NCBI RefSeq assembly: GCF_018977255.1
Contig: NW_024704742.1
Coordinates: 37,326,001-37,390,000 of the forward strand
DNA from: Callorhinchus milii
Taxonomy: Eukaryota
Length of the DNA: 64,000 nucleotides
Direction of reading: 5' to 3'
A program made the position numbers and the translations under genes. A model generated the notes under the pieces. It made no database searches and was not told where the DNA came from. It saw only the letters and a list, made by a program, of their open reading frames with translations. Of this stretch, positions 1 through 64,000 are shown piece after piece. Within the stretch, counting starts at the first letter, position 1, and every line of letters begins with the position of its first letter.

Positions 1-88
1 TGTATTATGTTGCTAAGGATCTGGCAAGAGCAGTTTGGCAGGAGCCAATGCTTGGTGGATATGTGTTTGGAGTACTAATAGAGTCTAA

Positions 89-323
89 CCTCTGGAACTC
101 CATTCCACAGACCCTCCACCTCGACCCTCCCTTGCCTCCTTCTAGACCCATCTCAAGACCCTCCTCTTCGACCGTGCTTTCGATCACCCTCCTTCCACCC
201 CTTGCCCTCCACCCTCCCCAATCTCGAAACCCAGCTCGGGTCCGAAACTCTGACCGTCCAGCACCTTGAGATGGCCTCCCGACGTGAAAGGCATTATACA
301 ACTAATTTTTGTGGTTGATGTTG
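89..323 (+). mobile_element. L2 LINE 3' end
   Basis: ctctggaactccattcc...ctcaagaccctcctcttcgacc...cttgagatggcctcccgacgtgaaaggc; same tail as the other L2 copies in the window. Confidence 0.85.
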
Positions 324-954
324 TAAAGCTTGCCACAAGCTTTACGGAACAGAAGCTGAGTGGAACAACTTGCATTAAATATAGCACCCTTCATGCAGGG
401 TAGCATCTCGGAGCACTTGAATTCTTGAACCCCAGAGACCATTCTGCCCCTCCAAGTCCTGCCAATGAGCCAAACTAGCTAGTTTCTCATCAGCTGTGCC
501 CAGGAGTACTGAAGACCCCTCTTGCTTAGAAACCACCAGAGGGCTGGCTCAGTTCCGACATTACGTTGTTAAGTATCATCTTGGAGCCAATTCAGCTCCA
601 AAGAGAGCCTGCTTAGCTTCCTGCAAAGAGGATAGTCAGTAGTAGGTCATTTGGTAATTTTCTTAACTCTGAAAATGCTCCAAAAGGTTTTGATCGATTT
701 TTACAGAAGCAGGATATTAGATGACGTTGTTGGGCACTGGATGGCATCACCACAAAGATACTGGACAAAAGATCCTGGGCAATTGTTCTGTCAGACACTA
801 CAACTGACATTGCCCCATTATTGAAATCTCTGAAACTTGTCATCTGCTGGGAACATCAATCCAGTCATTGGCAAAGAAAAAGAGGATTTAAATAGGCTTG
901 CAAATTGGGAGGCACCCACGAGAGAAAGAGAGAAGTCAAACTATAAGCACTCAC

Positions 955-1316
955 CTGAGATCCATATCTCCATCCGTCCAGTAGCTTATCAGGTTTGAAA
1001 CAATTCCTCCAGGGCTAGAACCCATAACCAGAACAGCGATTGCTGAAGTTGGGTTCAGACTAAAAGAAAGTCCTAGGATTATTGCAACGAGAGGCATCAC
1101 CCCAAGCTGACAAGCCATGCCCACAGCGAGAGCCTTAGGTCTCTTCAAGTGAGCCCACAGCTTGTGCAAATCTGTAGTGCAGCCCATGGAAAGCATGATA
1201 AACAGAAGGGCGACAGCAAAAAGCTTCGAAACAATCTTCATCAAGTTCTTATTGAAATCTTCAGAACTGATTGTGCTGTTGCTGCTGACCTCTGAAGTTT
1301 TTGTCAAATTTTCCAT
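955..1316 (-). CDS. SLC10A6: SLC10 family Na+/bile acid or steroid-sulfate cotransporter, coding exon 1 (gene continues off the left edge); best fit SOAT
   Basis: ATG at 1316. Translation MENLTKTSEV...FIMLSMGCT...KLWAHLKRPKALAVGMACQLGVMP...AIAVLVMGSSPGGIVSNLISYWTDGDMDL(S). The exon ends AG|gtgagt (phase 2) at the conserved GDMDLS position. N-glycosylation sequons NLT and NST lie in the N-terminus. The family is certain. KLWxH and SFSLxPxxAIAVLxMG match SOAT better than ASBT as I recall them, and the C4orf36-like neighbour supports SLC10A6. Confidence 0.8.
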
Positions 1317-1401
1317 TTCTACTTCACAATCAAAACTATTCAAAGAGCGTAGCTAAGCAGTGTGGAAGCACTGATTTCTAAGTCTGGTGTGACTGTACTT
1401 T

Positions 1402-1470
1402 CTCTTTTATGAATAGCAAGATGCACAGAGGAACTTAATGCCCAACAATAAATCACTGCCATGATTGGCC
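1402..1470 (-). promoter_or_regulatory. Putative core promoter of the SLC10 gene
   Basis: Minus strand has CCAAT at 1464-1468 and TATA-like CATAAAAG at 1404-1411, about 90 nt upstream of the ATG. Motif match only. Confidence 0.35.
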
Positions 1471-1789
1471 AAGATAATTTATTCATATTTTACTTAACCC
1501 TTCAAGAGCTGGAACAGTGGAATAAACTTTCAGAACTAGACAAACTTTGAGAACTTCAGTTAACGAACATTACTGATCCAATGACTAATATTATTGGAAT
1601 AAATCTAATATTGAGATCTACAATAACAAAAACTTGCATTTACATAGGGTCCTTCGCACAGGGTAGCTTCTCAAAAGCACAAATAAAGGTTCATTATTAT
1701 TACAATTGTGACTAGATATTTAGAAATAGATAATAATAATAATAATAATAATAGATCCCCTAAATGAAAATGCCAGTGTTCAGGAAGCT

Positions 1790-3738
1790 AAATAGGGTTA
1801 ATTTTGTAGGTTTGAGGAAAGATTTAGGTAAAATAGCCTAGAGAATAAGATTAAGAGATAAAAATCTAGACCAACAGTGACAAATATTTAAGGATGTAGT
1901 GCAAAATTCTCAGCGGTCGCATATTCCCTTGCGGAATAAGACTACCACAGGGAAAGCAATTCATCCGTGGCTAACTAGAGCTGTTAGGGAAAGCATCAAA
2001 TTAAAAGAAAAGACTTAAAAAACTGCCAAGAAAAGCAGCAAATCTGAAGATTAGGAGAGTTTTAGAAACCAGCAAAAAAAAACTAAAAAACTCGTTAAGA
2101 GCGAGAAAAAGGAGTATGAGGGTAAGCTAGCTAGGAACATTAAGTCAGATTGTAAAAGTTTTTACAAATACATTAAGAGGAATAGGCTAGTGAGGGTAAA
2201 TGTAGGTCCACTTCAATCAGAGACGGGAGAAGTTGTAATGGGGGATAAGGACATGGCAGAGTCCCTAAATGGGTACTTTGCATCTGTCTTCACCTTAGAA
2301 GTCTGCCAACAATAGAGATGCTCCAAGGGGCTAAGGACAGGGAGCAACTTAGGGAAATTTTCATCAGTAGAGAATAGGTGCTAGGGAAACTGTTAGCACT
2401 AAAAAGTGATCAATCCCCTGGTCCGGATGGCTTGCATCCCAGGGTTTTAAAAGAGGTAGCTTATGAGATAGTGGAGGCCTTATGTCTGATCTTCCAAAAT
2501 TCCTTGGATTCTGGAACAGTCCCCATGGATTGGAAGATCGCAAATGTCACACCACTATTTAAAAAAGGTGGAAAGGAAAAGATGGGGAACTATAAGCCAG
2601 TTAGTCTCACATCAGTGACAGGAAACATTTTAGAATCGTTGGTTAAGGATGTGGTAATGCGCTATTCAGGGAAGCACAATATAATTAGGCCAAGTCAGCA
2701 TGACTTTACAACAGGGAAGTCATGTTTGACAAATCTCATAGAGTTTTTTGAGGATATTTCCAGTAAATTAGATAAGGGTGAATCAGTGGATGTGGTCTAT
2801 TTGGACTTCCAGAAGGCATTCGATAAAGTGCCACATAAAAGGTTAGTCCAAAAGATAAGGACCCAAAAAAATGCAGCGAGACATAGATAGGTTAGGTGAT
2901 TGGGCAGGTAGGTGGCAGATGAAGTATAATGTAGGGAAGTGCAAAGTCATCCACCTAGGTAGCAAAAACAGTAGAGCGGGTTATTTTTTAGAAGGGGAGA
3001 GACTGGAATGTGTTAGCGTCCAGAGGGACTTGGGTGTCCTTGTACACCAATCACAGAAGGTCTGCAGGTGCAGCAGCAATTAGGAAGGCGAACGGTATGT
3101 TAACATTCATTATAAAAGGATTAGAGTATAAGAGTATGGAAGTCTTCTGCAACTGTATAGGGCCCTGGTGAGACCACACCTGGAATACTGTGTGCAGTTT
3201 TGATCTCCTTATTTAAGGAAGGATGTACTTGCCTTGGAGGGGGTGCAGCGTAGATTTACCAGGTTTGTACCAGAGATGAAGGGGATGAGTTACGAGGATA
3301 GGCTACCAATTTGGGCCTATATTCTCTAGAATATAGAAGAATTAGAGGGGATCTTATAGAAACCTATAAGATCATCAAAGGGCATGATAGAGTAGATAGT
3401 GGGAGATTGTTTCCCCTGGTTGGAGAAACTAAAACCAGGGGTCACAACCTTAAAATCAGAGGCCAGCCCTTTCACACTGAGTTGAGGAAGAACTTCTTCA
3501 CTCAAAGGGTGGTGAATGTATGGAACTCACTACCCCAAAGGGCTGTTGACGCTCAGTCCTTGAACATATTCATAGATAGATAGATAGATTTCTTATTGCA
3601 AAATGGATTAAGGGATATGGGGATAAGGCAGGGTTATGGTATTAGCTGGAGTTAGATTAGAAGATCAGCCATGGTTGAATGGCGGGGCAGGCTCGAAGGG
3701 CTGAATGGCCTACTCCTGCTCCTACATGTTATGTTATT
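1790..3738 (+). mobile_element. CR1 LINE, 5'-truncated, ORF2 RT region with an internal deletion near 2865
   Basis: ORFs contain SPGPDGLHPRVLKE, YKPVSLTSV, YLDFQKAFDKVPH and FFTQRVVNVWNSLP. 3' end ggcctactcctgctcct...(tgtta)n. Confidence 0.95.
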
Positions 3739-5374
3739 TTAGGAGCTGTTCAGATTAAACATTCAATGACTCTCCTTCCTTTTTTTCCTCTTTTAAAATG
3801 AACTTTCTCTAATGAAATTTGATATTGATAGTGCAAAACTGCACTAACTTCTGTTGTCCTTGGTTAACCCATATCAGAATAGAGGTTTAGTTTATTTTTC
3901 TTGCACAAGAGAAATGCTTACTAATCCATTTAGAAAAACCTGTGAAGCATTAGCCTGAATGTAGGCAACAATGTTGAAGGAGCTAATAGACAGGTGAGGA
4001 AATTCAAATTATAAATAATCCTTGCTTGCAGTAGAATGCCTTATACATCACAACAACATCTTAAAAGTGTTTCACAACATATACTGTAATATGAAATGAC
4101 TGTGATTTTTTAAGTGAAAGCAGCAGCCAATTTGCACAGCAATGTCCACAATTAGCCATGAAGTGAATGAGTAATTTTTCTGGGGGATTTTTGGCCAAAT
4201 CATTTCTCCATTGGGAGAACCACCCTTCTGCTTTTGAATAGTGCTACGTGAACTTTAACTGAACATGCTCTTGGGACCTTGGTTTGACATCTCATCCAAA
4301 GTGTTAACTAAGATCATCACTATATTTTAATTTTATTTATTTTAAATTAAATTGTTGACTCGGGAATTTGTGAGTTTATGTGGTTTAGGACCCCAAGACA
4401 ATCAAGCTCATATTAACTTTTCAACCTTTATATAGTAATATGCATGATACAGAAAGGTATAAATAGTTACCAATCCAGAGAACAGAATATACCGCTACAG
4501 ATGTTTTCTTTGTGGTATTTTCTTCCTTCTCTCCTTCTAAGATCTTTAGGCTAGATTATACTCTGTATTTATACACAGGAACAAACAAGTTTTCACGACT
4601 TTCAAGTCTATCTAGTTTGGTTCATAGATACTGTTTTCCTCTTTTTATTCCTCAGCTAACAATGACCATCTCATTTGAACATTCTGCAAGGCCACCTAAT
4701 GATCACACACACACTTTGTCTTTCCACATAACAACAACAACAACTCTCAGAGTGCTATATAAATCCAAGTTGTTGTTGTTGTAAATTAACATAATTGTAA
4801 TTAACCCAAACAAATTTGGTTTGCAAGTATTTTAAACCACCCATGATTCCCTGAAAATGTAAGTTAGAAAGAAAAAAGTTACACAGAAGCGTCCTCATTC
4901 CTCTTATAATACCAGGAAATTCCAATGCCAAGCTTCTAATGCCAATAGATTAGCTACAAAGCAAAAGGAAATGATAAGAAGACAGGATGTTACTCAGTTC
5001 ACGGTATTTCTAGTATACTGTACTACATCAACCAGTTAAAATAAACACACAAATGCAGGAAATTCACAGCAGATCAATCATAACATAACACAGGTCACCC
5101 ATTGTACATTATTATTTCCCTATATAACTGTACAAGACAGAGAAAGGATACTAGAAAAGAAATGACAGACCGTATTCATTTCTAGCACGGAAACAAGTTA
5201 CATGAGTACAATCATCAGAAAAACAGCAGAACAAATGTTTAGTAAAGTTCTATTAGAGGCAAAATACATAGGGATGCAACAGTATAACAGTCACTTTACA
5301 AAATGTCATCGATCTATAGTGTTAAAGTGATTACAAATATATGTTCCATGTTGGCAAAGCAGATTTCCATTAGG

Positions 5375-5440
5375 CAGAGTGGTTCTACTGCTGGCCCGTG
5401 GGCCGCATCCGGCCCAGGGGATGATTTCATCCAGCCCACA
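5375..5440 (+). mobile_element. hAT-Charlie-type non-autonomous DNA transposon end
   Basis: cagagtggttct...ggcccgtgggccgcatccggccc matches the Charlie/MER58-type terminal motif; a related copy lies at 32521. Confidence 0.6.
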
Positions 5441-5816
5441 AACCATCTATTACATCATTGTTCAATGAGCGAATATAGGTGACATGCAAGCCTGAGCCAA
5501 TCAGGAGATTGTCCCCGGGACCTTAGGCTCTGCCCGACAATGGGACTGGCAACCAGGATAAAATATTGCTTATGCTTTGGGCCTGACCTCTCTGTTTGGC
5601 TAGCGATATTTCTATCTTTCCTTCTTCAAAAGACACTTTTTTGAACAGTGACAAATAGCCAAAGCAGTTGGCTAGTCAGCAAAAACGACTCCTCAAATTA
5701 ATCTTGAATTTTCCTTATCTATTCTAGACAAGGGCTAGCGACTAGATATCTGTACAAGCTGTTAAGATACGGGCTGTGAGAGTTTAGAAATAAAAAGTGC
5801 TTGTTAAATATGGAAC

Positions 5817-5822
5817 TTTATT
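5817..5822 (-). terminator. Candidate polyadenylation signal (AATAAA) for the C4orf36-like gene
   Basis: tttatt on + at 5817-5822, with a second at 5842-5847, about 360-380 nt past the stop codon. Confidence 0.4.
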
Positions 5823-6204
5823 TTCAAAGAAAATAGTTATATTTATTATACATAGCTAAAAAGACTGATTATTCTTGTTTGTCATCTTGTCCTCCATATC
5901 CCAAATACTACTATAGGTTTCCCTCTATACATCTCAAAATACTGATCAGTTCTCAGACTCTGAGCCTTTTGAAAGCAGACAGTAATTAATAATAATAATC
6001 CTTGCCCTTGAAACAGCGTCTTTCAAATGGTAAGGTTTAGTGCTCCTTCTCTTGTAGTACTGTGATCCACTAAACAACAGGGACTTTCAGAACTGGATAA
6101 AGACACGCAAAAGAAATGTGGGAAACAAAGTTTCAAACTACTTAGCTTCGATTCTGAAAGAACATAATTGGTCAGTCTGTACACGGATGATCATTCTTCA
6201 ATTA

Positions 6205-6410
6205 TTACATGGGAACCTGTCCCTGGTTTACAATCACACTGGAGATGACTGGCATTGTATTGATGATGCTCTGCTTTGACCCTTTTGGTTTTGGACGTCT
6301 TGTTAATGTCTCCACTTCTTCTGGCTCTGGTATTTCAATCCATTGGTTTTTCCAATCCTCAAAAATTTTTCTTAGTCTCACATTTTCAATTTCTGTTTCA
6401 GTTTTAAGAG
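6205..6410 (-). CDS. C4orf36: C4orf36-like gene, last coding exon
   Basis: Acceptor ctatttattttgacag|, phase 1 compatible. (T)LKTETEIENVRLRKIF...LTRRPKPK...QVPM* ends at TAA 6207-6205. Resembles human SIKLEREYEVKRLCKL...LRRPLPSK. The three exons total 426 nt = 141 aa plus stop. Confidence 0.8.
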
Positions 6411-7254
6411 CTGTCAAAATAAATAGATGCTTTGTGTTATTTTTTCCGATTTTTACATAAAGTCAGATTCAAAGTTGAATTACTAAGACTAAGATGTGAG
6501 CCAAAAATCCTCAAATATCCTTTAACATAACTTGAATCAGTTTGAATCTGCAGCCTTCATTCACTATGTCAAGATGAAAATAGAGTTTGTACTCTCTTTC
6601 TGGGTGCAAAACAATTTAGAGCACTGTATAAACATTATTTGAGGTGGCATTATAATGATGAACATGAAATATTACTGTTTTCTGCTGTTCATCTACTGTT
6701 CAACTAATCAACTATTCAACTAATTTAAAACTCCCCCCGCATTCTCACCCACACTAAACTCTGTACCTCCATTACCCAAGTCCTTGTCAAACTCCATTGG
6801 CTCCCTGTCACAGAGCGGATCAGTTTCAAAATCTTCACTATTGTACTTAAATCCCTTCATGGCCTAGCACCCCCCATCTCTCCAACCTGTTCCCTCCCTA
6901 CGCAGTAGCCCATTTGCCCACAGCTGTTTGTGAGACACAGCAATGTCTCATAAACAATCATAAATGAATGAATTTTTACATGAAGAGTCATTGGACGGGA
7001 CACCGAAAGAAATTCCCTTCCCTTTTCAAATGATGCCACAGGACCTATACACTCAATTTATCATCTCATCTGACAAGGTACTCCCCCAGTTGCAGTTTCA
7101 GACTATACTATGTGAGTTCAAAGTTCTAATGTGGGGCTTCATCCCACAACCCAATGACTATGGGGCAAGGGTGCTACCAACTGAATCAGGCTGACACCTG
7201 AGAAGCGTTCACCTAGTTTCAAATTGCTCATCAGTGAAAGATTACTAACCATTG

Positions 7255-7660
7255 AACCTCAGGTTTACCGCTCTTTTTGGCAGTATTATAGGCCTCTTCT
7301 TTTAATTTTATACTTTCCCTTTTATACTACTTTATACTTTCTCTGGTTAGCCAAGGTTGAACCACTTTTCCCGTTGTATTTTTATTTTTCAAGAGAATAT
7401 GTGATCGCTGGGAATTATGTATTATATCTTTAAATGTTTGCCATTGCTGGTCTGCCATCATATTTTTTAATCTAATTTCCCAGTCTATTTTAGCCAAATC
7501 TTCTCTCATACTTGCAAAGTTGGCTTTATTTAAATTTAAGACCCTTGCTTCGGATTCAACTATATCACTCTCTAACTTAATGTTAAATTCCATCATGTTA
7601 TGGTCACTCTGCCATAAAGGAGCCTTAACTTCCAGATTGCTGATTAGCCCTAATTCATTA
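7255..7660 (-). mobile_element. CR1 ORF2 fragment (endonuclease end and linker)
   Basis: ORF 7327..7671 has SDHNMMEF and LNLNKANF...IDWEIRL, homologous to 25210-25575. Confidence 0.85.
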
Positions 7661-7662
7661 CA

Positions 7663-8045
7663 AAACAACAACGACTTGGATTTATATAGCGCCCTCCACG
7701 CCGCATGGCATCTCAGAGCGCTTCACAGTAATGGATCCCGGGGCCGAGCCAGGGGGAGGGGGGGGAAGGTGACCAAAGGCGCTGTCAAAAAGAAAGGTCT
7801 TCAGCAGAGACCTGAAAATAGGAAGAGAGGGGACGAGGCGAAGGGAGTGAGGAAGGGAGTTCCAGAGCCTCGGGGAGTAGTGGCTGAAGTCACAGCCAAC
7901 GATGGTGGAGTAGAGGATTCGGGGGACAAGGAGGAGGCCAGACCCAGTGGAGCAAAGGCAACGGGCACTGTTGTGAGGAGAGAGGAGGTCAGAGAGGTTG
8001 GGAGGTGCAGAGGAGTGGACGACAAGAGTGAGGATCTTGAAGTCG
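7663..8045 (-). mobile_element. L2 LINE 3' end (same subfamily as 40330)
   Basis: DFKILTL...PRLWNSLP...FRSLLKTFLF, followed by a (GTT)n tail. Confidence 0.9.
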
Positions 8046-8348
8046 AATACTACACAAAGTACTTTTGAACATGAATGAAGGAGCAATGAACCAAAAGAAT
8101 CAGATGTAAATGAACCGTCTACCTGTGTTGGTTAAATAAACATAATAATCCTTGCATTTAATGTAGCACCTTATCACATCTTCGAGACATGTCAAAACGC
8201 GTCACAGAATATACTGTAAAGTGAATTCACTGTATATTTTGTGCGCCAAATGTAAAATTAAAATAAAGAGGGCATTAAAGACATTTAAAGTTTAAATAGG
8301 ATCAAGAACAACTTAAAAAGGTATTTTCAAATACAATATGTCACATAC

Positions 8349-8506
8349 TTTCCAAAGAAATCTTGGATGCTTCTACCCTTTTCACCCGATTGAGAATAAC
8401 TCTATCGAAAAACTCTATTTCAGCTAAAAGTGGTGACACTTTTGCTCTGGACTTTCTTTCCTTCTTCGAATTGTAGGTCAGATTTGCCAATTTCCAAGGA
8501 TTTTCA
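8349..8506 (-). CDS. C4orf36: C4orf36-like gene, second coding exon
   Basis: Acceptor tttattttgtttgtag|, donor A|gtatgt. 158 nt open in the incoming phase: (F)ENPWKLANLTYNSKKERKSRAKVSPLLAEIEFFDRVILNRVKRVEASKISLE. ENPWKLANL and PLLAEIEF resemble human EPWDIALL and PFLEEISF (from memory). Confidence 0.8.
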
Positions 8507-9305
8507 CTACAAACAAAATAAACAGATTAAATATTTTCTTCAGTCAGCTCTAAGCCAGGGTTATTCACCTTATGTTTCACAATCCTCTCCATGTTTTACC
8601 ACAAATTAGGAAAGTAGGAAAAGACACACAATGGAAAGTTGCTAATGGCTTTCAGAGGAAATTACTTTTGTGAAGCAGGATGTTTTTAGTTTTTGCACAT
8701 ATGATTTTTAAATAATAAGGAGCTGGGAATGCTTGATATTGTGTTCCATTCTCATGCCCTGACCACATGATGCCAATATTGTACCAACCATGGTCCCAGT
8801 TGGCATCATCTAACACTGCACACTAGGGATCAAACTTGGGACCTTCTGGGTCTGTATGGTTCAGATTCATTTGGTAACATTGTGGGGCCATGAAAGCAAG
8901 AATAGATTTTCACCCAGTCAGCCTGAGAATCTTAAACCCAGGTAACTGAGGCGAAATCATAACACATGCCACAAAAGTCTCCAACAATGGCCTCCTTCTG
9001 TGCTGTATAATTCTATGATTCTGCACGAATACGATTATGTATGTTTTCAAAAGAAACCAAGCATTTAATATAACAGGAGTAAAGTCAGAAACTGAATTTA
9101 TTTCAGAAACAGTTTGATTGTATAATGGAAAGATGGTAGAGTGGGTATTCTGTAAGGACAAGATCAAATGGGCCGAAGAGACTTCTTCATCTGAGTTCCT
9201 TTGATTTTGTGACCTACAGAACTCAGTTATTTCTTACCCTCTATTTATTTACAGATGAGGTTCATAACATTATTAATCTATGTGGTTGCGTGCTTAATCA
9301 TTTTT

Positions 9306-9676
9306 GTGAAGTCCTGTAGCTCAGTGGTTAGAGCACTCGCCTTGCAAGTGAGAGACTTGGGTTCAATTTCTGGCAGGGCGAAATGTTGGGCAAGTTTCCT
9401 TACTCTACACCCCTCTGTTTACCTAGCAGCAAGTCGGAACCCAGTTGTTAGTTGAGTGGCAGATCGCTTTTCCGATTATAATCCTTCAACAAAAAACAAT
9501 AATAATTTGGCCACTTAATCTACGACTGTTTGTGGGACACTGCTGTGCGAAATTGGCTGCCTCGTTTCGCCCACAAATATACAGTCAATTCACTTTACAG
9601 TATATTCTGTGAAGCACTTTGAATCTCTAGAAGACATGAGAAGCGCCGTATCAAATGCAAGGGTTATTATTATTAT
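9306..9676 (+). mobile_element. tRNA-Ala-derived SINE with L2 tail, long variant (in C4orf36 intron)
   Basis: Head gtcctgtagctcagtggttagagc...TGC...ggttcaatt (Pol III A and B boxes), then ttgggcaagt, body, and L2-type tail with (TTA)n. Confidence 0.9.
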
Positions 9677-10262
9677 AGGAACAGTGATCATTTTTGTGTT
9701 TTAACAGCAACTACTTTGCCACATTAATGCACCTCCACACTTTGAAATCAAATTAAGTATTGCTTTTTGTGTTACATGTGGTTTACTACCCTCTACTTAT
9801 TTAGTTAATATTAATAAAGTTAATATTCCATGTAATTGCGTGCTTATTCATTTTTTACATTTAGCTAACCAAAAATGAAGGCCAAACATTTATTGGAATA
9901 CAACTCTGGAGCAAGAATCTAATCCTTATTTTTGAAACAATTAATAAAGAATAGGGACAGGGAGCAACCACCTAAAATAAAGTTAGGAGTTCAACGTTAT
10001 TATAGGTTCTCAGAATAAATGTTAATAAAAGGAACACCTCATTGAATTTTCATGAAGAAAAGCCATAATTCAGATCGCACCTTAGTTACAACAACTGAAA
10101 CACAGAGTGAAGAAATTCCTTAAGTTTGATATAATCATGTTTGACCATGCTTCATCCTTTCTAAAAAAATTACTGAATTGTCTATTGAAGCACACGTGCT
10201 TTTATTCATATCAGCTTTTCACGTTGGAATGACATGTCAAAGCGTTTTACAGGATATACAGT

Positions 10263-11007
10263 CATCATGATACTTTTATATCTTTTCTTTATGTGTGAAT
10301 TACACGCTCCTTTCAGGATCCAAAAGAACAATCCTTCACTGCACATTTTTTCCAAGATACGTGCCCAGTCAGAGCAATCTCACAAACTACTCACAACACT
10401 TTATTTCTCTTAAATTATTCTTATTTATTCAAACAAGTATCATTAACAATAACTTTCCTGAATGCGATACAACACAAAAACAAAAATATAACACATAAGC
10501 AATACATTAACAATACTTTAACAGTATTAACTTGAGCAAACTTGAATAAATCATACAATCTTATACTTTACTAACTACTGAACTAATATTCAGGACACCA
10601 AGACCTCTTGGGAAACACAGAAGAGATGATTGTATCAGTTGTAATCTCTTCTGGGAAGGTTTCAGAATTGGAATAATCTGACATGTGTTAGTGTTGGTGT
10701 TCGTACATCTCCAACCCTTACTCACATCCCGGAATTTAGCTCCCTTCCTTATAACCCAATTTTGTCCATGTGACTGGTCCATCCACTCAGTCCTTCACAC
10801 CCCTTGAGACCCATGGTACCAAGTGTCAAAGGAGTATCTATCCCTCAGTTGACAGTAACTGGAACCCATCGTTGTGAACGCTGATTCATCTCATGATCAG
10901 CAGTGTCTTTTTTATTTCAAGTCTTCTTTACAATCTTTTTAACTTTAATTGTTGTTTTAACCTTTATCCCCCTCTTGCAACACTAACTCCCATATTATAT
11001 CATCTCA
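10263..11007 (-). mobile_element. ~740-bp LTR-like insertion interrupting a SINE (in C4orf36 intron)
   Basis: SINE sequence stops at ~10262 and resumes at ~11008. The insert has minus-strand TATAAG (~10748-10753) and AATAAA (10400-10405). No clean TSD found. Confidence 0.35.
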
Positions 11008-11350
11008 CACTGTGAAATACAGTGACTTTCTGCATTTTTTGCGAGCGAACGTCAATTTGCCAGCAGCAATGTCCACACAAACAGCCAAGAAACAAATGAC
11101 CAATTTTATCTGCGGGGTTGTTAGCCAGGACACTTTGAGAAACTCCATTGTCTTTTCAAATATCCCATGGGATCTTCAACACCCACCTCAACATACAAAT
11201 GTTTAACATTGGACCTTAGTTTAACATGTCATCTGAAAGACGGCACTTCCAATGATGAAACACCCTCCCAGGACTGCATTGGAGTGTCAGCTTAGATTCC
11301 AAGTCCTAACATGGGGCTTGAGCCCACAACTTTCTGACTCAGAGGCAAGA
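11008..11350 (-). mobile_element. Deu-domain SINE (SacSINE1/AmnSINE1-related)
   Basis: Reverse complement reads ctctgagtcagaaagttgtgggctcaagcccc...gtgccgtctttcagatgacatgttaaac...aagatcccatgg...gtgtcctggc (Deu core as recalled). Confidence 0.75.
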
Positions 11351-11443
11351 ATTATCTTGAGGATTTTCCTGAGGATTTTCTGAAAAGATGCACATAAATG
11401 CCCAAGTAAATTTAACGGTCAAATACAAAAAATCGTTACTTAC

Positions 11444-11505
11444 AATTTGAAAGACTTATTTGTGACTTTCGATTCTAGAGGCCTCGTAATGAATGAATAT
11501 TCCAT
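11444..11505 (-). CDS. C4orf36: C4orf36-like gene, first coding exon (MEYSFITRPLESKVTNKSFK)
   Basis: Exon 11556-11444, acceptor ctttgccttttgaaaag|, donor TT|gtaagt. ATG at 11505; 62 coding nt, phase 2. Confidence 0.75.
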
Positions 11506-13189
11506 AATGTCGACACAGAGATAAATCCAGTTCGGTTTCTGGCTTTCTCGAGTCACCTTTTCAAAAGGCAAAGATCAGTAATTCTGTAGTTCACTAATGC
11601 AATAGCAATAACCAATAGGATTTATTAAAGAAAAGGGTCTTTAATCCCTACGTTTAGAAACAAAAGGGATTATTCACACAGCTAAAGACTTTCATTTAAT
11701 TACATTTCAATTTAATAAATAATAATGTAGTAACTTGGATCGATAACGATTAATCAAGTACTTCTGCTCAAGAATTTACATCTCTAAAAAGAAAAAAAAG
11801 TATGTTTTTAGAACACTGAATGTTACCCTGTCAAAAAAGCACAAAAAAAAGCATTAAAAAAATCCTACACACGCGTGAACACAGTAAAATCTTGAAAAGA
11901 GCTCTGAGATGTTTCAACAATGTTAAAACAATCGAAGAATAATGAAATAATAACAATCTTTGCATTTGATATAGTACCTTTCAGTTGGGAAGATGTTTCA
12001 AACCATTTTGCAGGACTTACTGTAAAGTATAGTGATGAGTATTTGTGGCCAAACACAGCACCAATGTACACACAGCAATCATCTACAAACAGCAATGAAG
12101 TGAATGATCAACTTTATCTGAGGAATTGATGGCCAGGCAGGGGGTATCATGATTTTCAGCTTCGTACAGGTGTAATTTTTAAAATAATCTTTCCACATAT
12201 CATTCAGACTTTACACATGCAGTGTAACGATAATCAATGAGGGAAATTAAGCAAAATAAAACAAAATATCAGAGGCCTGAAATTACAAGCAGTCTTAAGG
12301 TATAGGTATATTTTCTCTTAAAATTTAAGATGGAACAGGATTGTGGAAAATTCTTAAATCCAGTTTTAATTTGGAAGTTGTCTGTAGTTCCTAACACAAA
12401 CTGGCTTCCAAACTAATACTGAAGTGAAAAATTTGCCATAATTCTACACAATCTTAACTTTTAAATTTAAATTTTAACTAAAACTAGGTGGAATGTCGAG
12501 CCTTTTATTAATAATTGCAAAAGGTTAATTCTAACCAAGACCTACGCAAAGGATGCTATAAAAATGTAAGCAGTTGCTGTTGTAACAGCCTGATACTGTA
12601 TTTGACAAAAATCATTCATTATAATGGAAGTTAATAATTATACACAGATGTCTCGAGGAATAATTGTTAGAATTTCCATTTCAAATACTTTCAGAGCTTC
12701 AACTGTGTTTGCAAAGAATTTGTACAAAACGAATTGTAATAGCAGCTCATTCATGGAATTTCCCTGATGTTCACTGAATGTCCTTGATTCCAGCTGAGAC
12801 TTTCATTATTAGAATTTCAGTGTAAAAGAGACCGAGGTCTAGAAAAGTGCAGGAAACTGCACTCTCTGAACAATAAACAAACGTTTGAGACGTGGTCGCT
12901 GAAACTTAATACAGTAATAATAATCCTTGCATTTGATATAGCACATTATCACGTTATCAAGACGTCTCAAAGCACTTCACAGGTCAATAATAATCCTTGC
13001 ATTTAAAATAGCACATTATCAAATATTCAAGATGTCTCAAAACACTTCACAGAATATACTGTAAAGTGAATTGACTGTATATTTTGTGGCGAAGCGTGGC
13101 AGCCAACATTTCACCCTGCCGGGAATTGAACCCAGGTCTCTCACTTGTGAGGCAAATGGTCCTGAGCTATGACTATGTTTGACTATGTT

Positions 13190-13530
13190 TTGTTTTGTGA
13201 GCAAAACGTGGCAACCAGTTGCGCACAACAATCTCCCACAAAGAGCAATGGACTGAGCGACCAATTTTATTTGGGAGATTGTTGGACAGGACACGGGAGA
13301 AACTTCCTCTCTTTTCGAATTGTGCCCTGGGATCTTTAACATCCACCTGAACAGGCAGATGGGACCTTGGTTTAACATCTCATCTGAAGGGTGGCACCTC
13401 CGACAATGAAACACCTCCCCGCGCTGCATTGGAGTGTCACCTTAAACCGTGTGATTCCAAATCCAAACCTGGAGTTTGAATCCACAAACTTCTGACTCAG
13501 AGGCGGGAATGCTACCACTGCGCCAGACAC
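13190..13530 (-). mobile_element. Deu-domain SINE with tRNA-like head
   Basis: Reverse complement tggcgcagtggtagcattcccgcctctgagtcagaag...tgtcggaggtgccacccttcagatgagatgttaaacc...caggtggatgttaaagatccca. Confidence 0.8.
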
Positions 13531-13554
13531 ACAGCCTCCACCTGCTGCTTTTTT

Positions 13555-13650
13555 CCTATGTTCCTATCAATCCAAAAGGTCTGCAATTGACACCATTAAT
13601 AAAGCTTAATGGTGTCAATTGCAGACCTTATGGATTGATAGGAACATGGG
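13555..13650. repeat. Near-perfect inverted repeat (45-bp arms, 6-nt loop)
   Basis: 13555-13599 versus 13606-13650: 43/45 complementary by hand count. Confidence 0.95.
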
Positions 13651-14139
13651 TAAACAGCTATAGGACAAGATCATTCATCAAGTCTGTTTCACCAATTTAT
13701 TGGATTTTGGCAGCTCTTTTCATCCCAGTGCCCTGCATTTTAGCCATCCCTCTTATTATCGGACGCTGAGATGGATGTGCACCTGATCAGCCTTTCTCTT
13801 CATAGAATCACTGAAATAAGTTTGTCAAGTAAACCATTCGACCTACTACATCTGCGCTGTTTTATATCCATATAAAATAAATGACATAGTCCGAATTGTT
13901 TTTGCCTTCAAATTCCTCTTTTAAAAGAATAAACTATGTTGAGAATCTCCTCTTTTCAAATAATGCTATAGGATGTTCAACATCAACCTGAACAGACATC
14001 CTTCAGCACATCACACAGATGGTTTAACATCTAACCACACAGCTTTCTCCGCAATCCTACAACGTGGGACTTGAACCACGAACCTTCCCAGTGTAAGGTG
14101 TTAAAAAAAATGTTTTAATCAGTCCCTGTTTAAAACATA

Positions 14140-14370
14140 GTTTTAGTTGGTTAGATTCCAGCAGTTTCTCAATGCACACCCTGGATTCCCCAAGCCTTGA
14201 CTCTTGCCACCCTGCTCGTAATACTTTCTGGAATTATGGTGGTACGTTGCAACGCTCTAGGGAGTGAGTGGATTCTATTCCAATAAATATCTCTTGAATT
14301 ACTGGAAGATAGGATGGAATATATGAACTCTCAGTGTGGTTTGAATACTCTTAAGCATTCACAGCTTTCA
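14140..14370 (+). repeat. Unclassified dispersed repeat, copy 2 of 4
   Basis: Aligns by eye with 32040-32330, 34150-34435 and the reverse complement of 1-90 (ggttagat/ctccagcagt...taatactttctggaatt...agggagtgagtg). Confidence 0.75.
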
Positions 14371-15329
14371 CAACAAAGTAATTTTCCAGTAACCCATCAA
14401 AGCCACTACACAAACCAGAGTACAAAGCACATCTTGTAATGAATAATAATATAAAATTGACCAGGGAAATGATTAAGAGGCTGTCATCTCCAAATTAAAA
14501 TAACATTTATTTATAATACGTCTGAGAGTAAGCATGGCTCAGGCCAAAAAGAATGATTTCCGTAAGAAAAAAGGCATTTTAACCGAACAAGCAAAGGTTT
14601 TCTCATCACCAATTTTCTCCTCTCTGAAAGATGTTCAACTCCTTTGTTCTTGTACCTGGGTACCAGACAACCTCTTGTACTTCACCCAAATGATCATTAT
14701 TCCGGTGTTAGCCCTGACAGTGAGAATTATGGTAAGGGACTCATGGATCTGTTTTCCTCAGGAAAGCTGCAGCTAGGAACAGTGAAAGCATGTTTACAGA
14801 ACACAAAATTTCAACATGATTGTTGGTAAGACATTGTTCTTGATTACCATGGATGTTGAACCTGTGATATTCAGACTTGTTTAAAACAAACTGCTGGAAT
14901 CTTGAAAAAGGTTGTCAACTTTTGGATATTGGTACCAGAAGATGATTGACTAAAAATATGTTTTTGTGGAGCTGGATGCCAGATGTCTTTATGATGTTAA
15001 TGAGTCTCAACAAAAGAAGAACTAAGTTTTAGAAATGGAGTATCTAACCGCAAATAATTTCGAGGAGGGATATACTGCAATCAACATGCTGATTCCTCAT
15101 CAAAACCATTGTATTTGTCTGACCAATTCCATGTAGTGAACATTATTAACCTGTTGTTAGCATTTGATTTGATGAAACGTATAACTTTGATATGCATATT
15201 TTTACTAATCTTTTATTAAATTGTACTACTTAAAAAGTAGTACAATTTTAGTACAATATACTTCACCACAGTGTCACAAATTTAATTAACCCTTACACGG
15301 CCACTTAATATTGCAATTTAATACAATGC

Positions 15330-16230
15330 AATATTACATTTGTAAAGCGCCTTTCACTTTCAGAAGGATGTCCCAAGGCGCTGAACAGTCAGGGATTAGG
15401 ACCCGAGCGGGTAGTGGGTGGGGGGGGAATTGGAATCAGGGAGTGTGGAGGGCAGAGAAGGCACGGTCAAAGAGGAGGGTCTTGAGGCATGCTTTGAAGG
15501 AGGCAAGGGAGGGAGCGAGGCGAAGGGAACATGGGATGGAGCTCCAAAGGGTGGGGGCAGAGAAGCTGAAGGCCCGACCGCTAATAGTGCCTGAGGTGCG
15601 GAGGCGCTGACGGAGCCAATCAGGAGAGCCTCGGTCTTGCTGACGTTCAACTGTAGAAAGTTGATTCTCATCCAGGACTTGATGTCTGACAGACTTTCTG
15701 TCAGGATTTCAGTTGTCCTGGAGTCGAGGAGTTGTGTGTCATTCACAATAATACAAGAGATACAATTGTGTGGAAGTTGACACCATGTCTGCGGATGATG
15801 TCACCAAGAGGGAGCATGTACAGTTTGAAAAGGAGAGGACCGAGCCCTGAGGAACACTGCACAAGATGGTGTGGAGCTGGAGGAGAAGCCATTTGTGGAG
15901 ACAAAGTGGAGCCAGTGTGAGAGATAGGATAGAACCTTGAAGGTTGAGGTGAAAGGAGAGGTGGTGGAAGGGGATAGAGCGGTCCACTGTATCATAGGCA
16001 GCAGAAAGGTCGAGGAGGACGAGGAGACAAAGGGAGCCCTCGTCACAGGCGGACAGAATATCATCTGTCACTTTGACCAGGATGCTGTGGGCATCACGGA
16101 AACCCGAATGGAGGGGTTCATAAAGGGAGTGGCATGAGAGGAAGGAGGGAAGCTGGGAAGCAACAACCTTGCACAGGAAAGGGAGGTTGGAGATAGGGCA
16201 GTAGTTAGTGAGCAGGGATGGGTCCTGGGA
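15330..16230 (-). mobile_element. L2 LINE fragment with internal deletions
   Basis: [31 protein letters not shown], and an L2 tail. Confidence 0.9.
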
Positions 16231-17844
16231 AGGTTATTTTAGTATAGGTCTTAATAAGGGCTTAATAATCCTAATAATACTTTCACTATGGAAGGACATC
16301 TCAGCAATTCACAGGATTTCACTGTAAAGTGTAGTGATTATTTTGTAGGCAAACTTAATTGGCTGCCGCATATGGCCCACAAAATATACAGTCAATTCAG
16401 CTATAGATATGAGCAGCAATTGGAGATGTTGGGTCTATTTTCATTAGAGCAGAGAATGCTGAAAGCGATCCTGATAGAAGCGTCCAAACTATTAAGGGTT
16501 TTAATAGAGGGAAGCAAATTCTACCATTAGAGGAGTCAGCTGACTAGGTGCCATAGTTATGATAGTCACAGAAAAGTGAAATAACAACTTAGGTAAAATC
16601 TTTTCACTCATAAAAGAAACGTATATATATACATATGTATTATACATACATACACCCACACTTACTTTGGGAGTACTACTAACTTTTTAGGTTAATGGAA
16701 AGTACACAAGTGGAATCACTGACCTCTCTCCTCCCGGACATGTGGTCAATTCCACCCAGGATTGATATTAATATTAAAAATAACAATAATCCTTGCATTT
16801 GATATAGCACCTTATCATGTCATTGAGATGTCTCAAAGTGATAAGAGAATATACTGTAAAGTGTAGTGACTGTGTATTTTGATATATATTATATATCATG
16901 TGTATTTTGATATATGTACATAATTTTAAAAAAATTGGTTATTCAATCCACGACTGTTTGTGAGACACTGCTGTACCCAATTGACTGCCGCATTTTTCCC
17001 ACCAAATATAGTCAATTCACTTTACAGTATATTCTGTGAAGTGCTTTGAGACGTCTCGAAGACATGATAAGGTGCTGTATCAAATGCAAGAATTATCATA
17101 TATATATAAATTGTGATGGGCTGGAACTCGCTTGACTGCTCACTAGTCAATGCTTCTATCTTTTATCTCAACATTTCTAATGATTTACTAATCTTGCAAA
17201 CTCTTTCATCGCAGAAGGGCCTGCTCTCATCAATCCTGAGTTAAATTAGATTAAATCAGCATTGTTCGGCATTTAAGACAAATCTCCAAGTCAAAACGTA
17301 TGACACTAAGGATTGAGAAATACTGCAGAAATGACATCAAAGTTTATAAATTTTTAGGATCAGTTACAACCTGACACCAACAATGAAAGAAACTACATTT
17401 CAATCTTAAATGTTTCCATCAAATATCCGTGTTTAACTTGCGTCTCCGTTTTTCTAAGCAAAAATACACACATTGTACTTAAAGCAGCAATTTACTCCTA
17501 TTTTTTCCTTAAACGTCCTCCCAGAGGTGAGCATTTCTGGAGAGGTTAGTGATCAGGCGTCAACAGCTAAGAGAACAAGAAACACAGCGGATCCTTTTCT
17601 CAGAATCCAAGTCAAATTGCCAGCTATTTTTGTGAGAAAGGAAATTTCCAAAGTTGATGTGGAAATCCCAAACTGCAAACAATGGCTGTGTGGTTGACTG
17701 CCACATGGAACATACAATTCCACTAGGAGAGGATCCTGGAAGCAAAATTATTTAAGTAACGCCCAGCCCGAACAAAACAGAGGGGAATCACAATATTGTC
17801 CATTGATAGAGCAAGCTGCCAGAGAGAGAAAACACGCTTATGAT

Positions 17845-18960
17845 GTATGGCTTCTCCTCCAGCCCCCGCACTGTCACATCTGGCGCCCTCCAGGGCTCTG
17901 TCCTTGGCCCTCCCCTCTTTAATATCTACATGCTCCCCCTTGGTGACATCATCCGCCGACATGGGGTCAACTTTCATATGTATACGGATGACACCCAACT
18001 CTACCTTTCTGCCTCCACCGTCAACTCCAGGACCACTGCTGTCCTGACAGACTGTCTGTCGGACATCAAGTCCTGAATGAGGGCAAATTTCCTACAGTTG
18101 AATGTGAACAAGACTGAGGCCCTCCTGATTGGTTCGCGCCAGCGCCTCAGCACCTCAGGCTCTGGCAGCATCAACCTCCATGGTTGCACACTACAACTCA
18201 CCAGCCAGTCAGGAGCCTGGGTGTCTTGTTCGACCCTCAACTGTCTTTTCTCCCCCACATTCAAGCCATGACCCGCTCTGCCTTCCCTCACCTCCATAAG
18301 ATCACCCGACTCCGCCACTACCTCACCCCTCAGGCCACTGAAACTCTTGTTCATGCCTTCATCACCTCCAGGCTCGACTATGCAAATGCCCTGTTTGTTG
18401 GCCTTCCCAACTCCTCCCTCCACAGACTGCAGATAATCCAGAACTCGGCAGCCCGTGTCCTCATCCGCAACAAACTCTGTGACTCCATCTCCCCCATTCT
18501 CGCCCGACTCCATTGGCTCCCTATCCTTCAGAGGATCCAGTTCAAGATCCTGGTCCTCGCATACAAATCCCTCCATGGCCTCACCCCACCCTACCTCTGC
18601 GATCTCCTAACCCCCTACCAACCCGCCCGCTCCCTCCGCTCAGCCGGCTCTGGCCTGCTCCACGTCCCCCAACCCACCTGCCCCACCATTGGCGGGAGAG
18701 CCTTCAGCCACTCTGCCCCCAACCTCTGGAATTCCATTCCCCCAATCACTCCGCCTCACCCCCTCCTCAGCCTCCTTCAAGTCCCACCTCAAGACCCTCC
18801 TCTTCAACCATCCCATTGGCCACCCCTCTTCCCCTCCCCTCTCTTCTCCCCCCCTGAGTCCAGCTCGGGTCTGAATTGCTGTACTCTATCCTGCGCCTTG
18901 AGACGTCCTCCCGACGTGAAAGGTGCTGTACAAATGTAACCTTGTTGTTGTTGTTGCTGT
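17845..18960 (+). mobile_element. L2 LINE, 5'-truncated (RT C-terminal half plus 3' UTR)
   Basis: [35 protein letters not shown], and a (TTG)n tail; frameshifted. Confidence 0.95.
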
Positions 18961-20529
18961 CACTGAGAGCATAATACGCACAGACTTTTGCCCACATAGG
19001 AAATACAGGGCAGGAACCCATGTGTGTGTGTGTGGCACAATCCTGGTGTCCTGGCGACCTGATCTGCCTCCAGCAACACTTACTAACCACACAGGATTCT
19101 GCATCAGCTGCTTTCCGGATCACTGAGTAACTGTACTGTCATTTTAAACCAGTTTCACACAGGAGTAACAACACCCTTAACCTGATCTGGAGGGAGAGGC
19201 TGAGCAGCTGAGCTTTTTGACCTTTAAAAGTGAAAACGCAGCAGCAAGTTTAATGCAACTGTTAGAAATGAAAGGGGGGACTTGTGCACTGATGGTGTGT
19301 CCCCCACACACACACCCCCCCCCAAAAAAAAAGTGAATGATCTGGAAATCACCATCTCCCCCATTGGGGCTGTTAAAGCCCACGATGCTATTTGATTCAC
19401 AAGATCCCCAGACACACTCGCCTCAGTGCAAACGTGCAACAGCTGGTTGGGGGTTTTGTTTCGCTTTTAACATTGGAGTGCAACAGCTGGAGTCCAGATT
19501 CCACCTTCTTCAAGATCAGTCCCGAGGAGTCAGTGATGCCACTCTCCCAATGCAATCCTCCACGTGAAAGCTTCTGCTGGGAGTGTTTCACGTCTGTTTA
19601 ACCCCAAAGGGTTTGTTCTCGCATCTAAGCAACCGAAGAAAGAAAGCAGTGGGACATTTGTGCAGCCTGACCTTGCTCTGTGAGGCTCTCCGAGTGCCTG
19701 CAAAATAGCCTGAGCTCATCCACCTCTGCACTCAATGCAACGTGAGCAGCAGCCACTGGGCAGCACGTAACAAGCTCACATCTGTGACGTTCCCCCCTCC
19801 ACCAACCACCCCCCCAACCACCCCTCCCCATCTCTCTGCCTCCAGATTTACTGGATTTAAGTAACATTTCAGTGCCTCCAGAAGTTCAGCAAACTCAGCT
19901 CAGCCTCGGTTTTCGAGCGTGCAACCGGTGAAAGAAATTTACAGAAACCCAGCTTCCAAAGCAAGGCTGCACACTGTACTTGCTAACTTCTGGATGGTTC
20001 GGAGATGCTGGATACATCATGTGAATCTGGGTCCAGGTGAAGCACCATGCCAACTCAACTTGGTTAATAAGCCTTATATATGATACTGCACTCTTCACAT
20101 TGGGAGGATACCTCAAAGCACTTCACGGAATTTACCGCAGAGTGAAGTGACTCTGTATTTTGTAGGCAAATACAGCAGGCAATTTGCGCAGAATGATGTC
20201 CCACAAACATCTGACAAGTGCAAGTTTAAACCTTTGAATATGTTCTGTATGAGTGTGAGATATAGTGAAATTCAATTAATTGCACACTCCATTTGACAGT
20301 CAAACCTATCCGATAAACCGGACTTGCATTCATTTCAATGTCATATGATGTGTGTTTATGAATTGAAATTCTACTTTCTATTTAGTCAATTTAAATGATT
20401 TTAATTAATAAAGAGCATCTCAGTTTCTTTTCACTTTCATTTACATACAGCAATATATCCACATTGCCACACCAAGCCAACAACAATAAGTCCACGAACA
20501 TGATCACATATAACAAACGACGAAAGAAA

Positions 20530-21020
20530 CTGTGAAGACGGGGAAGGAGGAGGCAAGGCAGAGAGACTGAGGAAAAGAGTTCCACAGTTTCTGGGAGTAG
20601 TGGCTGAAAGCACGGCCACCGATGGCGGAGCAGAGGGGACGAGGGATGTGCAGGAGACTGAGCGATTTGGGGAGTAAGCAGGTCGGAGAGGTAGGGAGAT
20701 GCCAGGGTATGAAGTGATTTGTAAATGAGTGAGAATCTTGAATAGGGAGCTAATGGAGTCTGGCGAGGACTGGGGTGAATGGGATACAGAGCTTTGAATG
20801 AAATGGCTTTTATGAATGGTGGAGCTGGGGAGACCAGCAAGGAGAGAATGATCAAGGCAGGAGGTGATGAATGTGAGGATAAGGGTTTCGGCTGGCCTGG
20901 GTGTGAGGTACAGTTGGAGGCAGGCAATGTAAGGGTAGTGGATGGAATCGGCTCTGGTCAGGGACTGGATTTGGAATATGAAGGACAGCTGGAATTAAAT
21001 CTGACTCCTTGGTGACAAAC
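20530..21020 (-). mobile_element. Old degraded L2 fragment
   Basis: Residual IYKSLH.LASPYLSDLL motif in ORF 20391..20927. Confidence 0.7.
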
Positions 21021-21332
21021 AGGTTTGGCAGGTTAAAGAGGTCAGTTTGTTTGATATACAGCTTGATGCAGTTATAGGAAGATGGGAAGGTGGGTATCCT
21101 GAAGGGATGAGATCAGATAGGCTGAAGGCCTTCTTCATCCAAAGACCTTGCGGTGAAGCTCTGTTTAGCAGTACGAGAGAGCGAACTTAAAGTTGGGGAG
21201 ATCTTTCAATGGATACAAAGAAACTCTGTTGAAGATGTGAACCACTCCTGGACATTGGTCCCACACAATAATATCACTACCTCAAGAACTTCATGTCCAA
21301 ATTTTGGACTTTACCATTATTTCAAAGACTCC

Positions 21333-21467
21333 TTGCCTGTGCAAACAAAGTGGAAATCTTTGCAATTTGGAGGAATCCTGTGAAGTGCCTTTCAAGTCGG
21401 GATGTCTCAAAGCACTTCACAGGATTCTTCCAAAATGCCAAAATTTCCAACTTGTTTGCACAGGCAA
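21333..21467. repeat. Inverted repeat (56-bp arms, 23-nt spacer derived from a SINE/L2 tail)
   Basis: 21333-21388 versus 21412-21467: 50/56 complementary by hand count. The mirror-image ORFs 21293+ and 21322- reflect this symmetry. Confidence 0.95.
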
Positions 21468-21789
21468 ATCTTTCACACTCAGAACATATACTATTCGTGG
21501 CCATCTTCACTGATTCACATTTTTTAAATTCTTGAATAGGACAGATTTCTCAGTATAAAATTCTTCAAAATCTAGTAATAGTGTAATGGTTATCCAGGTA
21601 CAACAACCTGTCGGTATAGTTCATTCCCGTGTTTGATATTCACATGTAAAAATAATCCAGTCGCACATATAATGAAATTTAGCACTTATCTGTTCAAGTT
21701 ACATATTCCTTCCTAACTGGTTTTCTATATAATAATAACACAAAAGTACAAACATACATCAAATAGAATATAAAAATAATCAAGATAAC

Positions 21790-24278
21790 CAAATAGAACA
21801 TAAGAATACAGGAAGTACAGAGGAGAAGTGAAAAAGGAAATAAGAGGGGCGAAGAGATTGTACGAGAAGAGATTAGCAGGAAACATAAAAGGGAACCCTA
21901 AGGTATTTATAAGCATATCAAGAGTAAAAGGTTAGTCAAAGGTAGGGTGGGTCCAATTAGGGACCAAGGGTAAATCTTCTTGAGGCAGAGGGCATGGCTG
22001 ATGTACTAAATAAGTACTTTGCAACTGTCTTCACAAAAGAAGACGTTGCAACCAATGCCACAATATCGCAGGCGTGGATATGATAAAAATCAACGGAGAG
22101 GAGGTACTAAAAAGGCTGTCTGTTGGTGCTCAACATTGATAAGTCACCTGGTCTGGACGGGATGCATCCTAGGTGATTGAGGGAAGAAAGGATGGAAATA
22201 GCAGAGGCTCTGGCCACAATCTTTCAATCCTCTTTGGATACTGGAGTGGTGCCAGAGGGCTGTAAGGTTGCAAATGTTACTCCCCTATACAAAAAGGGGC
22301 AGAAGGATAAACCTGAGAACGACAAGCCAACCAGCCTAACATTAATAGTAGGGAAACTTCTGGAGGCTATAATCTGGGAAAATATAAATTCTCACTTAGA
22401 AAAATATGGTTTAATAAAGGACAGTTAACACAGATTTGTTAAAGGCAGATCATGTCTGACAAACCTAGTAGAATTTTTTGATGAAGTGACTGAGAGGGTG
22501 GATGAAGGTAGTGTAGTAGACGTAGTTTATGGTGAGGAGGATAGCACCAGACACCAAGAGGACTTAGACTGATTGGTAAAATGGGCAGAAACGTGGCAGA
22601 TGAGGTTTAATATAGAGAAATCTGAAGTGTTGCATTTTGGTAAGAAAAATGAGGAGAGGTCGAATAAGCTGATGGTACAATCTTAAAGGGGGCAAATGAA
22701 CAGAGAGACCTGTGGGTCCACATAAGCAAATCTCTGAAGGTGGCAGGACAGGTAGATAAGGCTGTTAAAAAATAGTACGGGATACTAGGCTTTATAAATA
22801 GGGGCATAGAATTCAAAAGTCAGGAGGTTATGTTGAATATTTATAGAATGATGTGTTAGATTATAGAAGTTGTATTCTAATAATAATGAATTTTAACAAA
22901 TGTAGAATGGAGAAAGTACTGACAGTCATGGGATAGGACACATCTGGTTTTCTCTGTTGTTGAAAAAATAACAGGACAGCTTTGGAAAAGGGCAGGGGGT
23001 CACCTCTTATCAACAACAAGCCCACAGAGGTAACAGTCCAAGGTATCGGTCTACACAGGATCTCGCCTTAGCAATAAGTCGCTAGATTCTGACAGGGCCT
23101 GCCAAGCGACAGAAAGTAACCCTCAAGAATAGCAACTAATGAGCAAGTTGCTTAAACTAGAGGACCTTGGTACCATTCTGGGATACTGATAAGAAATAAC
23201 CAGTCACTTAAATGGAATGTACTAATGATCCCACATAACAAAATAACAAGCACCAGATACAGCCTAAACTGATGAATCTCCTATCTTAGACAGGACAAAG
23301 GGAAGACCTTGTGGAGACTCAGTCAGGCTGGCACTAAGCCAAATGATTGATTAACCTGAGTATGTGACTGTATCAGAAGTGGGTAGAGGGACCCTAGGAA
23401 GGACGAGGTGGTTGGTCGACAAACCACCGAATAAGGCTAGTAAAATACGAAGTGATTGGATATGTAAATACGGGATGTAATGGCAAGTCAGGCGACTGAC
23501 TATAAGTAGCCGAAAAAGAAAAGTGGAAAGCAGTCCGGAACGGTGCCAACAGACGGTGATGGAAGATCGAAAGCCTGAATAACTGAAGCAACTAAGAAAG
23601 AACCCTGTTCCGGACTCGCAGCACTCGGTCTAGCGGCGCTGACGATTGACTGCCGAAATAAGCGCGCTTCAATGGTATTTTTGTTTGAATAAACTTGGCT
23701 TAACAGATTTCACCTGAACTGAATGCTGGGTGACCTCTTTGATATCTAACAGCTGGTTAGGCCTCAGTTGGAGTACTGCGTTCAGTTCTGGGCACCGCAC
23801 TTTAGGAAAGATGTTAGGTCATTGGAGAGGGTGCAAAAGGAGGTTTACCAGGATGTTACCAGGAATGAAGGATCTTGATTATGAGGAGAGGTTAGCGAAA
23901 CTAGGATTATTCTCCCTAGAGCAGAGAAGATTAAGAGGGGATTTAATAGAGGTTTTCAAGATCATGAGAGGATTTGATAGGTTGAACCGGGAAAAACTGT
24001 TTCCACTGGCATGTTGGTCTGTAACCCGAGGACACCGATTTAAGTTAGTTGTTAAAAGAAATAGAGGGGAGGTTAGGAAAAAAAGTTTCACCCAGCGAGT
24101 TGTTTGGATCTGGAAGGGTAGTGGAAACCGATTCAATAATAACTTTTAAGAGAGAAGTAGATGGGTATTTGGGGAGGAAAAGATTGCAGGGCTATGGAGA
24201 GAAAGCGGACCAGTGGGATTGAATTGGATTGCTCTTTTCGGAGCTGGAACAGACACGATGGGCCGAATGGCCTGTTTC
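21790..24278 (+). mobile_element. CR1 LINE (degraded), interrupted by a solo LTR
   Basis: EIAEALATIFQSSLDTGVVP, GLFSLEQRRLRGDLIEVFKIM, and 3' end gggccgaatggcct. Confidence 0.9.
22854..23751 (+). mobile_element. Solo LTR (898 bp), ERV or Gypsy type
   Basis: Ends TGTTAGAT...ATCTAACA form a perfect 8-bp inverted repeat. 4-bp TSD gatg/gctg (1 mismatch). CR1 is continuous across the site. ATTGG at 23455, TATAAG at 23501 and AATAAA at 23688 are in U3-R-U5 order. Confidence 0.9.
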
Positions 24279-26662
24279 ATAGAAATCATAGAATTGTACA
24301 GCCCAAAAAGAGGCTATTCGGCCTATCGAGTCTGTGCCGGCTCTTTGAAAAGAGCAATGTAATGTCAATCCCACTCCCCAGCCCTTTCCCTTAACCCTGC
24401 AAACCCGTCCTCCTCAAATACCCGTCCACCGCATTTTTAAAAGTTGTTATCACATCGGCTTCCACCACCCTTTCAGACAATGCATTCCACATTTGAACAA
24501 CTCGCTACATGAAAACATTTCTTCTCACTTCCCCTCTGCTTCTTTTAGATACTATTTTAAATCTGTGCCCTTGAGTCACTGACACACCCACCAGTGGAAA
24601 CAGTTTTTCTCTTTCTAACCTTATCAAATCCCCTTATGAATTTGAAGACCTCCTCGTAACCTTCTCTGCTCCAATGAGAATAATCCCAGCCTCTCTAGCC
24701 TTTCCTCATAATCAAGGTCCCTCATTCCTGGTACCATTGCAAATCTCCTCTGCACCCTTTCCAATGCCTCAACATCCTTCCTATAATGTGGTGCCCAAAA
24801 ATGTTATATCTGAATGCGCGAAGCATTCAGAATAAAACTGATGAATTAAAAGCACAGATAGACACATATGGGTACGATCTAGTAGCCATCACTGAAACAT
24901 GGTTACAAAGAGATCTAGGGTGGGAGTTAAATATTCCAGGGTTATCAGTTTACAGGAAAGATAGGCACTGTGGGAAAAGAGGTGGGGGGGGTAGCCCTGT
25001 TAATTAGGGATGAAATAAAAGCAGTGGAAAGGAAGGATCTGAAATCCGATAACCAGGAGGTCGAGACAATATGGGTGGAAATAAAAAATAATCAAGGGCA
25101 GAAAATATTAATGGGAGTGGTTTATAGACCCCCAAACAGCAATCACAATATAGCACTGGGTATCAATCAATAAATCAGTGGAGCATGTAGGAAAGGTTAA
25201 GCGATAATAGTGAGTGATTTCAATCTCCACATAGATTGGGAAAGCCAAATCGGCAAAAGTAGGTCAGAAAAAGAGTTCATTGAGTGTATGAGAGATAACT
25301 TTCTAGAGCAGCATGCCGAGGAACCAACTAGGGGACAGACCATCCAAGACCTTGTTTTGTGTAACGAAACAGGACTAGTTGGCAGTGTAGGTATTAAGAA
25401 TCCTCCAGGGCAGAGTGATCAAAATATGATTGAATTCTGCATTAAGTTAGAGAGGGATATAATTAAATCCGAGGCAAGTATTCTGAATTTAAATAGGGCT
25501 AATTTTGTAGGTATGAGGAAAGATTTAGGTGAAATAGACTGGAGAATCAGATTAAGAGGTAAAAATGTAGACTAACAATGGCAAATATTTTAGGATGTAG
25601 TGCAAAATTCTCAGCGGTCATATATTCCCTTACAGAATAAGAGTATCACAGGGAAAGCAATTCATCCGTGGCTAACTAGAGCAGTTAGGGAAAGCATCAA
25701 ATTAAAAGAAAAGGCTTACAAAACTGCCAAGAAAAGTAGCAAATCTGAAGATTTGGAGAGTTTTAGAAACCAGCAAAAAAAAACTAAAAAACTCATTAAG
25801 AGCGAGAAAAAGGAGTATGAGGGTAAGCTAGCTAGGAACATTAAGTCAGATTGTAAAAGTTTTTATAAATATATTAAGAGGAATAGGCTAGTGAGGGTAA
25901 ATGTAGGTCCACTTCAGTCAGAGAAGAGAGAACTTGTAATGGGGGATAAGGACATGGCAGAGTCCCTAAATGGGTCCTTTACATCTGTCTTCACCCTAGA
26001 AGTCTGCCGAAAATAGAGATGCTCCAAGGGGCTAAGGACAGGGAGCAATTTAGGAAGATTTTCATTAGTAGAGAATAGGTGCTAGGGAAACTGTTAACAC
26101 TAAAAAGTGACAAATTCCCTGGTCCGGATGGCTTGCATCCCAGGGTTTTAAAAGAGGTAGCTTATGAGATAGTGGAGGCCTTATGTCTGATCTTCCAAAA
26201 TTCCTTGGATTCTGAAACAGTCCCCATGGATTGGAAGATCGCAAATGTCATCACGATTTAAAAAAGGTGGAAAGGAAAAGATGGGGAACTATAGGCCAGT
26301 TAGTCTCACATCAGTGACAGGAAATATTTTAGAATCGTTGGTTAAGAATGTGGTAGTGCAGCATTTAGGGAAGCACAATATAATTAGGCCAAGTCAGCAT
26401 GACTTTACAAAAGGGAAGTCACGTAGAGTTTTGGGGATTGGGGAATGGTTAACGGGTAGGAAAGAAAGAGTAGGGATAAACGGGTCCTTTCAGATTGGCA
26501 GGATGCGACTAGTGGAGTACCACAAGAATCAGTCCTTGGGCCTCAGCTATTTACCATCTACATCAACGATCTAGATAAGGACATCGAAGTTAATATATCT
26601 AAATTCGCGGATGCCACAAAACTAGGAGGAAGTGTCAACACAGAGGACGACATTAAAAAAAA

Positions 26663-27506
26663 GTAGGTCAGAGAGGTAGGAGGGAGCGAGGCCGTGGATG
26701 GCCTTATAGGTGAGGATGAGGATCTTGAAATCAATCCTCTGGGGGATGGGGAGCCAGTGGAGGCGAGCGAGGGTGGGAGTGATGTGGTCCCGAAGCCTGG
26801 TGCGGAACAGTACACGAGCTGCAGAGGTCTGAATGACCTGCAGCTTGTGGAGGGAGGTGGCGGGAAGGCCGGCGAGGAGAGAGTTCCCATAGTCCAGCCT
26901 TGAGGTGACAAAGGCGTGGACCAGGGTTTCAGCAGCGTGAGGGGTGAGGTAGTGCCGTAGACTGGCGATGTTCCGGAGGTGATGGAAGGCGGTGCCAGTT
27001 GTGGTGCGGATGTGGGGAAGAAAGGACAGCTCAGGGTCGAACAAAACGCCAAGGTTCCTGACTGGCTTTGAGAGGTGGAGAGTGCAGCCTTGGATGCTGA
27101 TGCTGTCAGCGCCTGAGGTGCGGAGGCGCTGACGTGAGCCAATCAGGAGGGCCTCAGTTTTTCGCACGTTGAGCTGAAGAAAGTTGTCTCTCGTCCAAGA
27201 CTCGATGTCGGACAGGCAGCTGTCAGGACATCAGTGGTCGTGGAGTTGAGAGTAGAGGAGGAAAGGTAGAGTTGGGTGTCATCCGCATACATGTGGAAGT
27301 TAACTCCATGTCTGCGGATGATGTCACCAAGGGGGAGCATGTAGAGTGTGAAGAGGAGGGGATCGAGGACAGAGCCCTGAGGGACACCACATGAGACAGT
27401 GCGGGGGGTAGAGGAGAAGCCATTTGTGGAGAGACAGTGCGGGGGGTGGAGGAGAAGTCATTTGTGGAGAGACAGTGCGGGGGGTGGAGGAGAAGCCATT
27501 GGTGGA
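26663..27506 (-). mobile_element. Young L2 fragment lacking its 3' tail, inside the CR1
   Basis: MYADDTQLY...LVHAFVTSRLDYGN...LAPSYLSDL; near-identical to 38346-38985. Confidence 0.95.
27393..27506. repeat. 38-bp tandem triplication at the L2 5' junction
   Basis: gagacagtgcggggggt(a/g)gaggagaag(c/t)catt(t/g)gtgga starting at 27393, 27431 and 27469. Confidence 0.95.
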
Positions 27507-28790
27507 GAAAAGGTTATTAGCTGGAGTTAGATTAGAAGATCAACCATGATTGAATGGCGGGGCAGGCTCGAAGAGCCGAATGGCCTACTCCTGCTCCTAC
27601 TTGTTATGTTATGTTATGTTAACTGGGCTCAGCATTCTAACTGAGGCCTAACCAATGTTTTATATAGGTTAATAGTAACCTTGGCTGCAGTGGTCCCAAT
27701 ACCGATCCCTGGAGGATGCCACTGTGCACTTCCCTCTAGTCAGAAAAGCAACTGTTCACCACAACTCTCTACTCTCTACTTTCTGTCTCCCAGCCGGTTC
27801 TGTATCCATGCTGCCACTGTCCCTTTTATACCATGGGCTTCTATTTTTCTTACAAGTCTTTTATGTGGCACTTTGTCAAATGCCGTTTGAAAGTCAATAT
27901 AAACTACATCAACTGCACGACCTTCATCCACCCTTTCTGTTACCTCATCGAAAAATTCTATTAGATTTGTTAGACAAGATTTGCCTTTAACAAATCTGTG
28001 CTGGCTGTCCCTAATTAACCCATATCCTTCTAAGTGAAGATTTATTCGGTCCCGGATTATAGTCTCCAGGAGTTTTCCCACTACTGATGTTAGGCTGATT
28101 GGCCTGTAGTTCCCAGGTTTGTCCATCTGCCTTTTTGTACAGGGGAGTAACATTAGCCACTCTCCAGTCCTCTGGCACCATTCCTGTGTCCAACAAAGAT
28201 TGAAAAATTGTAACCAAAGCCTCCGCTATTTGCACCTGTGCCTCCCATAGTAACGTTGGCTGCATCCCATTTGACCGGGGTACCATGAGCTCAGTCAACC
28301 TTTTCAGTACTTCCTCTCTGTTTATACTTATCCTATCCATTTCCTCTACCATTTCCTCCGATACTGCAGCATTTGGTGCATCCACTTCTTTTGTGAAGAC
28401 AGATGCAAAGTATTCATTCAGTACATCAGCCATGCCCTCTGCCTCCACGATAAGATTTCCTCCTTGGACCTTAATTGGCCCCACCCTACCTTTAATGTTA
28501 CCCGCTAACGTTTTTTCTTATAATCTTTTTGCCCCTCTTATTTCCATTTTTAGTTCTCTTCTGTACTTCCTATATTCTATTTGGTTGTCTTCTGTATCTT
28601 GGGCTTGACATTTGTCATATGCCTCCTTTTTCTGCTTCATTCTAGACATAATTCCCTTTGTCATCCAGGGAGGTTTAGATCCCCTACCTTTCCCTTTTGT
28701 GGGAATTTATTTGTTCTGTTCCTGAGCTATCTCATCCTTGAAGACTTCCCATTGCTCTTTAATTGTTTTATCTGCCAATCTTTCTTTCCA

Positions 28791-28989
28791 AAACACAAAA
28801 TAGTGCAGATGCTGGAATCTGAAAAAAGGATTGCCTACCCTGAAGAAGTTCTGCTCTCTTCTAGGAATGCCTACCCTGAAGAAGTTCTGCTCTTTGAAGG
28901 GTCGTGGACCTGAAACGTTGACTCACTTTCCTTTCTCCATAGATGCTGCCTGACCTGCTGAGTTTTCCCAGCTCTCTCTGTTTTTGTTT
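28791..28989 (+). mobile_element. Short Penelope-like (PLE-derived) non-autonomous insert with 14-bp TSD
   Basis: TSD aatctttctttcca at 28777-28790 and 28990-29003. Contains gatgctggaatctg, gaagggtcgtggacctgaaacgtt and gatgctgcctgacctgctgag, motifs I associate with chondrichthyan PLE repeats. Confidence 0.6.
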
Positions 28990-30299
28990 AATCTTTCTTT
29001 CCATTCCATCTTGGCTAGGTCCCTTTTTAACTCACTGAAATTAGCCCTCGTCCAGTTGAGTATCTTCACCTTTGATTGTTCCTTGTCCCTTTCCATATGC
29101 ACTCTGAATCTAATGATGTTGTGATCACTATTGCCCAGATGCTCTCCCACGCAAACCTGCTACACTTGCCCTCCTTCATTCCCAAGAACTAGATCCAGCA
29201 CTGCTTCCTTCCTCGTTGGGCTGGAAACGTACTGATCAAGAAAGTTGTCATGTATGCATTTTAGGAATCTTTCCCCCTCCTTGCCCTTTGCGCTGTTGTT
29301 TTGCCAGTCTATGTTGGGATAATTAAAGTCCTCCATTATCATGACTCTATTAGCCTCCCCCCGTTTTATTTCTCCATTTTCTTGCCCATTGCTTTTTGCA
29401 TTCCCTTCCCCCTTCAAAGCTAGTTTAAACTCTCCCCTACAGCATTAGATAGCTTGTCTGCAAGGACATTCGCCCCAGCCCTATTTAGGTATAACCCATC
29501 CATAGGGTACAGGTCCCACCTGCCCCAGAACTGGTCCCAATGATCCAGAATCCTGAAGCCCTCTTTTCTGGACCATTTCTCCAGCCAAGCATTCATATGC
29601 TTGATCTGCCATTTTGGTATTTATTTGCCCGAAGCACAGGGAGTAATCCAGAGATCACCACCCTGGATGTTCTATTCTTTAGTTCGTTCCCCAGCTTTCA
29701 ATATTCTCCCTGTAGCATCTCAGCCCTTTTTTTTAACCAAAATCTTCTTGTTTTTACCAACCTGGACCACCACTTCTGGATGCTCCCCATCCCCCTGAAG
29801 AATTTTATCCACCCATTCCGTGATGTCTAAGATCATTGCACCAGGGAGGAAACATACCATCCTTGACTCCTGTCTTCGGTTACAGAAATGCCTGTCTATA
29901 TCTTTCACTGTTGTATCCCCTATGACAACAGCATTGCTTCTGTTACCTATGTCCCCCTGTTCAACCAATCATTTTTTTTACTGTCCTCCCTGGAGATATC
30001 AACACTCTCAATATTCAGTACAGAGTACCGGCTTTCTGTACTGTATGATTCTATGATTCTACGATTAGGAATACTTAAGATTTTAGCAGCACTTTCAACA
30101 CTCCAGGTTGCAATTATTTTAATCACCATGATGATCTGAAATATTTGTTAAACCCATTTGCCACTAATGTGACTAAATGAATTTCTGTGGCTACTGAAGC
30201 TGCTGTAATGTTTCTTCCACTTAACTGTAGTAGAATGACATTTAAGAACGCAACAACCCATTAAAAACCTTGGTTAGATAAGTTAGACCCCTTCACCCC

Positions 30300-30478
30300 T
30301 AAATGGCCCAGAATCTGTGTTTGTAGATTGCTGAATCTAACAACCGGGTTCCTACTACTGCTAGGTAAATAGGCATGTGGAGAAAGGAAACTTGCCTGAG
30401 GTTTCACCTTGCTCGGGAATCAAACCCAGGTCCTCTCACTTGCAAGGCGAATGCTCTAACCACTGAGCTACAGAATTC
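30300..30478 (-). mobile_element. tRNA-Ala SINE 5' half (long variant)
   Basis: Reverse complement ctgtagctcagtggttagagcattcgccttgcaagtgagaggacctgggtttgatt. Confidence 0.85.
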
Positions 30479-31244
30479 CCACAAATTGGTTCAGAAAACA
30501 TATAAATATTTTTAAAAGACTAAGTTGCTTAAATGGATGAGAAATAATTGTCTAGTGACAACAGAATTGCGATGCTCGTGTGTGATCAGTACAGAAGCAG
30601 ATCAGTTACTTTAATATTTAATTCAAAAAATAGTCTGAAAGATTTCAATCTCGGCCTTCTGCATGGTGGTGTTTTGAGTTCTACAAATTCACTGTGGAAA
30701 ATTCTACTTTAAAATACGGAAGTGGAAGAATTAGACTAGTTTACCTGCCTAGTTTGAAGCTGCTATTTGTTCAAAAATATATAATTAACTTTTTTAAAAA
30801 AAATACAAATATTTAGTTTTGATAATTAAACATATGTGCATCCAGAATTGGTGAGTAAAAGAAAATAATGTCCAATTAATACAATACTACTTTTAGTCAA
30901 CCAAAACAGTCTGCTTAATTGTAATAGAGGTCCAAAATATTACTTAATTAAAATGTATAGTTTACCAGCAAGTAGAGTTTCACTGTGAGTGTAGTGTGTG
31001 AAACTTTGGGTTCAAACGTTTGTCAGAAACCACACCAAGGATATTATTAAAACGTTTTATTAGCAATTATAAACCCACACAAACATAAGCATCACATTAC
31101 ACCCGATGCATTATCATTACTCATCGCGCTTAAATGACTACTAAAGCACTATCTTAACAAGATACACTCAATATTAAAATTGTAAACATATATTAAAAAA
31201 TTATGTGATATATGAAATGTGCCTAAATAATGTCTAACTGTTGT

Positions 31245-31575
31245 ATAATAATAATAATAATAATCCTTGCATTTGATATAGCGCTTTTCACGTCGGGAGG
31301 ACGTCCCAAAGCGCTTCACAGAACACACTGTAAAGTGAATTGACTGTATATTTGTGGGCGAACGCGGCAGCCAATTGCGCACAGCAATGTCCCACAAACA
31401 GTCGTAGATTGAAAATGACCAATTTTATTATTGTTTGGGTTTTGGAGGGATTATTATTAGGCTCTGTGTGGAGTAAGAAAACTTGCCCAAGGTTTCGCCC
31501 TGCCTGGAATTGAACTCAGGTCTCTCGCTTGCAAAGCGAGTGCTCTAACCACTGAGCTACAGGACTCCACGAGTC
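31245..31575 (-). mobile_element. tRNA-Ala SINE, young short variant
   Basis: Full head, body and L2 tail with (TTA)n; near-identical to 44239 and 47521. Confidence 0.95.
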
Positions 31576-32039
31576 TGTATGTATATTGGGTGCGTGTTTT
31601 AGTAAGTAGGAGAGATACTACCAAGCAGGCAGGAAGTTGTGACAAAGTTCTAAGGCTGGAACAAAAGTTAAACACTGTCTCTGGTGTGCTGCTGGCTGCA
31701 AATGTCTCTGGCTTGCTTCTAGCTGCAAACGTCTCTTAGTGGTCCACTCCGACAAGAGTTGGACTTGTCCTCTTTCCCTCAAAGACACTCTTCTTTCTCT
31801 CCGTAGAGGTTCATCCCCTTCCTCCCGAGGTGAAAGGCACTATACAAATGTAATCTTGTTGTTATTGTTGTTGTTGTTCCTCTCCTCAGAGGCCTCCAAA
31901 AACTAGTTTTGGCCATTGATTTTTATACTCCTTTTCATCAACCATCTATATTCTAATTCTTTTTTTCATGACTTCTTTCCCATTCTCTGCACTTTTCCCA
32001 AAGATCAACAAAGACTTTTATTCCATCAACACAAGTGGA

Positions 32040-32330
32040 ATCAAGTCAAATGGTTTATGGTGCCTTTGGTTTCACTCCAGATCAATAAATAATTCCTGCC
32101 GCACCTCATAGCACACTCTGGGATTCTTAAGCCTTGGCTCTTGCCAACCTGTGCCTAATGCTTTCCAGAATTAGGTAAGCCGGATACGTCCGCTAGGGAG
32201 AGAGTGCGTATTCAGTTCAACAATCTATCTCTGGAATTTCTAGGTGTAATTGGGATGCATGACATTCTCAGCTTGGTTTGGATACTGTTAAGCATGATGA
32301 TGGGTTTACACATTGCTGACCAAAAAAAAT
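32040..32330 (+). repeat. Unclassified dispersed repeat, copy 3 of 4
   Basis: gcacactctggg...gccaacctgtgcctaatgctttc...agggagagagtgcgtattc...caacaatctatct...tgatgggttt...tgaccaaaaaaaa. Confidence 0.8.
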
Positions 32331-32520
32331 CAATAAACAAGGTAAACAGGATACTGGGCTCTTTTGCAAAATGAGGTGAGTTCAGATTCCCAGATGTGAT
32401 ACTCAAGCTACTGGTCTATCAGGCAGTTTGTTCAGAAGCCATAATGCCATGCTCCCTCTGCTGCATTGTTATGGTATTAAAATCGTCCAGTTGTGGCTCA
32501 GGATAGTATATCAGCTATCA

Positions 32521-32590
32521 CAGGGGTGGGCAAAATACAGCCCACGGGCCATATCCGGCCCGCCAAATCATTCTATCCAGCCCATCATTG
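32521..32590 (+). mobile_element. hAT-Charlie-type DNA transposon end
   Basis: caggggtgggcaaaatacagcccacgggccatatccggccc. Confidence 0.7.
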
Positions 32591-34149
32591 TGTCTAGCAA
32601 TAGAAAAAATTATAGTTTCTTCAGTCCCAGAAAGGATCAGTTTTGAATGCGTCCCTTACGTTTTTTACTTTTGTCACAGCATAGATTTTTAATTGCTAAA
32701 GTCGTTAGTTATTTTCTCCACAAATTTCGCATTTCAATCAGACCGGGAACATCAGCCAATCACACTGCTTAGTTGTGCGCACGCTCTCCAGCAGAAACTG
32801 CTCTATAAAAATCATAGAGTGTACATTTTCTTTACAAGAATTCCCATTGTAGTATTCAAGCTGGGTGAAGGAATTTTACTTCAGGCTTTCTCTTGTGGAT
32901 GTCACACAAAAATACTAATGAGCAGAAGAGTCTGTGTAGTTCAGGAACAATCCCTGTTCTGTGCTGAACTGGCCAACCTCACTCAAGACAGTGATGAGTT
33001 GTTAGAATTTTACTTAGTATACTGGCTGTGATTAGAGAGGAAATATATTAGTCAACGGCCACAGTCCTGATCATTATGCCACCTGCCCCTAGCGCAGAGT
33101 CATGCCCCGCCACTGTTAAGCGCTCTGAAACGCTACGCTGCATGGAGAGCGCTGTATAAGTGCAAGTTGCTGTTGTTGTAGTTGTACCCTTGCTGGACCT
33201 CTGAATGTCTGTTGAGAACAAGATTGGGCTTGGCTGGTATAGCTGCCCAAGGTCAATCAGTCTGATAACTGTCACAGCGAAGGCAGGCACATTAACAATA
33301 GCCACTAGTCAATAATAATAATAATCCATACATTTGATTTAGCACCTTATCACATTGTTTAGCACACAAAATATACAGTCAATTCACTTTACAGTATATT
33401 CTGTGAAGCGCTTTGAGATGTCTAGAAGACATGATAAGGCGCTATATCAAATGCAAAGATTATTATTATTATTAATGTCGAGATGTCTAAAAGCGCTTCA
33501 CAGGACTTACTGTAAAGTGGATTGACTGTGTATTTTGTGGAGGAAGGTCCCAGAGGGCTGGTGTTCATGGCACTACACTCTGTGTTAATTACTGTCATTA
33601 CAAGAGTAACATTATTTGAGCTTGGTAAGAACCGAGAAATAGGAAGGAGAAATAAACTGGAGGGAAAAGTGAGCAGGTTGTTTGGGAGCAAGGTTAATAT
33701 TGCACTGGGGCTTTACTTGGAAAATAGGTGCTGTCATCCTTACTTTTCAAACTTCTCCACACCACAAAGATTTACATATCATTTACATTGGAAGATGCTA
33801 ATTCTTAGCTGATTTTAAATCCAACAGTCGGTAGCAGTAATGAACTGTAAAATGCTGCCACATTGCAAAAGCGTACAAAAAAGATTGTGAAAATTGTCCC
33901 TAGTCTGATGAACTTGATGAGCTTGTCACATCCATTATTGGACTGAATCAAAACAACAACTTGCATTTATATAATGCACTTCACAGATTATTGCATCTCA
34001 GAGAGAGCCCTTCTATTTTTGCATAGTAATTTTGTGACATGTTACATATACATCGTTATATTCTCTCCTCTGAGTCAAAAGGTTGTTGGTTTAAGCCCCA
34101 CTTTAGCCAGACAAGCAGCAGGAAAGTTTGCCAGACAGCATTTCAAATG

Positions 34150-34435
34150 GCAAGTTTTGCGGTTTCAACTGGTTAGACTCTAGCAGTACCCCAACGCACA
34201 CTCTGGGGTCCCCAAGCATCAGCTCAGGCCAACCTGCGCCTAATACTTTCTGGAATTTGGTAAGCAGGATGCTTCCCTCCAGGGAGAGAGTGCGTATTCC
34301 ATTCCAACAATCTATCTGTGGGATTTCCATGTGTAGGTGGGATGTGTGAAATTCTCAGTTTGGTTTGGAGACTCTGAAGCCTGGTGATGGGTTTCCATGT
34401 ATGACAGACGGACCCGGTTGACCCGAGAAAAGAAA
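34150..34435 (+). repeat. Unclassified dispersed repeat, copy 4 of 4 (preceded by a SINE-type head at ~34060-34102)
   Basis: Same blocks as the 32040 copy (agggagagagtgcgtattc, caacaatctatct, attctcag.ttggtttgga). Confidence 0.8.
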
Positions 34436-34874
34436 TGAAAAGCTAAACCTTTGGTCAATTTTAATCAGGTCCAACATCAGACAAACTGAGAACAAACTAC
34501 ATTGGGGTAATAATAATAATAATAATCCTTGTATTTGATATAGTGCTTTTCACGTTTTCGAGACGTCTCAAAGGATTTCACCGAATATACTGTAAAGTGA
34601 ATTAATTGACTGTATATTTTGTGGACGAAACGCGGCAGCCAATTGTGCACAGCAGCGTCCCACAAGCGACCGATTTATTATTATTATTATTATGCAGGGG
34701 ACATGAGACTCGTAGTTGAGGTTCTTTTGAACTAAGTAAAATAACATACACACACACTCTCCCACACACACAAGTCAGCACAGCATAGCGTATCCTTGGA
34801 AACATGAGTGATTAAATACATCTGATGCCCTCCCTCCCCCACTCGCCCGAGAGGTACTGTGCCAGGCCACTTAC

Positions 34875-35196
34875 CAGCAACACAACCGTACAACACAGTG
34901 AGAGGCACCAGGCACGGCGGCAGCGGCCAGCTCTCCCCAGCATTGCTCTCAGACCAGCTCAGCCCTGAACACAACAGCTCGGCTTCAGCAGGAATTGTTT
35001 CAGTATAAACTTCTCTGCCCTGCCTGCCCCGCCTTGCCTCATTCACTCACTCACTCATTGGAGCTGGGGAGAGAATTGGTTGCTCTGGGTTTGAAGGAGG
35101 ACGAATGTCTTTTGATTTCCGGATTCACAGCAGAGCAGAGACTCTGGGTTGAGCTCCACAGCCAGCTCAGCCTTGACACCTGGATTCAGGTTCCAG
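34875..35196. promoter_or_regulatory. Promoter-like GC-rich island with candidate first exons on both strands
   Basis: Minus strand: two CCAAT boxes (35056-35060, 35075-35079), GC box GGCGGGGC (35026-35033), and donor CTG|gtaagt at 34875/34874. Plus strand: TATAAA at 35004-35009, Inr-like CTCATTC near 35038-35044, and donor CAG|gtgcgc after 35196. Several CpGs are retained. Confidence 0.5.
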
Positions 35197-35280
35197 GTGC
35201 GCACTTCCAGATTCAGAATGTCTGCCCTGGGTTCGGAATTGTGGTTCCACATCTGTAATGTTTATATAGCATGTTAATGT

Positions 35281-35465
35281 AGATCCCGGAATACTCCAGA
35301 TCCCGAGATACTCCAGATCCCGAGATACTCCAGATCCCAAGATACTCCAGATCCCGAGATACTCCAGATCCCAAGATACTCCAGATCCCAGGATATACCA
35401 AATCCCAAGATACTCTAGATTCTGGGCTACTCTAGATTTCAGGGCTGTTCTAGATTTCGGGATCC
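35281..35465. repeat. 17-bp minisatellite (AGATCCCRAGATACTCC), about 8 good and 3 degenerate units
   Basis: Units start at 35281, 35298, 35315, 35332, 35349, 35366, 35383 and 35400, and decay rightwards. Confidence 0.95.
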
Positions 35466-36126
35466 TGTGTTCGGAGTTATAATGATAATAAAATAATAAT
35501 AATCCTTGCATTTGATATAGCGCCTTATCACGTCTTAAGGATGTCTCAAAGCGCGTCACAAAATTTTTACTGTAAAATGAAGCGACTGTATAGTTTGAGG
35601 ACAAAATGCTGCAGCCAATTGCGCACAGCAATAATAATAGAAAGGAAATTCAACTCGGGCTTGAAAAATTTATCCCATCGGAGTTTGTGAGTGTGCAGAG
35701 CAGGTGTGCTGCTGGTCCTGTCATACACATCTCATACATTGCAGGGTTTGTGGGGTTTGTGCCCCTGTGTTGCAGGTTTGGGTCTCTAGACTTTGCTATT
35801 CCAGGTTAGGAATCCTGGATTCATTGTGTGCTCCATATTCTGATTCGTGCATTATCTGGGTTTGAGAATGGGAATGAATTTAGATTCTGAATTTGGGTTA
35901 GGAGTTCATTTCCAGAACATGGACTAATTATCGTGAAAACAACAACTTGTATTGTTTAGTGAATTGACTGTATATTTTGCAGACGAAACGCAGCAGCCAA
36001 TTACGCCCAGCAGTGTCCCACAAACAGTCATTCGAAGGAGGAGGCTTCATTTCATGTCATCCACCGGTGGGCAAGCTTTTAACCATTCTGCCCCACTCTC
36101 TGAATCTCCTGTAGACCCTCCACCTC

Positions 36127-36431
36127 AGTGGAGTCCTGTAGCTCAGTGGTTAGAGCACTCGCTTTGCAAGCGAAATACCTGGGTTCAATTCCAGGCAGAG
36201 GGCGAAACCTTGGGCAAGTTTCCTTACTCCACACGCATAATAATAATCCCTCCAAAACAAAACAATAATAAATTGGTCATTTTCAATCCACGAATGTTTG
36301 TGGGACACTGCTGTGCGCAATTGGCTGCCGTGTTTCGTCCACAAATATACAGTCTATTCTGTGAAGCGCTTTGAGACGTCGAGATGACGTGAAAAGCGCT
36401 ATATCAAATGCAAGGATTATTATTATTATTA
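36127..36431 (+). mobile_element. tRNA-Ala SINE (short variant) inserted in an L2 3' fragment
   Basis: Full head, body and tail; L2 residues flank it at ~36060-36125 and 36432-36595. Confidence 0.9.
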
Positions 36432-38345
36432 TCCACCCCGCCCCCACCTTTAAAGCCTGCATTCTAGACCTTTCTGTTTGACCTTGCGTTAGGTCACCTG
36501 TCCCCTCCTCCCACCAACCTTCCTCAATTCCCGCACCCCCAGCTCAGGTTCCCAGTCGGCTTTGTGAAGCACTTTGAGATGTCCTTCAATGTTGAGAAGG
36601 AGGAGAAGGTTACATATCGCGAATGGATTTACAACTGAGAGCTACACTAAGGGGATTGAGCCAGTGAGTGGGTGTGTTTGAATATGTATCCGAGAGGATC
36701 GACCTCAGTGAGTGAAAAGGTGTGGCTGTGGGTGAGCCAGGTTTTTGTGAGGTCCAGGATATCAATCTGTTTGTCCAGAATAAGATCATAAATGGGGAGA
36801 GCTTTGTACATTTGGAGGGCTTTGTACATTTGGACATCAAAGGGGATCCGGGAAGTGTGGTTTACTCCAGGCAAGCAAGACAGACAAACCTTGCAGTGTA
36901 AAACAGGGATGCGGGCAATCAGGGTGGCTGTTCCGGGATAGTCAGTGGCTGGTATCATAAATATAATAGGATAACCCACCCACCCACTGACTGCTATCGC
37001 AAGTTCATCTGTATAAATAATCTGATTGCATGTGTGAATCCCGCTGTCAGAAGTTTACAAATTGAAAGCTGATTTGATGCCAAAAGAAGAACTGAGTCAC
37101 AGTAGTCTTGCGGTTTTCATTCTAAATGCTTAGAACGAGAATGTCAAAATTGTTAATCCTCCATTGTGTATATCGTCAAAAGTGATTAAACTGAGTACAC
37201 TGACCAGAGCATGCATTGTAACGCTTACTGCCAGGAAAACTAATCTTAGCCACAATAGAATGAAGCAATCTGTGAATTTCCCCACAAAATATATAGTCAA
37301 CTCACTTTATAATATATTCTATGAAGCGCTTTGAAACCTCTCAAAGACCTGATACGGTGCTATATTAAATGCGAGGATTATTATAATTCTGTGGTACTGT
37401 ATATATTGTGCTACAAATTAAGCCACAATTGAATAAATCAATCCTGTGAATTATGTGGTACAGTATGTATTTGTGCTACAAATGAATGACTTGCTTTTAC
37501 AGTTACCTAGATGTTTATCTAGATTTTGGGGTTGAAATTGCTGTCTTGGAATAACAACCAGGTATCCCTTTATTCCACATACAGTATTATAAAGAACAAT
37601 AAACTTTCAGGAGAGTGACATTCCTATTCTCCTGCTGGGGTCATGGTGATCATTGTGGGTGGGCTGAGAGGTCGCAGCTGCACATTCCTACCCACCAGCA
37701 GCCTGGTTTGTTTCACAGGCTGTCTATGTGACAATGATGGATGTGATAGATTCACCCTATTTGAGCTGAAGCAAAGCAGTATCGACTGGATTAGCAGTGC
37801 TCTGGTGGAGCTAAAACAAAAATAAATATTTCTTTTGTTTTGCCTTCACTAGAAAGAACGAAATCTGCTTTTATGTCAATGGATCATTCAAGCATCGTTT
37901 TTTGTTAAATTTAGGACTGGATTATTTGTCAGTGCCTCCCTGACTCATGAAAATAAAACTGGGTGATCTGTCCATAATATGCTGTTCTTCAGTCACTAGA
38001 GAAACATTACAGTATACTTTATTCAGTGACGAGGTGAATGAAAGGTAACAAAAATATGGCAAATTTAAAGGAGTTGGCCACAAAAATGCCATGCAGAGGA
38101 GGGTGGCTGAAAGGGGCTACATAGTGTGATAGTGGGATGTCTTTCTGATGGGGAGGGCGCTATTCATGTGTAATTTGTTGTTGATGTCTGTTTAATGGAA
38201 ATTCTGGATTTTTGCTTGATTTTCCTTCGAGTGGACACAAGGAGGCAGACAGAACCTGTGCTTTGGAACTGTAGCAGTTGTTGCCTATGATAACCCAGTT
38301 AGTGAACAGAATTGGTTGAATGTCTTTTTCTTGTTAAACCCGCAG

Positions 38346-39403
38346 ACTTCCACATGTATGCGGATGACACCCAACTCTACCTTTCCTCCTCTACTCTCAA
38401 CTCCACGACCACCGATGTCCTGACAGCCTGCCTGTCCGACATCGAGTCCTGGACGAGAGACAACTTTCTTCAGCTCAACGTGCGAAAAACCGAGGCCCTC
38501 CTGATTGGCTCACGTCAGCGCCTCCGCACCTCAGGCGCCGACACCATCAGCATCCAAGGCTGCACTCTCCACCTCTCAAAGCCAGTCAGGAACCTCGGCG
38601 TTTTGTTCGACCCTGAGCTGTCCTTTCTCCCTCACATCCGCACCACAACTGGCACCGCCTTCCATCACCTCCGGAACATCGCCAGACTACGCCATTACCT
38701 CACCCCTCACGCTGCTGAAACCCTGGTCCACGCCTTTGTCACCTCAAGGCTGGACTATGGGAACTCTCTCCTCGCCGGCCTTCCCGCCACCTCCCTCCAC
38801 AAGCTGCAGGTCATTCAGAACTCTGCAGCTCGTGTACTGTCCCGCACCAGGCTTCGGGACCACATCACTCCCACCCTCGCTCGCCTCCACTGGCTCCCCA
38901 TCCCCCAGAGGATTGATTTCAAGATCCTCATCCTCACCTACAAGGCCATTCACGGTCTTGCTCCCTCCTACCTCTCCAACCTACTATCCCCCTACCTACC
39001 TGCCCGTACCCTCCGTTCCTCTGGCTCTGGTCTGCTCCACGTCCCCCGCCCCAACCGCCCTACCATCGGTGGTCGGGCCTTCAGCCTCTCAGCCCCCAGG
39101 CTCTGGAACTCTATCCCCCAGTGCCTTCGCCGCCTCCTCCCTTTCCTCCTTCAAGGCCGGTCTCAAAACCTTTCTCTTTGACCGTGCCTTCAGCTCCCCT
39201 CTCGACTCTCTTCCTCCTCCTCGCTCCCTCCCTTCCCTCCCCTCACCCTGACCATTTCCCCCCTCCTCGCTCCCTCCCTTCCCTCCCCTCACCCTGACCA
39301 TTTCCCCCCTTCTCGGGTCATGACCCAACTGTGCAGCGCCTTGGGACGTCCTCCTGACGTGAAAGGCGCTTTATAAATGGAATCTTGTTGTTGTTGTTGT
39401 TGT
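38346..39403 (+). mobile_element. Young L2 LINE, 5'-truncated, with long open ORF2 C-terminus
   Basis: ORF 38312..39181 with intact YADD; stem-loop tail plus (TTG)n. Confidence 0.95.
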
Positions 39404-40329
39404 TCTAATTGTTTTACTAATTTTAAATGATCTTGTGTTCACGTGAGTTTATGGTCCTCTAATGTTAAGTTCCACTTTATCATATGAAAACATCTCAAAG
39501 TGCGTCAAAAGATTAGTTATATTGATCTGTAGTTGATGCTGTTATATATAGCAAACACGGCAACCAATCTATGCTAGCAATGCCCCACAAACAACAATGC
39601 AATAATTTGTTGGTAAATTTGGATAAGGGTAAAGTAATGGCCAAGAAATTGGGGTGGGGGGCGGGGGGTCTTATCTACAAATAGTCCCGACACTATTCAA
39701 TCAAGAAGGGAGTTTCTCCTGGTGTTCTGGCCAACAATCCCACTAATAAAATTGATCACTCACTCATTAACTGTTTGTGGACATTTGTGCTCAAATTGGC
39801 TGCCATGTCCACCAATAAAATACACACAACTTTAAGCATATCCTCTTAAGTGCTTGACGACCTAATAAGGCACTATATCAAATGCAAGGAATATTATATT
39901 ATTATAAATATCTGCACTATCCCGTAAGAAACCATAACAGCAGGTAAGTTGGTTAAGCATCTCATTTCAAAGAGCAATGGCAACATGTGAACTAAAAGAT
40001 GAGTTTACCTTCATTTTAATCACTTATTCATTGTCTGATTTGATATGGTTGTGGGAGAATTTATGTCTAGCTGACAGTGACAGGTAGGACAGTACATATT
40101 GTTGATAGTGATAATGGCCTCACCTGAGCAATTTAAATCTGAATTCAATCTGCAATAAATTACTGAGAAATCACCATTGTTATGGCTACATAACAATTAT
40201 TACTGCAGTCTCTTCAGAACCATCAGCAATCCTGGTGGATAATTCTAGCTGTGTCTCAGTGATACTGTTCAGAAAAGAAATAGGGAGTTTTTCGCAGTGT
40301 CCTAAACAACAATCCTCGAGATAAATTCA

Positions 40330-41700
40330 ACAACAACAACTTGGATTTATATAGCACCCTCCACGCCGGACAGCATCTCAGAGAGCTTCACAGTAATGGA
40401 TCCCGGGGCCGAGCCAGTGGGAAGGGGAGGAAGATGATCAAAGGTGCGGTCGAAAAGAAAGGTCTTCATCCAAGAGCTGAAAATAGAAAGAGAGGGAGCG
40501 AGGTGAAGGGAGTAAGGAAGGGAATTCCAGAGCCTCGGGGCAAAGTGGCTGAAAGCACGGCCGCCGAGGGTGGAGCGGAGGACTCGGGGGACAAGGAGGA
40601 GGCCAGATCCGGTGGAACGAAGGCAACGGGCACTGTTTTGAGGAGAGAGGAGGTCAGAGAGATAGGGGGGTGCAGAGGAGTGGAGGGATTTGAAGACAAG
40701 GGTGAGGATCTTGAAGTTGATCCTCTCTGGGACAGGGAGCCAGTGCAGTTTGGCAAGGACTGGGGCAATCGGGGAGCCGCGTCTGGTGCGGGTGAGAACG
40801 CGGGCGGCAGGTTTTTGTATAATCTGGATTTTATGGATGGTAGTGGAGGGGAGACCGGTGAGGAGGGCGATTGAATAGTCCAGCTGAGAGGTGACAAATG
40901 CATGTACCAGGGTTTCAGCAGCTTTTGGAGGGAGGTATTGGCGAAGATGGGCGATGCGTCGGTGGTGGAAGAAAGCGGTGCTGGTAAGGGACCAGATGTG
41001 GGGGAGGAAGGATAATTGGGAGTCGAACCTGACGCTTAGGTTGCATACGGGTTTGGAGAGTTTTAGTGGGAGGTCGGGTAGGTGGAGGAGGTGAGAACCA
41101 TGAGATTTTAGACGTTGACGAGAGCCAAAGAGTATGGCTTTCGTCTTGTCAATGTTCAGCTGAAGGAAATTTGCACTCAGCCAGCCCCTGAGGTCTGACA
41201 GGCAGGCTGACAGAACATTAGGGGACTGGGGGTCGTAAAGAGAGGTGGAAAAATAGAGTTGGGTGTTGTTCGCGTACATGCGGAAGTGTACCCCATGTCT
41301 GCGGATGACATCCCCAAGAGGGAGCATGTAGATCAGAAAGAGGAGGGAGCCAAGGATGGATTCTTGGGATACCCCGCAGGTAACTGGGTGAGAGCGGGAG
41401 GAGAAGCTGTTTGTGCAGATGTACTGCTGGCAGTTTGTGAGGTAGGACTCGAACCAGGTGAGTGCAGTCCCACTGAGGTGGATGACGGAGGAAAGGCGGT
41501 GGAGGAGGATGGCGTGATCGACTGTGTCGAACGCGGCGGAGAGGTCCAGGAGGACAAGGAGACAGAGGGAGCCCTGGTCACAGATAAAGAGGATGTCGTT
41601 TGTGACTTTCACAAGCGCAGTCTCTGTACTGTGGGCAGGGCGGAAACCGGACTGGAGGGGTTCGAAAAGGGAGTGTGAGGAGAGGAGTGTGCGGAGTTGA
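40330..41700 (-). mobile_element. L2 LINE, whole RT domain in one open frame but catalytically mutated
   Basis: ORF 40347..41813: QSGFRPAHSTETAL, LDLSAAFDTVDH, YANN in place of YADD, and SQES in place of PQGS. Confidence 0.95.
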
Positions 41701-43014
41701 GATTTGACTGCCTCCACCTCCCTCCCTCCCTCCCCAGTAATTGCATGTGAAGTGTTTTGAGACATTACAATTGATAAGCTGCCATAAAATTGTAAGTTCT
41801 TCCCATATTTCAATGGCTAATGCTTCTAATTATAACTGGGAACAGCTGTTGCCATTGATCTTAAATGTCTTAGAAAGTTCCAGTGTGCATTGGTCTAATG
41901 CTTTGGTCAAATGCACATGTGAGCTGAGCAGAGGTTTGCTTCTCCTGTAGGTCTGTTTCATTTTAGCAAATCCATTCCCAAACGTCTGCTTTTTAGGCAC
42001 ATCGAGGGACCTAATTTGTGATATTTCTTAACAGGAGAATTTGATAATTATTAATAAGGGATCTGAGTCACAAATGGGAGACTCCTTCCAGTAAACAGAA
42101 GTACATGACTCCAATCAACAGGAATCCTGCTTCAATAGAATTTAATACCAGAGCAGGGTTCCTGAGGGTCAGTGGGAATACTAATAAGATTTCATATTAT
42201 GGAATAATCTTAAGAAATACCACAAGTCAGATCCCTAAATATGGATGAACCAGAACTGCTTAGAAGGTCGCTACAACAACAACAACTTGCATTTTTTTTG
42301 GTCCCTTCTCCCTGAGTGCTTGACAGTGACAGATTCTGACACTAAGGCATGGGAGAAGGAAGGGCCGGGTGATCATCAGCTTGATCAAAAAGGAAGGTCT
42401 TTAGGCAATTCTCAGCTGCACAAACTGCTGACACATTTGTGACGTTCTGACATAGGACATCGACAAGAATATGTAAAATCACCAGTTACTGTCTAATCCA
42501 TTTCAATCTGAATTTCACATGCTCAGCTGAATGGCCTGAAAGGAATACAGCATAGGTTACACAGAAAGCTGAAACAAGCAATTCAGCCCAAATACTCCAT
42601 GCTGGATTTATACTCTGTTCAAATATAAGTATTATTATCATTCATAAAAGCAGTTAAGTGTTGAAATACAATTTAGTGTCACATTTTGAGTCTCCGAGAG
42701 TGGGCCATGTTTTGAAAACTAGGTAGAATTGTCAAGGAATAATCTAGAGGCAGTGGATATTCAGAGCATTGCGTTTCTAATGATTTATAATGTGTTTTTG
42801 GCATCATGATTAACATAAATTACCCTATAAATTCAAAATATTTTGACACAGTGAGAAGCCCATGACCATGTATAATGGGTTACAAAGCAAACTGGCTGCC
42901 AGGAAAAGACAGGCTCACTTTCTTTATGATGAGATGGAAAATTAAACTCATCTCTGTTTGCTTTTCGCTCTTGCTTCACTGCTGGGCCACCTTCAATCTT
43001 GTTACCTATTTAGG

Positions 43015-43230
43015 TGTCGGTCTTGCTCAGTTAGTAGCAATATCCTGCCTGTGTCAGAACGTTGTACGTTCAAGCCCCACGTTGAAACTTTGAACTCACA
43101 AAGTCTGGGCAAAGACTCCATGAGGTTCTGGTGGAGTGCTGCACTGGTGGAGGTGCAGTTCTTCAGAAGCGATGCTAAACCAAGGTCTCTAAAGATCCCG
43201 TGGACCTATTCAAAAAGAGGGGGAATTTTA
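43015..43230 (+). mobile_element. Deu-domain SINE fragment
   Basis: gctcagttagtagc...tcaagccccac...gtgctgcactggtggaggtgc...aaagatccc. Confidence 0.65.
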
Positions 43231-43491
43231 CGATGATGTAAAACGTGGCTTACGTCTTAGTGAGTTTTAGGAAACCATTTATTTTTGACACTTATTTTCA
43301 TGCTTTGTTTTCATTTCAGCCAAAGGCCAGCTGGTCACATACAGGGTCTTTCTCGCCCTCTATAAACTGAACCACAGTCATGTCTACACCCTGACCTCAC
43401 ATTGGCTCATGACCCAGGTAATCAATTAGCCTTTATATTACATACAGGAAATGCATATTATTTCTAGGTTACGACAGTGGTTAACAGATTG

Positions 43492-43846
43492 GAGTTCTGT
43501 AACTTAGTAGTTAGAGCACTCTCCTTGCAAGTGAGAGGACCTGGGTTTGATTTCCGGGAAGGGCGAAATGTTGGGCAAGTTCCCTTACTCCACACCTAAG
43601 TAGGAATTCGGTTGTTAGTTGGTTGTTGGATCGCTTTTCCGGGGATAATAATTCCTTAAAAAAAAATAATAATTTGGTCACTCAATCCACGACTGTTTGT
43701 GGGACACTGCTGTGTGCAATTAGCTGCCACATTTTGCCCACAAAATATACAGTCAATTCACTTTACAGTATATTCTGTGAAGCGCTTTGAGACATCTCAA
43801 AGATGTGATAAGGATCTATATCAAATGCAAGGATTATTATTATTAC
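43492..43846 (+). mobile_element. tRNA-Ala SINE, long variant
   Basis: Head, ttgggcaagt, extra internal segment, L2 tail. Confidence 0.9.
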
Positions 43847-44238
43847 TGTTGTTTATTAATAGACACCCTGGTTTTATTTAGGTGACCCTACATAAGATAA
43901 AATGCTTTATGTAATGTGTTAATTATCAATGGTGCTAATTATCACATGTCGTATTTTGACCCCCATATCACAAATTACTAAAATAGAGTTATGGAAGAGA
44001 AATAACTCGCCAGAGTTAACTTTCTTATAGTCCTTTTAAATAAGCAATGATTTGTGTAGTTTCTTTTGGGATTTGGGGATTGTGACAGCATTCTTTCTCC
44101 ATTCTTCCTCCTAATTAGGTTTCTTAGAAGCACAGAAATTACAACGCAGAAGGAGGCCATTCGCCCCATTACGTCTGCTCTGACTCTCAGAGCATCTAAT
44201 AACTACCTCCCATGGTAGATGGACAAATATTTAAATTA

Positions 44239-44556
44239 TAATAATAATAATAATCCTTGCATTTGATATAGCGCTTTTCACGTTGGGAGGACGTCCCAAA
44301 GCGCTTCACAGAACACACTGTAAAGTGAATTGACTGTATATTTGTGGGCGAACGCGCAGCCAATTGCGCACAGCAATGTCCCACAAACAGTCGCAGATTG
44401 AAAATGACCAATTTTTTTATTGTTTTTGGTTTTGGAGGGATTATTATTAGGCTATGTGTGGAGTAAGGAAACTTGCCCAAGGTTTCGCCCTGCCGGGAAT
44501 TGAACTCAGGTCTCTCGCTTGCAAAGCGAGTGCTCTAACCACTGAGCTACAGGACT
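44239..44556 (-). mobile_element. tRNA-Ala SINE, young short variant
   Basis: Near-identical to 31245-31575. Confidence 0.95.
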
Positions 44557-46099
44557 TATAAAAGACATGTTATAATGCTTCCCTCAACTTGCCCCCTTTT
44601 CTCCACCATTACCCCTTTCCCTCATCCGCTTTCCCTATTCCACAAATTGGTAAAGATGCAATCACGATGTTCCGACCAGTCATTGGACGACTATTTTCAG
44701 TGAGATTACATTAGTGAGGCAGCCTCAGTGATACGCTAATGTATGCATGGAAACACAGAGGGTCATGTTTTTTTTAGGTTTGAGAGTCAGCCTTTAAGCC
44801 CTCCAGGCTGTGCTGCAGATTTAAGTTTAGCAGTGTCATATCAGCAAACAGTTAAAATATGATGGTTGGGACAGCACCACTTGTGGTGTCATATCTGAAA
44901 TATCCCCAGGCTCATGCCAAGCTATGAAGGGTCATCGTGAAGCTATGAAGCTGGTCTATTATTAATTTCAGAGAGGTTTCCTCCTCCCTCGCTTCTGAAG
45001 CTGCCAAGTAGTGATACTGAATTAATTTTAGAGCTGCCTCAGCTGAAATTCTCGGTGGACAGGTTTAACTTAGTGAAGTGTTTTTCCTGGCAATACACAA
45101 CAGGGCAAGTGTTTCCTATGTCATGCATGATAGTGCAGAACTATTTCTGTGGAACTCACTGCCACAAATACCTGCACTGAGATCTACATAAGATGGTACA
45201 GTTTACAAATGGCTTGCATCAGGAGCCTGGGTAGGAAATCTGCCAATATAACCCATGAATCATTAATCCAATTTGCAGATGTCAGAAGCATATTTAATAA
45301 AGGGAAACAGTCTTTATGCAGAAGTGTTTGCTCATCCTTCTCTTATTTGTTTTCAGATCAACTCTGTGATGATGTGATTTGTATTAAAAATCATCACTAT
45401 CATCATGAAGAACATAACTCATAACTCCTGTAATTCTGGTTGTTGACAGAGGGTCCACAGTTTAAAGAAAATAACAGCAACAACTATTTACACGACACAA
45501 TGCCTTTCACATAGGGGAATGTCTCAAAATACTTTGCAGAGACAGGGTGGGAGAAAGATGAGAAGTGGCCGAATGTGGAGTCAGAGACGTAGATTTCTTT
45601 AGAAAGCAGAGGATGGAGTAAGGTGAAGCTCATATATAGAAAAAGTTCTAGAGAACTGGGCAAAGTGGCTGAAAGTTTGTTTATTTTATTATTACACCCG
45701 GAATAACACTCAGATTAACTTCAACTTTGAGTACTGGGTCATTGAATATTCAATCTGCTGGTCAAAATAACACAAGGGTCCAAAGGTTTCTTAGCTTTAA
45801 TTGCTGATGATTAGATTTGGAGTCTCACACCCCACGTCAATGCTCCCATCAGCCATTTACACAGCTTTTATGTGAATCCTCCTCTCACATTCTTGCTCTC
45901 TTTTATGCCTGTTAACACCTATTCGTCACTTAATAAGTCCACCAAGCCTAATCAGTGGTGAACATAATAACATCAGCTCCTATGGAGTTTCATTGCTAAA
46001 GCGTAAAACATATTACAAATTTCAGTTTTAGAGAGGAACTTTCATGCTTTCAAGCATACTTCCTGCTGATAAGAGCAACAACCACAATATGAACCCTGG

Positions 46100-46485
46100 G
46101 CTCTCCCTCAGACTCAACGAACCAGTGGGCAATCTAGTCGCCTAGTTAGACCCCCAGCTGTCTTTCATCCCCCACGTCTGGTCCCTGACCAGGACCCCCT
46201 TCTTCCACCTCTGCTACATTGCCCACCTCTGACCGTACCTTACCCCAAATGCAGCCAAAACCTTTGTGCATGCATTTGTCACCTCCTGCCTGGATTACTC
46301 CAACACACTCCTCACCGGTCTCCCCAGCTCCACTATTCAAAAAATCCAGCTCATTCAGAACTCTGCTGCCCACATGCTTACCTGGAACAAACTCCGTACC
46401 CACATCTCACCAGTTCTGGCCAGGCTCCACTGGCTCCCCATAACCGAACAGATTGACTTCAAGATCCTCACACTCATGTTCAAAT
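46100..46485 (+). mobile_element. L2 internal fragment
   Basis: HAFVTSCLDYSN...LHWLPITEQIDFKILTL. Confidence 0.85.
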
Positions 46486-47520
46486 TATTAATTATTATTA
46501 TTAAGAGAGGCAGCTAACCTGCTCCAATATCTGACAACACATCACTGGGCGAACCACTCAACATGCACTGGAGTAGTCCAAGATTGACGTTCATTCTGAT
46601 TCTTCTCTTCAGGAGTGTAATCTGCCAAGAAAATTTAGACTCTTGAATACGATCTATTACCTTAAAATAAATAAAACACAAAAATACAGCAGATGCTGGA
46701 ATCCGAAACTTTAAAATAAACAGTTTTCACTTATTTTCTCCTTTTAAAAAAAAGTTACACTTTTTTTTAAGAAACATCAATGTTTAAATTGTACCAAATA
46801 AAGAAAATTTTACTAAAAAAATAAAATTGCACTATATAAATAAAATTGTCTTCATAAATTGTATGAAGTATAGACATTGAACAATGTTGTGATTTGCAAC
46901 ATTTCATTATATAGAGCCTCCACCTTGCATTTGATATTTTTAAATGAGCTCCAATCACCTCCAATCAGTCAGTATTTATGATGAAAAAGGTTCACAATAC
47001 AAGAAAACATTCACATAAAAATAATAATAATTTGATACAGTGTCAAGACGATGTCTCAAAGCCCTTCACAGAATTCAATTTAGTGGCTATATTTATGTAG
47101 GTGAACACGGCAGCTAAATTTTTGCAGAGCACTGTACGTGTTTACATTGAGGCCAAGTAATGTGTTAAAAGCTTTATGGGTTCTGATAATAAAACTTTCA
47201 AAACTTTTGCCTTCTTTTAATATCTGGCCGAGGCTAGTATAAAATTAACAAACCTGTACTAAGTTCAGCACCTATTGAATTTCAACTAATTTGTGAGGTA
47301 TCCAGTCAATTCAACACACAGTAAACTGTTTCACAACTTCAGCAATAATTGTAACAGCCACTTGGAATCACGGGGTGGAATGCCCTACATTAAGAACATT
47401 GCCAGCAACCAAATTAAAACATTTGCAAATTTTAGCATATGACACCAGTGACCTTAATTCTAATGGGAACTGTAATTTTGTTCCCCTCCACCATCCCTCT
47501 CCCACCCAATGCTCAACATT

Positions 47521-47850
47521 TAATAATAATAATAATAATCCTTGCATTTGATATAGCGCTTTTCACGTCGGGAGGACGTCCCATAGCGCTTCACAGAACA
47601 CACTGTGAAGTGAATTGACTGTATATTTGTGGGCGAACGCGGCAGCCAATTGCACACAGCAATGTCCCACAAACAGTCCTAGATTGAAAATGACCAATTT
47701 ATTATTGTTTTTGGTTTTGGAGGGATTATTATTATTAGGCATATGGAGTAAGGAAACTTGCCCAAGGTTTCTCTCTGCCTGGAATTGAACTCAGGTCTCT
47801 CGCTTGCAAAGCGAGTGCTCTAAACACTGAGCTACAGGACTCCACGAGTC
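47521..47850 (-). mobile_element. tRNA-Ala SINE, young short variant
   Basis: Near-identical to 31245-31575, including the 5' leader GACTCGTGGA. Confidence 0.95.
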
Positions 47851-48429
47851 CAGAAGGAACTCAATAGTATCAGAGTAAATTGAACTTGTGTCACCCACTG
47901 CAATAGCATTGGTTGGCGCAGTAATGCATGGTGCCACTATGCCACTCTTCAAACCCCGTTGTTAATTATTACTAGAGTATGATCACTAATCTTTTTTAAA
48001 GAAAAGGTTAAGAATTGGTAGAGTTTTATGTTTTGAAATATCAACTATTCTACCACCATAAAATGTTATGATGGATGTAAAAAAAAATTAAATAATAAAA
48101 TTAAAAAGGATATCAGATGTGTCAACTGCATGCATTATGAAATAAAATATATACACTTTGTGTGAAAATAATGTTACTCTTATTTTTATTTCCTTTCAAT
48201 TTCTTCTCCTTTCAAACGCTCTGGGTCACTGTCTGGCGTGAAGGCCGCTATAAAAATGTAAATCATTGTTTTTTTGTAAAGGTTTTTCGTAATGCATAAG
48301 GAGTTATTCTGCCAATGTCAATGAAAACCAAGAAAGGTCATTGTGAGGCAAAGTTTGGCACAAACATTGTGTGCTACAATGTTTCTGATAAAGTTGCCAC
48401 CAATGATAGATAAATCACTGGAATTTAAT

Positions 48430-48890
48430 GTTCCACAAACAGTCATGAAGTGAGTAACCAATTTAGTTGAGAGAAGATTGTTGGCCAGGACACCAGTAGA
48501 AACTCCCTTCTCTTTTTCAATAGTGGCGTGGAATCTTTAACATCCACCTGAACAGGCAGACAACACCTCGGTTTAACATCTCATCTGAACGATGGCAATT
48601 CCAGTGTCAGCCTAGATTTGTGAGTTCATTGTCTCAACATGGGGCTTGAATCCACAACCTTCTGACTCTTTTGTATAGGGCCTTTCACGTCAGGAGAACG
48701 TTCCAAGGCGCTGGACAGTCAATAATTTGGACTCGAGCTGGGTATCAGGATCAGGGATCGGGGAGGGTGGATGGCAGGGAGGGTAGGAGGGTGGCCGAAG
48801 AGGAGGGTTTTGAGACGCGTCTTGAAGGAGGCGAGGGAAGGAGTAAGGCAAAGTGAATGTGGGATGGAGTTCCAAAGGGTGAGGGCAGAG
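48430..48890 (-). mobile_element. Deu-domain SINE (48430-48668) abutting an L2 3' end (48670-48890)
   Basis: tttaacatccacctgaacaggcaga...ggtttaacatctcatctgaa, followed by an L2 tail and LWNSIP...FKTRLKTLLF. Confidence 0.8.
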
Positions 48891-50219
48891 GACTCAGAGG
48901 CAAGAGAGCTACCAACTAAATCAAGCTGGCACCACACAATGATTTCCCTACTCATTAATGGGGGAGGAGAAACCCTGAGTCACTCCATTGAGTTCCGTAC
49001 AATTTTCACAATAAAAGTTTATTTCATTTTTGTAATTGTTTTTGCACTTATTTACAGAAAAGTAGATTTTTAAAAATAATTATAAATATGAAATTCATTT
49101 GCTGTTTTCCCAATGTGCTCGCCTTTCTTTCCACCTCCCTTAAAAGCAGTAAACTCATAAGACAGATTAGTTAACTCAGCAACCAAACCAAGAATCAAAC
49201 CTGGGACCCAGTGATGTCTTGGAAGCATAACGTATAATGCATTAAATATTATGTGTAATTTTATCAGTTTTAATTTTCTCTTTTTAAGAACTTCAGAACA
49301 GAAAAGCGACCTTCAAATTAGACTGAATTCCGAAGTTCACCTTGATATTAAAGGCTAAGAAAGACCATGAAGGATTTCATAATTATAAATTATGGAGAGC
49401 TGGAGAGCTCATGTTCATCTAAACTAGTGAACCATGGTGTGAAATACATGAGATAGCCATAAAGCCGGTTGCAGAATATCGCATTCTGGGAAATTCAAGT
49501 TAAGGCTGCTGCAATGATCCAGAGCATGTTATTTTGAGTTTTAAAATAGTCCATCAAGCAAGTGTATCAGCTAAATGGATTGACCTCACATCTTACTTTG
49601 TGAAATTACTTTTTGCCATAACACAAATAAGTTAATGTATTCTACTTTCTCCATCTGCCACAATGCATCTCTTGTGTGGGGCTCAAGGGAGATAGGGAAT
49701 AGAAACAGCTGTAAAACAGACCACCCAAGCACAGTCAACCTAAGTTTATAAATCTTAAACAGCCTTACCTGTCACAACCACAATCCCTATCCAACAGTCC
49801 ACTGAGTGCAGAATTAAGAAAAGGTAATAAATTGTTATTTTGAATTTGTAAATGGTCTCAGTATTTGTGAGGCTATTTCCTCTGAAAACGCTTAGGAATT
49901 CTATTGATGCAACGCAAAATTATGCAGAGAATCAATTAATAAATATTTGCTGAGTTATCTAATCTTAGCCAAGATGTCAATAAAAGTACAATCGATCTTG
50001 ATGCTCCTGTGTTAAATGGGGAAGATTGAAGAGATGAAAAAGTTTTTCAATCTTGCTCACTATTGATTAAACCCTCCTGGAAAATGTACATGATGTGTGG
50101 GCATTGGATGAGAACAGGATTGGCAAAGTTGGCATGTATTTCCCATGGTCAATTAGTTTGAAGGAACTCGTTGTCTAAATTCATCCATGAAAAATTGTCA
50201 CTTTGATATATCCGAAAAC

Positions 50220-51537
50220 CCACAGCACGGAAACAGTCCTGGTCAAAGTCACTAATGAGATTCTGAACATCTGTGATCAGGGCTCCCTCTGCCTCCTTGT
50301 CCTCCTCGACCTCTCTGCCACCTTCGACACTGTCGACCACTTCATCCTCAAACACCTCTCCGCTTTATTCAATCTTCACGGACCTGCCCTTGCCTGGTTC
50401 GATTCATATCTCTATCACCGTCTCCACTTTGTTGCCTCTAACGGTTTCTCTTCCAGCCCCTGCACTGTCATGTCTGGCATCCCCCAGGGCTCTGTCCTTG
50501 GCCCTCTCCTCTTTAATATCTACATGCTCCCCCTTGGTGACATCATCCGCAGACATGGGGTCAACTTCCATATGTATGCGGATGACACCCAACTCTACCT
50601 TTCTGCCTCCACCCTCAACTCCAGGACCACTGCTGTCCTGACAGACTGTCTGTCGGACATCAAGTCCTGGATGAGGGCAAATTTCCTACAGTTGAATGTG
50701 AACAAGACTGAGGCCCTCCTGATTGGCTCACGCCAGCGCCTCAGCACCTCAGGCTCTGGCAGCATCAACCTCCATGGTTGCACACTTCAACTCACCAGCC
50801 AGTCAGGAACCTGGATGTCTTGTTCGACCCTCAACTGCCTTTTCTCCCCCACATTCCAGCCATGACCCGCTCTGCCTTCCCTCACCTCCGTAACATCGCC
50901 CGACTCCACCACTACCTCACTCCTCAGACCGGTGAAACTCTTCTTCAAGCCTTCATCACCTCCAGGCTTGATTACGCAAAGCCCTGCTTGTTGGCCTTCC
51001 CAACTCCTCCCTCCACGGGCTGCAGATAATCCAGAACACTGCAGCCCATCTCCTCTCCCGCACCAAACTCCGTGACCCCATCTCCCCCACTCTCGACCGA
51101 CTCCACTGGCTCCCTATCCTTCAGAGGATCCAGTTCAAGATCCTGGTCCTCACCTACAAAGCCCTCATGGCCTCGCCCCACCTTACCTCTGCGACCTCCT
51201 AACACCCTACCAACCCGCCCGCTCCCTCCACTCAGCCGGCTCTGGCCTGCTCCACATCCCCCGACCCACCCGCCCCACCATTGGCGGGAGAGCCTTCAAC
51301 CACTCTGCTCCCAACCTCTGGAATTCCATCCCCCAGTCACTCCGCCTCGCCCCCTCCTTAGCCTCCTTCAAGTCCCACTTCAAGACCCACTTCTTCAACC
51401 ATCCCATTGGCCACCCCCTTCCCCTCCCCCCCGCACCCCCCGACCCCAGCTCGGGTCTGAAATGTGCTTTGTCCAGCGCCTTGAGACTTCCTCCCGACGT
51501 GAAAGGCACTATACAAATTTAATCTTGCTGTTGTTGT
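50220..51537 (+). mobile_element. L2 LINE (RT to 3' tail), same subfamily as 17845
   Basis: HSTETVL...LDLSATFDTVDH...PQGSVLGP...YADD; frameshifted downstream. Confidence 0.95.
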
Positions 51538-53469
51538 ATATGACCCACACCTGCAGGTGAGGAGAGGATTCAAAGTGACTCATAAAGAAGCACGATTCCC
51601 CGAATGTTAGCACCTTTGCTGTACACTTGGCAATATTTCTAGATAAAATTGTATTGGCAGCATTCTGCAAAAAGCCAGTAGATTTTTTTAAAAAAGAAAT
51701 CATTTTGAGACATTTTCACTTGCACAAACAACACCCTCCTTTGTTTTTGCTCAATGATCCCTCTAACTGGAACTCAAAGGTCATAAGCTGCGAGTTCAGT
51801 TCTACAGGGATTTAACTACCGAGAATAATGTCAGAGAGACAGTCCACCTCCTACATCTGTATTTGATGGATAAAACATTGATTGTACTGCTAAATGGATG
51901 CAGTTAATATTACAGACATAGAACTGTAAAATTTTACAGGACTAAACTGTGCTAGCTCTTAGAAAACATGTAGTCCCATTCATTTGCCTTTTCCCTGTAC
52001 ACTTTTATATTTCGCCTTTTCAGATATTGTGCTGGACTTCTTAATTTCTAAGACAGATAACATCCGCCTGGCTGCCTCCTCCTCCCATGTTGTCTAGCAC
52101 CCCACCCCCACACACAAAACTCCATACCCCATCGCACCAGTCATTGCCACTGGCTCCCAATTGCCGATCAGGACTGCCTCCGGTTTGTCCCTCGTCCCCT
52201 CCTCTCTGCCTTCAGCCACAAAGCCCCGAAACTCTGGAACTGTCCTTCCGCCTTGCCCCCTCAATCCCCACTTTTAAATCCCACCTAAAAACCTTCCTTT
52301 TTGATCATGCTTACGGTCACCTCCCCCCTCCCTCTCCCCCTGTCTCAGTATCAGACTCCGCCACTGCCAAGCACTACAGAAACCTAACCTGCGTGAAGGG
52401 CGCTATATAAATACAAATTGTTAGAATGTCAGAAGATGAGGGATCAACTCAGGAGAATTGATTTTTGTATGAACAGGATGAGCATTTGCAAATCGTTTCT
52501 TTAGGATTACATGGATGCAATGCACACGTCACGATAAGATTAAAAGAACACTTCAACAACAACAACAAAAATACTTTTGCAAAGCACCTTTCACGTCGGG
52601 AGGACATCCCAGTTTATAAACGCAAACCATAAAACAATTTGTTCAGTTCTGTTACCAACCAAAGGAGCTCTGGGATTCTTGTCATGTAACAAAACATGTA
52701 ATCACAAGAGAATCTTTCTATTCTACTTTGCATTGGAAAGATGGGAAAAGTTCAAAATGAAAGACACCTAGAGAGACAGCTTTATTATGAAAGGGATGTG
52801 ACTTCTGGAACCTTTTAGTAGTCACTCTGAAGGTTAGTTTTTTCTGTATAATATTGTTTTTTGCTGTTCAACCATTATAAATTGTGTCTTGTGGTAGAAT
52901 TGGCTGTAAACCATTGCAATATTATTACTTTGCAACAACCTACTGGTTTGTGCTATAATATCTGTCTGATGGAACATTTTGTGGTGTATAGGGAGTACAT
53001 GTACTTCCAAGAAGAGACTGATTCATTGTTCACCTGCATTGAAACCCATTGGTGAAGTCAGAGTGCGGATACACAACAGCAGACAAACTTAAGGACTGAA
53101 AAAGTCTGATTATAGTTTCCCACTGGGAGACTGGCAAGGAAAACTAGTATTCTTAAAAAGAACCAAAAGATAAAAATGAGTCTAGGCAGGGTTGTGAGTG
53201 GGTTATCTGGCAATGCAGAATATCACAGCTCTCAATCCTGTTCTCACATTACACATTTCCATTTGGACGAGTAGGAAACATGTCGGGGGGGGAAAAAGGA
53301 TTTCACAAGTTAGTGATGAGTGAAACTATGGCTGATTACCAATTGATTCACAATTTGAATGTCCCACAAACATCCTTTAAGTGAATGATCATTTTTTTAT
53401 CTGGAAAATTCTTGGCCAAGACACCAGGAGAAACTCCTCTTTTTCAATAATGCCATGTGTCATCCTGGC

Positions 53470-53960
53470 ACAGTGCCAGCAATCTCACTTCTGAAGGATG
53501 TAGGTTTAAGCCCCAAATCAGGACTTGGAATCACATAGTCTAAGATGACAGTCCAATGCTGTGCTGGGGGTCTGTTGTATTGTCGGAGATGCTGTTTTTC
53601 AGATGAGACATTGAACCCAGGTCCCATCTACCTGTTCAGGTGGATGTTAAAGATCACATTGCACTATTCAAAAAGAGAAGGAAGTTTATTTTTGCCCATA
53701 AAAATACAGTCAATTCACTTTATAGTATATTCTGTGAAGCGCTTTGAGACGTCTCGAAAACATGATACAGCGCTATATCAAATGCAAGGATTATTATATT
53801 ATTATACTTTCCTGGTGTCCTGGCCAAAATCCCCCAAATAAAATTGGACATTAACTCCATGGCTATTTGTGAGACTGGCTGACACATTTCCCTGACAAAA
53901 TACAATAAATCCACTTTACAGTATATACCTGTGAAGTGATTTTAGACTGGCCTAGAATGT
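53470..53960 (+). mobile_element. Deu-domain SINE with a second SINE tail nested at ~53690-53805
   Basis: tgtcggagatgctgtttttcagatgagac...caggtggatgttaaagatcac; resumes with ggtgtcctggccaa after the inserted tail. Confidence 0.75.
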
Positions 53961-54954
53961 GAGCTTAAAGTCCCAGTGTGGGGCTTGGACTGTGAAAAAG
54001 ATCAGATTTGAAAGCCTATGAATTGTATAACATAACTGCAGTTAGCTAAAGTAATACAAATTGCATGAATATAATTTGTGTTATAAAACCACTTCATAGG
54101 CATACAACTATAAAAGTAGTTGGGATGTGATTGATTTTAGATTCATGCTCATTCAGAAGCACTCAGCGTGAAGCAGCCAGTGTTTTCATTAAAGGATNGG
54201 GGGAGGGAGGTTGGAATGTTTCTACAAACTCCTGTACCTCATTCAAGTGGTGCATTCTTCAAATGTGAGTCTAAAGCTCCAAGATAAATGAGGCCGTTTT
54301 CCTAAACTGTACAGCATTATTTAACAACCCGATAAAATAGAGATCTATTTCACTCTCTGATTTAGCAGCAGAGAATAAACATGCAGTGCCTTGACTGCAT
54401 TCCGGTGCCACGTACACTTTACAAATGTTGGGCAATGTGTTTTAATTGTAGATTTATTGACATAGAATCATGAGCAGACAAACCATGCTGGATGCTTACA
54501 GCATTTTATCTCATTGGTGCAAGAATCACATCAACAAACAAACAGAACAAAGGGGCACAAATACTTTCTCTTAAGATATTCTTCACAATGTCTTAATTCA
54601 GCTGTCATTTGAAATGACTTTCTGATGGAGCCGCTATTGGCTTATTCACAGAATAATCCATCAAAGTATGATCAAGTAAAACAAAATGAAATGGTATCAA
54701 TTTCACTGGTTTTCAGTTATTCGTAATATATTTCAGATTTAAAATAACCAAACTCTGTAAGTTAGCTGTGAGGTATCGTGGGAATAGCAGCCATTATTTT
54801 GTTATCATAATATACGTGTGTATGTGTTGGCAAGACTGCCCAAGGTCTTCTGACTGAACAGAGCTAGGAGATTTGTAAAGGTAGGGTTTCACATGGTCAG
54901 TGAAAAGAGCACAGCTGTGAGAATGTATATATAGGAAGCCAGAGTGTATCACAC

Positions 54955-55869
54955 AGAGGATACAGTTCAAGATCCTGGTCCTCACCTTCAAAGCCCTCCA
55001 TGGTTTTGCTTCCCCCTACCTCTCCGACCTCCTAAACCCCTACCCCCTGTTCGCTCCCTCCACTCAGCGGGCTCCAGCCTGCTTCACGTCCCCCGCCTTG
55101 CTCACCCCACTATCGGCAGGCGGGCCTTCCGCCACTCTGCCCCCACTCTCTGGAACTCCATCCCGCAGTCCCTCCGTCTCACTCCCTCCCTCACCATCTT
55201 CAAGACCCACCTCAAAGCCCTCCTCTTCAAACGTGATTTCAAGATCCTCATCCTCACCTACAAGGCCATTCACGGCCTTGCTCCCTCCTACCTCTCCAAC
55301 CTACTATCCCCCTACCTACCTGCCCGTACCCTCCGTTCCTCTGGCTCCGGTCTGCTCCACGTCCCCCGCCCCAACCGCCCTACTATCGGTGGTCGGGCCT
55401 TCAGCCTCTCAGCCCCGAGGCTCTGGAACTCCATCCCCCAGTGCCTTCGCCTTGCTTCCTCCCTTTCCTCCTTCAAGGCCGGTCTCAAAACCTTTCTCTT
55501 TGACCGTGCCTTCAGCTCTCCTCTCGACTCTCTTCCTCCTCCTCGCTCCCTCCCTTCCCTCCCCTCACCCTGACCATTTCCCCCCTCCTCTCTCCCTCCC
55601 TTCCCTCCCCTCACCCTGACCATTTCCCCCCTGCTCGGGTCATGACCCAACTGTGCAGCGCCTTGGGACGTCCTCCTGACGTGAAAGGCGCTCTATAAAT
55701 GGAATCTTGTTGTTGTTGTTGTTGTTGTTGTGCTTTTGATCTCCCTGCTTCTCTCCCTGCCCTCCCCCACCCCGACCCTCAGCTTGAGTCTGTAACTCTG
55801 TCTGTCCAGCGCCTTGGGACGTCCTCCCGACGTGAAAGGCGCTCTACAAATGTAATTTTGTTGTTGTTG
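54955..55869 (+). mobile_element. L2 3' fragment with a younger L2 3' fragment nested at ~55235-55730
   Basis: Outer element reads ctcttcaaacgtg|cttttgatc across the inner copy; two complete tails. Confidence 0.9.
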
Positions 55870-56659
55870 TATGTATAGGAAGGCAGAGTGTATGTATAGG
55901 AAGGCAGAGTGACAGCAAAGACAGATACAGAGAGAACAGAAAATAATAAAAAGAGATAAGGAGAAACAAACAAGAAAATAAAGAACAAAAGTAAGAGAGA
56001 TGGAGTAACAGAAATGTCGTAAAATTAAGAAAATAAGATGGAGATTTTTAAAAGAAACAGTGACCAATAAACATAAATCAATTTAAGGAGAGAAGAAAGA
56101 ATGGGAATTGGAGGAATTACTGCATTAATTTATGTCACTAATCCTATTCATTCTAATTCTAAAATTAGGTGATAAATGAATGTATTTATCCACTAATCGT
56201 TCAGCGACAAGTTTGAGATGTTCAGTCAGCGGAGTACTGAATCCTAGAATTAAAGTAAAACCTCTTTTAAAAAATGGACCAAACAAAGGCAGCATTGATT
56301 TCTTTCTGCATAACAAACCCGCTAAGTGTCCTGTTGATTTGATTCAGATAAATTGCACTGATAAATGTTGCACTCATTTTACTGGTGTTTACCTTGTTCC
56401 GCTGTCTTATTGATAATTGTGCTTGTGTAGGATATTGAAACAATAAGGGAGATAGCAGCTATTTACATATAATATTCCATCAATCATAGGTACTGTATAG
56501 GTTGAGGTTTGTAGCGCCATTGATGTAACACTGCATAAACATTACTGAAATTCATCAGGACTACAGTTCCACCGGGCTGAACTTAGCTGCTTTATAGTCA
56601 CATATGCACACACATACACAAAGCTCACTTTGGGTCTCATGGCCCAATGTTTTCTTTTC

Positions 56660-56930
56660 ATCCCTGCATTTGATGTATTTTATCACATCGAAATATCTCA
56701 AAGCATTTCACAGAGTCAAGCAACAGCCATGAAATAAATGAACATTTTATTCATCTGGAGGATTACTGGGCAGGACACTGGGAGAAACCCATTCTCTTTT
56801 CGAATAATGTCACTGGGTCTTTAACATCCACCTGAATATGCAGACAACACCTTGGTTTAACATCACATCTGAAGGACAGTTCCTCCAACGCTGCTTTGAA
56901 CTGTCAGCCTGGACGATGAGCCCTCAACCA
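56660..56930 (-). mobile_element. Deu-domain SINE
   Basis: caggacactgggagaaac...tttaacatccacctgaa...ggtttaacatcacatctgaagg. Confidence 0.7.
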
Positions 56931-57529
56931 GGCCATCAAAAACTTTAATGGTTCCCATTAATACAACAGATAATGACCTTTAATAACAGTAGTTACACCA
57001 GCAGACAGTCTGATGTATTTTAGTAGACAATTCTAGGAGTTTGAAGTTTTTTTAAAAAGCAACAAAACAAACAAAGCTTCAATGCTTCAAGCCTTTGGAA
57101 TATCCCTTATATATATTCAAAGACTCAAAAAACGGTGCCAAACTGAAGGCACCAGGGGACACATTCTAGCCTCCGCCGCTCTTTCCTCTGGAGTCATGTT
57201 GTTTGCTTGTGACAAATGTAAACCAGAAAACAGCTGGATAGTACTTGGAAACAAAATGGTGCACAGTGTGAAGGCCTCTGGCCCCCACTTACAACTAGTC
57301 AAAGGCTTCAATGAATCCCACTAATATGACAGGCCGATGCCCTTTAACAACAGGTCACCAGTGATTAGGGTCAAGGAGGGGTTATTTAGCCTCAGAAGAG
57401 GTCATATGAATCTGTAGCAATTAAAAGACCATGACATTTTTGCATTTGCTCATGTAATAATTTGTTTATATTGCTGAATGGAGCTGGATCGCTTTTTTTT
57501 AAAGAAAACAAGCAACTAGCTAAATGGTT

Positions 57530-57835
57530 CTGCGAGTAAATTTTCCACATGATGTGGTAAAAAAAAGGTCCTACATTTGATCCAATGTAGGCTTAGTGTG
57601 AGCTGATCTGAGTCAGTGCTGGGAGCAGAGTTTCCACTCATGATCACCATCCAGCTGACTCTGCTATAATATATGTGTGGATGAGGGAGGGGAAGGGCTT
57701 ATTGGGTCAGCTAGGATGATATATTTCACAACTAAATACCCTGCTGACACATTGTCCAGACTCGTACTGAAAGAATGACCCCACATGAGCATGGTACATG
57801 ATGGCTGCCTGTCCCTGTGGAACTTTAACCTGAGA
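57530..57835 (+). mobile_element. Ancient SINE, AmnSINE2-like
   Basis: agctgatctgag...tgatcaccatccagctgactctgct...gtgtggat...ctgacac...aagaatg...gtggaac follows the order of AmnSINE2 blocks as I recall them. Confidence 0.5.
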
Positions 57836-58479
57836 TAAGTCACATTTCCGCAACTTTTTAAAAAAGAACTAGATTCCAAATTAACTCATTTTAAGGATGT
57901 TCCATGATTCTGTGCGATCTTAAATTTTAGGCTAAGAATTGGGAGAATTTCACTTCTTTGGTCTCTATGGTTCAGTTCTATTAGGCATTGCTGTTACAAT
58001 CTGAACCATTGGAAGCGTTTCTTTTTAAATTGAAACAAATGTGAGGTTATACATTTCTGAAGGAAGAGTAAGGAGAGCATGTTAGGTGGTAAAATTTTAA
58101 AAGTGGACGAACAGAGGAACATAAGGGTTAACTTACTTAAATTCTTAAAGATGAGAGGCGGGTGGAGAAACTATTAAGGAACCAAATGGAACTTGGATTT
58201 TATAAATAGAGTTATAGAATTTAAAACCAAAGAGGTAATGCTAAACTTATATGAATTATTTGTTAGACTGCAGTGGAACACCATCCTGCAGTCCCTCCAC
58301 CTCACCCCCTCACTTGCCACCACCTGTCTCAAGACCCTCCTCTTCGACCATGCTTCCGGTCACCCTCCTTCCCCCCCTGCCCTCCACCCTCCCCGATCCC
58401 GACCCCCAGCTCGGGTCTGAAACGCTGACTGTCCAGCGCCTTGGTACAATTTTCCACACAGAGTGGATAGGATATGGAA

Positions 58480-58650
58480 TGCCTCTCCCCTGATCCACAT
58501 GTATGACAGCAGAATCAGCTGGATAGGAATCATGAATGGAAACTCTGGCTCGTAACACTGGCTCAGATCAGCTCACACTAAGCCTATGTTGGATTAGACT
58601 TAAGACCTCTTTCACTATATCATGTGGTAGTAGTGCTTGAGTCAGAATCC
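58480..58650 (-). mobile_element. Inverted second copy of the AmnSINE2-like segment
   Basis: Reverse complement shares taggcttagtgtgagctgatctgag and cagagtttcca.tcatgat...atccagctga with 57545-57695. Confidence 0.7.
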
Positions 58651-59364
58651 ATGCTACTTTCCAAAGGACACTAAAACGAATAAAGTCTTATCATGTCTTC
58701 GAGACGTCTCAAAGAGCTTCGCAGAATATATCGTAAAGTAGATTGACTGTACATTTTGTGGGCCAAACGCGGCAGCCAATTGCACATAGCAGGGTCCCAC
58801 AAATAATTGTGTATCAAGTAACCAAATTATTATTGTTGTTTTTGGCCACACTTAATTTTTTTAAACAAACAGCTAGCAGCAGCTACATTATTTTTCCAAA
58901 TTTCTCAACCATTCCAAATCTACGGTAGCTTTTCTGCATCAGTAGCTGTGACTTTTGTAGGTCATTCCAAGACTATGAATTCTTTGGTTTTACACACCTT
59001 AGAACAAATAGAACTGTGCATGCTTTTAGCAGATATTCAATGATAAAATGAGAATGCTAAAAATACACTGCCTTTCAGGAGTCAAAGGGGGGTGTGAGGT
59101 ACCTGTCCATTAGCTAATAATAATAATCCTTGCATCTGATATACAACAATAACTTGCTTTTATATAGTGCCCTTCACACGGTAGCATCCCAGAGCGCTTC
59201 ACAGTGGCAGAGTCTGACAATTGTATAGCACCTTATCATGTTGTCAAGACGTCTCAGTAAAGTGAATCGAATATTTTATGGACGAAACGCAACAGCCAAT
59301 TGTGCACAGAGGTGTTCCACAACAGTCGTAGATTGAGTGACCAAATTATTATTTATAAATAAAA

Positions 59365-59850
59365 TAATAATCCTTGCATTTGATATAGCGCTTTTCACAT
59401 TTTCCAGATGTCTTAAAGTGCTTCACAGAATACACTGTAAAGTGAATTGATTGTATATTTGTGGGCGAAACATGGCAGCCGATTGCGTATAACAGTGTCC
59501 CACAAACAGTCATAGATTGAGTGACCAAATTATATATTTTTTTAAAAATTCTTGAGGATGTGGAGTAAGGAAATTTGCCCAAGATTTCGCCCTACCATGA
59601 GTCGAACCCAGGTCTCACTCTTGCAACGCGAGTGCTCTAACCACTGAGTTATAGGATCCACAAAGTATCTATTTGCTTTGAAAGGACTTTTGCCACCGGA
59701 AAAGCGATCCACCAATTGACCAGGTTCCTACTTACTGCTTGGTAAACAGAAGAGTAAGGAAACTTGCCCAACGTTTTGCCTGGGAATCGTATCCAGGTCT
59801 AATCGCTTGTGAGGCGAGTGCTCTAACCACTAAGCTGCAGGACTCCACCC
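59365..59850 (-). mobile_element. Two tandem tRNA-Ala SINEs (59365-59661 full; 59690-59848 5' half), preceded by further tail fragments from 59115
   Basis: Two gtgctctaaccact.ag heads and one full tail. Confidence 0.85.
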
Positions 59851-61369
59851 ACATGGCGTAAGGGGAAAGGGCAGGTAAATGAGAGTGAATGAATTGGTCT
59901 TTTAAAGAGTCAGCATAGACACCATGGGTGGGCCGAAAGACCTTTTTTTAATACTGTAAATTTCTATGGTTCTATGAGCAGTTTTGCAAATTCCAAATCC
60001 TGCAAGACCTGGCATGAAGTCAATCTGCAGCTCACAAGGGATTGCTGGAATAAAGGTAGACAGTCCAAAAGTAAGCAGCTAATAGCTGGCAACTCTATTT
60101 GATTGACAGCTTCTGAGGCCTTCAGAAAAACAATTGGAGGAAGAGCTCCAAAACACCAGGAGCTCACATTTTCAGACTCCCAATCACTAAATATAAAAAG
60201 GATAGAAGTGCAGTATATTTCCCTTGGACTCCCACTGTTTCCCTTTTTTTTAAACTTCCTAAAGTTAGTACGGTAGATCAGATTTCCATATGTGTTGGCA
60301 GTATTTCAGTTAATGTGTGAGCCTGGACAATGAATGTTGAACCATTCTTTGTACATATGGAACAGAGGAAAACGAAAACGTTCAGCCCTTCGAACTTTTC
60401 CATCAATGTATTAGATTGTGGAAAATCTTTTAACCCCAATGGTCTGCCCTCTCACTTTACACGTTAATACATCTACTACACAAATATGAAGAGGTGTTGG
60501 AGGTGGGATGGATAAAATCAGACAAATCAAATTCTGTCCATATGCATGTACTTTCCCATAGTTGTCACTGGATAGCAATTAGATACTGCAGCCCTGGATG
60601 GCATTTCTCCTCTTTGATCTAGGATTCATGTTTACTGTATTCCTTTCTTCAACACTGCCCTTGCTGAGATAAACCAACTCAATAACATCCAGTAGCCTAC
60701 TTGGTTGGCCTCAATGTACCTACTGAGTCATCAGAGAAACTCTGGTATGGTAACATAATATATTTGCAATAGCCAATTGGAGTAACAATCACAAAATGTC
60801 TTCACCTTGAAACACAAGACACTGGAGTTAAGAATACTGACAGATAAATCACACGTACAGGGAGCCTGACCTAGTTCTTAAATCAAGCTTGAAAGGACAA
60901 CATGTAAATCCAGTTGGTCAAGGTAACAGTTGAAATCGTTTTTATAGGATTACACATGAAAAGTGGGGAAAATGTTTTATTCTGCAATGCTTTGGAACAG
61001 GATTATAGGCAGCATCAATATCAAACTCTACTAAGATCTCCATCAGATGCTTCTCAGAATAAATTACTGAGTTCCAGTTCGCTATGAGAATACAAAAAAA
61101 GGATAGAATGATGACCTTAAAATCAACAAAAGAGCAGACTGTAGTACTGGAAACAACACAAGGAAATAATACTACACAGTTCACAGAGTTGGTCAAGAAT
61201 TTATGAACGTGCAGGTGGCTTTGTAAAAACTGTATTTGTAAGGTAACATAAATACAGACAAAAGGAAAGGTTAAACAGAATACCTGAAACTTGAAGTAAC
61301 AGGGAATTGAGTTGGTTATGTCATATTTTCTGCCAAAGAAACGCTAGTATTGAGTCAGAACTTTCAATT

Positions 61370-61800
61370 GTAATGCCCAGCCCTTTTGCCATCACCTTTA
61401 ATATCTGCACAACTCAAGTATCTGTCAATCTCTCTTTTAAACATCCTTCTTGATTCTTCCTCTACAACTTTCTGAGGCAGAGCATACCACATTTTCACAA
61501 CTTTCATTGTGAAGAAATGCTTCCTGATCCGAGTTGTAAGTACCTCAGTTCTGATTCTAAGCCTATGTTTCTTTGTAAAGCATCCCACTACCAGAGTGGT
61601 GTCATCCACAAAATCTCAATCTCTTCTTATTTCAAAAATTTCAATCAAATCACCTCTTAGCCTCCTTTACTGTAACAACGTGCTCCAAGTCTACCCAACC
61701 TTTCATTGAAGCTAAGATCCTTCAGCCCAGGTATTAATCTAACAGGCCTTAGCTGAACATGCTCCAGGGCTAGCATACCTTTCCTACAATTGTGTGCCAA
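61370..61800 (-). mobile_element. Old CR1 3' fragment
   Basis: RKHFFTMKVVKMWYALPQKVVE...FKREIDRYL. Confidence 0.8.
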
Positions 61801-61969
61801 ATATGCCTCATTAGGGGTTCTGGAGCTTTCCTTACATTTACCACTGGGAGGGTAATCTTTCTGGAAATATTCCTTAAGAGGGTATATTAATTGAGCAGAT
61901 CACAACAGATCAGCTTCAATAGAACGGTCTTGAACATTTTAGGTAAACAATAATCCAAATAGATAACCT

Positions 61970-62140
61970 ATAATGTCCTCCTGAACAGGCAGAGGAGATT
62001 TGATTTAACATCTTATCTGAAGGACAGCCTCTCGCTTGTGCAGCACTCTCCCACCATTGCACAAGAATGTCAGCCTAGACTATGAGCCCAAAGTCTCAAT
62101 GTGGGGCTTCAACTTACTTACTGTCTGACTCTGAGGCATT
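61970..62140 (-). mobile_element. Deu-domain SINE fragment
   Basis: cctgaacaggcaga...tttaacatcttatctgaaggacagc...tgtcagcctaga...gtggggcttcaac...ctgactctgaggc. Confidence 0.7.
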
Positions 62141-63284
62141 CTATGCTTTGTTGGGAAATGGCTGCAGTTTGGAGCAGAAAATCACGGAACCATAATAATT
62201 TACAGCACAGAAGGTGGCCATTTGGCCCATCATGTCGGCACTGGCTGTTTGAAAGAGCAATCCTTTCAGTCCCATTTACCTGCCCTTTCCCCATAGCACT
62301 TTTTTAAGATATCTTAAAGAGCTTTGATTTCAGGTATTAACATTGTTATTTTACCACAAACCAAAATATTATTCCAATATGTTTATCAAAACAAGAAGCG
62401 GGAATTGAGGAAAGGGAACTTTCCAAGTCCCCAAATTTCCTTTCAACAGCGTATCTATGCTCAAATTCTAATAGAGAGCCCAACTCGCTATAGACAAAAT
62501 TGCTGGTTCATTGTTGCTGCTGTGAGAAAGTGAAAATTATATTGAGCAGAGTTTTTTTTTTAGGAAATTACCTGGACGAAATTCCCCACCCATCAACCCT
62601 GCCCTTGCTAGGCTCTACTGTCTCCCCGTCTCTAAGCAGATCGATTTTAATATCCTCACCTATAAATCCTTTCACAACTTAGCACATCCCTATCACTCTA
62701 ACTTTCTTCTATCCTACTCCTCTGTTCACCCCACTCCTCTGATCACCACCTCTGCTCTCGGGCTTGCTACTTGTCCCTGGCCTTTCCGGCAACACAATCA
62801 GTGGCCAAGCCTTCAGTTACTACACTCCTAACCTCTGGAACGCCCTTCCCCTACCCCTCTACCTCACAGGGCTCTCATGTCTTTAAATCACACCATAACC
62901 CCTATTTCTTTGACCACATCCTTGATCACCTTCCCCTTACACCACTCTCTTGCTCAGCATCCAATTCAGACCCCGTGTAGTGCTCCAATATGTTATCCTA
63001 TGTGTGGGATGCTACATACATGCAATTTGTTGAAAAAATTTCCACTTCAGGAGCTACTTGACCCAGATTGTCTATTTCCGGCACAGATGGGGGAGGGGGA
63101 GTTGTTTAACATCAATCAAAAGACAGCACAAACTCCTCTCCATGTTAACAATGTCAATATGTCCACTATCCCTCTTCTTCAATAACTCAACTCCCCTTCC
63201 TCTTCAATAATCTGTTGACCCTCCTCCTCCTCCCCTAAGGAACTCCATTCTCAGGCTCATGTTCTTCTCCAGTGTTACTCTGTT

Positions 63285-64000
63285 GCCCCCCCCCACCCCC
63301 CCCCCCACCACCACCACACACACAGGACACATCACACATGCGCACACAGTCCAGGCCCACCCACCCCCCCACACACACACACTCAGTCCCCACATACACA
63401 CTCAGCCCGCGCACACACAGTCAGCCCCCCCACACACACACGCAGCCCCCCCACACACGCTCACTCAGCCCCCCCCAAACACATGCACTCAGTCCCCCAA
63501 CACACACAACACACTCAGCCTGCCCCCCCACACACACACTCAGCCCCCCACACACCAACATGCACTCAGAGCCCCCCCAAACACACACACTCAGCCCATA
63601 CACACACGCACTCAGCCCCCCCACGTACATACACACTCAGCCCCCCACGTACATACACACTCAGCCCGCACACACAGTCAGCCCCCCCCACACACACACA
63701 CACACGCACTCAGCTCCACTCAGCCCCCCCCACACACACACTCAGCCCCCCCACACACACACTCAGCCCCCCACGTACATACACACTCAGCCCGCACACA
63801 CAGTCAGCCCCCCACACACACACAGCTCCACTCAGCCCCCCCCACACACACACTCATCCCCCCCACACACACTCAGCCCCCACACACACGCACTCAGCCC
63901 CCCCCACGCACTCAGCCCCCCACATACACACTCAGCCTGCACACACAGTCAGTCCCCCACACACACACTCAGCCGCCCCCACACACACTCAGCCCACCCA
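63285..64000. repeat. CA/C-rich minisatellite, (CA)nCTCAG(C)n units, running off the window
   Basis: Dozens of cacacactcagcccccc units of variable length, with larger duplicated blocks (cacgtacatacacactcagcccgcacacacagtcagccccc at ~63646 and ~63772). Confidence 0.95.

What the first reader, a model, noticed from the sequence alone, without database searches (positions are those of the whole stretch)
6205..11556. Hidden three-exon gene: a C4orf36-like protein in a probable cartilaginous fish
Seen: three minus-strand exons with canonical GT-AG sites and matching phases (2, then 1) splice into an intact 141-aa ORF: MEYSFITRPLESKVTNKSFKFENPWKLANLTYNSKKERKSRAKVSPLLAEIEFFDRVILNRVKRVEASKISLETLKTETEIENVRLRKIFEDWKNQWIEIPEPEEVETLTRRPKPKGSKQSIINTMPVISSVIVNQGQVPM. 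The ORF track shows only the last exon. Knowledge (recalled): human C4orf36 is a small protein of unknown function next to SLC10A6, with motifs EPW.(I)A.L, P(F)L.EI.F, KLE.E.E..RL.K and RRP.P.K in this order. Inference: this is a deeply diverged orthologue. It would date the gene to the jawed-vertebrate ancestor and pick out the few invariant residues. It also has a C-terminal extension of roughly 20 aa.
Basis: partly seen in the sequence, partly recalled or inferred. Interest (0 to 1): 0.7.

Follow-up and report, generated by a model that had tools for sequence, protein, structure and literature searches.

The report
Unannotated elephant shark gene, probable C4orf36
A small spliced gene that protein databases have missed sits next to SLC10A6 in the elephant shark; it is probably the counterpart of the human testis gene C4orf36, which would make a gene once dated to placental mammals as old as jawed vertebrates.

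Summary
The gene is real. Three minus-strand exons joined by GT-AG introns give a 141-aa ORF. Both junctions appear at the exact bases in contigs of 2 of 3 probable-RNA runs, from two studies. They were not listed in the DNA-like run. The window is Callorhinchus milii: the exon 4.9 kb downstream is its SLC10A6, on the same strand. Cattle and marsupials have the order SLC10A6-C4orf36-AFF1. The protein was not found in the protein collections searched, so it looks unannotated.

The C4orf36 identity was not shown by any tool. Exon peptides hit no relevant Pfam family, the spliced protein could not be searched whole, and AFF1 was not seen in the window. Identity rests on one-sided synteny, gene shape and recalled motifs (about 0.8). 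The likely role is a small, basic, helical, non-enzymatic partner-binding protein of male germ cells; this is inferred, and the mouse knockout is fertile. A 2010 dataset dates human C4orf36 to the eutherian branch, so orthology would push it back about 300 million years.

The parts
11444..11571 (-). First detected exon: 5' UTR (66 nt in the X2 contig) plus 62 coding nt; ATG at 11505-11503; phase-2 donor GTAAGT. The true 5' end is open; the AG at 11558-11557 may be an acceptor for a further non-coding exon
   Evidence: (X2 to 11571; X1 to 11560 with 2 loose letters)
8507..11443 (-). Intron 1, 2937 nt, GT..AG
   Evidence: joint 8506/11444 in X1 and X2
8349..8506 (-). Internal coding exon, 158 nt (residues about 22-73); carries PW..A.L and P.L.EI.F; predicted helices
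6411..8348 (-). Intron 2, 1938 nt, GT..AG, 55% repeated within the window
6205..6410 (-). Coding part of the last exon, 206 nt with stop TAA; a helix (K.E.E.E..RL.K), then RRP.P and an uncharged 20-aa tail
4500..6204 (-). 3' UTR, at least 1.7 kb, running past the edge of the stretch laid; AATAAA at 5847, 5822, 4649, 4341, 4337 and 3896
   Evidence: (X1 records 1-2, X2 record 9)
955..1316 (-). Neighbour: first coding exon of SLC10A6 (same strand, 4889 nt below the stop); the synteny anchor
   Evidence: PF01758 E 3e-22; 80 of 80 residues identical to XP_007895130.1 and 119 of 120 to UniRef A0A4W3H953 of C. milii

Best explanation
This is an expressed, spliced, protein-coding gene of Callorhinchus milii (shown, except translation) and most likely the orthologue of human C4orf36 / mouse 1700016H13Rik (inferred). 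It has diverged too far for exon-sized queries to detect the relationship. The product is a 16.6-kDa, basic (pI 9.7), soluble protein with no membrane segment and no Cys or His. It is probably a non-enzymatic partner-binding protein. A long central helix with two amphipathic faces (residues about 54-66 and 85-97) and short motifs in flexible arms (PW..A.L and RRP.P) would clamp it onto a larger complex in meiotic or post-meiotic male germ cells, such as a sperm-tail or spermatid structure, as an accessory and not an essential part. Odds by step: gene structure 0.98, coding 0.93, C4orf36 orthology about 0.8, germ-cell adaptor role given orthology about 0.55.
For: Exact junctions in two studies. 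First ATG in good context, and ORF length reached in 2 of 2000 shuffles. 0 listed variants in the 426-nt CDS against 12 in 1449 nt of 3' UTR (P about 0.045; about 0.10 with only the 9 sites seen in X1 or X2; 4 rows of that table not shown). The exons lie outside repeats. The neighbour is SLC10A6 on the same strand. The mammalian order is PTPN13-SLC10A6-C4orf36-AFF1 (PMC3370893 Table 6; bioRxiv 10.1101/2025.03.27.645633). C. milii has extensive synteny with tetrapods, including the nearby Sparcl1 locus (PMC3964593). Mouse knockout guides target exons 2 and 4 (PMC12961275 Fig. S1 legend), which fits three coding exons after a non-coding one (my inference). Human and mouse genes are testis/germ-cell enriched. 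Single-sequence models give helices 14-23 and 25-51 in the exon-2 peptide and 4-22 in the exon-3 peptide, with a low-confidence tail. The motif order and intron phases of the human protein are recalled and come from no call.
Against: No tool returned any homologue: Pfam (only DUF7892 at E 0.03-0.09, far below its cut-off), 0 of 37 and 0 of 17 candidates, 0 hits among 1.84 billion proteins, no Atlas hit. No shark or ray relative appeared, although 11 such species gave SLC10A6-like hits. Only one flank of the synteny is seen: 7 recalled AFF1 patterns found no AFF1-like match in the window. The tissue is unknown. The mouse knockout has normal litters (8.8 +/- 2.0 against 9.1 +/- 2.8), so no essential role is known. 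The helix models are single-sequence with pTM 0.32 and 0.51.
Confidence: 0.72

Rival explanations
1. A real protein-coding gene specific to chimaeras or cartilaginous fishes that arose independently and merely sits in the same interval as C4orf36.
For: No database or profile hit of any kind; AFF1 not found in the window; imperfect motif fit.
Against: Same neighbour and strand, small size and three coding exons, as recalled or inferred for C4orf36; four recalled motifs in the same order. The searches used 20-67-aa pieces against very large libraries, where about 25% identity would not be significant.
Confidence: 0.14
2. A spliced long non-coding RNA whose 141-codon frame is accidental.
For: No homologue found, no proteomic evidence, not in the protein collections that hold other C. 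milii models; the 3' UTR is long.
Against: The ORF starts at the first ATG, crosses two junctions in frame and is matched by 2 of 2000 shuffles; listed variants avoid the CDS, weakly.
Confidence: 0.05
3. C4orf36 orthologue, but acting in the nucleus or on RNA (basic patches KKERK and RRPKPK as import or nucleic-acid-binding signals) and not as a structural adaptor.
For: pI 9.7; 12 K/R in the exon-2 peptide and 5 in residues 105-121.
Against: No known nucleic-acid-binding domain; the central helix is acidic in part (8 D/E in residues 74-104); basic composition is common in sperm-tail proteins too (own knowledge).
Confidence: 0.07
4. The exons are 5' non-coding or read-through exons of SLC10A6, or the joined contigs come from a processed copy elsewhere.
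For: Same strand, 4.9 kb apart. X1 record 1 runs about 790 nt past 4500, and the SLC10A6 exon was outside the stretch laid. Some X8 joints were not counted.
Against: The last exon continues unspliced for at least 1.9 kb past several AATAAA sites; SLC10A6 has its own ATG at 1316 shared with shark orthologues; the X2 contig differs at only 5 of 1943 letters; no joint is listed in X8.
Confidence: 0.02

Closest known systems
Human C4orf36 (ENSG00000163633; mouse 1700016H13Rik; Pfam label DUF4522 is recalled, not from a call)
   Same: Lies next to SLC10A6. Small protein of unknown function. Probably three coding exons (inferred). Recalled: same strand as SLC10A6, intron phases 2 then 1, and four short motifs in the same order.
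   Different: Identity is too low for exon-sized searches to detect. About 24 aa longer than the recalled 117 aa, with an uncharged C-terminal tail. No Cys. AFF1 not seen within 52 kb upstream. Tissue not established.
SLC10A6/SOAT of C. milii (XP_007895130.1), the neighbour
   Same: Same strand and locus; serves as the synteny anchor.
   Different: Unrelated protein (PF01758 transporter); a separate gene.

Membership tests
C4orf36 orthologous group | Significant match to the family profile | tested here: inconclusive
   Only exon pieces of 20-67 aa could be scanned; no relevant Pfam hit. HMMER filters hide matches above about E 0.1. The whole spliced protein was not searched.
C4orf36 orthologous group | Located directly upstream of SLC10A6 | tested here: met
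   SLC10A6 exon 1 at 955-1316 on the same strand; mammalian order. Only LINE-type repeat ORFs were seen between the two genes.
C4orf36 orthologous group | AFF1 on the other flank | tested here: inconclusive
   7 recalled short patterns gave no AFF1-like match. In cattle the listed gap is about 130 kb; the window holds only 52 kb upstream.
C4orf36 orthologous group | Shared intron positions and phases | not testable with these tools
   Phases here are 2 then 1. The human phases are recalled only; the mouse gene has at least 4 exons.
C4orf36 orthologous group | Pairwise similarity along the length with conserved motifs in order | not testable with these tools
   No mammalian sequence was returned by any tool. 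The recalled motifs fit in order, three of four imperfectly.
C4orf36 orthologous group | Testis/germ-cell-enriched expression | not testable with these tools
   Runs carry no tissue label and contig depth is a poor measure of expression.
Spliced protein-coding gene | Junction-spanning transcripts and an intact ORF | tested here: met

The most novel reading that the evidence does not exclude
C4orf36, dated to the eutherian branch in a genome-alignment dataset (branch 5 in PMC2950125) and found in the papers searched only for mammals, is a male germ-cell gene of the jawed-vertebrate ancestor. It has kept its place beside SLC10A6, its exon layout and about 20 residues for some 450 million years (recalled date) while escaping annotation in cartilaginous fishes. 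It would be a clean vertebrate case of homology-detection failure among 'young testis genes', and the surviving residues would mark its binding surfaces.
Probability: 0.6. Interest if true: 0.62.

Novelty: new member of a known kind. Interest (0 to 1): 0.5.

Why it matters
Short testis-biased genes are the standard examples of new mammalian genes (PMC5554394 abstract), and C4orf36 was counted as eutherian-born in one such dataset. An intact, spliced counterpart in a chimaera would move its origin from about 130 Myr to the root of jawed vertebrates and show a case where fast divergence was read as youth. It would also raise the question why a gene whose loss leaves mice fertile was kept so long. 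The few residues shared across that distance give the first targets for functional tests. It also adds a gene missing from the C. milii protein sets. Limits: marsupial annotation already contradicts the eutherian date, non-mammalian 'C4orf36 homolog' annotations may exist in databases I could not browse, and no new mechanism is shown.

Tried and rejected
Homology searches with exon peptides: Pfam, the 5.8-billion set for longer proteins only (near-length and shorter proteins were not searched), the 1.84-billion set with the last exon only, PDB sequences (none; two chance-level hits, a designed knot protein at E 0.015 and PH0536 at E 0.53, rejected) and the ESM Atlas. All were blank or chance-level. 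DUF7892 (E 0.03-0.09, 12.7-14.2 bits against a cut-off of 27) was rejected as chance. The whole spliced protein was not searched or folded, which leaves the profile test open. No whole genome is held, so the upstream flank could not be read.

No run was on record as RNA, and only 4 of 13 listed runs were laid. Depth differences between runs were not used as evidence of tissue. X3 showed no listed joint, which is not evidence of absence. A search for an upstream donor following AAAG in unique sequence found none, so the possible non-coding first exon was not located. Seven other non-repeat ORFs in the window had no Pfam hit. No fold search was run, because isolated helices match anything. No complex prediction was run, because there is no candidate partner. 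Prokaryote, phage and metagenome collections were not scanned, as they are not suited to a vertebrate gene.

Earlier scan findings: nothing relevant. Supplements: no C4orf36 entry in the held files of PMC5554394 (1 short file; its gene lists were not in it), PMC9834047 (2 files searched, 1 unreadable) or PMC3964593 (figures not readable). Unseen files may bear on gene age, spermatogenic stage and synteny.
Full report
Observation. Joining 11556-11444, 8506-8349 and 6410-6205 on the minus strand gives two GT..AG introns (2937 and 1938 nt); this is the only one of 81 nearby boundary combinations that does so. Coding lengths are 62, 158 and 206 nt, phases 2 then 1, and the frame runs 141 codons from the ATG at 11505 to a TAA at 6207-6205. 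None of the three exons is repeated within the window, whereas 28% and 55% of the introns are.

Transcript evidence. Thirteen runs were listed, none on record as RNA; four were laid on 4500-18000. Both junctions are listed at the exact bases in X1 (study P1) and X2 (study P2), with CT..AC ends on the plus strand. One X2 contig of 1943 nt covers 4754-6410, 8349-8506 and 11444-11571 with 5 differing letters. X3 covers the last exon only in patches, with one contig stopping at 6410, and has no listed joint. X8 behaves as DNA: its contigs run across the exon borders (5020-6767, 8217-9014, 11323-11974) and it has no listed joint, though the tool warns that not all of its joints were counted. The last exon continues as a 3' UTR to at least 4500, with several AATAAA sites. 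The 5' end is open. X2 reads unspliced to 11571. X1 stops at 11560 with two loose letters, which could be the stub of a further non-coding exon spliced to the AG at 11558-11557. The runs carry no tissue label, so testis expression was not tested.

Coding evidence. The ATG is the first in the contig-defined mRNA and has A at -3 and G at +4. Two of 2000 base shuffles of that 2197-nt mRNA gave an ATG frame of 141 aa or more (median longest 52). Of the variant rows shown, 12 lie in the 1449 nt of 3' UTR covered and none in the 426-nt CDS (P about 0.045; about 0.10 for the 9 sites seen in X1 or X2; 4 rows were not shown). This is weak support for selection on the frame. There is no direct evidence of translation.

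Organism and neighbourhood. The minus-strand exon at 955-1316 matches PF01758 (E 3e-22). It is identical over 80 of 80 residues to C. milii SLC10A6 (XP_007895130.1) and over 119 of 120 to UniRef A0A4W3H953. The other 11 of the 12 hits are shark and ray proteins at 54-62% identity; 10 of them are named SLC10A6-like or SOAT-like and one is a hypothetical protein that UniRef names an ileal bile acid cotransporter. I did not build a tree to test the SLC10A6 label. The gene in question ends 4889 nt upstream of that ATG on the same strand. In cattle the order is PTPN13, SLC10A6, C4orf36, AFF1, KLHL8 (PMC3370893, passages with Table 6), and humans, antechinus and Tasmanian devil share it (bioRxiv 10.1101/2025.03.27.645633, one passage). 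The C. milii genome paper reports extensive synteny with tetrapods, including the Sparcl1 locus (PMC3964593, passages); its supplement text did not name these genes. AFF1 was not found in the window with 7 recalled patterns, and 7 other non-repeat ORFs had no Pfam hit. As the cattle gap is about 130 kb and only 52 kb are available here, this is inconclusive.

Homology tests. These all failed to return a relative. Exon peptides gave no relevant Pfam family. They gave 0 of 37 and 0 of 17 candidates among longer proteins in the 5.8-billion set, 0 hits among 1.84 billion representatives for the last exon, nothing usable in PDB sequences and nothing in the ESM Atlas. First, an identical 141-aa C. 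milii protein would have been within the length range, and the same collection holds the neighbouring SLC10A6 models from NCBI, UniRef and EukProt, so this protein appears unannotated. Second, the link to C4orf36 is not shown by a tool. The queries were 20-67 aa long, the whole protein could not be searched, and no mammalian sequence was returned for comparison. From recall only, the human protein is about 117 aa, has three coding exons with phases 2 then 1, and aligns almost without gaps at roughly a quarter identity. The mouse knockout used guides in exons 2 and 4 (PMC12961275, supplement part 1 of 2), which fits, but does not prove, three coding exons after a non-coding one. I put orthology at about 0.8.

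How it probably works. The protein is 16.6 kDa, pI 9.7, GRAVY -0.62. It has no Cys or His, and no 19-residue window above 0.93 on the Kyte-Doolittle scale, so no membrane or signal segment. The strongest amphipathic stretches are residues 85-97 and 54-66. Single-sequence AlphaFold2 models of the separate exons give helices that would run from the middle of exon 2 into the first third of exon 3, followed by a low-confidence arm with RRP.P and an uncharged tail (pTM 0.32 and 0.51). That shape, with no catalytic signature, points to a partner-binding protein (inference). Human C4orf36 and mouse 1700016H13Rik are testis/germ-cell enriched, and the mouse knockout has normal litter size (8.8 +/- 2.0 against 9.1 +/- 2.8; PMC12961275, passages and section 3.1). 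The most likely role is therefore an accessory adaptor in a spermatocyte, spermatid or sperm-tail complex; a nuclear role through the basic patches is the alternative. No step of this role is shown for the fish protein. A 2025 paper still calls the human protein uncharacterised (PMC12351384, passages). Another lists it only as an unstudied gene near the SCPP cluster (PMC4174742, one passage).

Rivals. An unrelated lineage-specific gene in the same slot (0.14) is favoured by the blank searches and disfavoured by position, strand, size, exon layout and recalled motif order. A non-coding RNA with a chance frame (0.05) is disfavoured by the shuffle test and first-ATG context. Leader exons of SLC10A6 or a processed copy (0.02) are disfavoured by the long unspliced 3' UTR and the DNA run.

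Novelty. ENSG00000163633 is C4orf36. In PMC2950125 Table S1 it is assigned to branch 5 and marked male-biased; the text places branches 5-7 after the eutherian-opossum split, with branch 5 at about 130 Myr (passages). Marsupial annotation already contradicts that date. In the library searched, 'C4orf36' gave 24 papers, none on its phylogeny by title. 'h4orf36' gave 3 papers, all on mammals. 'DUF4522' gave 0, 'Callorhinchus milii'+'SLC10A6' 0 and 'elephant shark'+'SPARCL1'+'AFF1' 0; two synteny searches gave 2 papers each, none on fish by title. I could not browse gene databases, so non-mammalian annotations may exist. Verdict: a real, apparently unannotated, spliced gene; probably a new and very distant member of a known family; interest 0.5, rising to about 0.6 if the whole-protein profile test and intron comparison confirm orthology.

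Noticed in passing
window 955-1316 (-): The RefSeq model XP_007895130.1 of C. milii SLC10A6 starts at the Met at 1196, 40 residues downstream of the in-frame ATG at 1316 that UniRef A0A4W3H953 and the shark orthologues use; the RefSeq model is probably truncated at the N-terminus.
   Followed up: partly
window 6411-8348 and 8507-11443: Both introns are multiples of three long (1938, 2937), so all three exons lie in one genomic frame; expected by chance 1 time in 9.
   Followed up: no
window 11557-11571 (-): Runs X1 and X2 differ at the 5' end (stop at 11560 with 2 loose letters, against unspliced to 11571); possibly alternative first exons. The AG at 11558-11557 has a pyrimidine tract as strong as the two proven acceptors.
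   Followed up: partly
window about 3700-4500 (-): An X1 contig runs about 790 nt past the edge of the stretch laid, so the 3' UTR may end near the AATAAA at 3896, within about 2.6 kb of the SLC10A6 start codon.
   Followed up: no
window 34666-35472: Unique, 50% GC stretch with a TATAAA-like site near 35005 on the plus strand, followed by a short tandem array of about 18-nt units (about 35290-35420); possibly a promoter or first exon. Its ORF has no Pfam hit.
   Followed up: partly
window 2378-2890, 40347-41816 and others: Reverse-transcriptase relics of LINE type (PF00078); 38% of the window is repeated within itself. The CpG-rich windows overlap such repeat ORFs.
   Followed up: partly
window 63280-64000: C/A-rich imperfect tandem repeat (CACACACTCAGCCCCC-like units) running off the end of the window.
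   Followed up: no
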